A stretch of DNA of 64,000 bases from Paragordius varius (Eukaryota; Animalia; Nematomorpha). The DNA is taken from NCBI GenBank assembly GCA_964247055.1, contig OZ176052.1, forward strand, positions 1,798,001 to 1,862,000. The letters run 5' to 3'. The stretch's first letter is position 1, and the number at the start of each line of letters is the position of its first letter. The translations under genes were made by a program, and so were the position numbers. Below are positions 1-64,000 of this stretch, in pieces. The notes beneath the pieces were generated by a model that was not told the origin of the DNA, ran no database searches, and saw only the letters and a list, made by a program, of their open reading frames with translations.

Positions 1-210
1 TAATAAAAATAATGTAGATACAATTAAAACTGTAAATTTAGCCTGGAAATTAAATAGGATTGGTTGAGAAAAATTTTTATACATACAATCAGATATTAAA
101 AGTTTTCGCTTTTAAAACTTATTTTGAATTCACAAAAGACAGGATTTATCTCAAAAACTTTTAAAGTATGTCAGTGCAATTCAAACACGATATTTTTTTT
201 ATATAACTAG

Positions 211-3200
211 ATTAAAGTATATTGAAATTTTGGATTTGATGGTCAAGGGTGGGGATATTCCTTTAGCTATTACTTTGACTGGTTTTGAAGTAATTATTAA
301 CATTACAATTTTTAATTTCCAAAAATTTTTTTTCAATAAAAGACAAATTATAAATGGAAAATGTGTCGCAAAATATTTATATTATTTCATAGATTTTAGT
401 AAGAGAGGGCGAAACAGACAGCGAAAAAAAGCTTTTTGTCCACCAAAAAATAGATGGCGTAAAAACTAAAAGTGATTCAAGCTGTCCTCCCGATTTCTCC
501 AACAACATTTTGATGAGTTTGTTATTTGCTCTAACGCATGGTTTAGTTGAAGAAATAACCGATAAATTTCGAATAATACAGGTTTTTTTTATTAATTATA
601 AGCACCCATTGCTTTTAAATAAGGGTAGTGTTAAACAAAATAAAAATTATTATTATTTCCATAAAATTATGATTAATAATCAATTTTTTGTTATTCAAAC
701 ATAACATATTATTTTATTTTTTTATTGTAACAAATTTTGATTGAAAAAATGATGATTTAGAATTTTTTTCTATCGCTTTTGATAATATTTAAGAATTTGA
801 GTCATTAAATATTGGAAATAATGTTATTCTCATAAGATGTTTTGTTTAAAAGTGCTGTTTTTCCACGAAAGCTTAGCATAAGAGATTGTCATTACAAAGC
901 TGTCCACCTTATTTGTTTTTTCCAATTTTAAAGGCTTTTATTAAAAATAATAATAAATATTTGGATATAAGTGTAATTGATAGGGGAATCAAATAAAATC
1001 ACTATATCTAAAAATGGAAATATAGTAGGATATTTAGGCATTCATTGGAATATATTTTCGATTTATATATATATTTATATATATATATATATTGTATAGG
1101 GCTTATTTTGCGCTTTCGATATATATATAAATGCAGATACCTTAGATATTTTATTGTATTTATTAATATTTTCTGTTAAAATAAATCATTTTATATATTT
1201 GTCATGTTAGCTTATCCATAATATAGCCACGCTTTACCCTCACCATTTTACACATCCTGGCCAATTTATCAAAATATATAAGGTAGGTTAACTAATTTTT
1301 TTAAATTTTTTTAAGTAAATAATATTTTTGTATAATATTTTATACCGTTTGCAAATATTCATTGACAATTCAAATTCACCCTAAAAATAAATACATTTGG
1401 CTCATTAATAAGAAATATATTCTTTTAGCATAGTTTATTATTTTTTCCGTATTAAATTAATTTTTAACTTAAATTTATTTTTTAAAAATATAAAAAAAAT
1501 ATGCAATTTTTAATCTTAAAAAACACATAATTTATTTTAGGGTGAATATGAATTTTCGGAAGGGTAAATTTGAACTGTAAATGGTATATATTTTAAAATT
1601 TTTAGCTGTTATTGCAAACGTACGAAACGGTGACCCACGAAACGCAACTTACAAAACGCATTAGAATTAATATCTTTCAAATGTTTCAAACTTACATTCA
1701 TTTTTATCATCAATTTTTGGAAAATGAATTTCATTCTAACGCAACTAATAATACCCCTGATCAAATTGATGATAAAAATTTATATTCACACCTCGAAATA
1801 ATGGCAAATATTGATAAACTCATTCTTTACGTATCGGATGATTGTAAATTTTATAATACCAAGTTTGTCGTTTTTATGGTTTTGTTTTCGATCTTTTAAT
1901 TTATTTCCTATAGAGAAATTATGTCAAATATGAAACAATCACAATAAAAATTAAGAATATAAAGAAAAATATAAAGAGTAAAGCTAAATTATTTTTTTGT
2001 AAAAATAAACTATATCTTTTATATCCATGATTATATCCTTCTATTTTACCCATATGATTATAATTGTAATGCATGAAATTTAACTTCTACCCAATTTATA
2101 TCTTTATTTCTTTATTTTCAAACCTCAATATATCTAAAAGGTTAAAACAATAGAGTGTTCTTTTGGAAATTTAATTTTTTACATATTTTTTACATATTTT
2201 TATCCATAAAATTTTATACATATCTATATATACATATATATTTATAGGTCAAATTCAGCTCTCTGCTGCGTTTTTGAAGCTTTTAATGGTATACTCACGG
2301 TTTTAATGGCTCCAAAATATAATTATATCTATACGTCAAATGTTTTAACGGAAACTCTATGGTAAAAATTATTTTTCATTCCTCAAAAAAATTAAAAATA
2401 TAGATTTATATACAAATATAATTAATAATATCTGAACGCAAAATTCTACTTTTAAAATTTATTTAAACTCAAGTAACTCTCTACTACTTGTGTTGATTCC
2501 TTTGATTATTAAACAACATTTTAATTCCCTTTCATAATGAATAATCTAACTTTTATAAATAAGTTTCTTTTGGATTTAATAATCCCATGTATAAAATAAT
2601 CGTGCAAAATTTTTATTTCATTTTTTTTGGTGATATTTAAAAAGTATTTTATATGTTTTGTTAGGAGAGACGTTTGCCCAGCCCTAGCAAATCTTTATAA
2701 TTTACCCAATTATTATATTATTATGAATGGCAAAAATAAAGGATATTCCATCAATATCCCCTCAAGTGATCAAGCTTATTCTGTTCAATATAAGTGTCGG
2801 AATACTGATGTTGATGGTGACACTAAAAGGTTTTTAAACAACACTTTTTAGTACATTGTTTTTTTTTTCATTACATTTTAAAATTGTTTTTTTGAATTGG
2901 AGTTGTTTATAAATAAGTTTTTACCGATATATTTGATTAAAATTAACGTATTCCTAATAACTTTACAAAAATAAGGGCTAAATATAACTTGTTCTTAATA
3001 CAGTAAAAATTGAAGTTATACGGACAAAGCGGAAAAATATAAAGACAAATATTTTTGTTTAAAAGACAACCATATTTTTTTACACCTTAAATTTTTCTAT
3101 ATAAGCTATTTCACAATCAATAATTATAAAATAGATTAGTGTTAGTGTTATATAACTCTATTTCACACTTGGGCCTTAATGAGTTTTTTTGAATCAATCA

Positions 3201-5064
3201 AGATTTAAGAAGTATCATTATTGTCTTTTAGAAAAAAATATTTGTCTTACGTTTTTTCCTGAAGCAAATTATATTAAACTAATCTATTTTATAATATTGG
3301 CAAAGCGATTATAATTATAATAATATATTTCCTCGTTTATTTATAAATATTATAGTTGTTTGGCAAATGATAAACCCATGGTGTGTTGGAATGGGGCAGC
3401 TATTTCAATCCCTGAAAGTCCATTATTTCTTAGGCCAGATTATTATTTTTCAATCAATCAATTATTGTATCACATTTGTCTTTACATTGGGCACACTAAA
3501 GGTGAGTTAATATTTAATTTTTATTAAAATAATTAATAATTTTAGCATTTTTTCCGTAGCTATACAAGTTTTTTGGTAATACACTCTAAGTTTTATATGT
3601 GTTGAATAATTTAAATTAATTACGTTTTTATCGCTTTTTTTGTAAAAATAAGTTTTTTTGATCCATTTTTGTTCAATAATATTTTTTGCACACTAAACCC
3701 GGCTTGAAATGTTTTCAAACGCAAATTGATAATTTTTTACAAAATATAATTTACACGTTTTTTCGATGGAGAAGTTTATATTTGCACATATGCTTATATA
3801 TAAAAAACTTTTTTTTTGGATTTTTTCCCATTTTGCATTTATAACGAACATATATGATACTAATATATCAAATTTAAAAATACGTTTGTCTATATTGTTT
3901 GAAAATTAAAGAATTTAACCCGTTTTTATATTATTATTAGGACAAAATAAAAAGGGTGGAAACACTACTGGTGGGGCCCTCAGTTTAATTTGGCAATCCT
4001 TGATGCAATCCGCTCTCTGTGCACATGCTAATTATTTCAATTCAACTCTATTACCCAATAATGCCAATGTTAATGATTCAAATATAGTCTGCAAAGGTTT
4101 AAAGTTATTCATTGAGCAAACAGTGTGTAATTTAATTGAACCACAAACTTTATACACTATTTTAACTATACATCATCAACATGAGAGTTTCATGGATCAA
4201 AAAATTGAAATTTCAAGAAAAAAAGAATGTTGGTGGTTATATGTTTTGGGAAATGGTATCTATGATATGGATATGATACAAATGTAATTAATTTAAAGCT
4301 GTTTATAACTTTTATTAATTTTGTGATGGTTAAATCACTTTTTATGAACTAACTGCAAAGGCTAGTTTTTTTGATATATTTTTAAAAACATTTACTCTGC
4401 AAGAAGTTTTATGCATATAGAAAATAAAAAATCACATCATCTTAGATATGCATTTGATCGAAAGATTATGGTAAACTATAATCTTAAAGCCTAAGTAAGC
4501 ATTGCCGCAAATTTTTAATATTACTAATCTAGAACCTCAGTGAGTATGTCTCATATTTTCATTTATTATTCCTTTTAAAAAACTAATAAATAACGGTTTT
4601 ATAAGCCCGTTATATACATGGAAGAGCGCCTCAAATTAAAATGGCTGCAAAATTAGGAGTAATCTTTAGGTTATTTTGAATGATTACAGCCAAATAAATC
4701 ATATTTTTGTTGTATTTTATTTTACAAAACAAATCTTTTTTAAGATCTTTTTCCAACAATCTTATATTATTATAATACACATTTTTTGCACCCTATTACT
4801 ATATTTTTAACATACACTAGGTTAATTCAATTCATATATGTCGTTTGGAATACGATATGTCAATTTCGTAATCCTACCCCTATGTTATCATGTGACAAGG
4901 TTCAGTATTCTTTCTTAAATGATTCAATTATACATTTTTGTCATCGTTTATTGTTATCCCTCCAGTCAATTAAACACAATTTGGATGGAATTGAAATATT
5001 AGGTATACTATTTCTTTCTTTGCATTCAAAAAATAGAATTTGTGTTTAAGTGAAAGTTAAAAAC

Positions 5065-5097
<33 letters not shown>

Positions 5098-8000
5098 CCA
5101 AATGATCAATGCATATAGATTATAAACTTTATCCGTAATTTAACCATTCAAATGTCCTCTTCTTGTTTTGCAAGTAAAATTTAAAACGAAATGATATAAG
5201 AAACATGTAATTAGGAAATCAAAACTCATACTTTTATGAAAACCTAATTCATAGTTTAATAGCACATAGTGATTTCAATAGTTTGTTTAGATAACTTTTT
5301 TAAACATTTTTTTTAATATATACCAATTACAACATTAATACTAAGTTATCAATCTGTAAGGTTGACTTTTATGTAGACTCATCAAACTTATTTATATATA
5401 CCATTTAAACTGAAATTCACTTTCGAAAAAATTTAAAATACAACCTAAATAAATTATGTGTTAGTTAATATTATAATCCTATATTTTTATAAAAATAATA
5501 TTTTGTTTAAAATTATAACATAATACAGAAAAAATATTAAACTATAAACGGACTAAACAAATATTTTATATTAATGATGAGATATATTGGCCCATTTGTA
5601 GGGTGGTGAATTTAAATTGTTCAAGGGTGAATTTGCGAAATTTTATATATATACAATTAAAATTATTTATTGGTAGAAAATACAGCATGTCAAATCAATA
5701 ACCTGAACAATGATTATAATGTTGATATTCAAAATACAAGCTCGTTTAACGATAGTAATCAAACATCTTTCGATACCGAATCGCATTATGAAACACCATC
5801 GGACACCAATGTAGAAATTGATAATGGTAATATCTTAACAATATCTAATAAATCTTAATGTTGCTTTTATAAATACATTTGAAGACTAATTTTTTGTTTT
5901 TTATAATTTTATACAAACAATACTATGAAATTTCGTAATCAGTTTTTTCGGAAGATGATTTATTTAAACACATTAAACAGAGGAGTAAATAAATTTTGAA
6001 ACTTTTTTATAAAATAGTTTTCACTTGCTATAATAGTTATAAACTAATAAAATATTAATTGAAATAAATAGCAAATTTAAAAATATTAGCAATCTTAGTG
6101 ACTAGTTTCGAATCCTAAAAATAGGATTCATTTTCAAGCCGATTATATGTGTGCGTAATAATAATTTGCATTCATTTACAACTATAAAAATAATTTAAAA
6201 TACTGTAAAAAAGATATACATATGAATTAATATTTAAAATATAATTGTGCTTAATTATAAAATCTTTCCACGATGCATTTATAATATATCTCCATCGTCT
6301 CTATATTTAAAATATGATTGTACTTAATTATAAAAACTCCCCACGATAGATTTATGATATATCCATCGTCTCCCGGTTTAAATTATCAAACCGATATCAT
6401 ATAAATTTCAAACAATTTATTTTATGTTTAACATTTCTATATAGAAATTGACTTAGCTACTATGGAGGACGCATCAGTTTGTAAGCCGCCAAATGGAGAC
6501 AATTTTAATGATAAAAACATCGATAATTTATTTGACAAAAATCACAAAATGAAATATAAAAATTCATCTAATGATTTATCTAGCAATAATACTGCTCTTT
6601 CTCGAGGAAATGAATTAAATTCTATTGATGGTAATAATTATAATAATATTGAATCATCGGAAACAGAGGAAGATATATGCGATATCTTTGATTTTGGAAC
6701 TCAGCTTTCAAATCATGAAATTACTGGTGTCATTAGGACTTTAAATGGTAATTTTAACTTTTCAACTATATGTGATAATTTAATATTTTTTGTATTTCGT
6801 TTTATATATGGGTTAAATTCTAATTTTTGCCTAAATTCTACTTTAGTGTATTAACACAGATCATAACATTATTAACCGATTATTTTAACAACACTGAATT
6901 ATAATAAACTATATTGGTAAATTAAAAATCTGAAAAGGTAGGCACATATATAACAATTAGTAATAGAAGTATGTGACATTTATTGTTAATTTAAATTATT
7001 ACAACAAACAACACTATTTATTCTTAGTGTTTTTTTTACCCGACGCTTTAATATTAGATTATAGCGACCATAATGAAAATAAAATTAACACTGATGAAGT
7101 TAATGGGGCAATTTTCACGGAAATATCTTTGGAACCTGAATTAAATAACCAATCATTAAATTTTGGACAAAAATTACATCTCACGTTGACACAAGGTAAA
7201 GGAAAAAACAAGCTTATGAATGAAGAAAGGGTATTTACTTACTTTTGTATATATATATATATATTTCCACGTTATTTTTACATTAGTTTTTATTAATCAT
7301 ATCATATAGATATTTGATATCACCTAAAATAATTTGAGAAATTTTATCGTAAATCAGTTTTGGTAAATAAATAATGTAAAATTTTAAACATATGTTTAGA
7401 ATATATATATAACTACATATAAAAATAAAAATAAATCTTAATTATTTTCAATTTTAATTTGTTTATTATAATTATATATTATTTTAGTTGATTTAATTGT
7501 TTTTTTCCAATTAGTTTTAATCTATATAGTTCCGATTGTGATATATTTAACCACTATTTCCATTGACTGCCATTAATAAGCATTCTAAATGAAATGAATA
7601 TAATTTTTCTGGGCGGTTCTATTTTATATATAATTATATTTATAAAACCGAAAAAAAAAACAATAATTGAAAAAAAAATTACTTTTTTTGTGCAACAGGA
7701 AATGGAAATAAAAAGTCATTTGGTGACAAACCTTCTCACTCAAATACGTATTCGTTTGTGTCATCCAGAAACCGGAATTTTAATGCATTTAAGGTCGGGT
7801 GTTGAAATCGATTTGGCTATAATACAGTTTAGTTCGCAATTCTATTCTCAATATCATGGTATGAAACGAAAATATATATGTGTTTTAGCAAATGCTCGAT
7901 TAAAATAGTATTTTTTGGGGGTAAAGAAGTGAATGGGTTGGTTTACTTTTTTCACGCGTTATAATAAGAAGAAAATATTGCAAAATGCGATAAACAGCTG

Positions 8001-11000
8001 ATTTTTATCCATATTTTGGTTATATAATTTTACCAAAATACAAAAACCCTATATAGCAATTTTAAATAAAATCTTTTTTTAAATCAGCGCTCTTAACTAT
8101 TATTGATTATATATTACAAGAAACTAATTTTTATATAAATTTGGTATATTTTGAATATAATTGTGTATCTTTTCAGTTTTTTAAATTATTTTGTTTTAAA
8201 AAATTTATCAAATATTTTAGCCGAAAATTTTTACATAATTCTAGGATTTTTGGCTTTTATATATATATATATATTAAATTTATTAGTGTAATAATGTTGC
8301 ATGGATATTTGTGTTGTGATGCCATGTTAAATTTCCTTCCTTTTGTATTCCTATTGTCTGTGATTGTCTTATATGTATCAGGTATTATAAACTTTTTTTT
8401 CAAATATTTTTATTGAATTTTTCCTTTTTTTTATAATTCACTTTAAGATTTTTATTCAATAAATTTATTAAAGGCCTTTGGAAATTATAACTTTTACATT
8501 TTTTTAAAAATATCTATAAAATTGTATTTATTTAAAAAAATGGTTTATTTTGCCATTTTTTTGTAATCACCATCTTTAATTTTATGGATAAATTAATTTA
8601 CGGACTTTTTAATTAAAAGTTGTTTTACCTATTTGAATTATGAATAACCTTTGAAATGTTTATAAATCTACCAAAATATATAATCCTATTTTAATTATTT
8701 TTTTAGTTTTCGAAAAGGATGAATTCTTCGAACATAACTTAAATAAAAATGAAGTGCAAAATCATCTCTTTAATGCGGATTTTATATATTTTGCAACATT
8801 TCAGGCGCTATGTTTGGATTACATTGTACAAAAATTTAATACCGAAGGAAACGTTTTAACACAAGATGGACTGGTAATTGGTTTATAGCTTTATATAAAT
8901 TGCAATTATATTTCATATCAGTTTAAATTATACAAATACAATATATTTGTGATAGAGCTTAAAAATGTTTAAATATATATATTAACTTTTTTATATATTT
9001 TTGGTTAAAATTCTGTTTAATTTTACCAAAAATTAATTTTAATCCCTTCCCCAACTAATATACATAAAAATTAATTTATAACATTTTTTAATTAATATGC
9101 AATTACAAGTTATTTTAAAATTTAATATTTATTAAATATTAATTTTATAGTTGAAAGAATTCAAGCAAGCTTTCAAATGTGATTCATTTAACATGGTATA
9201 TACTGAATGTTGGATTCCTCAAATATTTGCCAACATTGTTAAACAACCCATTATTTCCTTCACCATGGATAATGATACCAAAAAATCTAATCTTATCAAT
9301 TTCATTAAAGGTAAATTAAAGCTTATAGAAAAAAAACCCTTTTTACCTAAAATATGTCTGAAATTTGCCATTTTTTACCGAAATACCAACGCTTGCTATT
9401 AAAAATGTGTTTTAATAGGTCTATTATATTAAAAGTTCTCATTTGTACATTAATATAACTGAAAATATGTCAGAAGGCATATGATTGATAAATATTTTAG
9501 GGAAAGAAAATTTTTTTGAACTGTTTTCACAAAAATTTATTAATGAATGCTATAATTTCAAAATTAACAGATATCCATAAATACGTATAGAAATTGGAAA
9601 AATACATAATTACTGTGAGGCTGATATTTTTAGGTTTTATCGGATATTTAAAAATATCTGGGAACATTGCTTTTTTTATCATTTCCTAAATTAGATTGCG
9701 TAAATAGCGAAAGGTTTGGTTTAAAATCAACTTCTACTGGTAATAAAGATCACGAATGTTTTTGCACAAATTTTACCCATTCATATCGAGTATTATGTCA
9801 AACAATCAATCCTAACTCACATTGCGACAACACTCTCGAAGATGGTATGTTTCAAACAATTTTAGCGGTTTTTATTAAGTATAGTCTCCAGGGGTGTCCA
9901 CAACGCGCCCCGCGGAGTTTTTGGAAATCTTTCAAATTAACACGGATTTCATAATTCGCAATAATATGGCTCAATATATCATCGTAAAATTCTAACAAAT
10001 TTTCAAAACAAGTCTTTTCAATATTAGCAACAAACTAGCAGAGCAATGGCACTTTGATTTTTTCAACAGTAGTTTTATGTTTGAAATCTAATTAAATATA
10101 TATTAATTCCCATGAATTATCGAATGCGACCCGCGCGAAGCCGTTTGTGTTGGACACCCCTGATATAGTCAATTAAATGTTTTTTTATACATGTTAAATT
10201 TGCCCTTTTATATATATATATTTATATTTTTTAATTTAATTCTAGGTCATCACGATCGAAAGAAAATTTATGCCAAATTTTTAGATCAGTTCTTTAAAAG
10301 TGCATGCGATGCTAAAACATTGGGGGGTATCCTAGTACCCAATCGTAAAAACAGCCTTAACAGTCACATCAATAATCATATTATTAAAGACAAGGAACAT
10401 GTTTTAAATATCCTCATTAATATGCTGTATTTAGAAGCGTCGGCCTTATTTCAAGAAAATTACTACAACGGAAATATTAATTCTAGAAATATATTATCAC
10501 AATCCTTCTTACCAAGGCAATCATCAGATAACTCTTATTTGATTCTTTTATTACGGAAAATTGAATCAAATTTTATGTTGGTCCAATTAATTGCACAATG
10601 TGGTAAAGCTTTACATTTTTTTAAAAAAATTGCGAATAAGTAATGTTTTAAGCAAATATATTTTGCTAAGCATGGATACAATTTATTTTTTAATTTATTC
10701 ATTTATTTTAACATTCAACATTACTTAAAAATATTGATTTTAGCCTAATATAATTATTTTTGTCACAAAAAATAAATTTTAGGTGACATATTATAAAAAA
10801 TCTCTTTTTTTCGTTTATTATTATTAGATTACATGGATCATTTATGTTATATGGGTAATATGTTTGCTACAATACTTCAACAATTTGTTCAATTTTTCTC
10901 CACCATTAATTTGTATGATATGGGGTATGAATTCAAATAATATTATATTTTCAAAAAGAGAAAACAATAGAAATATATCAAATTACAATTTTGAAAAATT

Positions 11001-14000
11001 GAATTTTATTAACTTTACTAAACTGCTCATCTACATTTATTAAAATCAGAAAAGATATTCGGTTGTTTTAAAATATTAAATGCCAATTTAATTCTTTCAA
11101 TATTCTATTATGAGTATTTTATTTTTCTTACAGCATTAATATTATATTTTTCCTTAATTTTCAAATAGATTGGATATTAATTCCGCCGCCTATCCATTTA
11201 TTTTTGATGGACAAGTGTTACTTAAAAGACTTGCTAATCGTAAACTACTCAAAAAATTTTTGTCAAAACATTACACAAAAAGTACTAAAGAGAAAGAGTT
11301 TCAATTTAAACAAAAATCTCAAGAATGCCGCTTGAAACAAACCCATGAGAATATACGAACATCTACGACGAATGGTAGAAAAACTTTTGATTTAACTATA
11401 CTGCCTATTGGTTTATACATTTTATATGGAATACAAAATACGACCAGTAAAATATTTATCTGTAAATCCATGCAAGATTCACGTTTATGGTCCCATGTTT
11501 TTAGGTTATTTTTTTTTAATTTTATCTAATTTTTTTATTTTTTTTTCTAAAAAATTAATTCTTTGATACTATACCGTTTATATTGAGCTAAATTTAAAAA
11601 TAAGGATATGCAATATTATTGCGTTAAAATTTAAATCTTTTCCCTACAATTTTTTTTTCTGTATTTTTCGTTAATTACTAACACTGGCGTTTCTAAAATA
11701 TATATATTTATTATTTATAATTTCTTGTATTTATCTGGAAAAAATTTCATGCGTAATCATATAATATAAAATTATTTTTTTGGTTTTAAGATGTAATAAT
11801 GCTATTTTTAAACATTCTTTTTCCCAATTCTTCAATAGATTTTATGGAATGATTGTTCGGATAAAAGCCTTTTTTGAAATGCCAAGTACGCATTTAGAAC
11901 CATTTGTTAAAGATGTAAGGCAAATTCTGTGCCCTCATCAAAAAAATGACGATACCAATGAAAATAATAGGTAATTTTATTATTAATAAATAGCATTTTA
12001 AATATTAGGTATGGAATTTTCAGATGAAATTTTATTTAAAAAATTGAAACAATAAAATTTTATTTTTTATCTCATATTTACAGCCATAATTTACATTGTA
12101 TAGGAACAAATTAAGAGACTTAGAATATTGGTGTCAGTTTTTATTTTAAAGACAACTTTTTACACAAAAAACCTGCTAAAAATTACAGTTTGGCATTTTA
12201 ATGGTTGCTTATTTCACTTTATAGTAAGGCAATTTGCAACACACAGTAGTGTATGGAAAAAACAACAAAATGTTGAATAAACAATTCTTTTTTCAATACG
12301 CTTTCTTTAATGTCAAATAAGCAACCATTTAAAGGCATCAACTATATATTTCATGTTTTAAGATAACTTTTATTTTTTGATATTTCCAATATTTAATCCA
12401 TATACTCACAAATCTTTGTAGAAATGGAAATAAAACTCAACCCACAAAAATAAGTGATATCAATACTTCAAATACTGATTCCACATTTTTTTATGATACA
12501 CTGTTTTCACTTATAAAGTTTGGCAATGAATGTACCCTGCAAGATTTATCCTACAAAAATTTTATGCATTGGATATATAATTTAGATTCTGTTCATGATG
12601 AATTCAAATCGAAATCATCACCTCATAGCACTAATAATAATAATAGTAATAATATAAATAAATTTCCATTTCATCTTTTCTCACCTGCGATTAATGCCCT
12701 TTTCAACCAACTTAACAAGTATTTATTTTGGATTTCGCTAAAATTTGGACAGCTAAAATTGTTTGATTGTGCTTTAATTTTAATTGGGTTGTTTTTTATT
12801 TTCTTTTATTTTGTGGTATCGAAGATAATCGTTTAAATATCGGGTATTCAATACGCGCATCTCCGAAATATTTTTACGGCCTACTCGTGTCAAAAAATAT
12901 CAAACAAAAAATTATTTTTGCTTAAACTTTTAATTGAAATATCTTTTCCCACATTTTGGCAATGAACTAACAAAAATTGATATTGAATGGTAGTTATATT
13001 TAACTTTTTGATTCGAATTTTAAATTGTAAATAATCCCGCTTATAATTTACATGGTTACATTTGTTTATATTAAAGATAACCGGATAGCTTTTTTATTTA
13101 GGAGATAAAACAAACGATATTATTGGCAATTCAATTCAGAGCTGTTTTAACATGATTTTGAATAATTGTTGTGTATAAAAATGTGTAGCATAAATAAAAT
13201 CTTATCATTATTTTCCAGTCAGTCAATTATTAAATGTTAATTTTTTCATTTTCCTTTCCTTAGAGTTCTTCAAGATCTTTATATTGGGATTGAGTTTGAA
13301 AAATTACTAATTTTGGGTCAATCACTGCATTCATATGCCTTGTTTCATATACAAGCTTACCGGGATAAATATACAATAATCAGCAGAAAGGGTATTTATT
13401 CTATAATTTTGTTTTCAATAATTATTCATTTTCATTTTTTTTTATATACCATTTACAATAAAATAAATTATGTGTTTTCGGGCTAATATAACTCATCATT
13501 AATAATAAATATATTCTTATAACATAGTTTTTTATATTTTTTCGGTATTATATTAATTTTAAACGTGATTTCATTTTTTAAAAATATTTTAAATAAAGGT
13601 AATTTTTAATCTTAAAAACATAATTTATTCGTAGGTGTATTCGAATTCTTCGTGGGTGAATTTTAATTGTTGAAGGGTGAATTTGAACTATAAATGGTAT
13701 ATAACTGCTTTATAAAGCACTTAACTACTACTAGAAACATCAAAATCAAAGCCAAATGCAGTTAATGAGAATCGTGTGCAAGGTCATTCAAAACAACCTT
13801 TAAAAATGGAAAAATATTTTGATTTATACCATATAAAATGGATCATCAGTCAAATATATGAGCTTTTACATCAAACACTAAAATCGGGGAGACCGTTGAT
13901 ACAAATCATGAATGTTTGGCAAAATTTTTATCTTAAAACGATGAAACAGGTTGGAAAGAATTTTGAGCGTTTTTTTATAAAAATAATAATAATTAAAAAT

Positions 14001-17000
14001 TATATTTACAGAATTTTTTATTATAATTTTTTAATTTCTACTGATGAAAAAAAAATTGCATTTATTAATAAATTTAATACTACTATTAAATTGTGGAAAA
14101 AATTCTAAAAAAAGATTTATATATTGATTTGACTAAATAACAAATGTACTATTTTTATATTTTATTTAACTATACTATAGATGGTATATATGGGTTGGGA
14201 GATAGGTTGGGAATACTGTAAAACTGTATTAGATATTAACCAAAGATTAATTGATGCTTTTAGTTCTACGTTTGCAGAACAGCCAGGATTTCATATAAAT
14301 CAAAAGGTAATTTTTAAAATATCGTATTGTTATTAAATGGGCGAATTCTAAAAATAAAATTCATGATTGATATGTTTTTTAGTTTTTTTGTGATTACAGT
14401 ATGCATTTTAATGGTTGCTTATTTTTTGCAACACAGTAGTGTATGGAAAAGGCAACGAAATGGTGAATAAACAATTATTTCCTTTCTTTTTTCCATATAC
14501 TCCTGTGTTGCAAATTGTTCAACTATAGTTTGAAATAAGCAACCATTAAAATGAATACTATACTGTATATGATATTTTGGCATATTTTATTGTAATATTA
14601 CTTACTTATTAGATTATGTCCATATACTATGAATTTATGATGTTGGCTTTGGATAATTCCCACATTACTTTGAATGAATCTTCTCCCCATCGCGTTGAAA
14701 GAAACAATATGTGTCGACAAAAATTTATGGCTAAGGTAGTAGGTCCTTTCATTTTTGCATTTAATTTTTTTTATTTTCTTTATAAAATAATTTTTTACAA
14801 ATATATATTTAAGATTAAGCTTATATTTTGACAAATTTTTAGCCGTTATTTATTAAAAATACCTTGGAATTCTATATAAATGTTTTTGGTCATTGGTAAC
14901 TTTAATATGTTTACATATACATTGATATATATAATTATATTATATCATAGATATTTGAACAAATTTACTCGATTATTATTATTGTCTCATCTCCGGCCCA
15001 ACCTTCAGAGTTTGAAAACAAACCATTTATACCACAGAATTATAAAACTAACAATACAGAACACAATTTAGGCTCAGGCCTAATTTCCATACTAACTTGC
15101 TTGAAATTATATGTAATTGCCTTTGTGGAAAAACACTGTAATAAACTAAATTCGTATAATTTGAAAGAAATTTTAAGCTCATCTCATAGTTATATACCTA
15201 AGGGGTATGATTTAACCGCTCATGAATGTTCAACCATACTTGTGTTAACTAAAGTATTAAATTCCCTTTCTGCCCATTTGGATGCTTCAAACTTTGGCAT
15301 TTGCAAAGAAGAAATTATAAAATGGTCTGAAAATTTAATGGATTTCCTGAGTCGATTACTGCATTATGGCTATGTCCAAAATTTTGTATTTGACAATATT
15401 CCATATCTTTATTTCGGCGACAACACTAAAGATGTGGATAGACAAGTTATTGAAAGTATATAATTTTAAAAATGAATTTTATGCAGCTTACTGTAAAACT
15501 CTCTGCGAATCCATATATGTAATTATGTTTATTGAAATGTTAAAAGAAATTATTTTTTGCATTAACATACTGATAGGGATTGTTAGTACTCATGAAGCAC
15601 TGACGCCAATATGCCATATATGGACACAGCTTTTCATAAATTTGTGCCGAAAATTATCAAATAATGTCTTACATTCGGATAACAAATCTTTAAATCACCT
15701 GCAAGAGTATGCAAATAAAATTTATTTTTTTAAATTATATTTAGACATTTTAATATAATTTTTTTAATTTTATCCATAGACTTTTAATTAACTTTCGACA
15801 AAGACGCGAACAGTACTTGAAGAATCATATAAAATCGCAATCTGCAAACAACATAGATTTTATTGCCTTTTCCACCCTAATTACTGATTACGACGATATA
15901 TTTATGGTAGTTTTTAGAACTGTGGTTTTAAATTTTTACATAAATGTTTTTTTTACATTATTTAAAAGGGCCTTATATATATATATATATATGATTTAAT
16001 TTATATTAGCCAAATATTTATACTACAAACTCACCCCCTAACGGTAAAATTGATAAAACGGAGTGTTTCAATCCAAATGCAAATTTTACCATATCGAATT
16101 CCGTCTTAAAATTTTTGGATCGTATCTTTGATTTAGCTCTAAATCAATATTATTCTCAAGCCAAAACTAAAAAACCAAAACTAAATGGTATGCATGTTAA
16201 ATATTGTTCTAAAAATATTTTATGATATAATTTTTAAATGTTCTTTAGATCATGAATCCATTTTTGAGATGATTGGGCAAGCTTTGTCACAACAAGGCAC
16301 TAACGATAATAACCAGTTATTGAATAATACATATCTCGTCAACATTTATATGGTCGCATTTACCAAACTAAATGATTGTATTATATCCGACACATTTTCA
16401 CATAATAATATGAGCATGAATAAGAATTATATTTCCCAAGGGGGTACAATATCCAAAAACGGCGAAAAAATGTATAAAAATTACATAGCAAGTCGTGTGG
16501 AAAATGTTAAAAGTTTGCTTACAATCCTAACTGATTCTATCTTGAAGATAACTGAGAAATATTTCGTAAATGAGAATAAAATACTGAATAGAGAACTTAA
16601 AAATTTACAACCAGAGATTAAGGAAGCCATCAACGTATGTTTAGGGCTAAATTCCCAATTATTAACCACATATACATTGGGTGTATGCAATGATCGGAGT
16701 TTTGCCCTTACCGCGTCTAGCATAAGTAGTTTGAGGTACTTTTTTATTTTCGTAAATTTTAATAAAAATGATTTTTTAATATTGTTAAATTTTGAAACGA
16801 CATAATTAAACCGCTTTTTGCAAAATGACATTTTGTGCATAAATACTATAGCTTTTCCGCGTCAATGTAATATTTACATTAAAAACGCTTTTTTAGATTT
16901 AATTATGTTGAAATTTATGTTTAATTCAAATAAAGTTTTATTATCAAATTTTTTGGCACATAAAAATACTTTTTATATATGGGAGGGAACTTATTTAAAA

Positions 17001-20000
17001 AATAGGTTTTTTTAGTAAAGTATCTTGAGTCGTATAGTATTCCACAAATAATTTAACCCTATAGTTACCTGTTATATTTATTCCACCATTTAGACACTAT
17101 TTATTTCAATGGTCATCATCGTTTTGTAACACTGCAATATTGTCCAACACCATTCCTGATTCTACATTTGTGTCCAATAATAAAAATAAAAGTTCCACCA
17201 ATATAATAAACATTGATAATTTTGACAAAAAACTTTTGATTGATCAAATTTTGTTGTGTCTTTCGGCTTGTCAAAACCATTTATTGCATAAATGTCAATT
17301 GATTACAATCATTTTTGAACCAGGAAATTGGAATATGAATGGGAATGAATTAAATTTTGATATACGATTGGGTATTGTAAAGCATACCACCAACAAACGA
17401 GAAATATTACCAATTAACCATCATAATAATTTTGACAATTTACCTTCTAATGATAGTAAAACAATGGTTAAAGGAGGAAATAAATGGGTTAAACGTGAAA
17501 CAAAGTTACGAATGGATATGATGAAAGAGGTGATTATACTATTATAATATTTAATTTTATATTTTTTTGAGACACCTTTAAATGTTAAAAATTAAAATCA
17601 TTCAAACAGTCAAAATTAAATTTTTTTTAAAAGACAAATATTTTTTTCTAAAAGACAAAACCATACTTTCTAAATCTTGATATTAATATAAATCATTGTT
17701 TTAAACTGCAAAGTATTAAAAAGAGATGTATTTTATTAACTAGAATTGTAATTAATTAATTTACATAGGAAAAATTAAGCTTTAAAATTGTTTTATTTTG
17801 GTCTTTATATTTTTACGTTTTGTCCCTATTTAATTACAATTTTTACTGTTCTCATAAAAAAGCTTAATTTAATGTTGATATTAAAAATCCAAAATTTTCT
17901 AATAAATAAAATTATTTTATGATGTTACATAATTAGGTATTTTATTTTGACAATGAAAACTCTGTCATAAAAAATGCTCATCTACCAGCAAATGTTACAC
18001 ATAACGATTCTCTTAAGTTGGATGAAATTATAAGTATATCCGCATCAGGCAAATACACTAATTTAAAGTATTTTAGTTTTATTATTACGTTTTATTTTAA
18101 CGTTATTTAAAACATATATTGTTGCCTCAATTCAAGAAAATAAATTATATGTATAGCGTGCTTTAACATTAAATTTTCTTTAGATTACAAAAATAATTCT
18201 AGAGATTTATGATATATAATTATATTCAATCATTTCTCCACGTATTTTATTTTTTTGCGACTCTTAGATTTACAATGTACATTGAAGAGTTTGTTAATTC
18301 TTTGCTAGGAACCTGGTTATTTACCCAATTATTGGGTGATTTAGCCTTAAAACTTTGTCAAAGTCATTACATAATAAATACGGCGCAATTTAACACTGTG
18401 CCCAGTCAAGTCAATCTTTTCATTGATCGCAAACAAGGAGGCACAACTTTAAATAAGAATATGAATATATCGAAAGGATGGAATGAAGCACCTAGATCAA
18501 ATTACGAATGTTATGATAGAAAATTATTAAAGTAAGGAATTCTTATTATAGATACGACATTTTTTAGGAAAAAAATTTAGTAATTTGCCATATTTCCCTA
18601 ATAATAATATATATTTTTTGCTTTATCTTGGTCCTAGGTAGTAAGTATTGTGAATTACAGTTTGCAATATTGTTAAAAATGACTTTTTATGGTTGAATCT
18701 TTTTTTGGTTTTCTAATTTTTTTAAAAAATACAAAATAGCAATCTGCCATGATTCTAAAATGCTATTGTGAGATTTTAGTTGTTAACTAATAAGTAACTT
18801 TAAAAATAATTTTTTGCACAAATATAGTGGAATGTAATTATCAAAACGCCGTATGTATATATATTACCTCTTATTTTTAGCTTTTTATTGCATGCGCTAA
18901 CCCAAACATACCATTTAACGTGTGCGTTTGATCGAAGACCTGGTCTCAAATTTTTACTTAAGCGTTGCTTTTATATTCATCAATCCCAAACTATATCTGT
19001 TAAAAGTAAGGACAATTTTGACAATAAAAATTCTAATCAATCCTACTCAAAGAGTAATTTGGAAAATACTGAATCAACAACTATTTTACCCAATCTATAT
19101 AGGGTTGGAAGTTTAGCATTTGCTTACTATGGATTAATTTTGTTCCATCTCTCTGTTAAAAGGTATCTTTGAATATATATATTTGAACAAAAAATATTTT
19201 TTCCAATTTAATATCAACTCAAGAAGCCATCAAAATATAAACACTCTATTTAGTTATATTGTCAAATTTTATTTAATGTCCTTATACTAATTTTATGATC
19301 ATTTATTTTTGTAAGTATAACTAAATAAATAATTAATATTTTAAATGATTTTTTAAAATAATTTGCTCTCGTTACCCTATATACTCAGAAACGATATTGA
19401 TGGTCTTACAAACGGGAACTTGAATGATGATTGCAAATTATTTTTGAGTTTTTTGGATTCTCTCCTCACATTTTATTGTGTGCTCAATAACCAAGAAATT
19501 AAGTAATTATATAAATATTCAATAATAATTTTGTTTTCACATCTATTCTTAATCAAATTTATCAAATTTATCATTACAACTTAGTGAAATCTATTATGTT
19601 TTTTTATATTTTATAAATTTTAACAATTTCTTGACGTTTTTTTACTAAAAATTAAAACGCTCGTATAATATTATCCAGCTTCTCAATAAAAAACAATTGT
19701 ATTATGATTTAAATTTAATATTACGGAAATCAAATATTTTGACATATTTATTTTATGATTGTATAACAAAATTAAATTTTTATTATAACATACTTTTTGG
19801 TATTATTTTTTAGTGACTGATTTATTTAAATTTTATTGTTGATATTTTTTGTATGGAAAATAAAATAAATAAAATTCGAAAAGTGATTTTTTACCATATG
19901 TCAGTTAAGTTTTCCATAAAAATTATCAAATTTTAGCTAATATTTATATGCATATATAGGAAACCAACTTTACAGAAAAACACTATGAATAAAAATAAAC

Positions 20001-20760
20001 GCTTTAGTAGTTGTACCACACCACTGACATTTGCCAATCTTTTTTCAAACAGTCTCGCCCCTTCAAATAAAAATATTACATTGTCAAATATAACTACACG
20101 TGGAATAAAATCTTCAATTTCCACCCATAAAAGATTGGATAAAAATCAAAAATCCATAATACGGAAACAAAAAAGCCTTAATTTGGAACAAGAAACAAGC
20201 CCTGTCGTAAACATTCAACATTTTGATAAATTTATTATGCAACACCATCCTCGACAAATTGAAAGTCATTTGGATTCTTTGCAAAAGGTTATTTGACACA
20301 AAAAATACTCTTTGAGATTATTTTTGTTAGTATATTAATTAGTATATATTTTAAATTTCTTTTTATATAGAATTATAGGTTGAAATTTTCTAATTTGCAA
20401 ATTTTTAAAAGGCTTTTTGAAAAGTTAATTTTTATTTTTCAAATAGTTTATTGAAAACACCGTTCATCTCGCTTTTTTAAAATTTTTTTTACTGAAACTG
20501 AAAAAACCATCACTTCTGAAGACATTTTTAATCCATAACCTATTTAACTTTTGTTGGTTAGATTTTACATTTTTTATGATTAGGACAATGAAATGCACAA
20601 ATGTATATGGATGAAAATTACGTTTGCTTTCCTGGAACTTTTAGTTAAGGAGAAAATACATTTATCAGACATGCTTGTTAATCAATTAAGCCTCGTGTTT
20701 CAACAATTCACTCATATCTCTGATTTCTCACATTATTTCAAAATGATTATTGTCAATTAA
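211..20760 (+). CDS. ARFGEF3: ARFGEF3/BIG3-like (brefeldin A-inhibited GEF 3) copy A; exons 3-39 of 39, 5'-truncated by the window edge
   Basis: Manually threaded GT-AG exons with consistent phases: 211-289, 393-581, 1211-1282, 1606-1862, 2248-2361, 2665-2829, 3356-3501, 3941-4283, 4821-5002, 5677-5826, 6445-6747, 7058-7230, 7699-7858, 8707-8873, 9151-9310, 9695-9844, 10246-10602, 10828-10924, 11169-11504, 11839-11970, 12422-12718, 13264-13391, 13735-13949, 14181-14306, 14613-14735, 14951-15455, 15577-15706, 15780-15906, 16010-16187, 16249-16735, 17094-17529, 17937-18067, 18268-18531, 18881-19162, 19389-19502, 19960-20287, 20584-20760 (TAA). Peptides match remembered human BIG3 motifs in the same order: TETLWRDVCPAL~TDLIWKNLCPAL, EIDLAIIQFSSQF~EVDTALQNFASTF, FNADFIYFA~MNADSLYTA, LWSHVFR~CWPHVFR, GRPLIQIMNVW~ARPLLHVMRCW, EQPGFHIN~EPPHFHFN, FDRRPGLKFLLKR..PNLYR~FDTSPGLKCLLKK..ANLYR. 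Confidence 0.85.
1343..1586. mobile_element. MITE family P3 copy in intron 5
   Basis: TA|TACCGTTTGC..AAATTCACCCTAAAA ... TTTTAGGGTGAAT..TTTGAACTGTAAATGGTA|TA. Confidence 0.7.
9889..10162. mobile_element. hAT-Charlie-type MITE in ARFGEF3 intron 18 (copy A)
   Basis: TIR CAGGGGTGTCCA ... TGGACACCCCTG; flanking TATAGTC on both sides (degraded TSD). Shared with copy B, so it predates the duplication. Confidence 0.85.
12186..12344. mobile_element. MITE family P1 copy in intron 22
   Basis: cagtttggcattttaatggttgcttatttcac ... aaataagcaaccatttaaaggcatc; shared with 50244-50440. Confidence 0.7.
13447..13699. mobile_element. MITE family P3 copy in intron 24
   Basis: TA|TACCATTTACA ... GGGTGAATTTGAACTATAAATGGTA|TA. 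Confidence 0.7.
14397..14560. mobile_element. MITE family P1 copy in intron 26 (empty site of the copy-B RTE insertion)
   Basis: cagtatgcattttaatggttgctt ... aagcaaccattaaaatgaatacta. Confidence 0.75.
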
Positions 20761-21179
20761 TATTATGTATACAAAATGTATGTTTAAAACTGTTTTATTA
20801 AATAAATATATATATTGTGTTATCAGAATCTAATATGCCAACGGAAAATTGAGCCTTTTTTACATAACATAATTAATTGAAATATACCATTTACACCTCA
20901 AATTTACCCTTGATCATTTTAAAATCACCCGAAAATTAATTATATTTTAAGGCGTTTATTTGACACAGTATTGATGTTGAAATTTTTCTTTATTATGTAG
21001 TTTATCATTTTTCAAGATTACGTCAATCATGACGAAACTTATTTTTCTTTGAATAACAAAATATAGGTTTTTAATTTAAAATCTTTGTGGGTCAATTTGA
21101 ATTGTTCAAGGGTGAATTTAAAATGTTCAGGGGGTGAATTCGAGGTGTTATTGGTGGTGTATATAACCAAAAAATAGTA

Positions 21180-21451
21180 CAGTAAAAATTGAAATTATAC
21201 GAATAAAACGTTTAACACAATTTTTTTTCAAACAACCATATCTTTTTAAACCATAATTTATCCTATAAAATCATTTAATTACAATCATTAATTAAGTTAC
21301 CAATTAACATTTCTATTATTTGTTTTGTAGTTTTAAAAAAATTAGTTATTATTAAAAGAATAAAGATTTAAAAAGTGTAAGGTTGTTTTTTGGATAATAA
21401 TATTAGTCTATATATTTTTTCGTTTTGTCCCTATAATTTCAATTTTTACTG
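21180..21451. mobile_element. pogo/Tc1-like MITE family P2 (TIR CAGTAAAAATTGAAATTATACG..)
   Basis: TA|CAGTAAAAATTGAAATTATA ... TATAATTTCAATTTTTACTG|TA. Relatives near 3001, 17600-17850, 36410-36701, 56790-57050, 59240-59526, 60743-60991. Confidence 0.8.
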
Positions 21452-22034
21452 TATATTATGTTGAATTGGAAACGGCTATAAACCTAGCAAAGACACCACA
21501 CTAAAAACAATTTTTGGTACAAAGTTTTATGTGAATTGGAGAATTTTACCTTATGAAAATTACCCTTTAAGTTTTTGTTAAATTTTATTGCATGTAAAGC
21601 TTAAAAATGATTTTATTTTTCCCATAAAGCTTACAATAAACCGTAAAAAATTTGTGACAGATGTCCCACCCATGCATTCTATTTCGATATGGTTTTAACA
21701 GAATTAGTGTGCCATATAGATGAAGTTCATCTTATCTTCTTATAATTAAAAAATAAGTTTTTGCACAATATTTATATGTAGAATGAGCCAGATTTTGACT
21801 AAGGTTTGCGATAAGGGGTTTGAAATATATATATATATATAGTCTTTGCATGGCATCATTTAGCGTAAAAGCAAAACTTTAAGAACTCATTGAAAGGAGC
21901 TTTTATTAATATCTATCAAATCAATTTGGGCTTGACCAATTTAGATATAGGATTGGATAAAAAGCTCACTTTTATAAATTTTCCGCGTTAATTTTTTGGA
22001 CTTTTTAAGTTATGGCCGGGCTTTTTTTAGTATA

Positions 22035-22215
22035 CAGTATGCATTTTATGCTTATTTCACACTGTAGATGGGCAATTTGCAACACACAGTAGTGTATGGA
22101 AAAACAATAAAATGTTGAATAACAATTTTGTCCTGTCTTTTTTCCATACACTCACTCCTGTGTTGCGAATTGCACAACTATAGTGTGAAATAAGCAACCA
22201 TTAAAATGCATACTA
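22035..22215. mobile_element. Palindromic MITE family P1 (TIR CAGTATGCATTTTAATGGTTGCTTATTTCACAC..)
   Basis: Nearly fully self-complementary about 180-bp element flanked by TA. Relatives at 12186-12344, 14397-14560, 50244-50440, 52520-53760 (split by the RTE) and 61575-61738. Confidence 0.8.
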
Positions 22216-23216
22216 TATATCTTTCTAAGTTAACGTATTTCAAATTACAAGGCGGCATCTAACCATGCGAAAATGTTTTTAGAAAGATATGCCGTGCCGA
22301 TATAAATATAAAAATAGAGGGTGTACCTAATTAAGTTTATATGTTATTGCCTCAGAAAAAGGCCGTTATATTATACATTTTATTTTTTTACAATATATTT
22401 ATATATTCTAAATTGAAATATTTTGATATACTTTTAGGAAAAAAAGGATATTTTTGTAAGATATTATCAAAACCATTTCATATGATTCAAAGAGAATATG
22501 CAATTTAATTCGTTTGATTCCGGGTTTCATTTAGGCCTTAAAAAGGTTCGTGGTTAAATAATTTGGGTAGCCGCTCTTAAGTTTAATTCTGGTTCCATTA
22601 TTTTTGTTAAAAACAAAATAGTTTCATTTTTTGCCACCACTGTCATTAGGATAGATATCTTTCGTTAACAGTCATAAAATTAACTTTTTTTACGTAGTTT
22701 TTCATTGAATTGAAATTTCCTTTATAATATATTTTCCATAATTGGGAGTACTAATTTAATTTTGTAATAAACTTTGTATAATAATTCTCTCTATTGCAAT
22801 TATCTTTCTTTAAGTTGCTTATTTTAACCTTTTGAGAGGGGTTAACCTATAGATATCTAAGAAAAATATCCTCCTCACCAATTTTCTTTTTAAAATATGG
22901 ACATGAGAACAATTTCCCAATTCAAATAATAAATTACAAAAGATGTTAAACAATAATAAATTTAAAATTAAAATATCTCATAGAACGATAACGTGGTTAT
23001 CGGTACTAAAACGCTTTTGAAAAAAGCTCCGGTTCTCTATAAACGGTTTCGGTTAAATCCCGATATAAATGTTATGTAAATTTAAATCAAGATTTTGATC
23101 ACTTAAACAAAATTTCAAACTAATTGCACTCCAATCTCATTTCCGATTTCTGACTTGATGTTTATTAGACATCGAAAACTGATTATATCATATAAATTTA
23201 ATTATAACAAAATTAT

Positions 23217-23283
23217 AAAATTTATTTACAATATTGTAATAATAACAAAATCATTAACTAAATACATATATTAAAAACATTAT
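23217..23283 (-). terminator. Putative polyadenylation / 3' UTR regulatory block of the minus-strand gene
   Basis: 67 bp identical to 62792-62858. The minus strand reads ..UUUUUAAU..UGUAUUUA..UGUAAAUAAA, with AAUAAA at 23226-23221, UGUAAAUA at 23230-23223 and UUUUUAAU at 23277-23270. Confidence 0.5.
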
Positions 23284-23289
23284 AATAAA

Positions 23290-25200
23290 AGATGGGGTAA
23301 AGCATTTTGTTTGAAGGGTTGGTTAATGTAAGTTGTGTGAAAATATAAATCAGAGATGTGTTGAGTTTGACAAGTTATATGTAAGGTGAGGTGTGATGAT
23401 GAATGTTGGGTGATTTTGTAGGAAGAAAGAGTTTAGAGATGTGTTGATGTAATGTAAGAGAATATGGGAATATCAATTAATAAAATAAAAAAATATTTTT
23501 TATATAAAAAATGAAAATGTTTAAAAAATAGGAGAGGTGATGATGTAATGAGTGTGTGAGACGTAAGGTTAGGTGTAATGGTAAATGGTAAGGTGATTTT
23601 GTAAAGATAGGGGTGTAATGTATTGGAATATAAAGTAATATTTTTATATAAAAACATCCAAAAATGAGATATGATATAAGTTTGAGGATGTAATTGTAAG
23701 GTGAGATGTGATGATAATTGTTAGGTATATTTTAAGGATATGGGAATATAAAATAAAAATATATTCATATATATGTTAAAAAGTATCCAAAAGTGTTCAG
23801 TTTGACAATGTAAATGTAAGGTGAGGTGTGATGTGTTAGGTATATCGTAAGGATAAGGGAATTTGAAGTAAAAATATATTCATATATAATAAAAAGTATC
23901 CAAAAATGAGATTTGATAAATGAGGATGCAAGATGAGGTGGGATGGTAAATGTTAGGAGTTTTTGTAAAGATAGGGATCTAATGTAAGGGAATGTTGGAA
24001 TATAAAGTAAGGGAATATAAAATAAATAAATTTTTATATAAATTTAAAAGCATCCAAAATGAGATTTGATCAGTTTGAGGATATGTAAGTAAGGTGATGT
24101 GTAATGATAAATGTTAGATATATCGTAAGCATATGGGAATATAAAGTAAAAATATATTTTTATGTTAAAAAGTATCCAAACGTGTTCAGTTGAGGATGTA
24201 TATGTATGGTGAGGTGTGGTTTGATGGTAAATGGTAGGTGATTTTGTAAGGATATGGGAATGTAAAGTAAAAATATATTAATATATAATAAAAAGTATTC
24301 AAAAATGAGATTTTTGATGATGTATTTGTAAGGTGAGGTGTGATGTAATTGTAAATGGTAGGTGATTTTGTAAAGATAGGTATGTAATGTAGGAGAATAT
24401 GGGAATAAAATAAATAAAATTAAAAAATATTAATCAAATATAAAGATATGGTGAAAGAGTAAATTGGAGAGAGGTGATGTGATATGTGGGTGAATGAGAT
24501 GTAAGGTGAGGTGATTTCGTAAGATGTGTTGATGTAATATAAGGTAATATGGGAATAAAATTAAATCAAAATAAAAAATAAATCTATTTATGGTATATAA
24601 AGAATATAGTATCCAAAAAATCATGGATAGATGTGATGAGTTTGTTATATGTAAGAGGTAAGATGAGGTGAGATGGTGGTAAGAGATGTATGTTGATGTA
24701 GTGTAAGGGAATATAAATCAAAGAGAATAAAAATATGTGATGAATGGTGAGTTTGAAGATGTTTATGTAAGGTAGAGAGGTGTGATGATTAATGTTAAGT
24801 GATTTTGTAAGGATAGAGAATGGAGATGTTTGATGTAAATTAAGAGAATATATTTTAAAATAAAAAAAATAATTTAAATATAAAATAAAAGATAGCGGTT
24901 CAAAAAAGGATGAGAGTGATGATGTGTTAAGGTGAATGAGGTATGATGAATATAAATCTTGGGTGATTTTAGAAGGATAGAGAATGGAAGAAATGTATGT
25001 TAAGGTAGGATGGGTATAAATAAAAATAATGTCAAAAGTAGGACATGTGATGTGTGTGGGTGTGTGTATGTGTTAGGTGAGATGAGTTGAGGTTTGATGT
25101 AAAGGAATGTATTTCGTAGAATAAGAATGAGAATAAAAATATGAATATATGGAATGTAAAACTATAATATATTATATATATAAATGATGATACATAAAAT
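23290..25200 (-). repeat. Strand-asymmetric degenerate tandem array (about 13 units of 110-180 bp), nearly G-free on the minus strand; inferred 3' UTR of the minus-strand gene
   Basis: Plus-strand lines carry only about 0-4 C per 60 nt but many G. Recurring modules are gtaaggtgaggtgtgatg, taaatgttagg, gattttgtaaggatatgggaat and aaaagtatccaaaaatgagatttg. The array starts immediately after the stop at 25251. Confidence 0.85.
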
Positions 25201-25250
25201 ATATATAATGTGTGTTTGATATTTGAATTCATTAAACACACCAACCAACG

Positions 25251-28200
25251 TCATACACGGGTCTCCAAATAAAAAAGCCCTAAACATAAAAAAATAAAAA
25301 AATTTAAATTATATTGTTAATGTAAAAGTGTTATTTAAAACTTACTGTATGTTTCTCGAATAATACAATCAGTCATCACAGGTTCATAATCGCATGTACA
25401 ACCCTTGCATTCCAACAAACCTATTCCTGGTAAGCCTGAATCTGGAGACGGTTCCTCGCAAGGTGAAGGGGTCCATGTAAAATACTGAGGTTCGTCATTA
25501 AATCTTACTGTTTTTTTCGGAACAGTTTTTTCTACATTTAATTAAAGATGTAGAAAGATTATAAAATTGCTTTTTGCATTGATCTCGTTATTGTAAAAAA
25601 TGTTTCGAAATATTCATTTTACCGTTTGATTCAGGCGAAGTACAATCTTCATCGCATGAATTCTCGCTTTCTATCTGATTGATTTCTGACCAACTAGGTT
25701 CTGGATAAAACAGTTCTCCGACAGGGGAAGTCGGAGTCCAACGGAAATATTGAACGTCTTCATTGAAAACCACTCTTTTTGGGATATTTGGTTCTAGTTA
25801 AATAAATTTTTATTTTATGGGTATTATTAAAGGGACTACCCAAAAATATTTAACTATGTTTAGTTTTATTTTAAGTTTTAATAAAAATCATAAAATAGTT
25901 TTTTACCATTTTTGCATCCATTTCGGCCCTTAATGTTGGATTTCTTTTGAATCGCATCAGGCTTACCAGGTGGACAAACAACTAATGCATAGTAAAATTG
26001 ATTTTGTAATATTAATACCTAAATAATTTTTTAAATAAATTCAGAACATTAGAGCATATTGATCTCACATTTAAAAATTTAACAGTTAATAAATGCATGT
26101 TCGTCAGATCTGATACACAAATAAGTATTGACACAAAATTTTATTTTAAAATACACCTAAATTTTGGTTTTATGAGTATAATTTCTGTATATTATAATTT
26201 TCAAGATAGTGCTTTATGCCTAAGGTGACCAGATTTTTTGAAGGAAAAAGCGGGACAAATCTGATAAGGGAGGGGGTCATTGGGGAGTACAACCAAAAAT
26301 TTTTATACAAAAAATTTATTGTAATATTTATTTATTTTTAACACAAATACATTATTAATATATAAAAATTTGTACCTTACAGGTTGTTTGTACCTTATTC
26401 AATAAATTTACATGTGCACGAACAAAGGGTGAAGTGATTGTAATATTCTAGAAAAAAATAATAAAGACGAAATCATCACAAAGTGCGCTGGGTGATGCAA
26501 GCGGCACAAAAAATATTTTTAACAATTTAGCGAATAATTTTAATCAAAACATTATTGGCAGATACACAACGCTATTCAAACAGCTACTGATTTGTTACCC
26601 CTGGATGTGGGAAATATAGATGTTAACTTTGATATTAAAGAACTGCTGGTAAGCTCTTTAGCCAGCAATTGAAATATTTATAAAAATGTGATCTCCAAGA
26701 ATCCCATTTTTTATCACAGGACAAAGGTCAAAATTCCAAGTCAAAAAAGGTTAGAAAATAATTTTATACCATTACCTAATCTCAATATTATAAAGCATCC
26801 AGAAAAACAAGGCTCAATGAATAGCCAAAATATAAAAATGTTTTATACAAACAGAAAAGACAAGACGGTACACAATGACACTTTTTTATGAAGTCTCATT
26901 ATTAAATAAATATATTGAATGAAAACTTATATTATGGACAACAGAAAAAAATACGTAGGATAGAAATGGTTAAAATAATCATTTTTAAACAAATTACGTT
27001 CCATACAATATTATTTTAATTGTAGAATTTGCATTATCACCTGAACCACTGCTATTGAACGCGTTTTTCCACATTAAGTAAGGACACGGAATTAAATTTA
27101 AATGTTGAATAAAAGCCATTTTATGTGTTAAAATATAATTTGACAAATTATGAAGACTTATACAATATTTTACGTGATTTTGTTTATTTTTTTACACAAA
27201 AACTTTAAAGAAAATATTTTATTCTTTGGTATATTTTTTGTTTGAGAATGCGTTTTAGCAGATTGTCATCATTTTTTAAAATATTGTAGAAGTCTTCACA
27301 AGAATTTGTCAAATTATATTTGACAGATAAAACGGCCTTTATTTCAACATTTAGATTTGATTTTTCCGATGTCCACACCTGATTTACTGTGGAAAAAACG
27401 CGCTCAGTAGCAGCGTTGGTTCCAGGTAAAGATAGTGCGAATTCCACAATTTTTAAAATATTATTGTATGTAATATAGTTGGCTTCAAAATGATGAAATA
27501 TTTCCAACCATTTCTTTTCTACTGTATATTTTTCTTTTGTCCATAATTTAAGTTTTTCATTATTAATATATCTTTTAAATAATGATACTACAGAAAAAAG
27601 ATCATTTTCTGAAAGATTACTTTTTGATAATTTTTGGGAGCAGATATAATCAAATGATTTTTGAACATCGCACCAATTAAATTCTGATTTTAATGTTATC
27701 CAATGAAAATGATCAATTTCATTGAATTGCGTCGTCCAGTCTTCCTAATCTTTACAGTTTGTATAAAACATTTTTATATGGTACAGGATATCTTGGCGAT
27801 TTATTAAGCCTTGTTTTTCTAAATTATTTATTATATTGCGGATGGTTAATGGTTTAAATTATTTTCTAACCGTTCTTGACATTGGAATTTTAGGTTACTA
27901 ACTTCATTGGCTACTTCGATTTTCGAAATTTTGTCACCTTCTATAAATTTAATAACATTTTGAAAGAGAGAAGCTTGATTATGTAAGAATTCTAACCATA
28001 TTTTTGAACAATCACTTTCAAAAAACTTTTTTAAAGTTGTAGGACATTTGTCCTGTGATAATAAAAAAGATTTTAAAGGATCATACATTTTTAAAATTCT
28101 TTCGATAGCTGGCATAAAAGCTAACCAACGAGTTTTACAATATCCAAGCATTTTTGATATTGAACTTCTGCATTTTCACAGAATTCTTTAAGCGTTTCAA

Positions 28201-29816
28201 CACTACCGTGTATATATAAAAATAGGAATATATTTTAACAACTACATTTTCCACATCTAGCGGTAACAAATCAGCAGATGTTTGAATAGTGTTGTGTATT
28301 ATATGCGCTGCACACCCAACGCCAATAATGTTTTGATTAAGATTATCTGTTAATTTATGAAGAATATTTTTTTGTTCCTCTCCTTGCTTTTCCACCAAAG
28401 TTCATATTGGTGTTGTCAGCGCAATATACGATAATTATGTATTTTAAATTATTTTTTTGCATTATTGAAGTAAATATTATTTCGGAATTTTCACCGGGTA
28501 GGGAAATTAAATCTAAAATTTTAATTTTTACTCCGGTTTCTGAATCAAAATATCTCATCAAAGTGGGAAATAATTTTGTTTCATGGTGATTTGATGCATC
28601 AGAGTATAGCGATATGGAATTAATTTTCAGCAAATTTTTTTGTATTTCAGAAAATACATGGGCGAAAGGACATTCACACAATGGCTTCAGCCTTTGTACG
28701 GGCACATGTAAATTTTTTATGGAATAACGTGCGAATAACCTGTGAGGTACAGTCCATAGATCTAAAGGAGTGATTGTGATTAAGGGCGTGAAAAGATAAC
28801 ACGCCCTCAGCTAGTGCCAAATTCTTTTCTTCCTCTCCAAAAGCGGTTTTTCAAAAAAATCGCTCATTTTGTAAGATGATGCCGCCATATCTAAACATTT
28901 TTTATGTTTATGTGTTTCCATATGCTCTGTAATATCATGCTTGCCGCCATGTGCTAGGGTGAATTCCCCCTCGCATATATGACATTTAATAAATTATTCA
29001 TTCTTCGTTTTTTTAATAAAAGGAAAATCCTTCATTAATTCATCGTTAAATTTACAACCTCTTTTTGTGCTCATATTTATAAACTACTATTAGTGTAATA
29101 AATATTATATTACCTTAATTTTCTGTGATAAACGTGTAAGGTACCGATTTGTGGTATCAATTTGTCTTTTAAGCTACCGATTTGTGGTATTAATTTGGCT
29201 TTTTAATAATGTTGGCAAGTAATAAAACTAAAATATTAGTATAATAAATATTATATTACCTTAATTTTGTGAAATAAACGTGTAAGGTACCGATTTGTGG
29301 TATCGATTTGTCTTTTAATCTAGAGATTTGTGGTATTAACTTGGCTTTTTGATAATAATGACAGTAGTAACAGGAAGTATAGTGTATATTCACATGATAT
29401 AAATTCAAAAAAAATAAATATTTTTAATTTAAAATAAAAAATTTTAATTTAAAATTGACTAGATTTTAAAGATATTTAATGATAAAAAATTTAAACGGAC
29501 AAAAAAAATTTATTTGTATTAAAAAAAATTTTTTTTTATATAATCGTGAAAAAGCGGGACATTTAAAAACGTAGCAGGAAGCGGGACAAAGTGTGAAAAA
29601 GCGGGACTGTCCCGCCAAAAGCGGGACGTCTGGTCACCTTATTTATGCCCTAGTGTCTTAAAAAAAGGAACTCATCTCAAATTTATTTGAAAAAAAAATG
29701 TTTTTTTATAAAATTTTACATCATATAAATAAAATATAAATTTTTACCAACTAAGGCATCCTTCTCTTTCATCTTCCCAAAACAAGAAAACAGACGATTC
29801 CACCACTTTTTCAAAC
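25251..29816 (-). CDS. Small uncharacterised protein, putative PP1-targeting subunit (2x RVxF modules, C-terminal PDZ ligand); 5'-incomplete
   Basis: Minus-strand exons 29816-29748, 25981-25907, 25793-25623, 25531-25346, 25279-25251 (TGA), all with canonical AG/GT and all introns in phase 1. They join into one ORF: ..LKKWWNRLFSCFGKMKEKDALVVVCPPGKPDAIQKKSNIKGRNGCKNEPNIPKRVVFNEDVQYFRWTPTSPVGELFYPEPSWSEINQIESENSCDEDCTSPESNEKTVPKKTVRFNDEPQYFTWTPSPCEEPSPDSGLPGIGLLECKGCTCDYEPVMTDCIIRETYRLFYLETRV*. The exons stand out as GC-richer islands. Start exon not located. Confidence 0.72.
26430..27172 (+). pseudogene. Decayed, deletion-riddled inverted copy of the hAT transposase 3' half, inside the same element
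   Basis: Plus-strand blocks align with the reverse complement of 27275-28480, e.g. aatcaaaacattattggc, ctgatttgttacc.ct.gatgtgg, atcacaggacaaa, ggttagaaaataattt, aaaatgttttatacaaac, aaatataatttgacaaatt..gaagactt.tacaatatttt. Confidence 0.85.
27205..29074 (-). pseudogene. Frameshifted/nonsense-disrupted hAT transposase
   Basis: ATG at 29074 (MSTKRGCKFNDEL..), BED-like CHICE..H..H finger, SFRSMDCTSQVIR..FTCARTKAEA, SLYSDASNH (catalytic D region), GCAAHIIHN, KTRW, LSLPGTNAATERVFS (hAT dimerisation motif). These are split across several frames with internal stops. Confidence 0.93.
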
Positions 29817-32800
29817 CTGTAATTTAAAATTGATATTTAAGAATTTTTTAAAGATTAATCATTTTTGCAGCCCACGAGAAATTTAATATATATATAAGTT
29901 ACAAAATCTAAGTTAAATTGATTTTCTTAAACAAATTTTCTGAATGAGTCTTTGCGAATTTCGGCAATGAACCAAAAATTGAAAATAGTAATTTTTACAG
30001 TTTTATGTTTGATTTGTAATAATATATTTGTTAATTCCGACATATTTTAGGAATGCGGTCCGTCGGATTTGATATATTTTTTTGAAAAAAACCATTCGCC
30101 TCAATTCAAATTTTTATGAATAATATTTTGAAAAATTTGAAGCTTAAAACGTATTAACCTTGTCCGATAACACTTCTTTCATTAAATTTTTTCATTTGAC
30201 ACCGATAACAGGCAAAAAATTTTTTCATTGATATACGATGTAAATGTAATTTTCAGTAATAGTAAAATATTTATTTGATTGTTGCATTCTAAAATGTTTT
30301 ACCATTAGCTATCAAGTTTTAGTGATTATCATAAACACAAATTAAATATTTTTAATTATGTTAGGTGTTGTGTAATTACAAAATACTTATTTAATACTTT
30401 TGCACAAATTTAATGGCTTAAAAATTAGCCCGAACCCCAAAATAGCATTTGATTAATATTCTGTTATTTGTAAAATGGATAACATTTATTAAAAATATAC
30501 ATAATAAGATACATAATGCTGACTTATAAAACCCTACAATAATTTTAAACTAAAAAATAACTCATTTTGTTTTTATTGAAGATATAGATAAGTTAAACCA
30601 AGATCACAATATCTTAAACTTTGCCCGATTTTTAGTTATTTGTGGATTGTAAAATTTCAGCTAGATATCAAGGAATATTCCTTACATTAAACAGCCATAT
30701 CATAGGTTATTGGGTTCTTTTTAATAAAAAGTTAATGTAATTATTTTGTTTTTTCTTATATGAACTAATCTTTTTAGAGACCCGACAATCTTTTATGAAT
30801 AACTAGGAATGATTATATATGGCTATTTACTATGTTACGTTTGGCTATAACTGTATAAAAAATATCTAACATATAGGTACACATGACAAAAATTTCAATC
30901 AAAAATAGAATAACTCTTTCTATGTCTTTATTAAAAACAAAAATATAAAACAAAAATTGTATAAAACCTTTCCCGTTCGCTTTTCTTTCGCCATTTCTCA
31001 TCTTTCGAATCCAAAAAGTCATGATGAAAGATTTTATAGTTACAATTACTGATGTTAAAATATATTTAGATTTTTGAGTTAAATTGAGATTTATAAATGA
31101 TTGTTGCTTTAATCATACCCAGTGGTAATTATATGGTTACCATAAAAAAGTTCTTATAATTTTAAAAAATATCAATAATTAATTTTATGATAATAAACAT
31201 GGGAATCAAAAACCTTGCTTTAATATAAAATTCTCAAAAATATTTGTAATGTTCTTGGGGAAATTTCGTAAACGATGACCCAAAATTAAATTCATAAAAT
31301 TCGTAAGATCTAGACAAATATTTTTTTTTAAAAAAACTGTTTTCTGTCTTCTTTAAAATATTTGTCGCTTAGTTTTTACGGTTCTCTGTACAAACTTTTT
31401 TTATATCATTAATAATCTAATCTTAGTAGGGAAAGGTTAGTTGGACCAATCACAATGAGTTATTGGGAAAAAAATAAAAAAAAATGTAAAATTTTAATTT
31501 AAATTTTCCATAAAAATTTATCATATTTAAACTATTAAAAACGATTTGAACATTTGTTTTGTTTGATTATAGAAGATATATTTCATATTTGTAGGAATGT
31601 TACCATTTATGAAATTGAACGACTCCAATAATAAGCAATCAGAGGACCAAAACTCTACCATACTGTCAAAAAAAGCGTCGGCAGAACATTATATATGTAT
31701 TAACAGTTGTTAAAATCTATAAGATAACGACAAAGGAAATTTAAATAGAATTAAATGAAAGTATAAATAGGAATTATAAACGATATGTGAAACCCAATGT
31801 GTGCTAAATATTAAAATCATACAAATAAACGTAAAAAATATTTTTTTGTCACTAGAAGACAACGATATATTTTTAATCTTTAATTCTGTATAAACTATAT
31901 TACTCTTAAAAACCCAATTCACATGACTATTTCATACTTTGCAGTTTAATGAATTATATCTAAAAATTATGGATGACAAAAGAAGAGCTGCCTTGTAAAT
32001 AATTATTTGTCTTTATGTTTTTACATTTTTGTCTGTATAATTTCAATTTTATGATGGCGACAGGCAGCTTAAAATAACCATTAATCCACATATGATTATC
32101 AATAAACTAAAAATAGCTAACATAAATGAATTACTCACACTCAACCGTGCACTCTATTAAGATCAAATACTAAAATAGTAATCAGAAAGATCTTTGACGA
32201 CAAAAAATTGAGTTTTATATCATTTAAAAATACTTTTTGAATTTTTCTTTGATACCAGGGGTCAAACTTACCAGCGAACCAAACACCAAAAACCAAAATG
32301 CTATCAAATAATTTTTTTAATAAAAAATTTATATATATATATAATATTATGGGAATAGATGCGTAAAAAGGTTAGTTTAAACACTTCACGTAATGAAATT
32401 TCTTTTATTTTTTAGGAAAAAAGTTTGAATTAATTTATGCTACTTTTGTATATAAATTTGGTTATATTGGCCATGATTATACATAGCTGGTCATACATTC
32501 CGTACCTGCACATCAACGGATATTAAATTTTATATTAACCAGCGGAATTCCCCTGCCAAAACACATATAATATTGTATATAAATTACAATACTCAATAAT
32601 ATGTAGTTTTAAGCTTTTGGAATTCATGAGATAAATCTTAAGAATTTTGTACTGGCTCTTAAGTGTAATATGCCTCCCATTGAATATTCTAATTGAAACT
32701 TTCCCGAATATACCATCCAGGTATATCAAAACTTTTAAACCTTTACAATTAATTATCATGCAACCAAAATAATTCAAAAGTTAGGCACAACCGGATTTTT

Positions 32801-33131
32801 TTAAATTTTTGTAATATACCTATAAAGTTAAAAAAAGTAAATGTATTTGGACACTATATTAAATTTTATTGCTACTTTCTATATTATAATTTCTAAATAA
32901 TGCATATTTGGATGTATGAGTGTTGTGTAATGATATCTAGACATAATTGCTTCTGGGAATTCGGCATATATGGTTTAATTCATTGTTATCCGCTTCAATC
33001 CACATCTCATAGCTTCAATTAAACACTCTCATCGGACTATGTTAAAAAATACGATATAAAAACATATTTCTGCAGTTCAATGCTGATGTGGCTTTTTTAT
33101 GTTTATTTCAATAAAAATATTAAGATTTACA

Positions 33132-33404
33132 TACCATTAACAGTTTAAATTCACCCTTGAACGATTCAAATTCACATAAAAATAGATTGTGTTGTTTAAG
33201 ATATAAATTTACCTGTGTTGTTTAAGATATAAATTTACCTATATTAAAAAAAATTAAATTGAGATATTTATATAATCTGAAAAAATAATAAACTATGCCA
33301 AAAAGGTATATTTCATATTCATGCTTTATATCAGCCCGAAAACATTAATTTATTTTTGGAGTGAATTTGAATTGTTCAAAGGTGAATTTGAAGTGTAAAT
33401 GGTA
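33132..33404. mobile_element. MITE family P3 (TIR TACCATTTACA..TCAAATTCACCCTTGAACAATTCAAATTCACCC)
   Basis: About 45-bp imperfect TIRs with internal gggtgaatttgaa repeats. Relatives at 1343-1586, 5399-5640, 13447-13699, 20885-21161 and at the homologous copy-B positions. Confidence 0.75.
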
Positions 33405-34225
33405 TATTAGAGTATTAATTTATCCCAACACCTTAAAAATTGTTTATCTTGCAAGAGGTTGTTTCTACAATTTTCAAAACTAGATCCAATTTTGAGTAAA
33501 TCTAGCTCATTATTTGTTAGATAATTATTGTAAAAAACTTTAAATTTTATCTGATTTTTACTATGACACCTATATACTTTGTGAATTTAGCTTTTTAAAA
33601 ATTCACCATAAAATACTTATCATAACTGGCAATGAAAATGTGTCGCATTTTTTTCATAATCAGTTAAGGTTTCTGGAAAAATGTCTTTGGAATTTGTGAG
33701 AAACCATATGACAATCTTCCGTAGTAAGGGAAGACAAACATGCTTTGTTTGAAATTTTTGATCGTCACCTTATTTTTGCAAAAATTTATTATGTTAATAA
33801 CCATATAAATTATAATAAAAAAAATGCTAAAAATTTATTTATTTAAATCTGAATGAACAATGTTTCCTAAAACAACAGGGAATTTTTAAGAAAATTTGAC
33901 TGATTTTTAACCAAAATATTACTTCATCCTCAACTGGTTCTGAGAATTAATTCCCTGGCACATAAAAGTAAACTCGGTAAGTTTGGCATGGAAAAACCAC
34001 CAGCCATCTTCACTTCAATCCGTATTCCACACCAAAAAGGGGGAAGTAGATTTATTTGTTGACCTTATTAAAATATAATACGACAAAATGTAAAAATATA
34101 TATACTAACATTTTTTTCAAAGGCAGCCTACATTTTTAAATTTGGATTTTTTCTACACAAACTATTTACATATAATTTAAACCAATCTGCAATCCAAAAG
34201 AATAAGTTATAATTGAAAAATTTAA

Positions 34226-35154
34226 CAGGGCTTGGAACCATTTCAAAAAAATGGAACCGGGACCGGGTCGCTTCCTGAACAAGCGGAACCGAAACCGCGT
34301 TGGTTCTTAGGAATTAATAGAACCAGACGGTTCCTGAAATTTTGGAACCGGAACTGGGGTGGTTCCTAAAATGGAACCGGAACATTGGTTCCTTAAAAAT
34401 TTAGCGGTTCCGGAACTGGTTCTTTGCATTTAGGACCGGTTCCATTTTCGGTTCCTGACTTTTAATCAAATTATTTACAAAATTATTATTATGATAATAC
34501 AACTAAAATGTTTAAACAATTTATTATGAATTGCCAAATACATAGTGAAAGAAATCTAGCGTAACATAATATATGAAACAAATTTTAAAAATGTTATAGG
34601 AAAATGTATAAATACAAAGGTATAAAATGAGAATTAAATTAAGTATGGCATCCTAAAAAAACTTTATTTAACTAAAAAATTATAGCACCAAGCAATTCGC
34701 TGGTCACACTGCTTCTCAAGTCTAAAATAGAAAATTAAGGGTGAAAAATATCTTTCAACGGAGACCTATATATATGAACATATGTATTATAAATAAACTT
34801 TATGATTTATTTTTTTTATAAAAAGTCGAATCGTCCAAAAGAGAGTAGTATCGCTAATATTCGCTTAGTTTAAGGTTTGAAGTATGTAATGTGTAGTATT
34901 TAAATTTAAATAATTTAATAAAATTTCTATGATAAAAATCATATGGGAACCAGTATTTAAGGAAGTGGAACCGGAACCGGGTTGGTTCTTAAAAATTTAT
35001 AGATAGAACTGGTTCCTAAATTTTTAGAATCAGTACTGGAGTGGTTCCCGGAGAGGTAAAACCGAGACCGCGTGGGTCATCCCAATGGAACCGATTCTTA
35101 TTAAAATCCCAGGAACAGGGTTCCGGTTCCATGCGGTTTCGGTTCCAAGCCCTA
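34226..35154. mobile_element. Non-autonomous hAT element/MITE, 929 bp
   Basis: TIR (C/T)AGGGCTTGGAACC at both ends; 8-bp flanks AAATTTAA / AAAATTAA (7/8 match, TSD); many subterminal GGAACC/GGTTCC motifs; AT-rich non-coding core. Confidence 0.88.
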
Positions 35155-35624
35155 AAAATTAACTTTTGAAACATTACGATGCTTTTTTTAAAACATATTT
35201 GCTTTTTTGTTTTAAGTAACTGGTTAAAAAACAATGCTTTATTATACAGCAGGAAACAGTTTACTTTAAAAATAACTTTAATGGACGTTTTAACTTTTTT
35301 TTAAAATATTAATTTTAACCAGTAAAAATAAGAAGGATAACCGGAAAACAAATTAACTGCTATCTTTAATGTAGACAAAAAATGTTAATATTTCGCCGAT
35401 TAGCCAAATCTATATGTGTTTGGTCATTATTTTTATATAATTAATACACTCCTTAGAACAACCTTTTAGTTTTTAAATATAATTCATTACCTCTAATATT
35501 TAAAATTATCAAGTTTTATATGAAACATTAATTTAAACCACTATATTTTTATGTTTTTTTAAACAAAAATTTATATTTATAAAAACAATAAGTTTATCCA
35601 CCTATGCATTGAATCAACTGAGAA

Positions 35625-36298
35625 ATGGATGATATTTTTAAAAAAGTTTTGGAATTTTTGCCTGGGTCAAATAATGATATATTAAAAGCAATTGAAAGTA
35701 ATAATTATTTTATATATATAAATAATTGATAAACTTCATCTACTTTTATGTGAAGAGATTTCATATATAACTTTACAAATATAATCGATAATTGTATATA
35801 ATTATTGTCCGATTTTTATGATTTGATTAGGAAATATACTCACTAATAAACAAATACATTTAACTCAAATTTAACACCATAATTAATATGAAAAAGTTTT
35901 TAAAACAAAATGTTTTTTTTAAAATGTTTATCGATAAAATTACCTCAATTAACGGAATCGGAAAAATAAGATATATCAATAAAATTAAAAAAAAGTATTT
36001 TGAACGAAAGTGTTTTTAAATCACATTATTATTTTTATATGCGAAAATTAGGTAAATTAATTATTGGAAACGTAGGTTAATGCATATCAATTTACATATG
36101 TCCCAATTATATTTTTTTATTCCATATTAAAAAAATCAAATTTTTTATACAAAATTATATATATATATATATATAATATAATATAATTTGGGTATTATAT
36201 TATATGTTTTGAGAGATAAAAATTGTCACACCGATTCATAATGGGATTCGTTGATTTTTATTGATAAAATATTTTATTATACCTGCCGATCATTAACC

Positions 36299-36355
<57 letters not shown>

Positions 36356-39300
36356 AAAATATATTTTTTTGATCATATAATGAAACGGTTAAAATTTTAT
36401 TAAGTTTTACAGTAAATATTGAAATTATACGGACAAAATGTTAAAATATAAAGACAAATATTTTTTTCTTAAAGACAACCATACTTTTTTAACCTTAATT
36501 TTTTTTAAATATAACTCATTGTTTTAAACTACAAAATATAAAATAGAAACGTATATTGGTAGCACAATCAATTATGTAGTTTACGATTATGATTAAATAT
36601 TTTATATATCAAAAATTAAGGTTATAAAAAGTATGTTTGTCTTTTCGATAAAATTATTTGTCTTTCTATTTTTACATTTTTTCCGCATACAGTTTTTACT
36701 GTATCTTTTTAAAAGATAGAGCTATTAGTGATTTTTATTAATTTCCTTACACACCTATACAAATTTTTGTTAATATAGATTTATAAATATTGATTATATA
36801 TGGTAAATTTTATGATAAATTAATGACAGTAGAATAATTTTCCTCTCCTAATTATTGTCATTTCTGTGGGTTCTGAATAGTTTTAAATATATATATTTAA
36901 CAAAGTTTAACTATGATCTTATTAATGTGGAAATTTAAAGCTATATTTTTTTGTTAATTAACATTTTTAGCTCAATCATTATTATGTTTTAAAAATACGA
37001 TAGATTTTCAAACAAGTCGTCCACAAATTGGAAATTACGATTTTATCAGGTATACTTTTTTTACAGTCTTTAAAGCATATTTTTTATTATGGAATCCTAT
37101 TAGAAGAAAAAATTGGTGAATTATGATTTAAGCAAAAATAAAATTTTATATGTCTGAATACACTGACAATAAAAATTTTCTCCAACAAGAAATGAATAAC
37201 TGTTTAAGTCATTAATATTTTTTCTGCATTTGATAATGATTTATTCCCTTTTTCCAATACAATTAAATACCTCTTAATATACTTTATTTTGGCTACTTAT
37301 ACGAATTATATATATAAACAGTTAAACTATTTTAAAATAAAATCAAGTTTAGATAATTATCTGTCTATATTAATAATATAGCCGATAAATGATGTATATA
37401 TAGACTGTAAATTTAGCCTGGGAATTAAATAGATTTGGTTAAATTATTGAAAAAAATTTTTTTACATACAATCAGATATCAAAAGTTTTTCGCTTTTAAA
37501 ACTTATTTTTTATTCACGAAAGGCAGGATTTAAAAACAATTTAAAAGTATGTCAGTTCAATTCAATCACAATATTTTTTTTATACATATCTATCATTAGA
37601 TTAAAGTACATTGAAATTTTGGATTTGATGGTCAAGAGTGGGGATATTCCTTTAGCTATTACTTTGACTGGTTTTCAAGTAGTTATTAACATTACAATTT
37701 TTAATTTCCAATAATTTTTTTCAATAAAAGACAAATTATAAACAAAAATATATTATTTCCTAGATTTTAGTAAAAGAGGGCGAAACGGAGAGCGAAAAAA
37801 AGTTTTTTGTCCACCAAAAAATAGATGGCGTAAAAAATAATGGACAGCAAAGTTGTCCTCCCGATTTCGCAAACAACATTTTGATGAGTTTGTCTTTTCC
37901 TCTAACGCATGGTTTAGTTGAAGATATAACGGATAAATTTCGAATAATACAGGTTTTTTTTATTATAAGTACCCATTGCTTTTAAATAAGGATAGTCTTA
38001 AACAAAATCTAAATTATTATTATTTCCATAAAATTATGATTAATAATCAATTTTTTGTTATTCAAACATAACATATTATTTTATTTTTTTATTGTAACAA
38101 ATTTTGATTGAAAATATGATGTTTTAATTTTTTTCTATCGCTTTATAATATTTAAGATTATAGGAAAATTTTATTATTCTCATATAAGATGTTTAGTTTA
38201 AAAGTGCTGTTTTTTACGAAAGCCTAGCATAAGAGAATGTCATTACAAAGCTGTCCATTCTATTTACTTTTTCTAATTTTACTTTCAATAATAATATTAA
38301 TAAATATTTGGATATATAGTGTAATTTATATCAAAATAAAATCATTATATCTAAAAATGGAAATATGATAGGATATTTGAGCATTCATTGGAATATATTT
38401 TCGATTTATATATATATCTATTGTATAGGGCTTATTTTGCGCTTTCGATATATATGAATATAATTTATATATAAATGCAGGATACCTTAGATGTTTTATT
38501 GTATTTATTAATATTTTCTGTTAAAATAAATCATTTTATATTTTTGTCATGTTAGCTTATCCATAATATAGCCACACTTTATCCTCACCATTTTACACAT
38601 CCTGGCCAATTTATCAAAATTTATAAGGTAAATAAATCTTATTTTTAATTTTATAGAAATAATATTTTTGAAAATAAAATATTTTTAATAAACTGTGGGT
38701 TCATAAAAAATGTTCTAACTTGAAAGGAAAATTAGTCGACAATAAAAATTTTAAATGCCAAAGATGTATATCAGGGAAACCAAACATCCCTAAATCAAGG
38801 GAGTTTAGTATCGAAGATTGTAGGTTCGAAATCGTCAACGATTTCACCTATTTAGGTAATATCAGTAATAATAATGGGGACCCTCAAACAACCATATCAC
38901 ATAGAATCAAACTCGGCTGGGCAAAATTTAACCAACTCAAATATGTATTGACACATAAAGACATAACCGTAAAAAATAAAATTAAAATGTATAAAGTGGG
39001 TGTCCGGCCTACCCTTACCTACGCCAGCGAAACCTGGGCAATCACAAAAACATTAGAATCGAGATTGAAAAGAACGGAAGATAAAATGATAAAATATATG
39101 ATGATAAATCCTACCATTGAACTAGAACCAATAACAGCTTTTATCAGAACAAATAGATTTCGGTATTTTGCATAGACAGATCCAGTTGAGACTCACCTGC
39201 AAAGGAAATTCTTGATTTACAGATTCCTGCGTCCAACCGTAAAGGGAGGCCTAAAACAACTTGGACTCAAATCATAGAACAAGACTTTAAATTCCTGAAC

Positions 39301-42300
39301 ATACCTCGAAACGCAACAAATGATAGAGACATATACCGTAAATTAATCCATGGAATCCCAATAACTGGGCCAAACCAATAATACCTAAACCATTTGCAAA
39401 TCAAATTCACCCTAAAGATAAATTATTGGGCTCATTAATAAGAAATACATTTTTATGGCATAGATTATTATTTTTTCAGTATTATATATTTATTATACGT
39501 AATTTCATTTTTTTAAAATATAAAAAAATAAATGCAATTTTTAATCTTAAAAAACACATAATTTATCTTAGGGTGAATATGAATTGTTTAAGGGTAAATT
39601 TGAACTGTAAATGGTATATATTTTAAATTTTTTAGCTGTTATTGCAAACGTACGAAACGGTGACCCACGAAACGCAACTTACAAAACGCATTAGAATTAA
39701 TATTTTTCAAATGTTTCAAACTTACATTCAATATCATCAATCGGAAATTAATTCTTTTTCTAGTGAAACCATCACCCCTGATCAAATTAATGATAAAAAT
39801 TTGTATTCACACCTAGAAATAATGGCAAATATTGATAAACTCATTCTTTACGTATCGGATGATTGTAAATTTTATAATACCAAGTTTGTCGTTTTTATGG
39901 TTTTGTTTTCAATCTTTTAATTTATTTCCTATAGAGAGATTATGTCAAATATGAAACAATTACAATAAAATTCAAGAATATAAATAAAAGCTAAATTATT
40001 TTTTTAAAATTAAACCATATTTTTTAAATCCATAATTTTATCTTACTATTTTACCTATATCATTATAATTGTGGTGCATAAATTTAATTTCTTGCCAATT
40101 TAGATCTTTCTTGCTTTATTTTCAAACCCCAATATATATAAAAATTAAGGTTACAATGAAGTTTTTTTTATAAATTTAATTTTTGACATATTTTTATCCA
40201 TATTTTTTTGAAAAAAGCATTATATACATCTATAGGTCAAATTCAGCTCTCTGCTGCGTTTGTGAAGCTTTTAATGGTATACTTACGGTTTTAATGGCTA
40301 CGAAAAAAAATAATTATATCTATACGTCAAATGTTTTAACGGAAACTCTATGGTAAAAATTATTTTTTATTCCTCACAAAAAATAAAATATATAGATTTA
40401 AAAAATATAATCAATTTGAACGCTAAATTGTACTCTTAAAATATATTTAAAAACCAACTCTCTACTACTTATGTTGATTTCCTTTGATTAATAAACATTT
40501 TAATACCCTTCTATAAAGTATAACTTATTCATTTTGGAATTAATAATCTCATGTATAAAATAATCGTGAAATATTTTTATTTCATTTATTTTCAATGTAA
40601 AAAAAGTATTATATATGTTTTGTTAGGAGAGACGTTTGCCCAGCTCTAGCAAATCTTTATAATTTACCCAATTATTATATTATGATGAATGGCAAAAATA
40701 AAGGATATTCCACCAATATCCCCTCAAGTGATCAAGCTTATTCTGTTCAATATAAGTGTCGGAATACTGATGATGATGGTGACACTAAAAGGTTTATTTT
40801 TATTGTTATACCAATTTATTCGTAAATTTGGGTTTTCTTTAAGATAAGTTCTTTATGAATAGAAGTTGGTTATAAAAATATAATGATAATTTTTTGAAAT
40901 ACCCAGTTCTTTTTAGATTAAGTAAACTAAAATTTAATAACCTACTGTTCATAATAATTTTATATCAAATTAAATTATACTATATCTAACATTGGCAAAA
41001 TGAAATTTTGACAAAAATTACATTAAATGATGAAATATACGGACAAAACGTATAAACCAAATATTTTTATTTTCAAACCCTGTTTTTTTCGAAATAAACT
41101 ATTTATTTACATTTTAAATATAATTGATGTTAACAATGAGTTATTTTAAAAAATTAAGGTTTAAAAAGTAGGGTTTTAGGGTGTCTTTTGAAAAATATTT
41201 GTCTTTTAGTTTTTAGTGTCTGTATAATTTCATTTATAATATATTTTTTATTTTCTTTTATTTTAGAAATGAGAAACCCATGGTCTGTTGGAATGGGGCA
41301 GCTATTTCAATCCCTAAAAGTCCATTATTCCTTAGGCCAGATTATTATTATTCTATCAATCAATTATTGTATCACATTTGTCTTTACATTGGGCACACTA
41401 AAGGTTAATTAATATTTCTATTAAAATATGTAATTTTACAGATTTTGGTATTAGACACGAATTTTTATATGTGTTGAGTATTTGATATTAACGTTTTCAC
41501 TTTTCTTTGTAAAAAATAAGTTTTTTTATCAGTTTTTGTTTTTGCACACTAAACTCCGCTTGAAATGTTTTTTAACGTAAATTGAAAATTTTTTACAATA
41601 TATTTTTTTACTAGGTTTTTCCAATTGACAAGTCTATATTTACATTATGCTTATATATGAAAAACTTTTTATTTAGTTAAGATTTCCCATTTAGCATTTT
41701 TATAACGAACATATATATATATATATATATATATATGATACTAATATATCAAATTTTAAAATACGTTTTTCTATATTGTGTGAAAATTAGGAATTTAACC
41801 AGTTTTATTGATTATTAGGACAAAATAAAAAGGGTGGAAACATTACTGGTGGGGCCCTCAGTTTAATTTGGCAATCCTTGATGCAATCCGCTCTATGTGC
41901 ACATGCTAATTATTTCAATTCAACTCTATTACCCAATAATGTTAATGTTAATGATTCAAATATAGTCTGCAAAGGTTTTAAGTTATTCATTGAGCAAACA
42001 GTATGCAATTTAATTGAACCACAAACTTTATACACTATTTTAACTATACATCATCAACATGAGAGTTTCATGGATCAAAAAATTGAAATTTCGAGTAAAA
42101 AAGAATGTTGGTGGATGTATGTTATGACAAATGGTATCTATGATATGGATATGATACAAATGTAATTAATTTAAAGCTTTTTATAACTTTTATTAATTTT
42201 GTGATGTTGGTTAAATCACTTTTGGTGAACTAACTGCAAAGGCTAGAGTTTTTCTGATATTTTACAAAAACATTTACCCTGCAAGAAGTTTTTTTACTGA

Positions 42301-45300
42301 TATAGAAAGTAAAAAATCGCATCACCTTACATTTGCATTTGATCGATATGGTAAACTATAAATCATAAAGCCTAAGTAAGCACTGCTGCAAATTTTTAAT
42401 ATTACTAATCTACGATTTTTCTTTGACTCTAAGTGAGTATGTACAATAATTTCATTCATTAATCATTTTATTAAAAAACTAATAAATAACGGTTTAATAA
42501 GCCCGTTATATACATGGATGAGAGCGCCTCAAATTAAAATGGCTGCATAATTAGGATTATTCCTTAGGTTATTTTGAATGATTACAGCCAAATAAATCAT
42601 ATTTTTGTTGTATTTTATTTTACAAAACAAATCTTATTTAAAGATCTTTTTTCCAACATTATTATATTATTTTAAAACATATTTTTTTTAAATATATTTT
42701 AACTACACCAGGTTAATTCAATTCATATATGTCGTTTGGAATACAATATATCAATCTTGTAATCCTACCCCTATGTTATCATGTGACAATGTTCAGTATT
42801 CTTTGTTAAATGATTCAATTATACATTTTTGTCATCGTTTATTGTTATCCCTGCAATCATTTAAAAACAATTTGGATGGAATTGATATATTAGGTATGTT
42901 AATAAAATTTGTGTTAAAATAAAAGTTAAAAACTATTATTATATATCAGGCCTCTATATTAAATGATCAATGCATATAGATTATAAACTTTATGCCAAAT
43001 TAACCATTTAAATGTCTTCATGTTTTGCAAGTTAAATTCAAAACGAAGATATAAGAAACATATAATAATTAGGAAATCAAAACTCATACTTTTATTAATT
43101 TATAGTTTAATAGTACATAGTGATTTCAATAGTTTGTTTAGATAATAACATTTTTTTACTATATACCATTTACAACATTAATACTAAGTTATCAATCTGT
43201 TAAGTTGGCTTTACGCATACCCATTAAACTTATTTAGATATATACCATTTAAGCTGAAATTCACCCTAGAAAAAATTTAAAATTTTTTTATATTTTTATA
43301 AAAATAATATTTTGTTTGAAATTATAACATAATTACAAAAAATATTGAACTATACGGACATACAAAGAAATGTTTATATAAATAATGAGTTATATTGGCC
43401 CAAAAAACACATAATTTATTTTTAGGGTGGTGAATATAAATTGTTCAAGGGTGAAATCGTTTGAGGTATATATATATATCTTTAATCACATGCGAACGAA
43501 ATTTTATATATAAAATTAAAATATTTATTGGTAGAAAATACGGCATATCAAATCAATAACCTGAACAATGATTATAATGTTGATAATCAAAATGCAAGTT
43601 CAATTAACGATAGTAATCAAACATCTTTCGATACCGAATCGCATTATGAAACACCATCGGACGCTGATGTGGAAATTGATGGTATTATTTTAAAAGGATT
43701 TTTGTCCTAAAAAGTATATTTTTTATATAAATTATCTTTTAATAACATCTTAAAAAAACATTAAACGACAATTTTTCAGTTTATAATTTTTATACAATAC
43801 AGAGAAAGGTTAAGGATAAAAATATTTTTAAGCAATTTCTTTTTCGAAAGATTCGATTCATTAGAGAAACAAAATAATCAACTATTTATTTCTTAATTTA
43901 AATTTTTATTGAAATGTTATTAGAAACGGACGTCGCTTCACTTTGTGAGCCATCAAACCGAGAAAATTTTGACGAAATTGAAGAAAAATTATTTGATAAA
44001 AATCACAAAATGAAATATAAGGCTTCATCTCATGATTTATCCAGCAATAATAATTATAGTACTAATATTAAAAATAATTTCCAAGAAAATGATTTAACTC
44101 CTTATGATATTAATGAATCATCGGAAACAGAGGAAGATATATGCGATATCTTTGATTTTGGAACTCAGCTTTCAAATCATGAAACTACACCTGGTGTCAT
44201 TGGAAGCTTGGATAGTATACTTTCTAGTTAAAACATATTTTTTGACTAATATCTTGCATGTTTTTGTTATATATATTTTTTAGTATATGTAATATCAAAA
44301 ACGCAAATTTGTTATATATAGAATACCAAAACGATACCAAATTTTATACCTTTTAATTTTTTTTTATTTTTGTGGTAAAAATTATTATATAAAAAGTTAT
44401 TTTAATAAACTAATTTCAGACATTTTGGCGATTACACGAAATATTATATCTATTTATTTAACAATATAGTAAGTGTAAGTAATACTATTTAAAGTAAAAA
44501 TTTTACTACTATTTCAACACAAATTTTTTATAGATCATAGCGCCCACAAAGAAAATAAGACTAAAATCTCTGAAGTTGATGAGGCAGTATTTACTGAAAT
44601 ATCTTTGGATCCTGATTTAAACCATCAATTAAACTCCAAACAAAAATTAGATTTCGCTTCAATAACACAAATAGAAGAAGAGAAAAAGCTTAAGGAAGGA
44701 GAAATGGTATTTTCACTTTTAAACATAATTATATGATTAATATTGAAAAAAATAATAGGGTTAAATTAACAACTGGAAAAGTAATATTATTTTAATTTGT
44801 TAAATTTTAGTCGTAGATAGCTGGTTTAGGTTAGGGTTATAAAAATAATTTAGTCAGAATTTCGAACATTATTAATTAAATATATATAAAACTACATATA
44901 AAAATAATAAGAAATATTTATTCATTATATATTATTTTGGTTAAATTATTTGTTTTCCAATTAGTGAATATTTATGTTTCCGACTGTAATCTTATTAATT
45001 GTTTATAATCATAAATGACTGCATTCATAAGTATACCATTTGCACCTCAAGAGTGTCCTTTAACACTTCAAATTGGTCCTTGAACACTTCAAGTTGGTCC
45101 ATTAAAATTTTTAAATTTTGATTTAACCATAATTTTTGCATGTATTTTTTAATTTTATTATTTTTTAACCTAATTTTCTTTATTTATATATTTATTCATT
45201 TAAAAATAAAAAAATTTATTCAAAAACAACTTTTTTGTTTCAAACCAATTTTCCAATTTAACAAAAATAAACTTTTAAATGTTTTTCTCAATGATTAAAA

Positions 45301-48274
45301 GTTGATATTGATTTAAAATATTATCGTAAATAATAAAAAATAGGTTAAAAACGATACATTAGATGAATGATATACGATTTGATTGATAGAAGTTAAAAAC
45401 AAAACAAAAAAATTAAAGGACTTACTTGAATTGTTAAAGGACCAACCTGAAATGTTGAAGAACCAACTTGAAGTGTTTAAGCACAAACTTTAAGTGATCA
45501 AAGACCGACTTGAAGTGTTCAACCAATTTAAAATGTTTAAGGACACTCTTGAAGTGCAAATAGTATATACTCAACGAATATCATTTTTTTGGGCCGTCCT
45601 ATTTATATATTCATATTTTAATTATAAAAAACCATAATTGCAAAAAATTTACTTTTTTTGTGCAATAGGAAATGGAAATAAAAAGTCATTTGGTGACAAA
45701 CCTTCTCACTCAAATACGGACTCGTTTGTGTCATCCAGAAACCGGAATTTTAATGCAACTAAGGTCGGGTGTTGAAATTGATTTGGCCATAATACAGTTT
45801 AGTTCACAATTCTACTCTCAATATCATGGTATGAAACGAAAATATATTTGTGTTTAAGCAATTGCTCAATTAAAATAATATTTTTTGGGGTAAAGAAGTG
45901 AATGGGTAGGTTTATTTTTTTTCGCGTTATAATAGGAAGAACATAATAAGTTTGAAAGAGAGAAAATGCGATAAACAGCTGATTTTTATCAATACTTTGG
46001 TTAAAATATTTTACGGAACTTAAGAACCTTATATAGCATTTAATGCCTAAATTTTTTATAGCGTTCTTAACTATTATTAATTATATATTTAATTATGGTA
46101 TACAAGAAATAGAACTAATTTTTATGTAAATTTGGTATATTTAGGAAAATACCTGTGTATCTTATTATTTTTTTAAATTATTTTTTTGTGAAAAATTTAT
46201 CAAAAATTTTAGCCGCAAATTTCTACATAATTCTAGAATTTTTTGCTTTTATATATATATATATATATAATTTTTTAAATATATTAGTGTAATACTGTTG
46301 CATGGATATTTGTGTTGTCATGTTAAATTTCCTTCCTTTTGTATTCCTATTGTCTGTCATTGTCTTCTGTATCAGGTATTATAAACTATTGATTCAAATA
46401 TTTTTATTAAATTTTTCCTTTTTTTATAATTGACTTTAAGATTTTTATTCAATAAATTTATTTTTAAGACCTATGCAAATCATAATTTTTACATTTTGTT
46501 TTTTGATTAAAAATTCTATAAATTGTATTTATTAAAAAAAAGTTTATTTTGCCATTTTTTTGTAACCACTACCATTTTCAATTTTATGGATAAATTAATT
46601 TAAAGACTTTTTACATTAAAATTAGTTTTACGTATTTTGAATAATGAATAACTTTTGAAATGTTTATAAATCTACTAAAATATAATAATCCTATTTTAAT
46701 TATTTTTTTAGCTTTCGAAAAGGATGAATTTAGCTTCGAGCATAACTTAAATAAAAATGAAGTGCAAAATCATTCCTTTAATGCCGATTTTATATATTTC
46801 GCGACATTTCAATCGCTATGTTTGGATTACATTGTACAAAAGGTTATTACCGCAGAAAATATTTTAACACAAGATGGACTGGTAATTGTTTTATAGCTTT
46901 TTAAAAAAATGCAATTATATTTCATCCTAGTTAATTCAAATTAAACAATTACAATATATTTTTGATAAAGCATAAAAACGAATATATATATTTTTGGTTA
47001 AAATTCTGTTTATTTTAATTAATTTTAATCCCTCCCCCAACTAATATACATAAAAATTAATTTATGAAATTTTAAATAATATGCAATTTCAAGTTATTTT
47101 AATATTTAACATTTATTAAATATTAATTTTATAGTTGAAAGAATTCAAGCAAGCTTTTAAATGTGATTCATTTAACATGGTATATGCTGAATGTTGGATC
47201 CCTCAAATATTTGACAACATTGTAAAACAACCCATTATTTCCTTCACCATGGGGAATTATACCAAAAGATCTAATCTTATCAATTTTATTAAAGGTAAAA
47301 GCTTATAGAAAAAATACACTTTTTACCTAAAATATATCTGTGAAATTTGCCATTTTTTACCCAAAAACCAACGCTTGCTAGCTATTAAAAATGTGGTAAA
47401 ATTTTAACTATTTTTAAAAAGTCGTTTTTATTAAAAGTTTTCATTTGTACTTTATTTTATGTCCTGGGAGTTTTAATTTGCTGTTATATTGCAAATTAAC
47501 TTGTACATTAGTATAACTAAAAATATGTCAGAAGGTGGCATATGATTGATAAATATTATTAGGGCAAGATTTTTTTGAACTGTTTTCACAAAAATTTATT
47601 AATGCTATAATTTCAAAATTAACAGATATCCATAAATACGTCTGGAAATTGCAAAAATATATAATCACTGTGAGGCTGATATTCATTAGGTTTTATCGGG
47701 TATTATAAGATATCTGGTAACATTGTACTTTTTATATCATTTCCTAAATTAGATTGCGTAAATAGCGAAAGGTTTGGTTTAAATTCAACTTCTACTAGTC
47801 ATAAAGATCACGAATGTTTTTGCACAAATTTTACCCATTCATATCGAGTATTATGTCAAACAATCAATCCTAACTCACATTGCGACAAGTCTCTTGAAGA
47901 TGGTATGTTTAAAACAATTTTAGCGGTTTTTATTAAGTATTGTCTCCAGGGGTGTCCACAACCGCGGCCCGTTTGGAAATCTATCAAATTAACACAGACT
48001 CTACAATTCACAATAATATGGCTCAATATATCAGTAATATTAAACAAATTTTTAGAATAAGTCTTTTCATTATTAGCAACAAACTAGCAGAAATCGGCAA
48101 AATAAATAGTAGCACTTGGATTTTTTTAACAGTAGTTTTATGTTTGAAATCTAATTAAATATTTATTAATTCCCTTGAATTTATCGAATGCGACCCGCGC
48201 GAAGCCGTTTGTGTTGGACACCCCTGATATAGTCCGTTAAATATTTTTTTTCATCCATGTTAAATTTGCCCTTT

Positions 48275-48308
<34 letters not shown>

Positions 48309-51300
48309 TAGGTCATCACGATCGAAAGGAAATTTATGCCAAATTTGTAGATGAGTTCTTTAAAAGAGCATGCGATACTAAAACGTTCGGGGGTATCCTA
48401 GTACCCAATCGTAAAAACAGCCTTAACAGTCACATCAATAATCATATTATTAAAGACAAGGAACATGTTTTAAATATCCTCGTAAATATGCTCTATTTAG
48501 AACCTTTGGCCTTATTTCAAGAAGAAAATTACTACAACGGAAATATTAATTCTGGAAATATATTATCACAATCCTTCTTACCAATGCAATCATCAGATAA
48601 CTCTTATTTGATTCATTTATTACGGAAAATTGAATCAAATTTTATGTTGGTGCAATTAATTGCACAATGTGGTAAACCTTCCTTTACAATATATTAACCT
48701 TAAACTATAATTATTGCGAATAAGTAATGTTGAGCAAAGGATAACGGTGCATATAAATATTTTGCTAAGCATGGATACAATTTATTTTTTAATTTATTCT
48801 TTTATTATAACATTCAACATTTAATTCAAAATATTGTTGGCCTAATATAATTATTTTTAAATCACATGCCTAAAACAATAAATTTTAGGTTACATAATAT
48901 AAAAAATGTGTTTTTTTTTTCGTTTATTATTAGATTACATGGATCATTTATGTTATATGGGTAATATGTTTGCTACAATACTTCAACAATTCGTTCAATT
49001 TTTCTCAACCATTAATTTGTATGATATGGGGTATGAATTCAAATAATATTGTATTTTTATAGAATTATATCAAATTATAATACTTAAAAACTGAATTTAT
49101 TATCTTATTTACTAAATACATTTTTTTAAAATAAGAAAGATAATTCGGATGTTTTAAAATACCAAAAGCCAATTTATTTTTTCTTCATATTCTGTTATGA
49201 GTTATTTTATTTTTCTTAGAGCATTAATATTATATTTTTTCTTAAAATTTTCAAATAGATTGGATATTAATACCGCCGCCTACCCATCTATTTTGGATGG
49301 ACAAGTGTCACTAAAAAGACTTACTAATCGTAAACTCAAACTAATTTTGTCAAAACATTACACGAAAAGTATTACTAAAGAGAAAGAGTTTCATTTTCAA
49401 AAATCTCAAGAATGCCGCTTGAAACAAACCCATGAGAATATACGAACATCTACGACGAATGGTAGAAAAACTTTTGATTTAACTATACTGCCTATTGGTT
49501 TATACATTTTATATGGGATACAAAATACGACCAGTAAAATATTTATCTGTAAATCCTTGCTTCAAGATTCACGTCTATGGTCCCATGTTTTTAGGTAATA
49601 CCTTTTTAATTTTATCTATTTTTTTTTGAAAAAAATTAATTCTTTCATACTATGCCGTTATATTTGAGCCAAATTTAAAAATATGGAGATGCAATATTAT
49701 TTTAGCGCTTTAAAAAAAACCATAAAACATGTAAAGTCTTTCAAAATATCTAAATTTCCCGCCAATTTTTTTCTGTATTTTTTGTTAATTACTAACACTG
49801 GCGTTTCTAAAATTTAAATTTAATTGTAATTTTCAAAAATATATATGTTAAAAAATCTCATATAAATTATTTTTTTGGTTTAAAAGAAGTTTTTCCATAT
49901 TTAATTTGCTATTTTTCAATAGATTTTATGGAATGATTGTTCGGATAAAAGCATTTTTTGAAATGCCAAGTACGCATTTAGAACCATTTGTTAAAGATGT
50001 AAGGCAAATTTTGTGCCCTCATCAAAAATATGAAAATACCAATGAAAATAAAGGGTATATTTATTATTAATAAATAGCATTTTAAATATATGCAATGGAA
50101 TTTTCAAATGAAACACAAATTAAAACAAATTATTTTTTATCTCATATTTTATAGCCATAATTTAGATTATAAGGACTTAGAGTATCGGTGTCAGTTTTTA
50201 TATTTTAAAGACAACTTTTTACGAAAAAACCTGCTGACATTTAGAGTTTGGCATTTTAAGGGGTGCTTATTTCACTTTATAGTAAGGCAATTTGCAACAC
50301 ACACAGTATTGTATGGAATAAACGATCAAAATGTTGAATAAACAATTATTTCCTTTCCTTTTTCAATACACTCTTGTGTTGTTGCAAATTGCCCTCTTCC
50401 TTTAATGTGAAATAAGCAACCATTTAAAGGCATCTATTGTATATTTCATGTTTTAAGATAACTTTTATTTTTTATTTCCATTATCTTTCATATCATAATC
50501 ATTTATTTTTTGATATTTCCAATGTCCAATTCATATACTCACTAATTTTTGTAGAAATGGAAATGAAAATCAATCCACAAAAATAGGTGATATAAATACT
50601 TCAAATACTGATTCCACATTTTTTTATGAAACACTGTTTTCCTTTATAAAGTTTGGTAATGAAGGTACCCTGCAAGATTTATCCTACAAAAATTTTATGC
50701 ATTGGATATATAATTTAGAGTCTGTACATGAATTCAAATCGAAATCATCACCTCATAGCACTAATAATAACCATAGTCATAATATAAATAAATTTCCATT
50801 TCATCTTTTCTCACCTGCAATTAATGCCCTTTTCAACCAACTTAACAAGTAAATATTTTTTGCATTTTGCTTAAATTTGGACAGCTAAAATTGATTGATT
50901 GGGCTTTAATTTAAATTAGGTTGTTTTTTATTTTCTTTTATTTTCTGGTATATACAGCCTACGCGTGTCAAAAAATATCAAACAAAAAATTTTTTAATTA
51001 AAAAAATGCTAAATTAAGCAAAAAAATGATATTGCTTAAACAAATTTTAATTGAATACATCATTTTCCCTAATTTTGGCAATGAACTAGCAAATATTGAT
51101 ATAAATGGCAGTTATATTTAGCATTTAATATCGATATAAAATCAATAATCCCGCTAAAGTTTACATGGTTACGCTTGTTTATGTCAAAGATAACCGGATA
51201 GCTTTTTTAATTAGGAGATAAAACAAACGATATTATTTGCAATTCAATTCAGAGCTGTTTTTTACATGATTTTGAATAATTGTTGTATAAAAATGTGTAG

Positions 51301-54300
51301 CATAAATAATATCTTATCATTATTTTTCAGTCAGTCAATTATTAAATGTAATTTTTTTCATTTTCCTTTCCTTAGAGTTCTTCAAGACCTTTATATTGGG
51401 ATCGAGTTTGAAAAATTACTAATTTTGGGTCAATCACTGCATTCATATGCCTTGTTTCATATACAAGCTTACCGAGATAAACATACAATAATCAGCAAAA
51501 AGGGTATTTATTATTCATTTTAATTATCATTTCCTTTTTTTAAAATATACCATTTAAAATAAAATAAATTATGTGTTTTCGGGTTAATATAACTCATTAT
51601 TAATAATAAATATATTCTTATAACATAGTTTTTTTATTTTTTCGATATTATATTAATTTTAAACCTGATTTCATTTTTTAAAAATATTTTAGTATAAGGG
51701 TAATTCTTAATCTTAAAAAACACATAATTTATTCGCAGGCGAATTTGAATTTTTCATGGGTATATCTGAACTATAAATGGTATATAACCGCTTTATAAAG
51801 CACTTGTACTACCAGAAACATCAAAGTCAAAGGCAGTTAATGAAAATCCTTTACAGGGGCATTATTCAAAACAACAGTCAAAAATGGAAAAATATTTTGA
51901 TTTATACCATATAAAATGGATCATCAGTCAAATATATGAGCTTTTACATCAAACACTAAAATCGGGGAGACCGTTGATACAAATCATGAATATTTGGCAA
52001 AATTTTTATCTTAAAACGATGAAACAGGTTGGAGAGAGAAATTTGAGCGTTTTTTTATGAATATAATATTCAAATAATAAGTAAAAATAAAAATCAGTAA
52101 AAATTATATTTACAGAATTTTTTATTAATTTATAATTTTTTAAAACAATGATGATTAAAAATAAAATTGGCATTTATAAATAAATTTAATACTCTTTTTC
52201 AATTGTAGAAACAGTATTTTTCTAAAAGCGATTTATATATTTTGATTAAATAATAAATCCATTTTTTGATATTATAATTTTGTACAAATTCTATACTATA
52301 GATGGTATATATGGGTTGGGAGATTGGTTGGGAATACTGTAAAACTGTATTAGATATTAACCAAAGGTTAATTGACGCTTTTAGTTCTACGTTTGCAGAA
52401 CAGCCAGGATTTCATATAAATCAAAAGGTAAATGTTAAAATAATTTATTCATATCTTTATAAAATGGGCGAATTCTAAAAATAATCATAATTGATATGTT
52501 TTTTAGATTTTTATGATTACAGTATACATTTTAATGGTTGCTTATTTACCACTACAGTAGGGCAATTTGCAACACAATAGTGTATGGAAAAAACAACGAA
52601 ATGGTGAATTAAGAATTATTTTCTTTCTTTTTTCCATACACTATTTTAATTGTTCAAGGGTGAATTTTAATTTTAAATGGTATATAATCGCTGCTTTGAA
52701 TTAATTCTACTAGAAACATCTAAATCAAAGCCAAGTTAATGAGATCCTGTACAAGGTCATTCAAAACAAGCGTTAAAAATGGAAAAATATTTTGATTTAC
52801 AGCAAAAACAGCTCATGAACTGAAAAGCTCATACCTTAAATGGAATAACTGTTTCGAAAAACATGGACTAAAAATAAACATAGAAAAGACGAAGGTAATG
52901 ATCACAGGTGATGAAAAAAGGACCTTAAAATACCCTTGTTCCATTTGTTACAACGAGGTTAGAACAAATTCCATTCTATGCACATCGTGTAAAATGTGGG
53001 TTCATAAAAAATGTTCTAACTTGAAAGGAAAATTGGTCGACAATAAAAATTTTAAATGCCAAAAATGTATATCAGGGAAACCAAACATCCCTAAATCAAG
53101 GGAGTTTAGTATCGAAGATTGTAGGTTCGAAATCGTCAACGATTTCACCTATTTAGGTAATATCAGTAATAATAATGGGGACCCTCAAACAACCATATCA
53201 CATAGAATCAAACTCGGCTGGGCAAAATTTAACCAACTCAAATATGTATTGACACATAAAGACATAACCGTAAAAAATAAAATCAAAATGTATAAAGTGG
53301 GTGTCCGCCCTACCCTTACCTACGCCAGCGAAACCTGGGCAATCACAAAAACATTAGAATCGAGATTGAAAAGAACGGAAGATAAAATGCTAAAATATAT
53401 GATGATAAATCCTACCATTGAACTAGAACCAATAACAGCTTTTATCAGAACAAATAGACTTCGGTATTTTGGACACATAGACAGATCCAGTATAGACTCA
53501 CCTGCAAAGGAAATTCTTGATTTACAGATTCCTGCCCCCAACCGTAAAGGGAGGCCTAAAACAACTTGGACTCAAATCATAGAACAAGACTTTAAATTCC
53601 TGAACATACCTCGAAACGCAACAAATGATAGAGACATATACCGTAAATTAATCCATGGAATCCCAATAACTGGGCCAAACCAATAATACCTATACACTCC
53701 TGTGTTGCAAATTGTCCTACTATAGTTTGAAATAACCAACCATTAAAATGCATACTATACTGAATATGATATTTTGCATATTTTATTATAATATTACTTA
53801 CTTATTATTAGATTATGTCCATATACTATGAATTTATGATATTGGCTTTGGATAATTCCCACATTACTTTGAATGAATCTTCTCCCCATCGCGTTGAAAG
53901 AAACAATATGTGTCGACAAAAATTTATGGCTAAGGTAGTAGGTCCATTCATTTTTGCATCTAAATTTTTTTTATTTTCTTTATAAAATAATTTTATACAA
54001 GTTATAAACTATATATAATATTCAAGATTAAGCTTAATTTTGACAAATTTTTAGCCGTTATTCATTAAAAATACCTTGGAATTCTATAATGCTTTTTACA
54101 TTACAAATAGATATTTGAACAAATTTACTCGATTATTATTGTCTCATCTCCGGCCCAACAACCTTCAGAGTTTGAAAACAGACCATTTATACCACATATT
54201 AATAATAAGACTAACAATACAGAACACAATTTAGGCTCAGGTCTAATTTCCATATTAACTTGCTTGAAATTATATGTAATTGCGTTTGTGGAAAAACACT

Positions 54301-57300
54301 GTAGTAAACTAAATTCGTATAATTTGAAAGAAAATTTAAGCTCACCTCATAGTTATATACCTAAGGGGTATGATTTAACCGCTCATGAATCTTCAACCAT
54401 ACTTATGTTAACTAAAGTATTAACTTTTCTTTCTGCCCATTTGGATACTTCAAACTTTGGCATTTGCAAAGAAGAAATTATAAAATGGTCTGAAAATTTA
54501 ATGGATTTCCTGAGTCGATTACTGCATTATGGCTATGTCCAAAATTTTGTATTTGACAATATTCCATATCTCTATTTCGGCGACAACACTAAAGATGTGG
54601 ATGGACAAGTTATTGAAAGTATATAATTTTTTGAAAATGAATTTCAAACAGCTTACTGTAAAACTCTCTGCGAATCTATATATGTAATGTAATTATGTTT
54701 GAAATGTTAAAAAAATTATTTTTTGCATTAACATATTGATAGGGATTGTTAGTACTCATGAAACACTTGCGCCAATATGCCATATATGGACACAGCTTTT
54801 CATAAATTTGTGCCGAAAATCATCAAATAATGTCTTACATTCGGATAACAAATCTTCAAATCACCTGCAAGAGTATGCAAATAAAGTTTAAATTTTTTTT
54901 GAATTATATTTAGACATTTTAATTTTTTCTTAATTTTTTCCATAGACTTTTAATTAATACACTTCGACAAAGACGCGAGCAATACTTGAAGAATCATATA
55001 AAATCGCAATCTGTAAACAACATAGATTTTATTGCATTTTCTACCCTAATTACTGATTATGACGATATATTTATGGTAATTTTTAGAACTGGTTTTAAAT
55101 TTTTTCATGAATGTTTCACCTTATTAAAAGGATATATATAATTTATTAGCCAAATATTATTACTGCAAACTCACCCGATAACGCTAGAATTGATAAATCG
55201 GATTTATGTTTCAATCCAAATGCAAATTTTACCATATCGAATTCCAACTCAAAATTTTTGGATCGTATCTTTGATTTACCTCTAAATCAATATTATTCTC
55301 AAGCCAAAACTAACAAGGCAAAACACAATGGTATGTTGAATATTTTTTAAAGAATATTTTATATTTTTTACATATTTTCAAAATTTTACTAATATGTTCT
55401 TTAGATCATGAATCCATATTCGAGATGATTGGGCAAGATTTGTTACAACAAGGCACTAACGATAATAACGAGTTATTAATTAATACATATCTCGTCAACA
55501 TTTATATGGTCGCATTTGGCAAACTAAATGATTGTATTATATCTGACACATTTTCACACAATAATATAAATATGAATAAGGATGATATATCCCAAGGTGT
55601 TACAATATCCAAAAACGGCGAAAAAATGTATAAGAATTACATAGCAAGTCGTGTGGAAAATGTTAAAAGCTTACTTGCAATCTTAACTGATTCGCTCTTA
55701 AAGATAACTGACAAATATTTCGTAAATGAGAAGAAAATACTGAATAGAGAGTTTCAAAAATTTCAACCAGAGATTAAGGAAGCCATCAACAGCTGTTTAG
55801 AGCTAAATTCCCAATTATTAAGCACATATACATTGGCTGTATGCAATGATCGGAGTTTTGCTTTTACAGCGTTTTGCATAAGTAGTTTAAGGTACTTTTT
55901 TATTTTCGTAAATTTTAAACATCAAAATAAATTATAATAAATTTCTTTTTGCAAAATGACTGATATTTTGTGCATAAATAGTATAGTTTTTCCGCGTGAA
56001 TATAATATTTACATGAAAAACGCTTTTTTAGATTTAATTATGTTGAAATTTATGTTTAATAAAACAAAAAGTTTTATTTTTAAATTTTTTGGAACAAAAA
56101 AATACTTTTTATATGGGTGGGAACTTTATATTTATAAATAGGTTTTTTTTAGTAAAGTATTTTGAGCAGTATAATATTCCACAAATAATTTAATTTAACC
56201 CTAGTTACCGGTTAAAATTTTCTTTTTTATGCTTTCTCTCATTTCAATAAATATATATATTCCACCATTTAGACACTATTTATTTCAATGGTCATCATCG
56301 TTTTTTAACACTGCAATATTGTCCAACACCCATCCTGATTTTCCTTTAGTGTCCAATAAAAATATAAGTTCCACCAATATAATAAACATTGATAATTTTG
56401 ACAAAAAACTTTTGATTGATCAAATTTTGTTGTGTCTTTCGGCTTGTCAAAACCATTTATTGCATAAATGTCAATTGATTACAATCATTTTTGAACCGGG
56501 AAATTGGAATATGAATGGGAATGAATTAAATTTCGATATACATCTGGGTGTTTTAAAGCATACCACCAACAAACGACAAAAAATATTACCAGTTGACCAT
56601 AATAATAATTTTGAGAATTTATCGTGTGATGATAGTAGAACAATAGTTAAAGGAGGAAATAAATGGGTTAAACGTGAAACAAAGTTACGAATGGATATGA
56701 TAAAAGAGGTGATATACAATTATGATATTTCATTTTATATATTTTTAAGACACCTAAAAATGTTTAAAATTAAAATCATTTGGACAGTAAAACTTGAAAA
56801 ATTATAAAGACAAATATTTTTTTCTTAAAGACAAACATGCTTTCTAAATCTTGATATTAATATAAATCATTGTTTTAAACTGCAAAATATAGAGATGTAT
56901 ATTAATAACACAATCAATTATGCATTTTATGATTGTAATTAATTAATTTATATAGGAAAAATTAAGCTTTAAAAAAGTATTGTTTTTTAAAAAAATTTGT
57001 TTTTATATTTTTACGTTTTGTCCGTATTATAATTACAATTTTTACTGTTCTCATAAAAAAAGCTTAATTTAATGTTTATATTAAAATCCAAATTTTTATA
57101 ATGATAAAAATATTTTGTGATGTTACATAATTAGGTATTTTATTTTGACAATGAAAACTCGGTCATAAAAAGTGCTAATTTACCAGCAAATACTACACAT
57201 AACGATTCTCCTAAGTTGGATGAAATTATAAGTATATCCGCATCAGGCAAATACACTGATTTAAAGTATTTACCTTTATTATTACGTTATTTTTAACGTT

Positions 57301-60300
57301 TTTTTTAATTTTGATTTTGATTTTGATCAAAAAGCTAGTAAAAATTAAACTTATATTGTTGCCTCAATTCAAGGAAATAAAATATATGTATAGCGTGCTT
57401 TAACACAAAATTTTCTGTAAATTACAAAAATAATTCTAGAGATTTATGATATATAATTATGTTTATTCATTTCCCCATATTTTTTTATTGCGGTTCTTAG
57501 ATTTACAGTGTACATTGAAGAGTTTGTTAATTCATTACTGGCAACGTGGTTATATACCCAACTATTGGGTGATTTAGCCTTAAAACTTTGTCAAAGTCAT
57601 TACATAATAAATACGGCGCATTTAAACACTGTACCCAGTCAAGTCAATCTTTTCATTGATCGCAAACAAGGGGGCTTAACTTTAAATAAGAATATGAATA
57701 TATCGAAAGGATTGATTAAAGCATCCAGATCAAATCACGAATGTTATGATAGAAAATTATTAAAGTAAGGAGTTTTTATAATGACTTAAAAAAAATAGTA
57801 ATTTGCCATTTTCCGTAATAATATATAATTTTGCTTTTATCTTGGTCCTAGATAACAAGTATGGTTATTTAAAGTTTGCAATATTGTTACAAATGACTTT
57901 ATATAGCTGAAACTTTTTATGATATTCTATTTTTTTTTCAAATTACTTAATATTCGAAAAAAATAGCAATCTGCCATGATTCTAAAATGTTATTGTGATA
58001 TTTTAGTTGTTAACTAATAAGTAACTTAAAAAATAATTTTTTGCACAAATTATATATATTGTAATGTAATTATCAAAACGCCATATGTTTATATATATAT
58101 TACCTCTTATTTTTAGTTTTTTACTGCATGCGCTAACCCAAACATACCATTTAACATGTGCGTTTGATCGAAGACCTGGTCTCAAATTTTTACTTAAGCG
58201 TTGCTTTTATATTCATCAATCCCAAATAATATCCGCTAAAAATAGTAAGGACAATCTTAACCATAAAAATAGCGGCAATCCATATGAAAGTGTCCAAAAT
58301 TCTAATCAATCCTACTCAAAGAGTAATTTAGAAAATACTGAATCAACAATTATTTTACCCAATCTATATAGGGTTGGAAGTTTAGCATTTGCTTACTATG
58401 GATTAATTTTATTCCACCTGTCTGTTAAAAGGTATCTTTGAATTATTATTCTAACAAAAAATATTTTTTCCAATTTAATATCAACATAAGAAGACACCAA
58501 AATATAAACTATATTTAGTTAATTTGTCAAATTTTATTTAATGTCCGTATACTAATTTTATGATCATTTTTTTCGTAAGTATAACTAAATAAATAATTAA
58601 TATTTTAATAATTTGCTCTCATTACCATATATTCTCAGAAACGATATTAATGGTCTTACAAACGGGAACTTGAATGATGATTGCAAATTATTTTTGAGTT
58701 TTTTGGATTCTCTCCTCACATTTTATTGTGTGCTCAATAACCAAGAAATTAAGTAATTATCTAAATAACCAATATAAAAATTTATTTTTCACTATTCTCG
58801 CTTTGATTCAATTAAGTTAATTCTAGTTAATATATTTATTGATGGACAATTAATAAGTTTTTTCTATATGACGACGTTTAGTATTTATAACCCTATAAAA
58901 TTTAAGTCAATTATCATATTAATAATTTATATCTAGTTTTCCAAAACAGAAAGAAGGTTTAAGTTAAGTTGCGTGAAAATCGAGAAATTTATACACTTTA
59001 CTTTTCTGAGTATGCTGTAAGAAACTATAAACTATAGAGTTGTAGTAATGCTTGTTAAAATAATATTATTTCCTTTTGGTGGACTCTTTTCTATTATAAC
59101 TGACTGATTTAAGAATCAATATTGGCGATAAAATTTAATTTTTTTACCATACAAAGAGATTAGAATCTATAAACACGCTATGAATTCTTGCAAAAGTCAT
59201 AAATTATAAGAAACGACAATATAGGTCAAAATTACATTACAGTAAAAACTGAAATTATACGGATAAAACCTAAAAATATAAATTAATTTTCTCAAAGACA
59301 ACCATACTTTTTTAAACTTCATTTTTAAAAAGATAACTCATTGTTTTAAATTTTAAAGTATAAAAAATGATATGAATATTGGTTACACAATCAATTATAT
59401 ATGTTACAATCGTAATTATATAATTTATATGAGAAAATTAAGGTTTATAAAAGTATGGTTGTCTTTTGAAAAAAAATTATTGTCTTTATATTTAACATTT
59501 AGTCCGTATAATTTCAAATTTTACTCTATAGTTACCATCCATTATTAATAGAAAATCATCTTTAAAGAAAAACAATACGAATGAAAATAAACGCTTTAGT
59601 AATTCTACCACACCATTGACATTTGCCAATCTTTTTTCCAACACTCCCGCCCCTTCAAATAAAAATATTACATTGTCAAACATAACTACAACACACGGAA
59701 TAAAATCTTCGATTTCCACCAATAAAAGATTGGATAAAAATCAAAAACAACCAATAATACGAAAACAGAAAAGCCTTAATTTGGAACAGGAAACAAGCCC
59801 TGTCGTAAACATTCAACATTTTGATAAATTTATCATGCAACACCATCCTCGACAAATTGAAAGTCATTTGGATTCTTTGCAAAAGGTATTTGACACAAAA
59901 TTATTAATATATATTTTAATTTCCTTTAAATAGAATTATAGGTGAATTTTGCTAATTTGCAAATTTTTAAAGGGCTTTTCAAGAAAGTAATTTTTATTTT
60001 TCAAAAAATTTATCGAAAACACCGTTTTCGCTTTTTTAATTTTTTTTACTAAAAAAACCATCACCTCTAAAGACATTTTTAATCCCCATAATCTATTTAA
60101 CTTTTGTTGGTTATATTTTAAATTTATTATAATTAGGACAATGAAATGCACAAATGTATATGGATGAAAATTACGTTTGCTTTCTTGGAACTTTTAGTTA
60201 AGGAGAAAATACATTTATCAGACATACTTGTTAATCAATTAAGCCTCTTGTTTCAACGATTCACTTATATCACTGATTTCTCACATTATTTCAAAATGAT

Positions 60301-60313
60301 TATTGTCAATTAA
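35625..60313 (+). CDS. ARFGEF3: ARFGEF3/BIG3-like copy B; complete, 39 exons
   Basis: Exon 1 35625-35697 (MDDIFKKVLEFLPGSNNDILKAIE ~ BIG3 MEEILRKLQKEASGSKYKAIKES), then 36971-37049, 37600-37678, 37764-37952, 38556-38627, 39636-39883, 40236-40352, 40627-40791, 41267-41403, 41819-42161, 42712-42893, 43535-43681, 43924-44214, 44534-44706, 45669-45828, 46712-46881, 47135-47294, 47753-47902, 48312-48671, 48934-49030, 49259-49594, 49923-50054, 50555-50848, 51376-51503, 51816-52027, 52302-52427, 53812-53934, 54111-54618, 54743-54872, 54946-55075, 55150-55330, 55405-55891, 56273-56708, 57135-57265, 57501-57764, 58117-58431, 58639-58752, 59552-59885, 60137-60313 (TAA). All exon length differences from copy A are multiples of 3 and I found no premature stop. 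Confidence 0.85.
36301..36351. repeat. (TA)n microsatellite, about 25 units
   Basis: Uninterrupted AT dinucleotide run in copy B intron 1. Confidence 0.95.
36410..36701. mobile_element. MITE family P2 copy in ARFGEF3 copy B intron 1
   Basis: TA|CAGTAAATATTGAAATTATACGGACAAAA ... TTTTTACTG|TA. Confidence 0.75.
38694..39385 (+). mobile_element. 5'-truncated RTE-clade non-LTR retrotransposon fragment (intron 5, copy B only)
   Basis: Encodes ..EIVNDFTYLG..RIKLGWAKF..VRPTLTYASETW..; frameshift near 39170; ends CCAATAATACC; flanked by TAAAC (38689-38693 / 39386-39390). Absent at the copy A site near 1340. Confidence 0.92.
45034..45565. mobile_element. TA-flanked MITE with 21-bp subterminal repeats (intron 14, copy B only)
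   Basis: Ends TACCATTTGCAC..AAGAGTGTCC / GGACACTCTT..GTGCAAATAGTA; internal ttgaacacttcaagttggtcc-type repeats mirrored at the right end; TA on both sides. Absent near 7580 in copy A. Confidence 0.85.
47947..48226. mobile_element. hAT-Charlie-type MITE in ARFGEF3 intron 18 (copy B)
   Basis: Same TIRs and position as 9889-10162. Confidence 0.85.
52643..52799 (+). other. Host-derived ARFGEF3 intron 24/exon 25 fragment fused to the 5' end of the RTE insertion
   Basis: Aligns with 13660-13826 (copy A) and 51760-51905 (copy B). The fragment plus LINE are bracketed by ATACACT at 52636-52642 and 53692-53698; the copy A empty site is ccATATACTcc near 14495. Confidence 0.88.
52800..53691 (+). mobile_element. 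5'-truncated RTE-clade LINE fragment with PHD-like finger (intron 26, copy B only)
   Basis: Open frame ..GLKINIEKTKVM-ITG..CSIC..CTSCKMWVHKKC..CQKC (C4HC3) ..FTYLG..LTYASETW..RLRYFGHI..RKGRPKTTW; same 3' end as 38694-39385. Confidence 0.95.
59240..59526. mobile_element. MITE family P2 copy in copy B intron 37
   Basis: TA|CAGTAAAAACTGAAATTATACGGA ... TCCGTATAATTTCAAATTTTACTC|TA. No counterpart seen in copy A intron 37. Confidence 0.75.
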
Positions 60314-62869
60314 TATTATGTATTTTAAATGTATATTTAAAACTGTTTTGTTAAATAAATATATATTGTGTTATCAGAATCTAATATGCCAACGAAAAAT
60401 TGAGCCTTTTTTAATAACCTAATTAACTTAAATATACTATTTACACCTCAAATTTACCCTTGATCATTGTAAATTCACCCTAAAAATTAATTATATTTTT
60501 GGGCATTAATTTGTCTCAGTGTTGATGTGAAATTTTTCTTTATTATGTAGTTTATCATATTTTTCAAGATTACGTCAATTATAACGAAACTTATTTTTCT
60601 TTGAATCACAAAATATAGGTATTTTTTATTTTTATAACATTTTGTTTTTAATTTGAAATCTTTGGGTCAATTTGAATCGTTCAAGGGTGAATTTAAAATG
60701 TTCAGGGGTGAACTCGAGGTGTTATTGGTATATATAACCAGCACAGTAAAAATTGAAATTATGCGGACAAAACGTTAAAGACAAATTTTTTTTTCAAAAG
60801 ACAACCATATCTTTTTAAACCATAATTTATCCTTTAAAATCATTTAATTACAATATGTCCATATTTTGTATACAAGTTTAAAAAAATCAGTTATTATTAA
60901 AAGAAGAAAATTAAAAAGTGTGTTGTCTTTTGGAAAATAATATTAGTGTTTATATTTTTACGTTTTGTCCCTATTATTTCAATTTTTACTGTATATTATT
61001 GAATTTAAAAGGGCTTTAAACCTAGCAAAGACACCGCACTAAAAATAATTATTGGTGCAAAGTTTTTGTGAATTGGTCTACCTTGTTGTGAAAATTACCC
61101 TTTTTAGGTTTGTGTTAAATTTTGATTTTTGCATGTAAAGATATTAAAAATTTTATTTTTTCCCATAAAGCTTACACTAAACCGTAAAAAATTTGTGACA
61201 AATGTCCCATGCATTCTATTTCGATATGATTTTAACAGAATTATTTGCCATATGGATGAAGTTCATCTTATCTTCTTATAATTAAAAAATAAGTTTTTGC
61301 ACAATATTTATATGTAGAATGAGCCAGATTTTGACTATGGTTTGCTATAAGGGGTTATATATATATAATTCTTTGCATGGCATAATTTAGCGTAAAAAAG
61401 CAAAACTTTAAGAACTCATTGAAAGTCAGTTTTTTTTATTATAAATCTATCGAATCAATTTGGGCTTGACCAATTTAGAAATAGGATTGGATAAAAAGCT
61501 CCAAAAACTTTTATAAATTTTCCGCGTTAATTTTTTGGACTATTTAAATTATGGCCGAACTTTTTTTAGTATACATTATGCATTTTAATGGTTGCTTATT
61601 TTTACACTATATGTAGATGGGCAATTTCCAACACAGTATTGTATGGAAAAACAATAAAATGTTGAATAACAATTATTTCCTGTTTTTTTCCATACGTTCA
61701 CTATAGTGTGTAATAAGCAACCATTAAAATGCATACTGGTATATATCTTTCTAAGTTTAACGTATTTCAAAATACAAGGCAGCATCCAACCATGCAAAGA
61801 TGTTTTTAAAAACAGATGCCGTGCCAAGATAAATAGGAAAATGGAGGGTTTACCTACATAAGTTTATATGTTTTTGCCATAGAAAAAAGGCCGTTATATT
61901 ATTTTAACATTTTTTTCCTTTTTACAATACATATTCAAATTGATCGTTTTGATATATTTAATATTTTTACCACAAAAAGAATATTTTTATAAGATATTAT
62001 CATAACCATTTATAGGACTCAATGAGAATATGCATTTAAAACAATAATTTGACTGATGTTTTGGAATCGAATTCGCAATTTTTTGATTCCGGGGGTTGCA
62101 TTAAGATATAAAAACAGTTCTTGATCAAATGATTTGGGAAGTCGCTTTAAAGTTTAATTCTGGTTCATTATTTTTGTTAATAATAATTGGGTTTCATTTT
62201 TTGCCACCATTCTCATTAAGATAGTTGCCTTTCGTTAAAGGTAATAAAATTAACTATTGCTAAGTATTTTACATTTGGAATTGAAATTTCCTTTTTTAAC
62301 ATATTTTTCATTATTGGGAACACTAATTTTATTTTACTTTGTATAAAATAATTCACTACGTTTCTATTATTTTCTTTACCTTATTTTGATTTCTTTTGAG
62401 TTGTCTTAACCTATAGATATCTATTTCAAGAGTAAAAATAAAATTATCCTTATTTTCTTAATATAGACATAAAAATACCATAAACAAATGTTAAAAATAG
62501 GGTAACAAAATTTAAATTTTAAACAATGATTATTTCAAAATTAAAATATTTGTTTTTAGAGAACGATACCGTGGATAAAACGATTTATAAAAAAACTAAT
62601 AGCTCCGGTTCTATATAAACGGTTTCGTTTGAATCCCGATATAAATTCTATTGTAATTTTGAGAATCTTTTAAACAAAAGAAAATTCAAACTAATTGCAC
62701 TCCAATCTTAGTTCCGATTTTAAACTAACTCGATGTTTAATAGACATCCAAAACTGAATATATCATATAAATATATAATTATCAAATCAAAAAAATTTAT
62801 TTACAATATTGTAATAATAACAAAATCATTAACTAAATACATATATTAAAAACATTATCATAAAAGATG

Positions 62870-64000
62870 TTTAAAGGATTTTGGTTGAAGGGTAGGTAAA
62901 TGTAAGTTGTGTGAAAATATAAATCAGAGATGTGTTGAGTTTGAGAAGATATATGTAAGGTGAGGTGTGATGATAAATGTTAGGATATTTTGTAGGAAGG
63001 AGAGAGTTTAAAGATGTGTTGATGTAAGTTAAGAGAATATTGGAATAATTAATAAAATAAAAAATATCAAATATAAAAAATGAAAATGCTAAAAAAGTAA
63101 ATAGGAGAGGTGTGATGTAATGGGTGTGTGAGATGTAAGGTGATGTTTAATGCGACGATAAATGTTAGGAGATTTCGTAAAGATAGGGATGTAATGTAAG
63201 GGAATATAAATTAAGGGAATATAAATTAAAAATATTTTTATATAAATAAAAAGTATCCAAAAATGAGATTTGATGAGTTTGAGGATGTAATTGTAAGGTG
63301 AGATGTGATGATAAATGTTAGGTATATATATAACATAAAAATATATTCACATATGTTAAAAAGTATCCAAAAGTGTTTAGTTTGAGAATGTCAATGTAAG
63401 GTGAGGTGTGAAGATAAATGTTAGGTATATCGTAAGGATAAGGGAATTCGAAGTAAAAATATATTCATATATAATAAGAAGTGTCCAAAAATGAGATTTG
63501 ATGAGGTTGATGATGTATATGTAAGGTGAGGTGATTTTGTTAGATAGGGTAAAGCAAGGGAATATGGGAATATAAAATGAGGGAATATAAAGTAAAAATA
63601 TATTAATATATTATAAAAAGTATCCAAAAATGAGATTTTTGATGATGTATATGTAAGGTGAGGTGCGATGTAATGGTAAATGGTAGGTGATTTTGTAAAG
63701 ATAGGGATTTAAGGGAATGTGGGAATATAAATAAATAAAATCAAAAAATATTAATCAAATATAAAAATATAGTGAAATAAAGAGTAAATTGGAGAGAGGT
63801 GATGTGTGGGTGGGTGAATGAGATGTAAGGTGAGCGTTTAATCAGAGGTGATTTTGTAAGTGTGTTGATGTAAATTAAGGTAATATAGGAATAAAATTTA
63901 AATAAAATAAAAAATAAATCCATTTATGGTATAAAGAATATAGTATCCAAAAATAATGTAGAGAAATGTGATGAGTTTGTTGTATGTAAGGTAAGATGAG
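62870..64000 (-). repeat. Second copy of the G-skewed array (truncated by the window edge)
   Basis: Colinear with 23290-24670, with the same modules and local unit gains/losses. Confidence 0.9.

Follow-up and report, generated by a model that had tools for sequence, protein, structure and literature searches.

The present analysis suggests that the minus strand of the 64,000-nt stretch of DNA studied here (the window) carries a small, lineage-restricted, multi-copy protein-coding gene of at least five coding exons, set in an AT-rich animal genome; this gene is very likely real and presumably expressed. We further propose, tentatively, that its product is a PP1-interacting protein, in which two homologous modules are candidate sites where the PP1 catalytic subunit would dock through RVxF and PhiPhi motifs. 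PP1 owes its specificity to hundreds of unrelated, mostly disordered partners that have only short docking motifs in common, and new lineage-specific partners show how such regulators originate. As judged from the DNA, the gene model is well supported and the predicted PP1 function is plausible, a result of modest weight.

The preliminary description had proposed five phase-1 minus-strand exons that the ORF track displays only in part. All five were recovered at the same positions (Table 1), joined in phase 1 at every junction and bordered throughout by canonical AG/GT splice sites; three donors read GTAAAA and one reads GTAAGT, and every acceptor is an AT- or T-rich stretch ending in AG. The joined reading frame comprises 175 codons plus a split first codon and runs through to ETRV and a stop codon, and the ORF list holds mere fragments of it, of 61 aa (25588-25773) and 32 aa (29716-29814). 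A hidden gene missed by such lists had been claimed, and a real spliced gene is indeed very likely. Exon B offers an in-frame alternative donor (CCTG/GTAAGC, exon end 25967), and intron 4 measures 66 nt, with the donor ACA/GTAAGT and an acceptor with a long T-tract. In exon C, module 1 is followed by an acidic tail with Ser and Cys (SEINQIESENSCDEDCTSPESN); in exon D, a linker rich in Pro and Ser accompanies module 2, as does a Cys cluster for which metal binding, acylation or contact with the PP1 active site can be no more than speculation. A single-sequence AF2 model of exon D has a mean pLDDT of 47.6 and no confident fold, an outcome that disorder could explain, such models often being poor anyway. 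Most likely, the product is an intrinsically disordered protein that works via short linear motifs.

Table 1. Features of the predicted gene and its surroundings (window coordinates; a slash in a donor marks the exon end)
Feature	Position	Strand	Length and phase	Description
Exon A	29748..29816	-	69 nt, phase 1 to 1	LKKWWNRLFSCFGKMKEKDALV; amphipathic basic-aromatic, one Cys
Intron 1	25982..29747	-	3766 nt	GTAAAA...TTAG
hAT transposon	26221..29641	-	3421 bp	inside intron 1; decayed, non-autonomous or dead
Exon B	25907..25981	-	75 nt, phase 1 to 1	VCPPGKPDAIQKKSNIKGRNGCKN; basic linker
Exon C	25623..25793	-	171 nt, phase 1 to 1	PNIPKRVVFNEDVQYFRWTPTSP...; module 1, then tail
Module 1	25723..25779	-		KRVVFNEDVQYFRWTPTSP; loose RVxF form only, YF at +6/+7, TP/SP pair at end
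Exon D	25346..25531	-	186 nt, phase 1 to 1	KTVPKKTVRFNDEPQYFTWTPSP...CKGCTCDYEP...
Module 2	25461..25517	-		KKTVRFNDEPQYFTWTPSP; stringent RVxF form, YF at +6/+7, TP/SP pair at end
Cys cluster	25365..25409	-		CKGCTCDYEPVMTDC
Exon E + stop codon	25251..25279	-	29 nt	(R)LFYLETRV and stop
First-exon candidate	31001-30968			MRNGERKANGK; donor AAG/GTTTTA; TATAAAA directly upstream
First-exon candidate	31661-31604			donor ATG/GTAACA

Exon A opens at an AG acceptor only 8 nt past an in-frame TAA and is therefore not the first exon. The model is thus 5'-incomplete: either an upstream exon supplies the ATG, or translation starts at an internal Met (K-M-KEKD). The in-frame ATG of exon A has an A at -3. 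An upstream scan for exons running from an ATG to a phase-1 GT returned many candidates, none of them selectable; the better ones sit in GC islands, and two are listed in Table 1.

The length of the ORF chain is not, by itself, significant, as 11 of 40 Markov-simulated 64-kb windows produced by chance a chain that had GTAA donors and measured 461 nt or more. The chain statistics were therefore replaced by a test of GC contrast. Exons have a GC content of 0.406 and introns one of 0.174, and this difference of 0.23 is beyond chance, being three times the largest value obtained among 44 chance chains (0.073). The contrast recurs exon by exon (0.39-0.41 versus 0.12-0.22 for the introns), including exon A (0.39 versus 0.20-0.23 in its flanks) and exon C (0.41 versus 0.17-0.22 in the adjoining introns). 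The gene also appears to be repeated in the genome. In DNA runs of two species, the contig depth summed over the exons is several times that of the flanks, an excess that fits a multi-copy family, depth not being equivalent to copy number. A 38-kb unit containing the gene is tandemly duplicated, and tblastn with each exon found no paralogues inside the window. By our reading of the table of variants in other contigs, those in exon C are mostly non-synonymous, and constraint outside the modules therefore looks weak. All runs returned for the stretch by a single run search are DNA-like, with contigs that span introns and flanks alike and that contain no intron-skipping joints at the predicted splice sites; hardly any sequence words from the stretch occur in the small RNA-like runs of this species. 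The only joint within the gene, 25816>25899 (82 nt), falls entirely in intron 2 and represents an indel variant rather than a splicing event.

The predicted protein carries a pair of modules, which had been described at the outset as homologous and as each opening its own exon. The modules do align at a BLASTP E of 1e-6, sharing the pattern K[RT]V[VR]FN[ED][DE]xQYFxWTP, and the two module exons start with the same split codon (G/AA, Glu), with the module 4-5 codons further in. The shared codon and the matching placement fit an exon duplication. Of 21 residues the modules have 10 in common, and different codons are used at six of the nine shared residues that have degenerate codons. Synonymous sites have thus diverged while the module peptide has been kept, which suggests that selection acts on the peptide.

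Several features of the modules would be expected of PP1 docking sites. Both match the loose RVxF form (RVVF and KTVRF), and in both a YF pair stands at +6/+7 from the Phe; the PhiPhi motif typically follows RVxF by 5-8 residues. The loose consensus, [RK]x0-1[VI]{P}[FW] (Wakula et al., quoted in PMC4794898), is present in ~25% of all proteins (PMC4794898). In the open six-frame stretches of the window it occurs 0.84 times per 176 aa, and a match is near-worthless because the form is so frequent by chance in AT-rich DNA here; the loose form combined with PhiPhi is expected by chance 0.43 times per 176 aa. The stringent consensus, [KR][KR][ACHKMNQRSTV]V[CHKNQRST][FW] (PMC4794898, after Meiselbach 2006, Hendrickx 2009), discriminates between the modules: module 2 (KKTVRF) is its sole match in the window's 67,377 open six-frame residues, and module 1 (PKRVVF) fails it. 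In both modules the V-x-F core is preceded by basic and followed by acidic residues. This arrangement, together with the aromatic pair, matches the sites of PNUTS, spinophilin and PPP1R15. In the mechanism proposed here, the strong PP1 site would be module 2, with module 1 being weaker or degenerate, and the gene product would target PP1, inhibit it or serve as a substrate adaptor. The RVxF plus PhiPhi docking code originally read into both modules thus stands in its stringent form for module 2, with module 1 keeping only the loose form; because that form is so frequent by chance, the further claim of bivalency is weak. Not every RVxF-like string, however good, binds PP1. By language-model features, the ESM-Atlas clusters closest to either module exon consist of small viral proteins that carry PF10488 PP1c_bdg, with scores of 0.82-0.84 that are a lead only. 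Scores below 0.9 are attained by one third of shuffled proteins. Other short motifs were considered by eye and rejected: SNIK is not the SILK motif [GS]IL[KR], and B56 LxxIxE, LIR and NPxY motifs were likewise discarded.

An alternative, which we regard as rather unlikely, is that the gene is real and its module is not a PP1 site. The module would then be a short motif or mini-repeat for some other partner, perhaps one specific to the lineage or, with W-T-P-[ST]-P at the center, a proline-directed kinase, Pin1 or WW site, and the likeness to RVxF would be a side effect of coding that is rich in Lys and biased toward AT. What is invariant in the repeat does reach past RVxF, taking in F-N, Q-Y-F and W-T-P; moreover, the loose pattern is very common here, module 1 lacks the stringent form, and the profile search linked the gene to no PP1 regulator. 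However, module 2 matches the stringent form in full, its core stands between basic residues on one side and acidic ones on the other, in that order, and its aromatic pair has the spacing usual for PhiPhi. Both modules retain the V and F, and PP1c_bdg is the Atlas lead for each of the two exons.

The searches for relatives bear out the earlier view that the product belongs to no recognizable family. Pfam hmmscan of the exons one by one yielded no family, PP1c_bdg included, at E up to 10. Word searches with exon D and exon C gave no match, under a length filter that leaves out full-length kin, and a HMMER scan of 1.84 billion protein representatives with exon D only found no relative. The lone match of that scan (P0001), a 2321-aa bacterial protein with ~20 near-identical repeats and a gliding-type C-terminus, is spurious because its E-value stems from summed repeats. 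Matches to PDB sequences are weak and were attributed to chance: the linker matched CNPase at E 0.01, and D-amino-acid oxidase came up at E 1.3. Pfam searches of 14 ORFs (neighboring plus-strand gene) gave nothing useful, and Rfam and tRNA scans across the window gave nothing.

It is improbable that the locus holds no functional coding gene and is instead a decaying pseudogene of an amplified family, a passenger of the 38-kb segmental duplication, or a non-coding transcript with fortuitous frames. Such a reading draws on the missing start codon, on the DNA-like character of the runs that contain the stretch, on the ease with which ORF chains this long arise by chance, on very large protein collections yielding no homologue, on the several variants in other contigs that alter amino acids, and on the 3.4-kb transposon in intron 1. 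Against this, the five frames are intact and have good splice sites, the GC contrast between exons and introns is far outside chance, the module repeat has been kept as protein despite synonymous divergence, and a transposon that lies in an intron does not disable a gene. The element in question is a hAT transposon with 13-bp terminal inverted repeats (TAAGGTGACCAGA), flanked by 8-bp target-site duplications (GGCATAAA) at 29642-29649 and 26213-26220. It contains a PF05699 Dimer_Tnp_hAT domain (E 1e-4, above the gathering score), its reading frames are broken, and it belongs to a high-copy family, its summed contig depth being ~100x that of the flanks. Intron 1 would measure 337 nt if the transposon were removed together with a single target-site duplication copy; its length of 3.77 kb is due only to the insertion.

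Returning to the proposed PP1 partner, the preliminary description had also placed it at membranes and in PDZ complexes. The N-terminal segment LKKWWNRLFSCFG is strongly amphipathic, with a 14-mer hydrophobic moment of 0.68 that 0.6% of shuffles match. Should the Met within exon A be the translation start, this segment may even belong to the 5' UTR, and its amphipathicity fits other readings equally, which leaves the membrane tether unsupported. The C-terminal ETRV (25254-25265) does fit the class I PDZ ligand form X-[ST]-X-hydrophobic-COOH, as had been stated; that form is matched by a few per cent of random C-termini, by our rough arithmetic, and anchoring as such is unsupported. The ETRV end requires splicing of intron 4, the unspliced product ending in ...ETYSKF and a stop codon. 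Any part played by the amphipathic N-terminus, by the Cys cluster, by the TP/SP sites or by the ETRV end is inferred. The complete model first described, a scaffold tethered to membranes by an amphipathic helix and a palmitoyl-Cys, anchored by a PDZ partner, holding two PP1 molecules at once and governed by a TP/SP phospho-switch, is most improbable, for although the hydrophobic moment of exon A with its Cys on the apolar side, the fit of ETRV-COOH to X-[ST]-X-V and the presence of two modules agree with it, every element is a low-information motif, the N-terminal segment is perhaps untranslated, module 1 is weak, and the V-x-F cores are just ~62 residues apart.

A similarly remote conjecture is that the gene belongs to a lineage-specific, tandemly amplified family of small disordered proteins, exon-duplicated two-site PP1 scaffolds held at membranes and PDZ complexes via an acylated amphipathic N-terminus and the ETRV end. 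If this were true, the protein would represent a new PP1 targeting subunit of independent origin, and the expansion in copy number would hint at fast-evolving reproductive or host-related roles. If the binding itself is true, the gene would show cleanly how a PP1 partner can be made when the exon of a docking module is duplicated and the product is amplified in tandem. It also provides a practical example of a gene wholly missed by ORF lists and protein databases.

Several known PP1 systems invite comparison. The gene product differs from PPP1R15 (GADD34/CReP) and the viral ICP34.5 / DP71L in that the Pfam PF10488 model has no match even at E 10. The start of PF10488, which we take to be K-V-R-F-S-E-x-V-x-V-H...W, would resemble KRVVFNEDVQYFRW, and its eIF2alpha-recruiting C-terminal part, presumably ...W...A.DR.RF..RI, is absent from the exon translations. 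By these comparisons the product is not a PPP1R15/PF10488 member. GADD34 has an N-terminal membrane-binding amphipathic region. The site of Repo-Man (CDCA2)/Ki-67, which we take to read K-R-V-R-F-G-E-D-L...V-F...T-P, would resemble K-R-V-V-F-N-E-D-V-Q-Y-F-R-W-T-P of module 1, the common order being RVxF, a hydrophobic pair and a T-P site, and the T-P site of Repo-Man is under mitotic kinase control; in contrast to the protein described here, Repo-Man and Ki-67 are large, nuclear and equipped with just one site, and they have no homology to it. With TIMAP/MYPT3 (CAAX box) and GM/PPP1R3A (transmembrane tail) the product would share, as an idea, the attachment of a PP1 regulator to a membrane through a lipid or a hydrophobic anchor. 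Those proteins combine ankyrin repeats or CBM21 domains with prenylation or a transmembrane helix, whereas here there is just an amphipathic segment of uncertain coding status.

A further group, described in PMC12185105 by its "RVxF-PhiPhi-R-W string", comprises PNUTS/PPP1R10, spinophilin and neurabin/PPP1R9, PPP1R15A/B and Phactr, whose Arg and Trp motifs continue along a shared route over PP1 toward its hydrophobic groove. Homology to this group ends at the motif: the present protein has tandem modules, without a PDZ, actin-binding or TFIIS domain. After the YF pair, R and W follow directly in module 1, and T and W in module 2. In PNUTS the Arg and Trp lie some 8 or more residues beyond PhiPhi, and the spacing in spinophilin also differs from that in the modules. 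Given the difference from PNUTS, the R and W slots are probably filled differently here. What the modules would share with the group is a basic-V-x-F core, acidic residues, an aromatic or hydrophobic pair 6-7 residues on, a Trp close behind that pair, and a chain that is probably disordered.

Five predicted minus-strand exons (A to E, 29816-25251), if joined at canonical sites, form a single open frame that continues to LFYLETRV and a stop codon. As the preliminary description had claimed, all junctions are phase 1, a result derived from the exon lengths and the separate translation of each exon, and the ORF track reveals the gene only in part, a mechanical ORF list containing solely 61-aa and 32-aa pieces of it. 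Three of the donors read GTAAAA and one GTAAGT, and the acceptors are AG dinucleotides after AT- or T-rich tracts. Exon B also contains an internal GGTAAG, an alternative phase-1 donor whose use would retain the frame and remove the basic KPDAIQKKSNIKGRNGCKN stretch. Exons B, C, and D could each be skipped with no change of frame as well, since every exon is phase 1 to 1.

Features of the small gene and its surroundings (window positions)
Feature	Position	Strand	Length	Remarks
Exon A	29816-29748	minus	69 nt	translation LKKWWNRLFSCFGKMKEKDALV
Exon B	25981-25907	minus	75 nt	translation VCPPGKPDAIQKKSNIKGRNGCKN
Exon C	25793-25623	minus	171 nt	translation PNIPKRVVFNEDVQYFRWTPTSP..., then an acidic tail
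Exon D	25531-25346	minus	186 nt	translation KTVPKKTVRFNDEPQYFTWTPSP..., then CKGCTCDYEPVMTDC...
Exon E	25279-25251	minus	29 nt	translation LFYLETRV + stop
Alternative donor in exon B	25965-25967	minus		GGTAAG
Variable segment of intron 2	25817-25898		82 nt	
hAT copy	26213-29649			span includes target duplications; 13-bp inverted ends, 8-bp target duplication GGCATAAA, remnant of hAT dimerisation domain
G-poor repeat tract	23221-25250	minus	~2 kb	directly 3′ of the stop
Tandem duplication	29-24667 and 37404-64000		unit ~37-39.6 kb	~85% identity
ORF pieces of large genes	1612-20296 and 39642-59933	plus		one multi-exon gene per unit
PHD-finger frame	52898-53686		262 aa	
Partial copy of this frame	38689-39387			98% identical

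The exon chain by itself is not significant: when the window was simulated 40 times with a first-order Markov model, 11 of the simulations produced a chain with at least 461 coding nt and three GTAA...AG introns within 800 nt. What sets the locus apart from chance is composition. GC content is 0.39-0.41 in the exons vs 0.12-0.22 in the introns (pooled, 0.406 for exons B to E vs 0.174), and the exon-minus-intron difference in 44 chance chains ranged from -0.07 to +0.07, a comparison that overstates the case somewhat, the simulation being compositionally uniform. Accident alone would hardly produce four GC-rich patches, each ending precisely at a usable splice site. The sequencing runs containing this stretch proved to be DNA, with contigs spanning introns and intergenic DNA alike, and the few RNA-like runs from the same species hold almost no words of it. 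In runs of two species, the summed contig depth over the exons exceeds that over the upstream flank several-fold; depth does not equal copy number, but the excess fits a multi-copy family. In contigs from one run of each of two species, the variable segment of intron 2 is skipped or replaced; a splice reading of this joint was rejected, as it is an indel polymorphism wholly within the intron.

Exon A begins at an AG acceptor that lies 8 nt 3′ of an in-frame TAA, and translation may start either at an ATG on an upstream exon or at the Met within exon A (GAAGATGA, with A at -3); in the latter case LKKWWNRLFSCFGK would be untranslated. By our arithmetic, a run of fourteen codons would stay open by chance in window DNA with a probability of ~0.27. 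A scan upstream for exons with an ATG and a phase-1 donor gave many candidates, the best lying in GC islands (31001-30968 and 31661-31604). Intron 1 owes its 3766 nt to the insertion of a 3421-bp hAT element. With the element removed, the intron would shrink to 337 nt and the gene, as far as it is known, to ~1.1 kb. The ends and target duplication of this copy are intact and its reading frames broken, and GTCCCGC subterminal repeats lie near both ends; the family is high-copy, and its summed depth is very high in the DNA runs from two species. Beyond the stop, degenerate repeats (units of ~120-270 nt by self-BLAST) may constitute a long 3′ UTR; the first minus-strand AATAAA after the stop lies at 23221-23226, although on average the window has one such hexamer per ~290 nt of each strand.

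The window also carries a tandem duplication, with a large plus-strand gene in each unit; Pfam found no family above threshold on 14 ORFs of these genes. The window end cuts the second unit just before the position of the small gene, and thus a sister copy is expected a few hundred bases past it. A 262-aa frame encodes an N-terminal PHD finger (Pfam, E 3e-5), and its tail resembles, by eye, the terminal part of a retrotransposon reverse transcriptase. Its partial copy is near-identical, making this a recently active element inserted at both sites.

Exons C and D each carry near their start a copy of the module K[RT]V[VR]FN[ED][DE]xQYFxWTP (modules 1 and 2), and the proposed homology of the two is borne out by their alignment (E 1e-6). 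Anchored on Phe without gaps, 10 of 21 residues are identical, and codons differ at six of the nine identical residues that have degenerate codons; these silent differences imply a duplication old enough for silent drift with the peptide retained. The same split Glu codon opens both exons and the module offset is identical, features that fit tandem exon duplication.

The modules had been read as PP1 docking sites (RVxF plus a hydrophobic pair). Both match the loose form, [RK]x0-1[VI]{P}[FW], a pattern present in roughly one protein in four (PMC4794898). Its frequency in the window's open six-frame translations is 0.84 per 176 aa (0.43 with the hydrophobic pair added), and such a match is nearly worthless as evidence. 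Under the stringent definition (PMC4794898), KKTVRF of module 2 is the sole match in 67,377 residues, whereas PKRVVF of module 1 does not match. Both modules have basic residues before and acidic residues after the core, as is usual for RVxF, and an aromatic pair at +6/+7; the residues retained in both include V, F, YF, and W. The odds of PP1c binding, by module 2 at least, are put at about even, and those of a real gene with PP1 as partner just short of that. Bivalent binding would depend on module 1, the weak module.

The further elements of the proposed membrane-tethered, PDZ-anchored scaffold are less specific. With a moment of 0.68, a value that 0.6% of shuffles attain, the segment in exon A is strongly amphipathic; this would suit binding to a membrane, but also to calmodulin or another partner, and the segment is possibly untranslated. 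ETRV has the form of a class I PDZ ligand; by our estimate, so would a few per cent of random C-termini. A cluster of Cys residues and TP/SP pairs are present in the predicted protein. Exon D has a pLDDT of 47.6 in an AF2 single-sequence model, a value compatible with disorder though short of proof. The observations of the preliminary description stand as a whole; of its interpretation, the gene is very probably real and the repeat and the strong module 2 motif hold, but module 1 is only loose and the scaffold extras are unsupported, leaving the full model improbable.

That the protein belongs to no recognisable family also held in searches with individual exons: Pfam returned no family for any exon up to E 10, and neither exon D nor exon C gave any result in word searches. 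The single match of an exhaustive HMMER scan with exon D was a 2321-aa bacterial repeat protein, rejected because its score is a sum over repeats; PDB sequence matches were at chance level. The genome's own paralogues were absent from the protein results too, and therefore its proteins are probably not in the collections searched; the blanks mark the family as undescribed without demonstrating confinement to a single species. The product of the small gene is a candidate for a new PP1-interacting protein, and its family is undescribed and amplified.

The nearest language-model neighbours of both module exons are small viral proteins with a PPP1R15-type PP1-binding domain, at scores (0.82-0.84) that the tool itself rates as a lead only; as the motif is common to both exons, the two results are one observation. 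Membership in that family was rejected, since its Pfam model has no match on the small gene and the later part of the domain is absent. The likeness of the predicted protein to the PPP1R15-type domain extends at most to the domain's first dozen residues.
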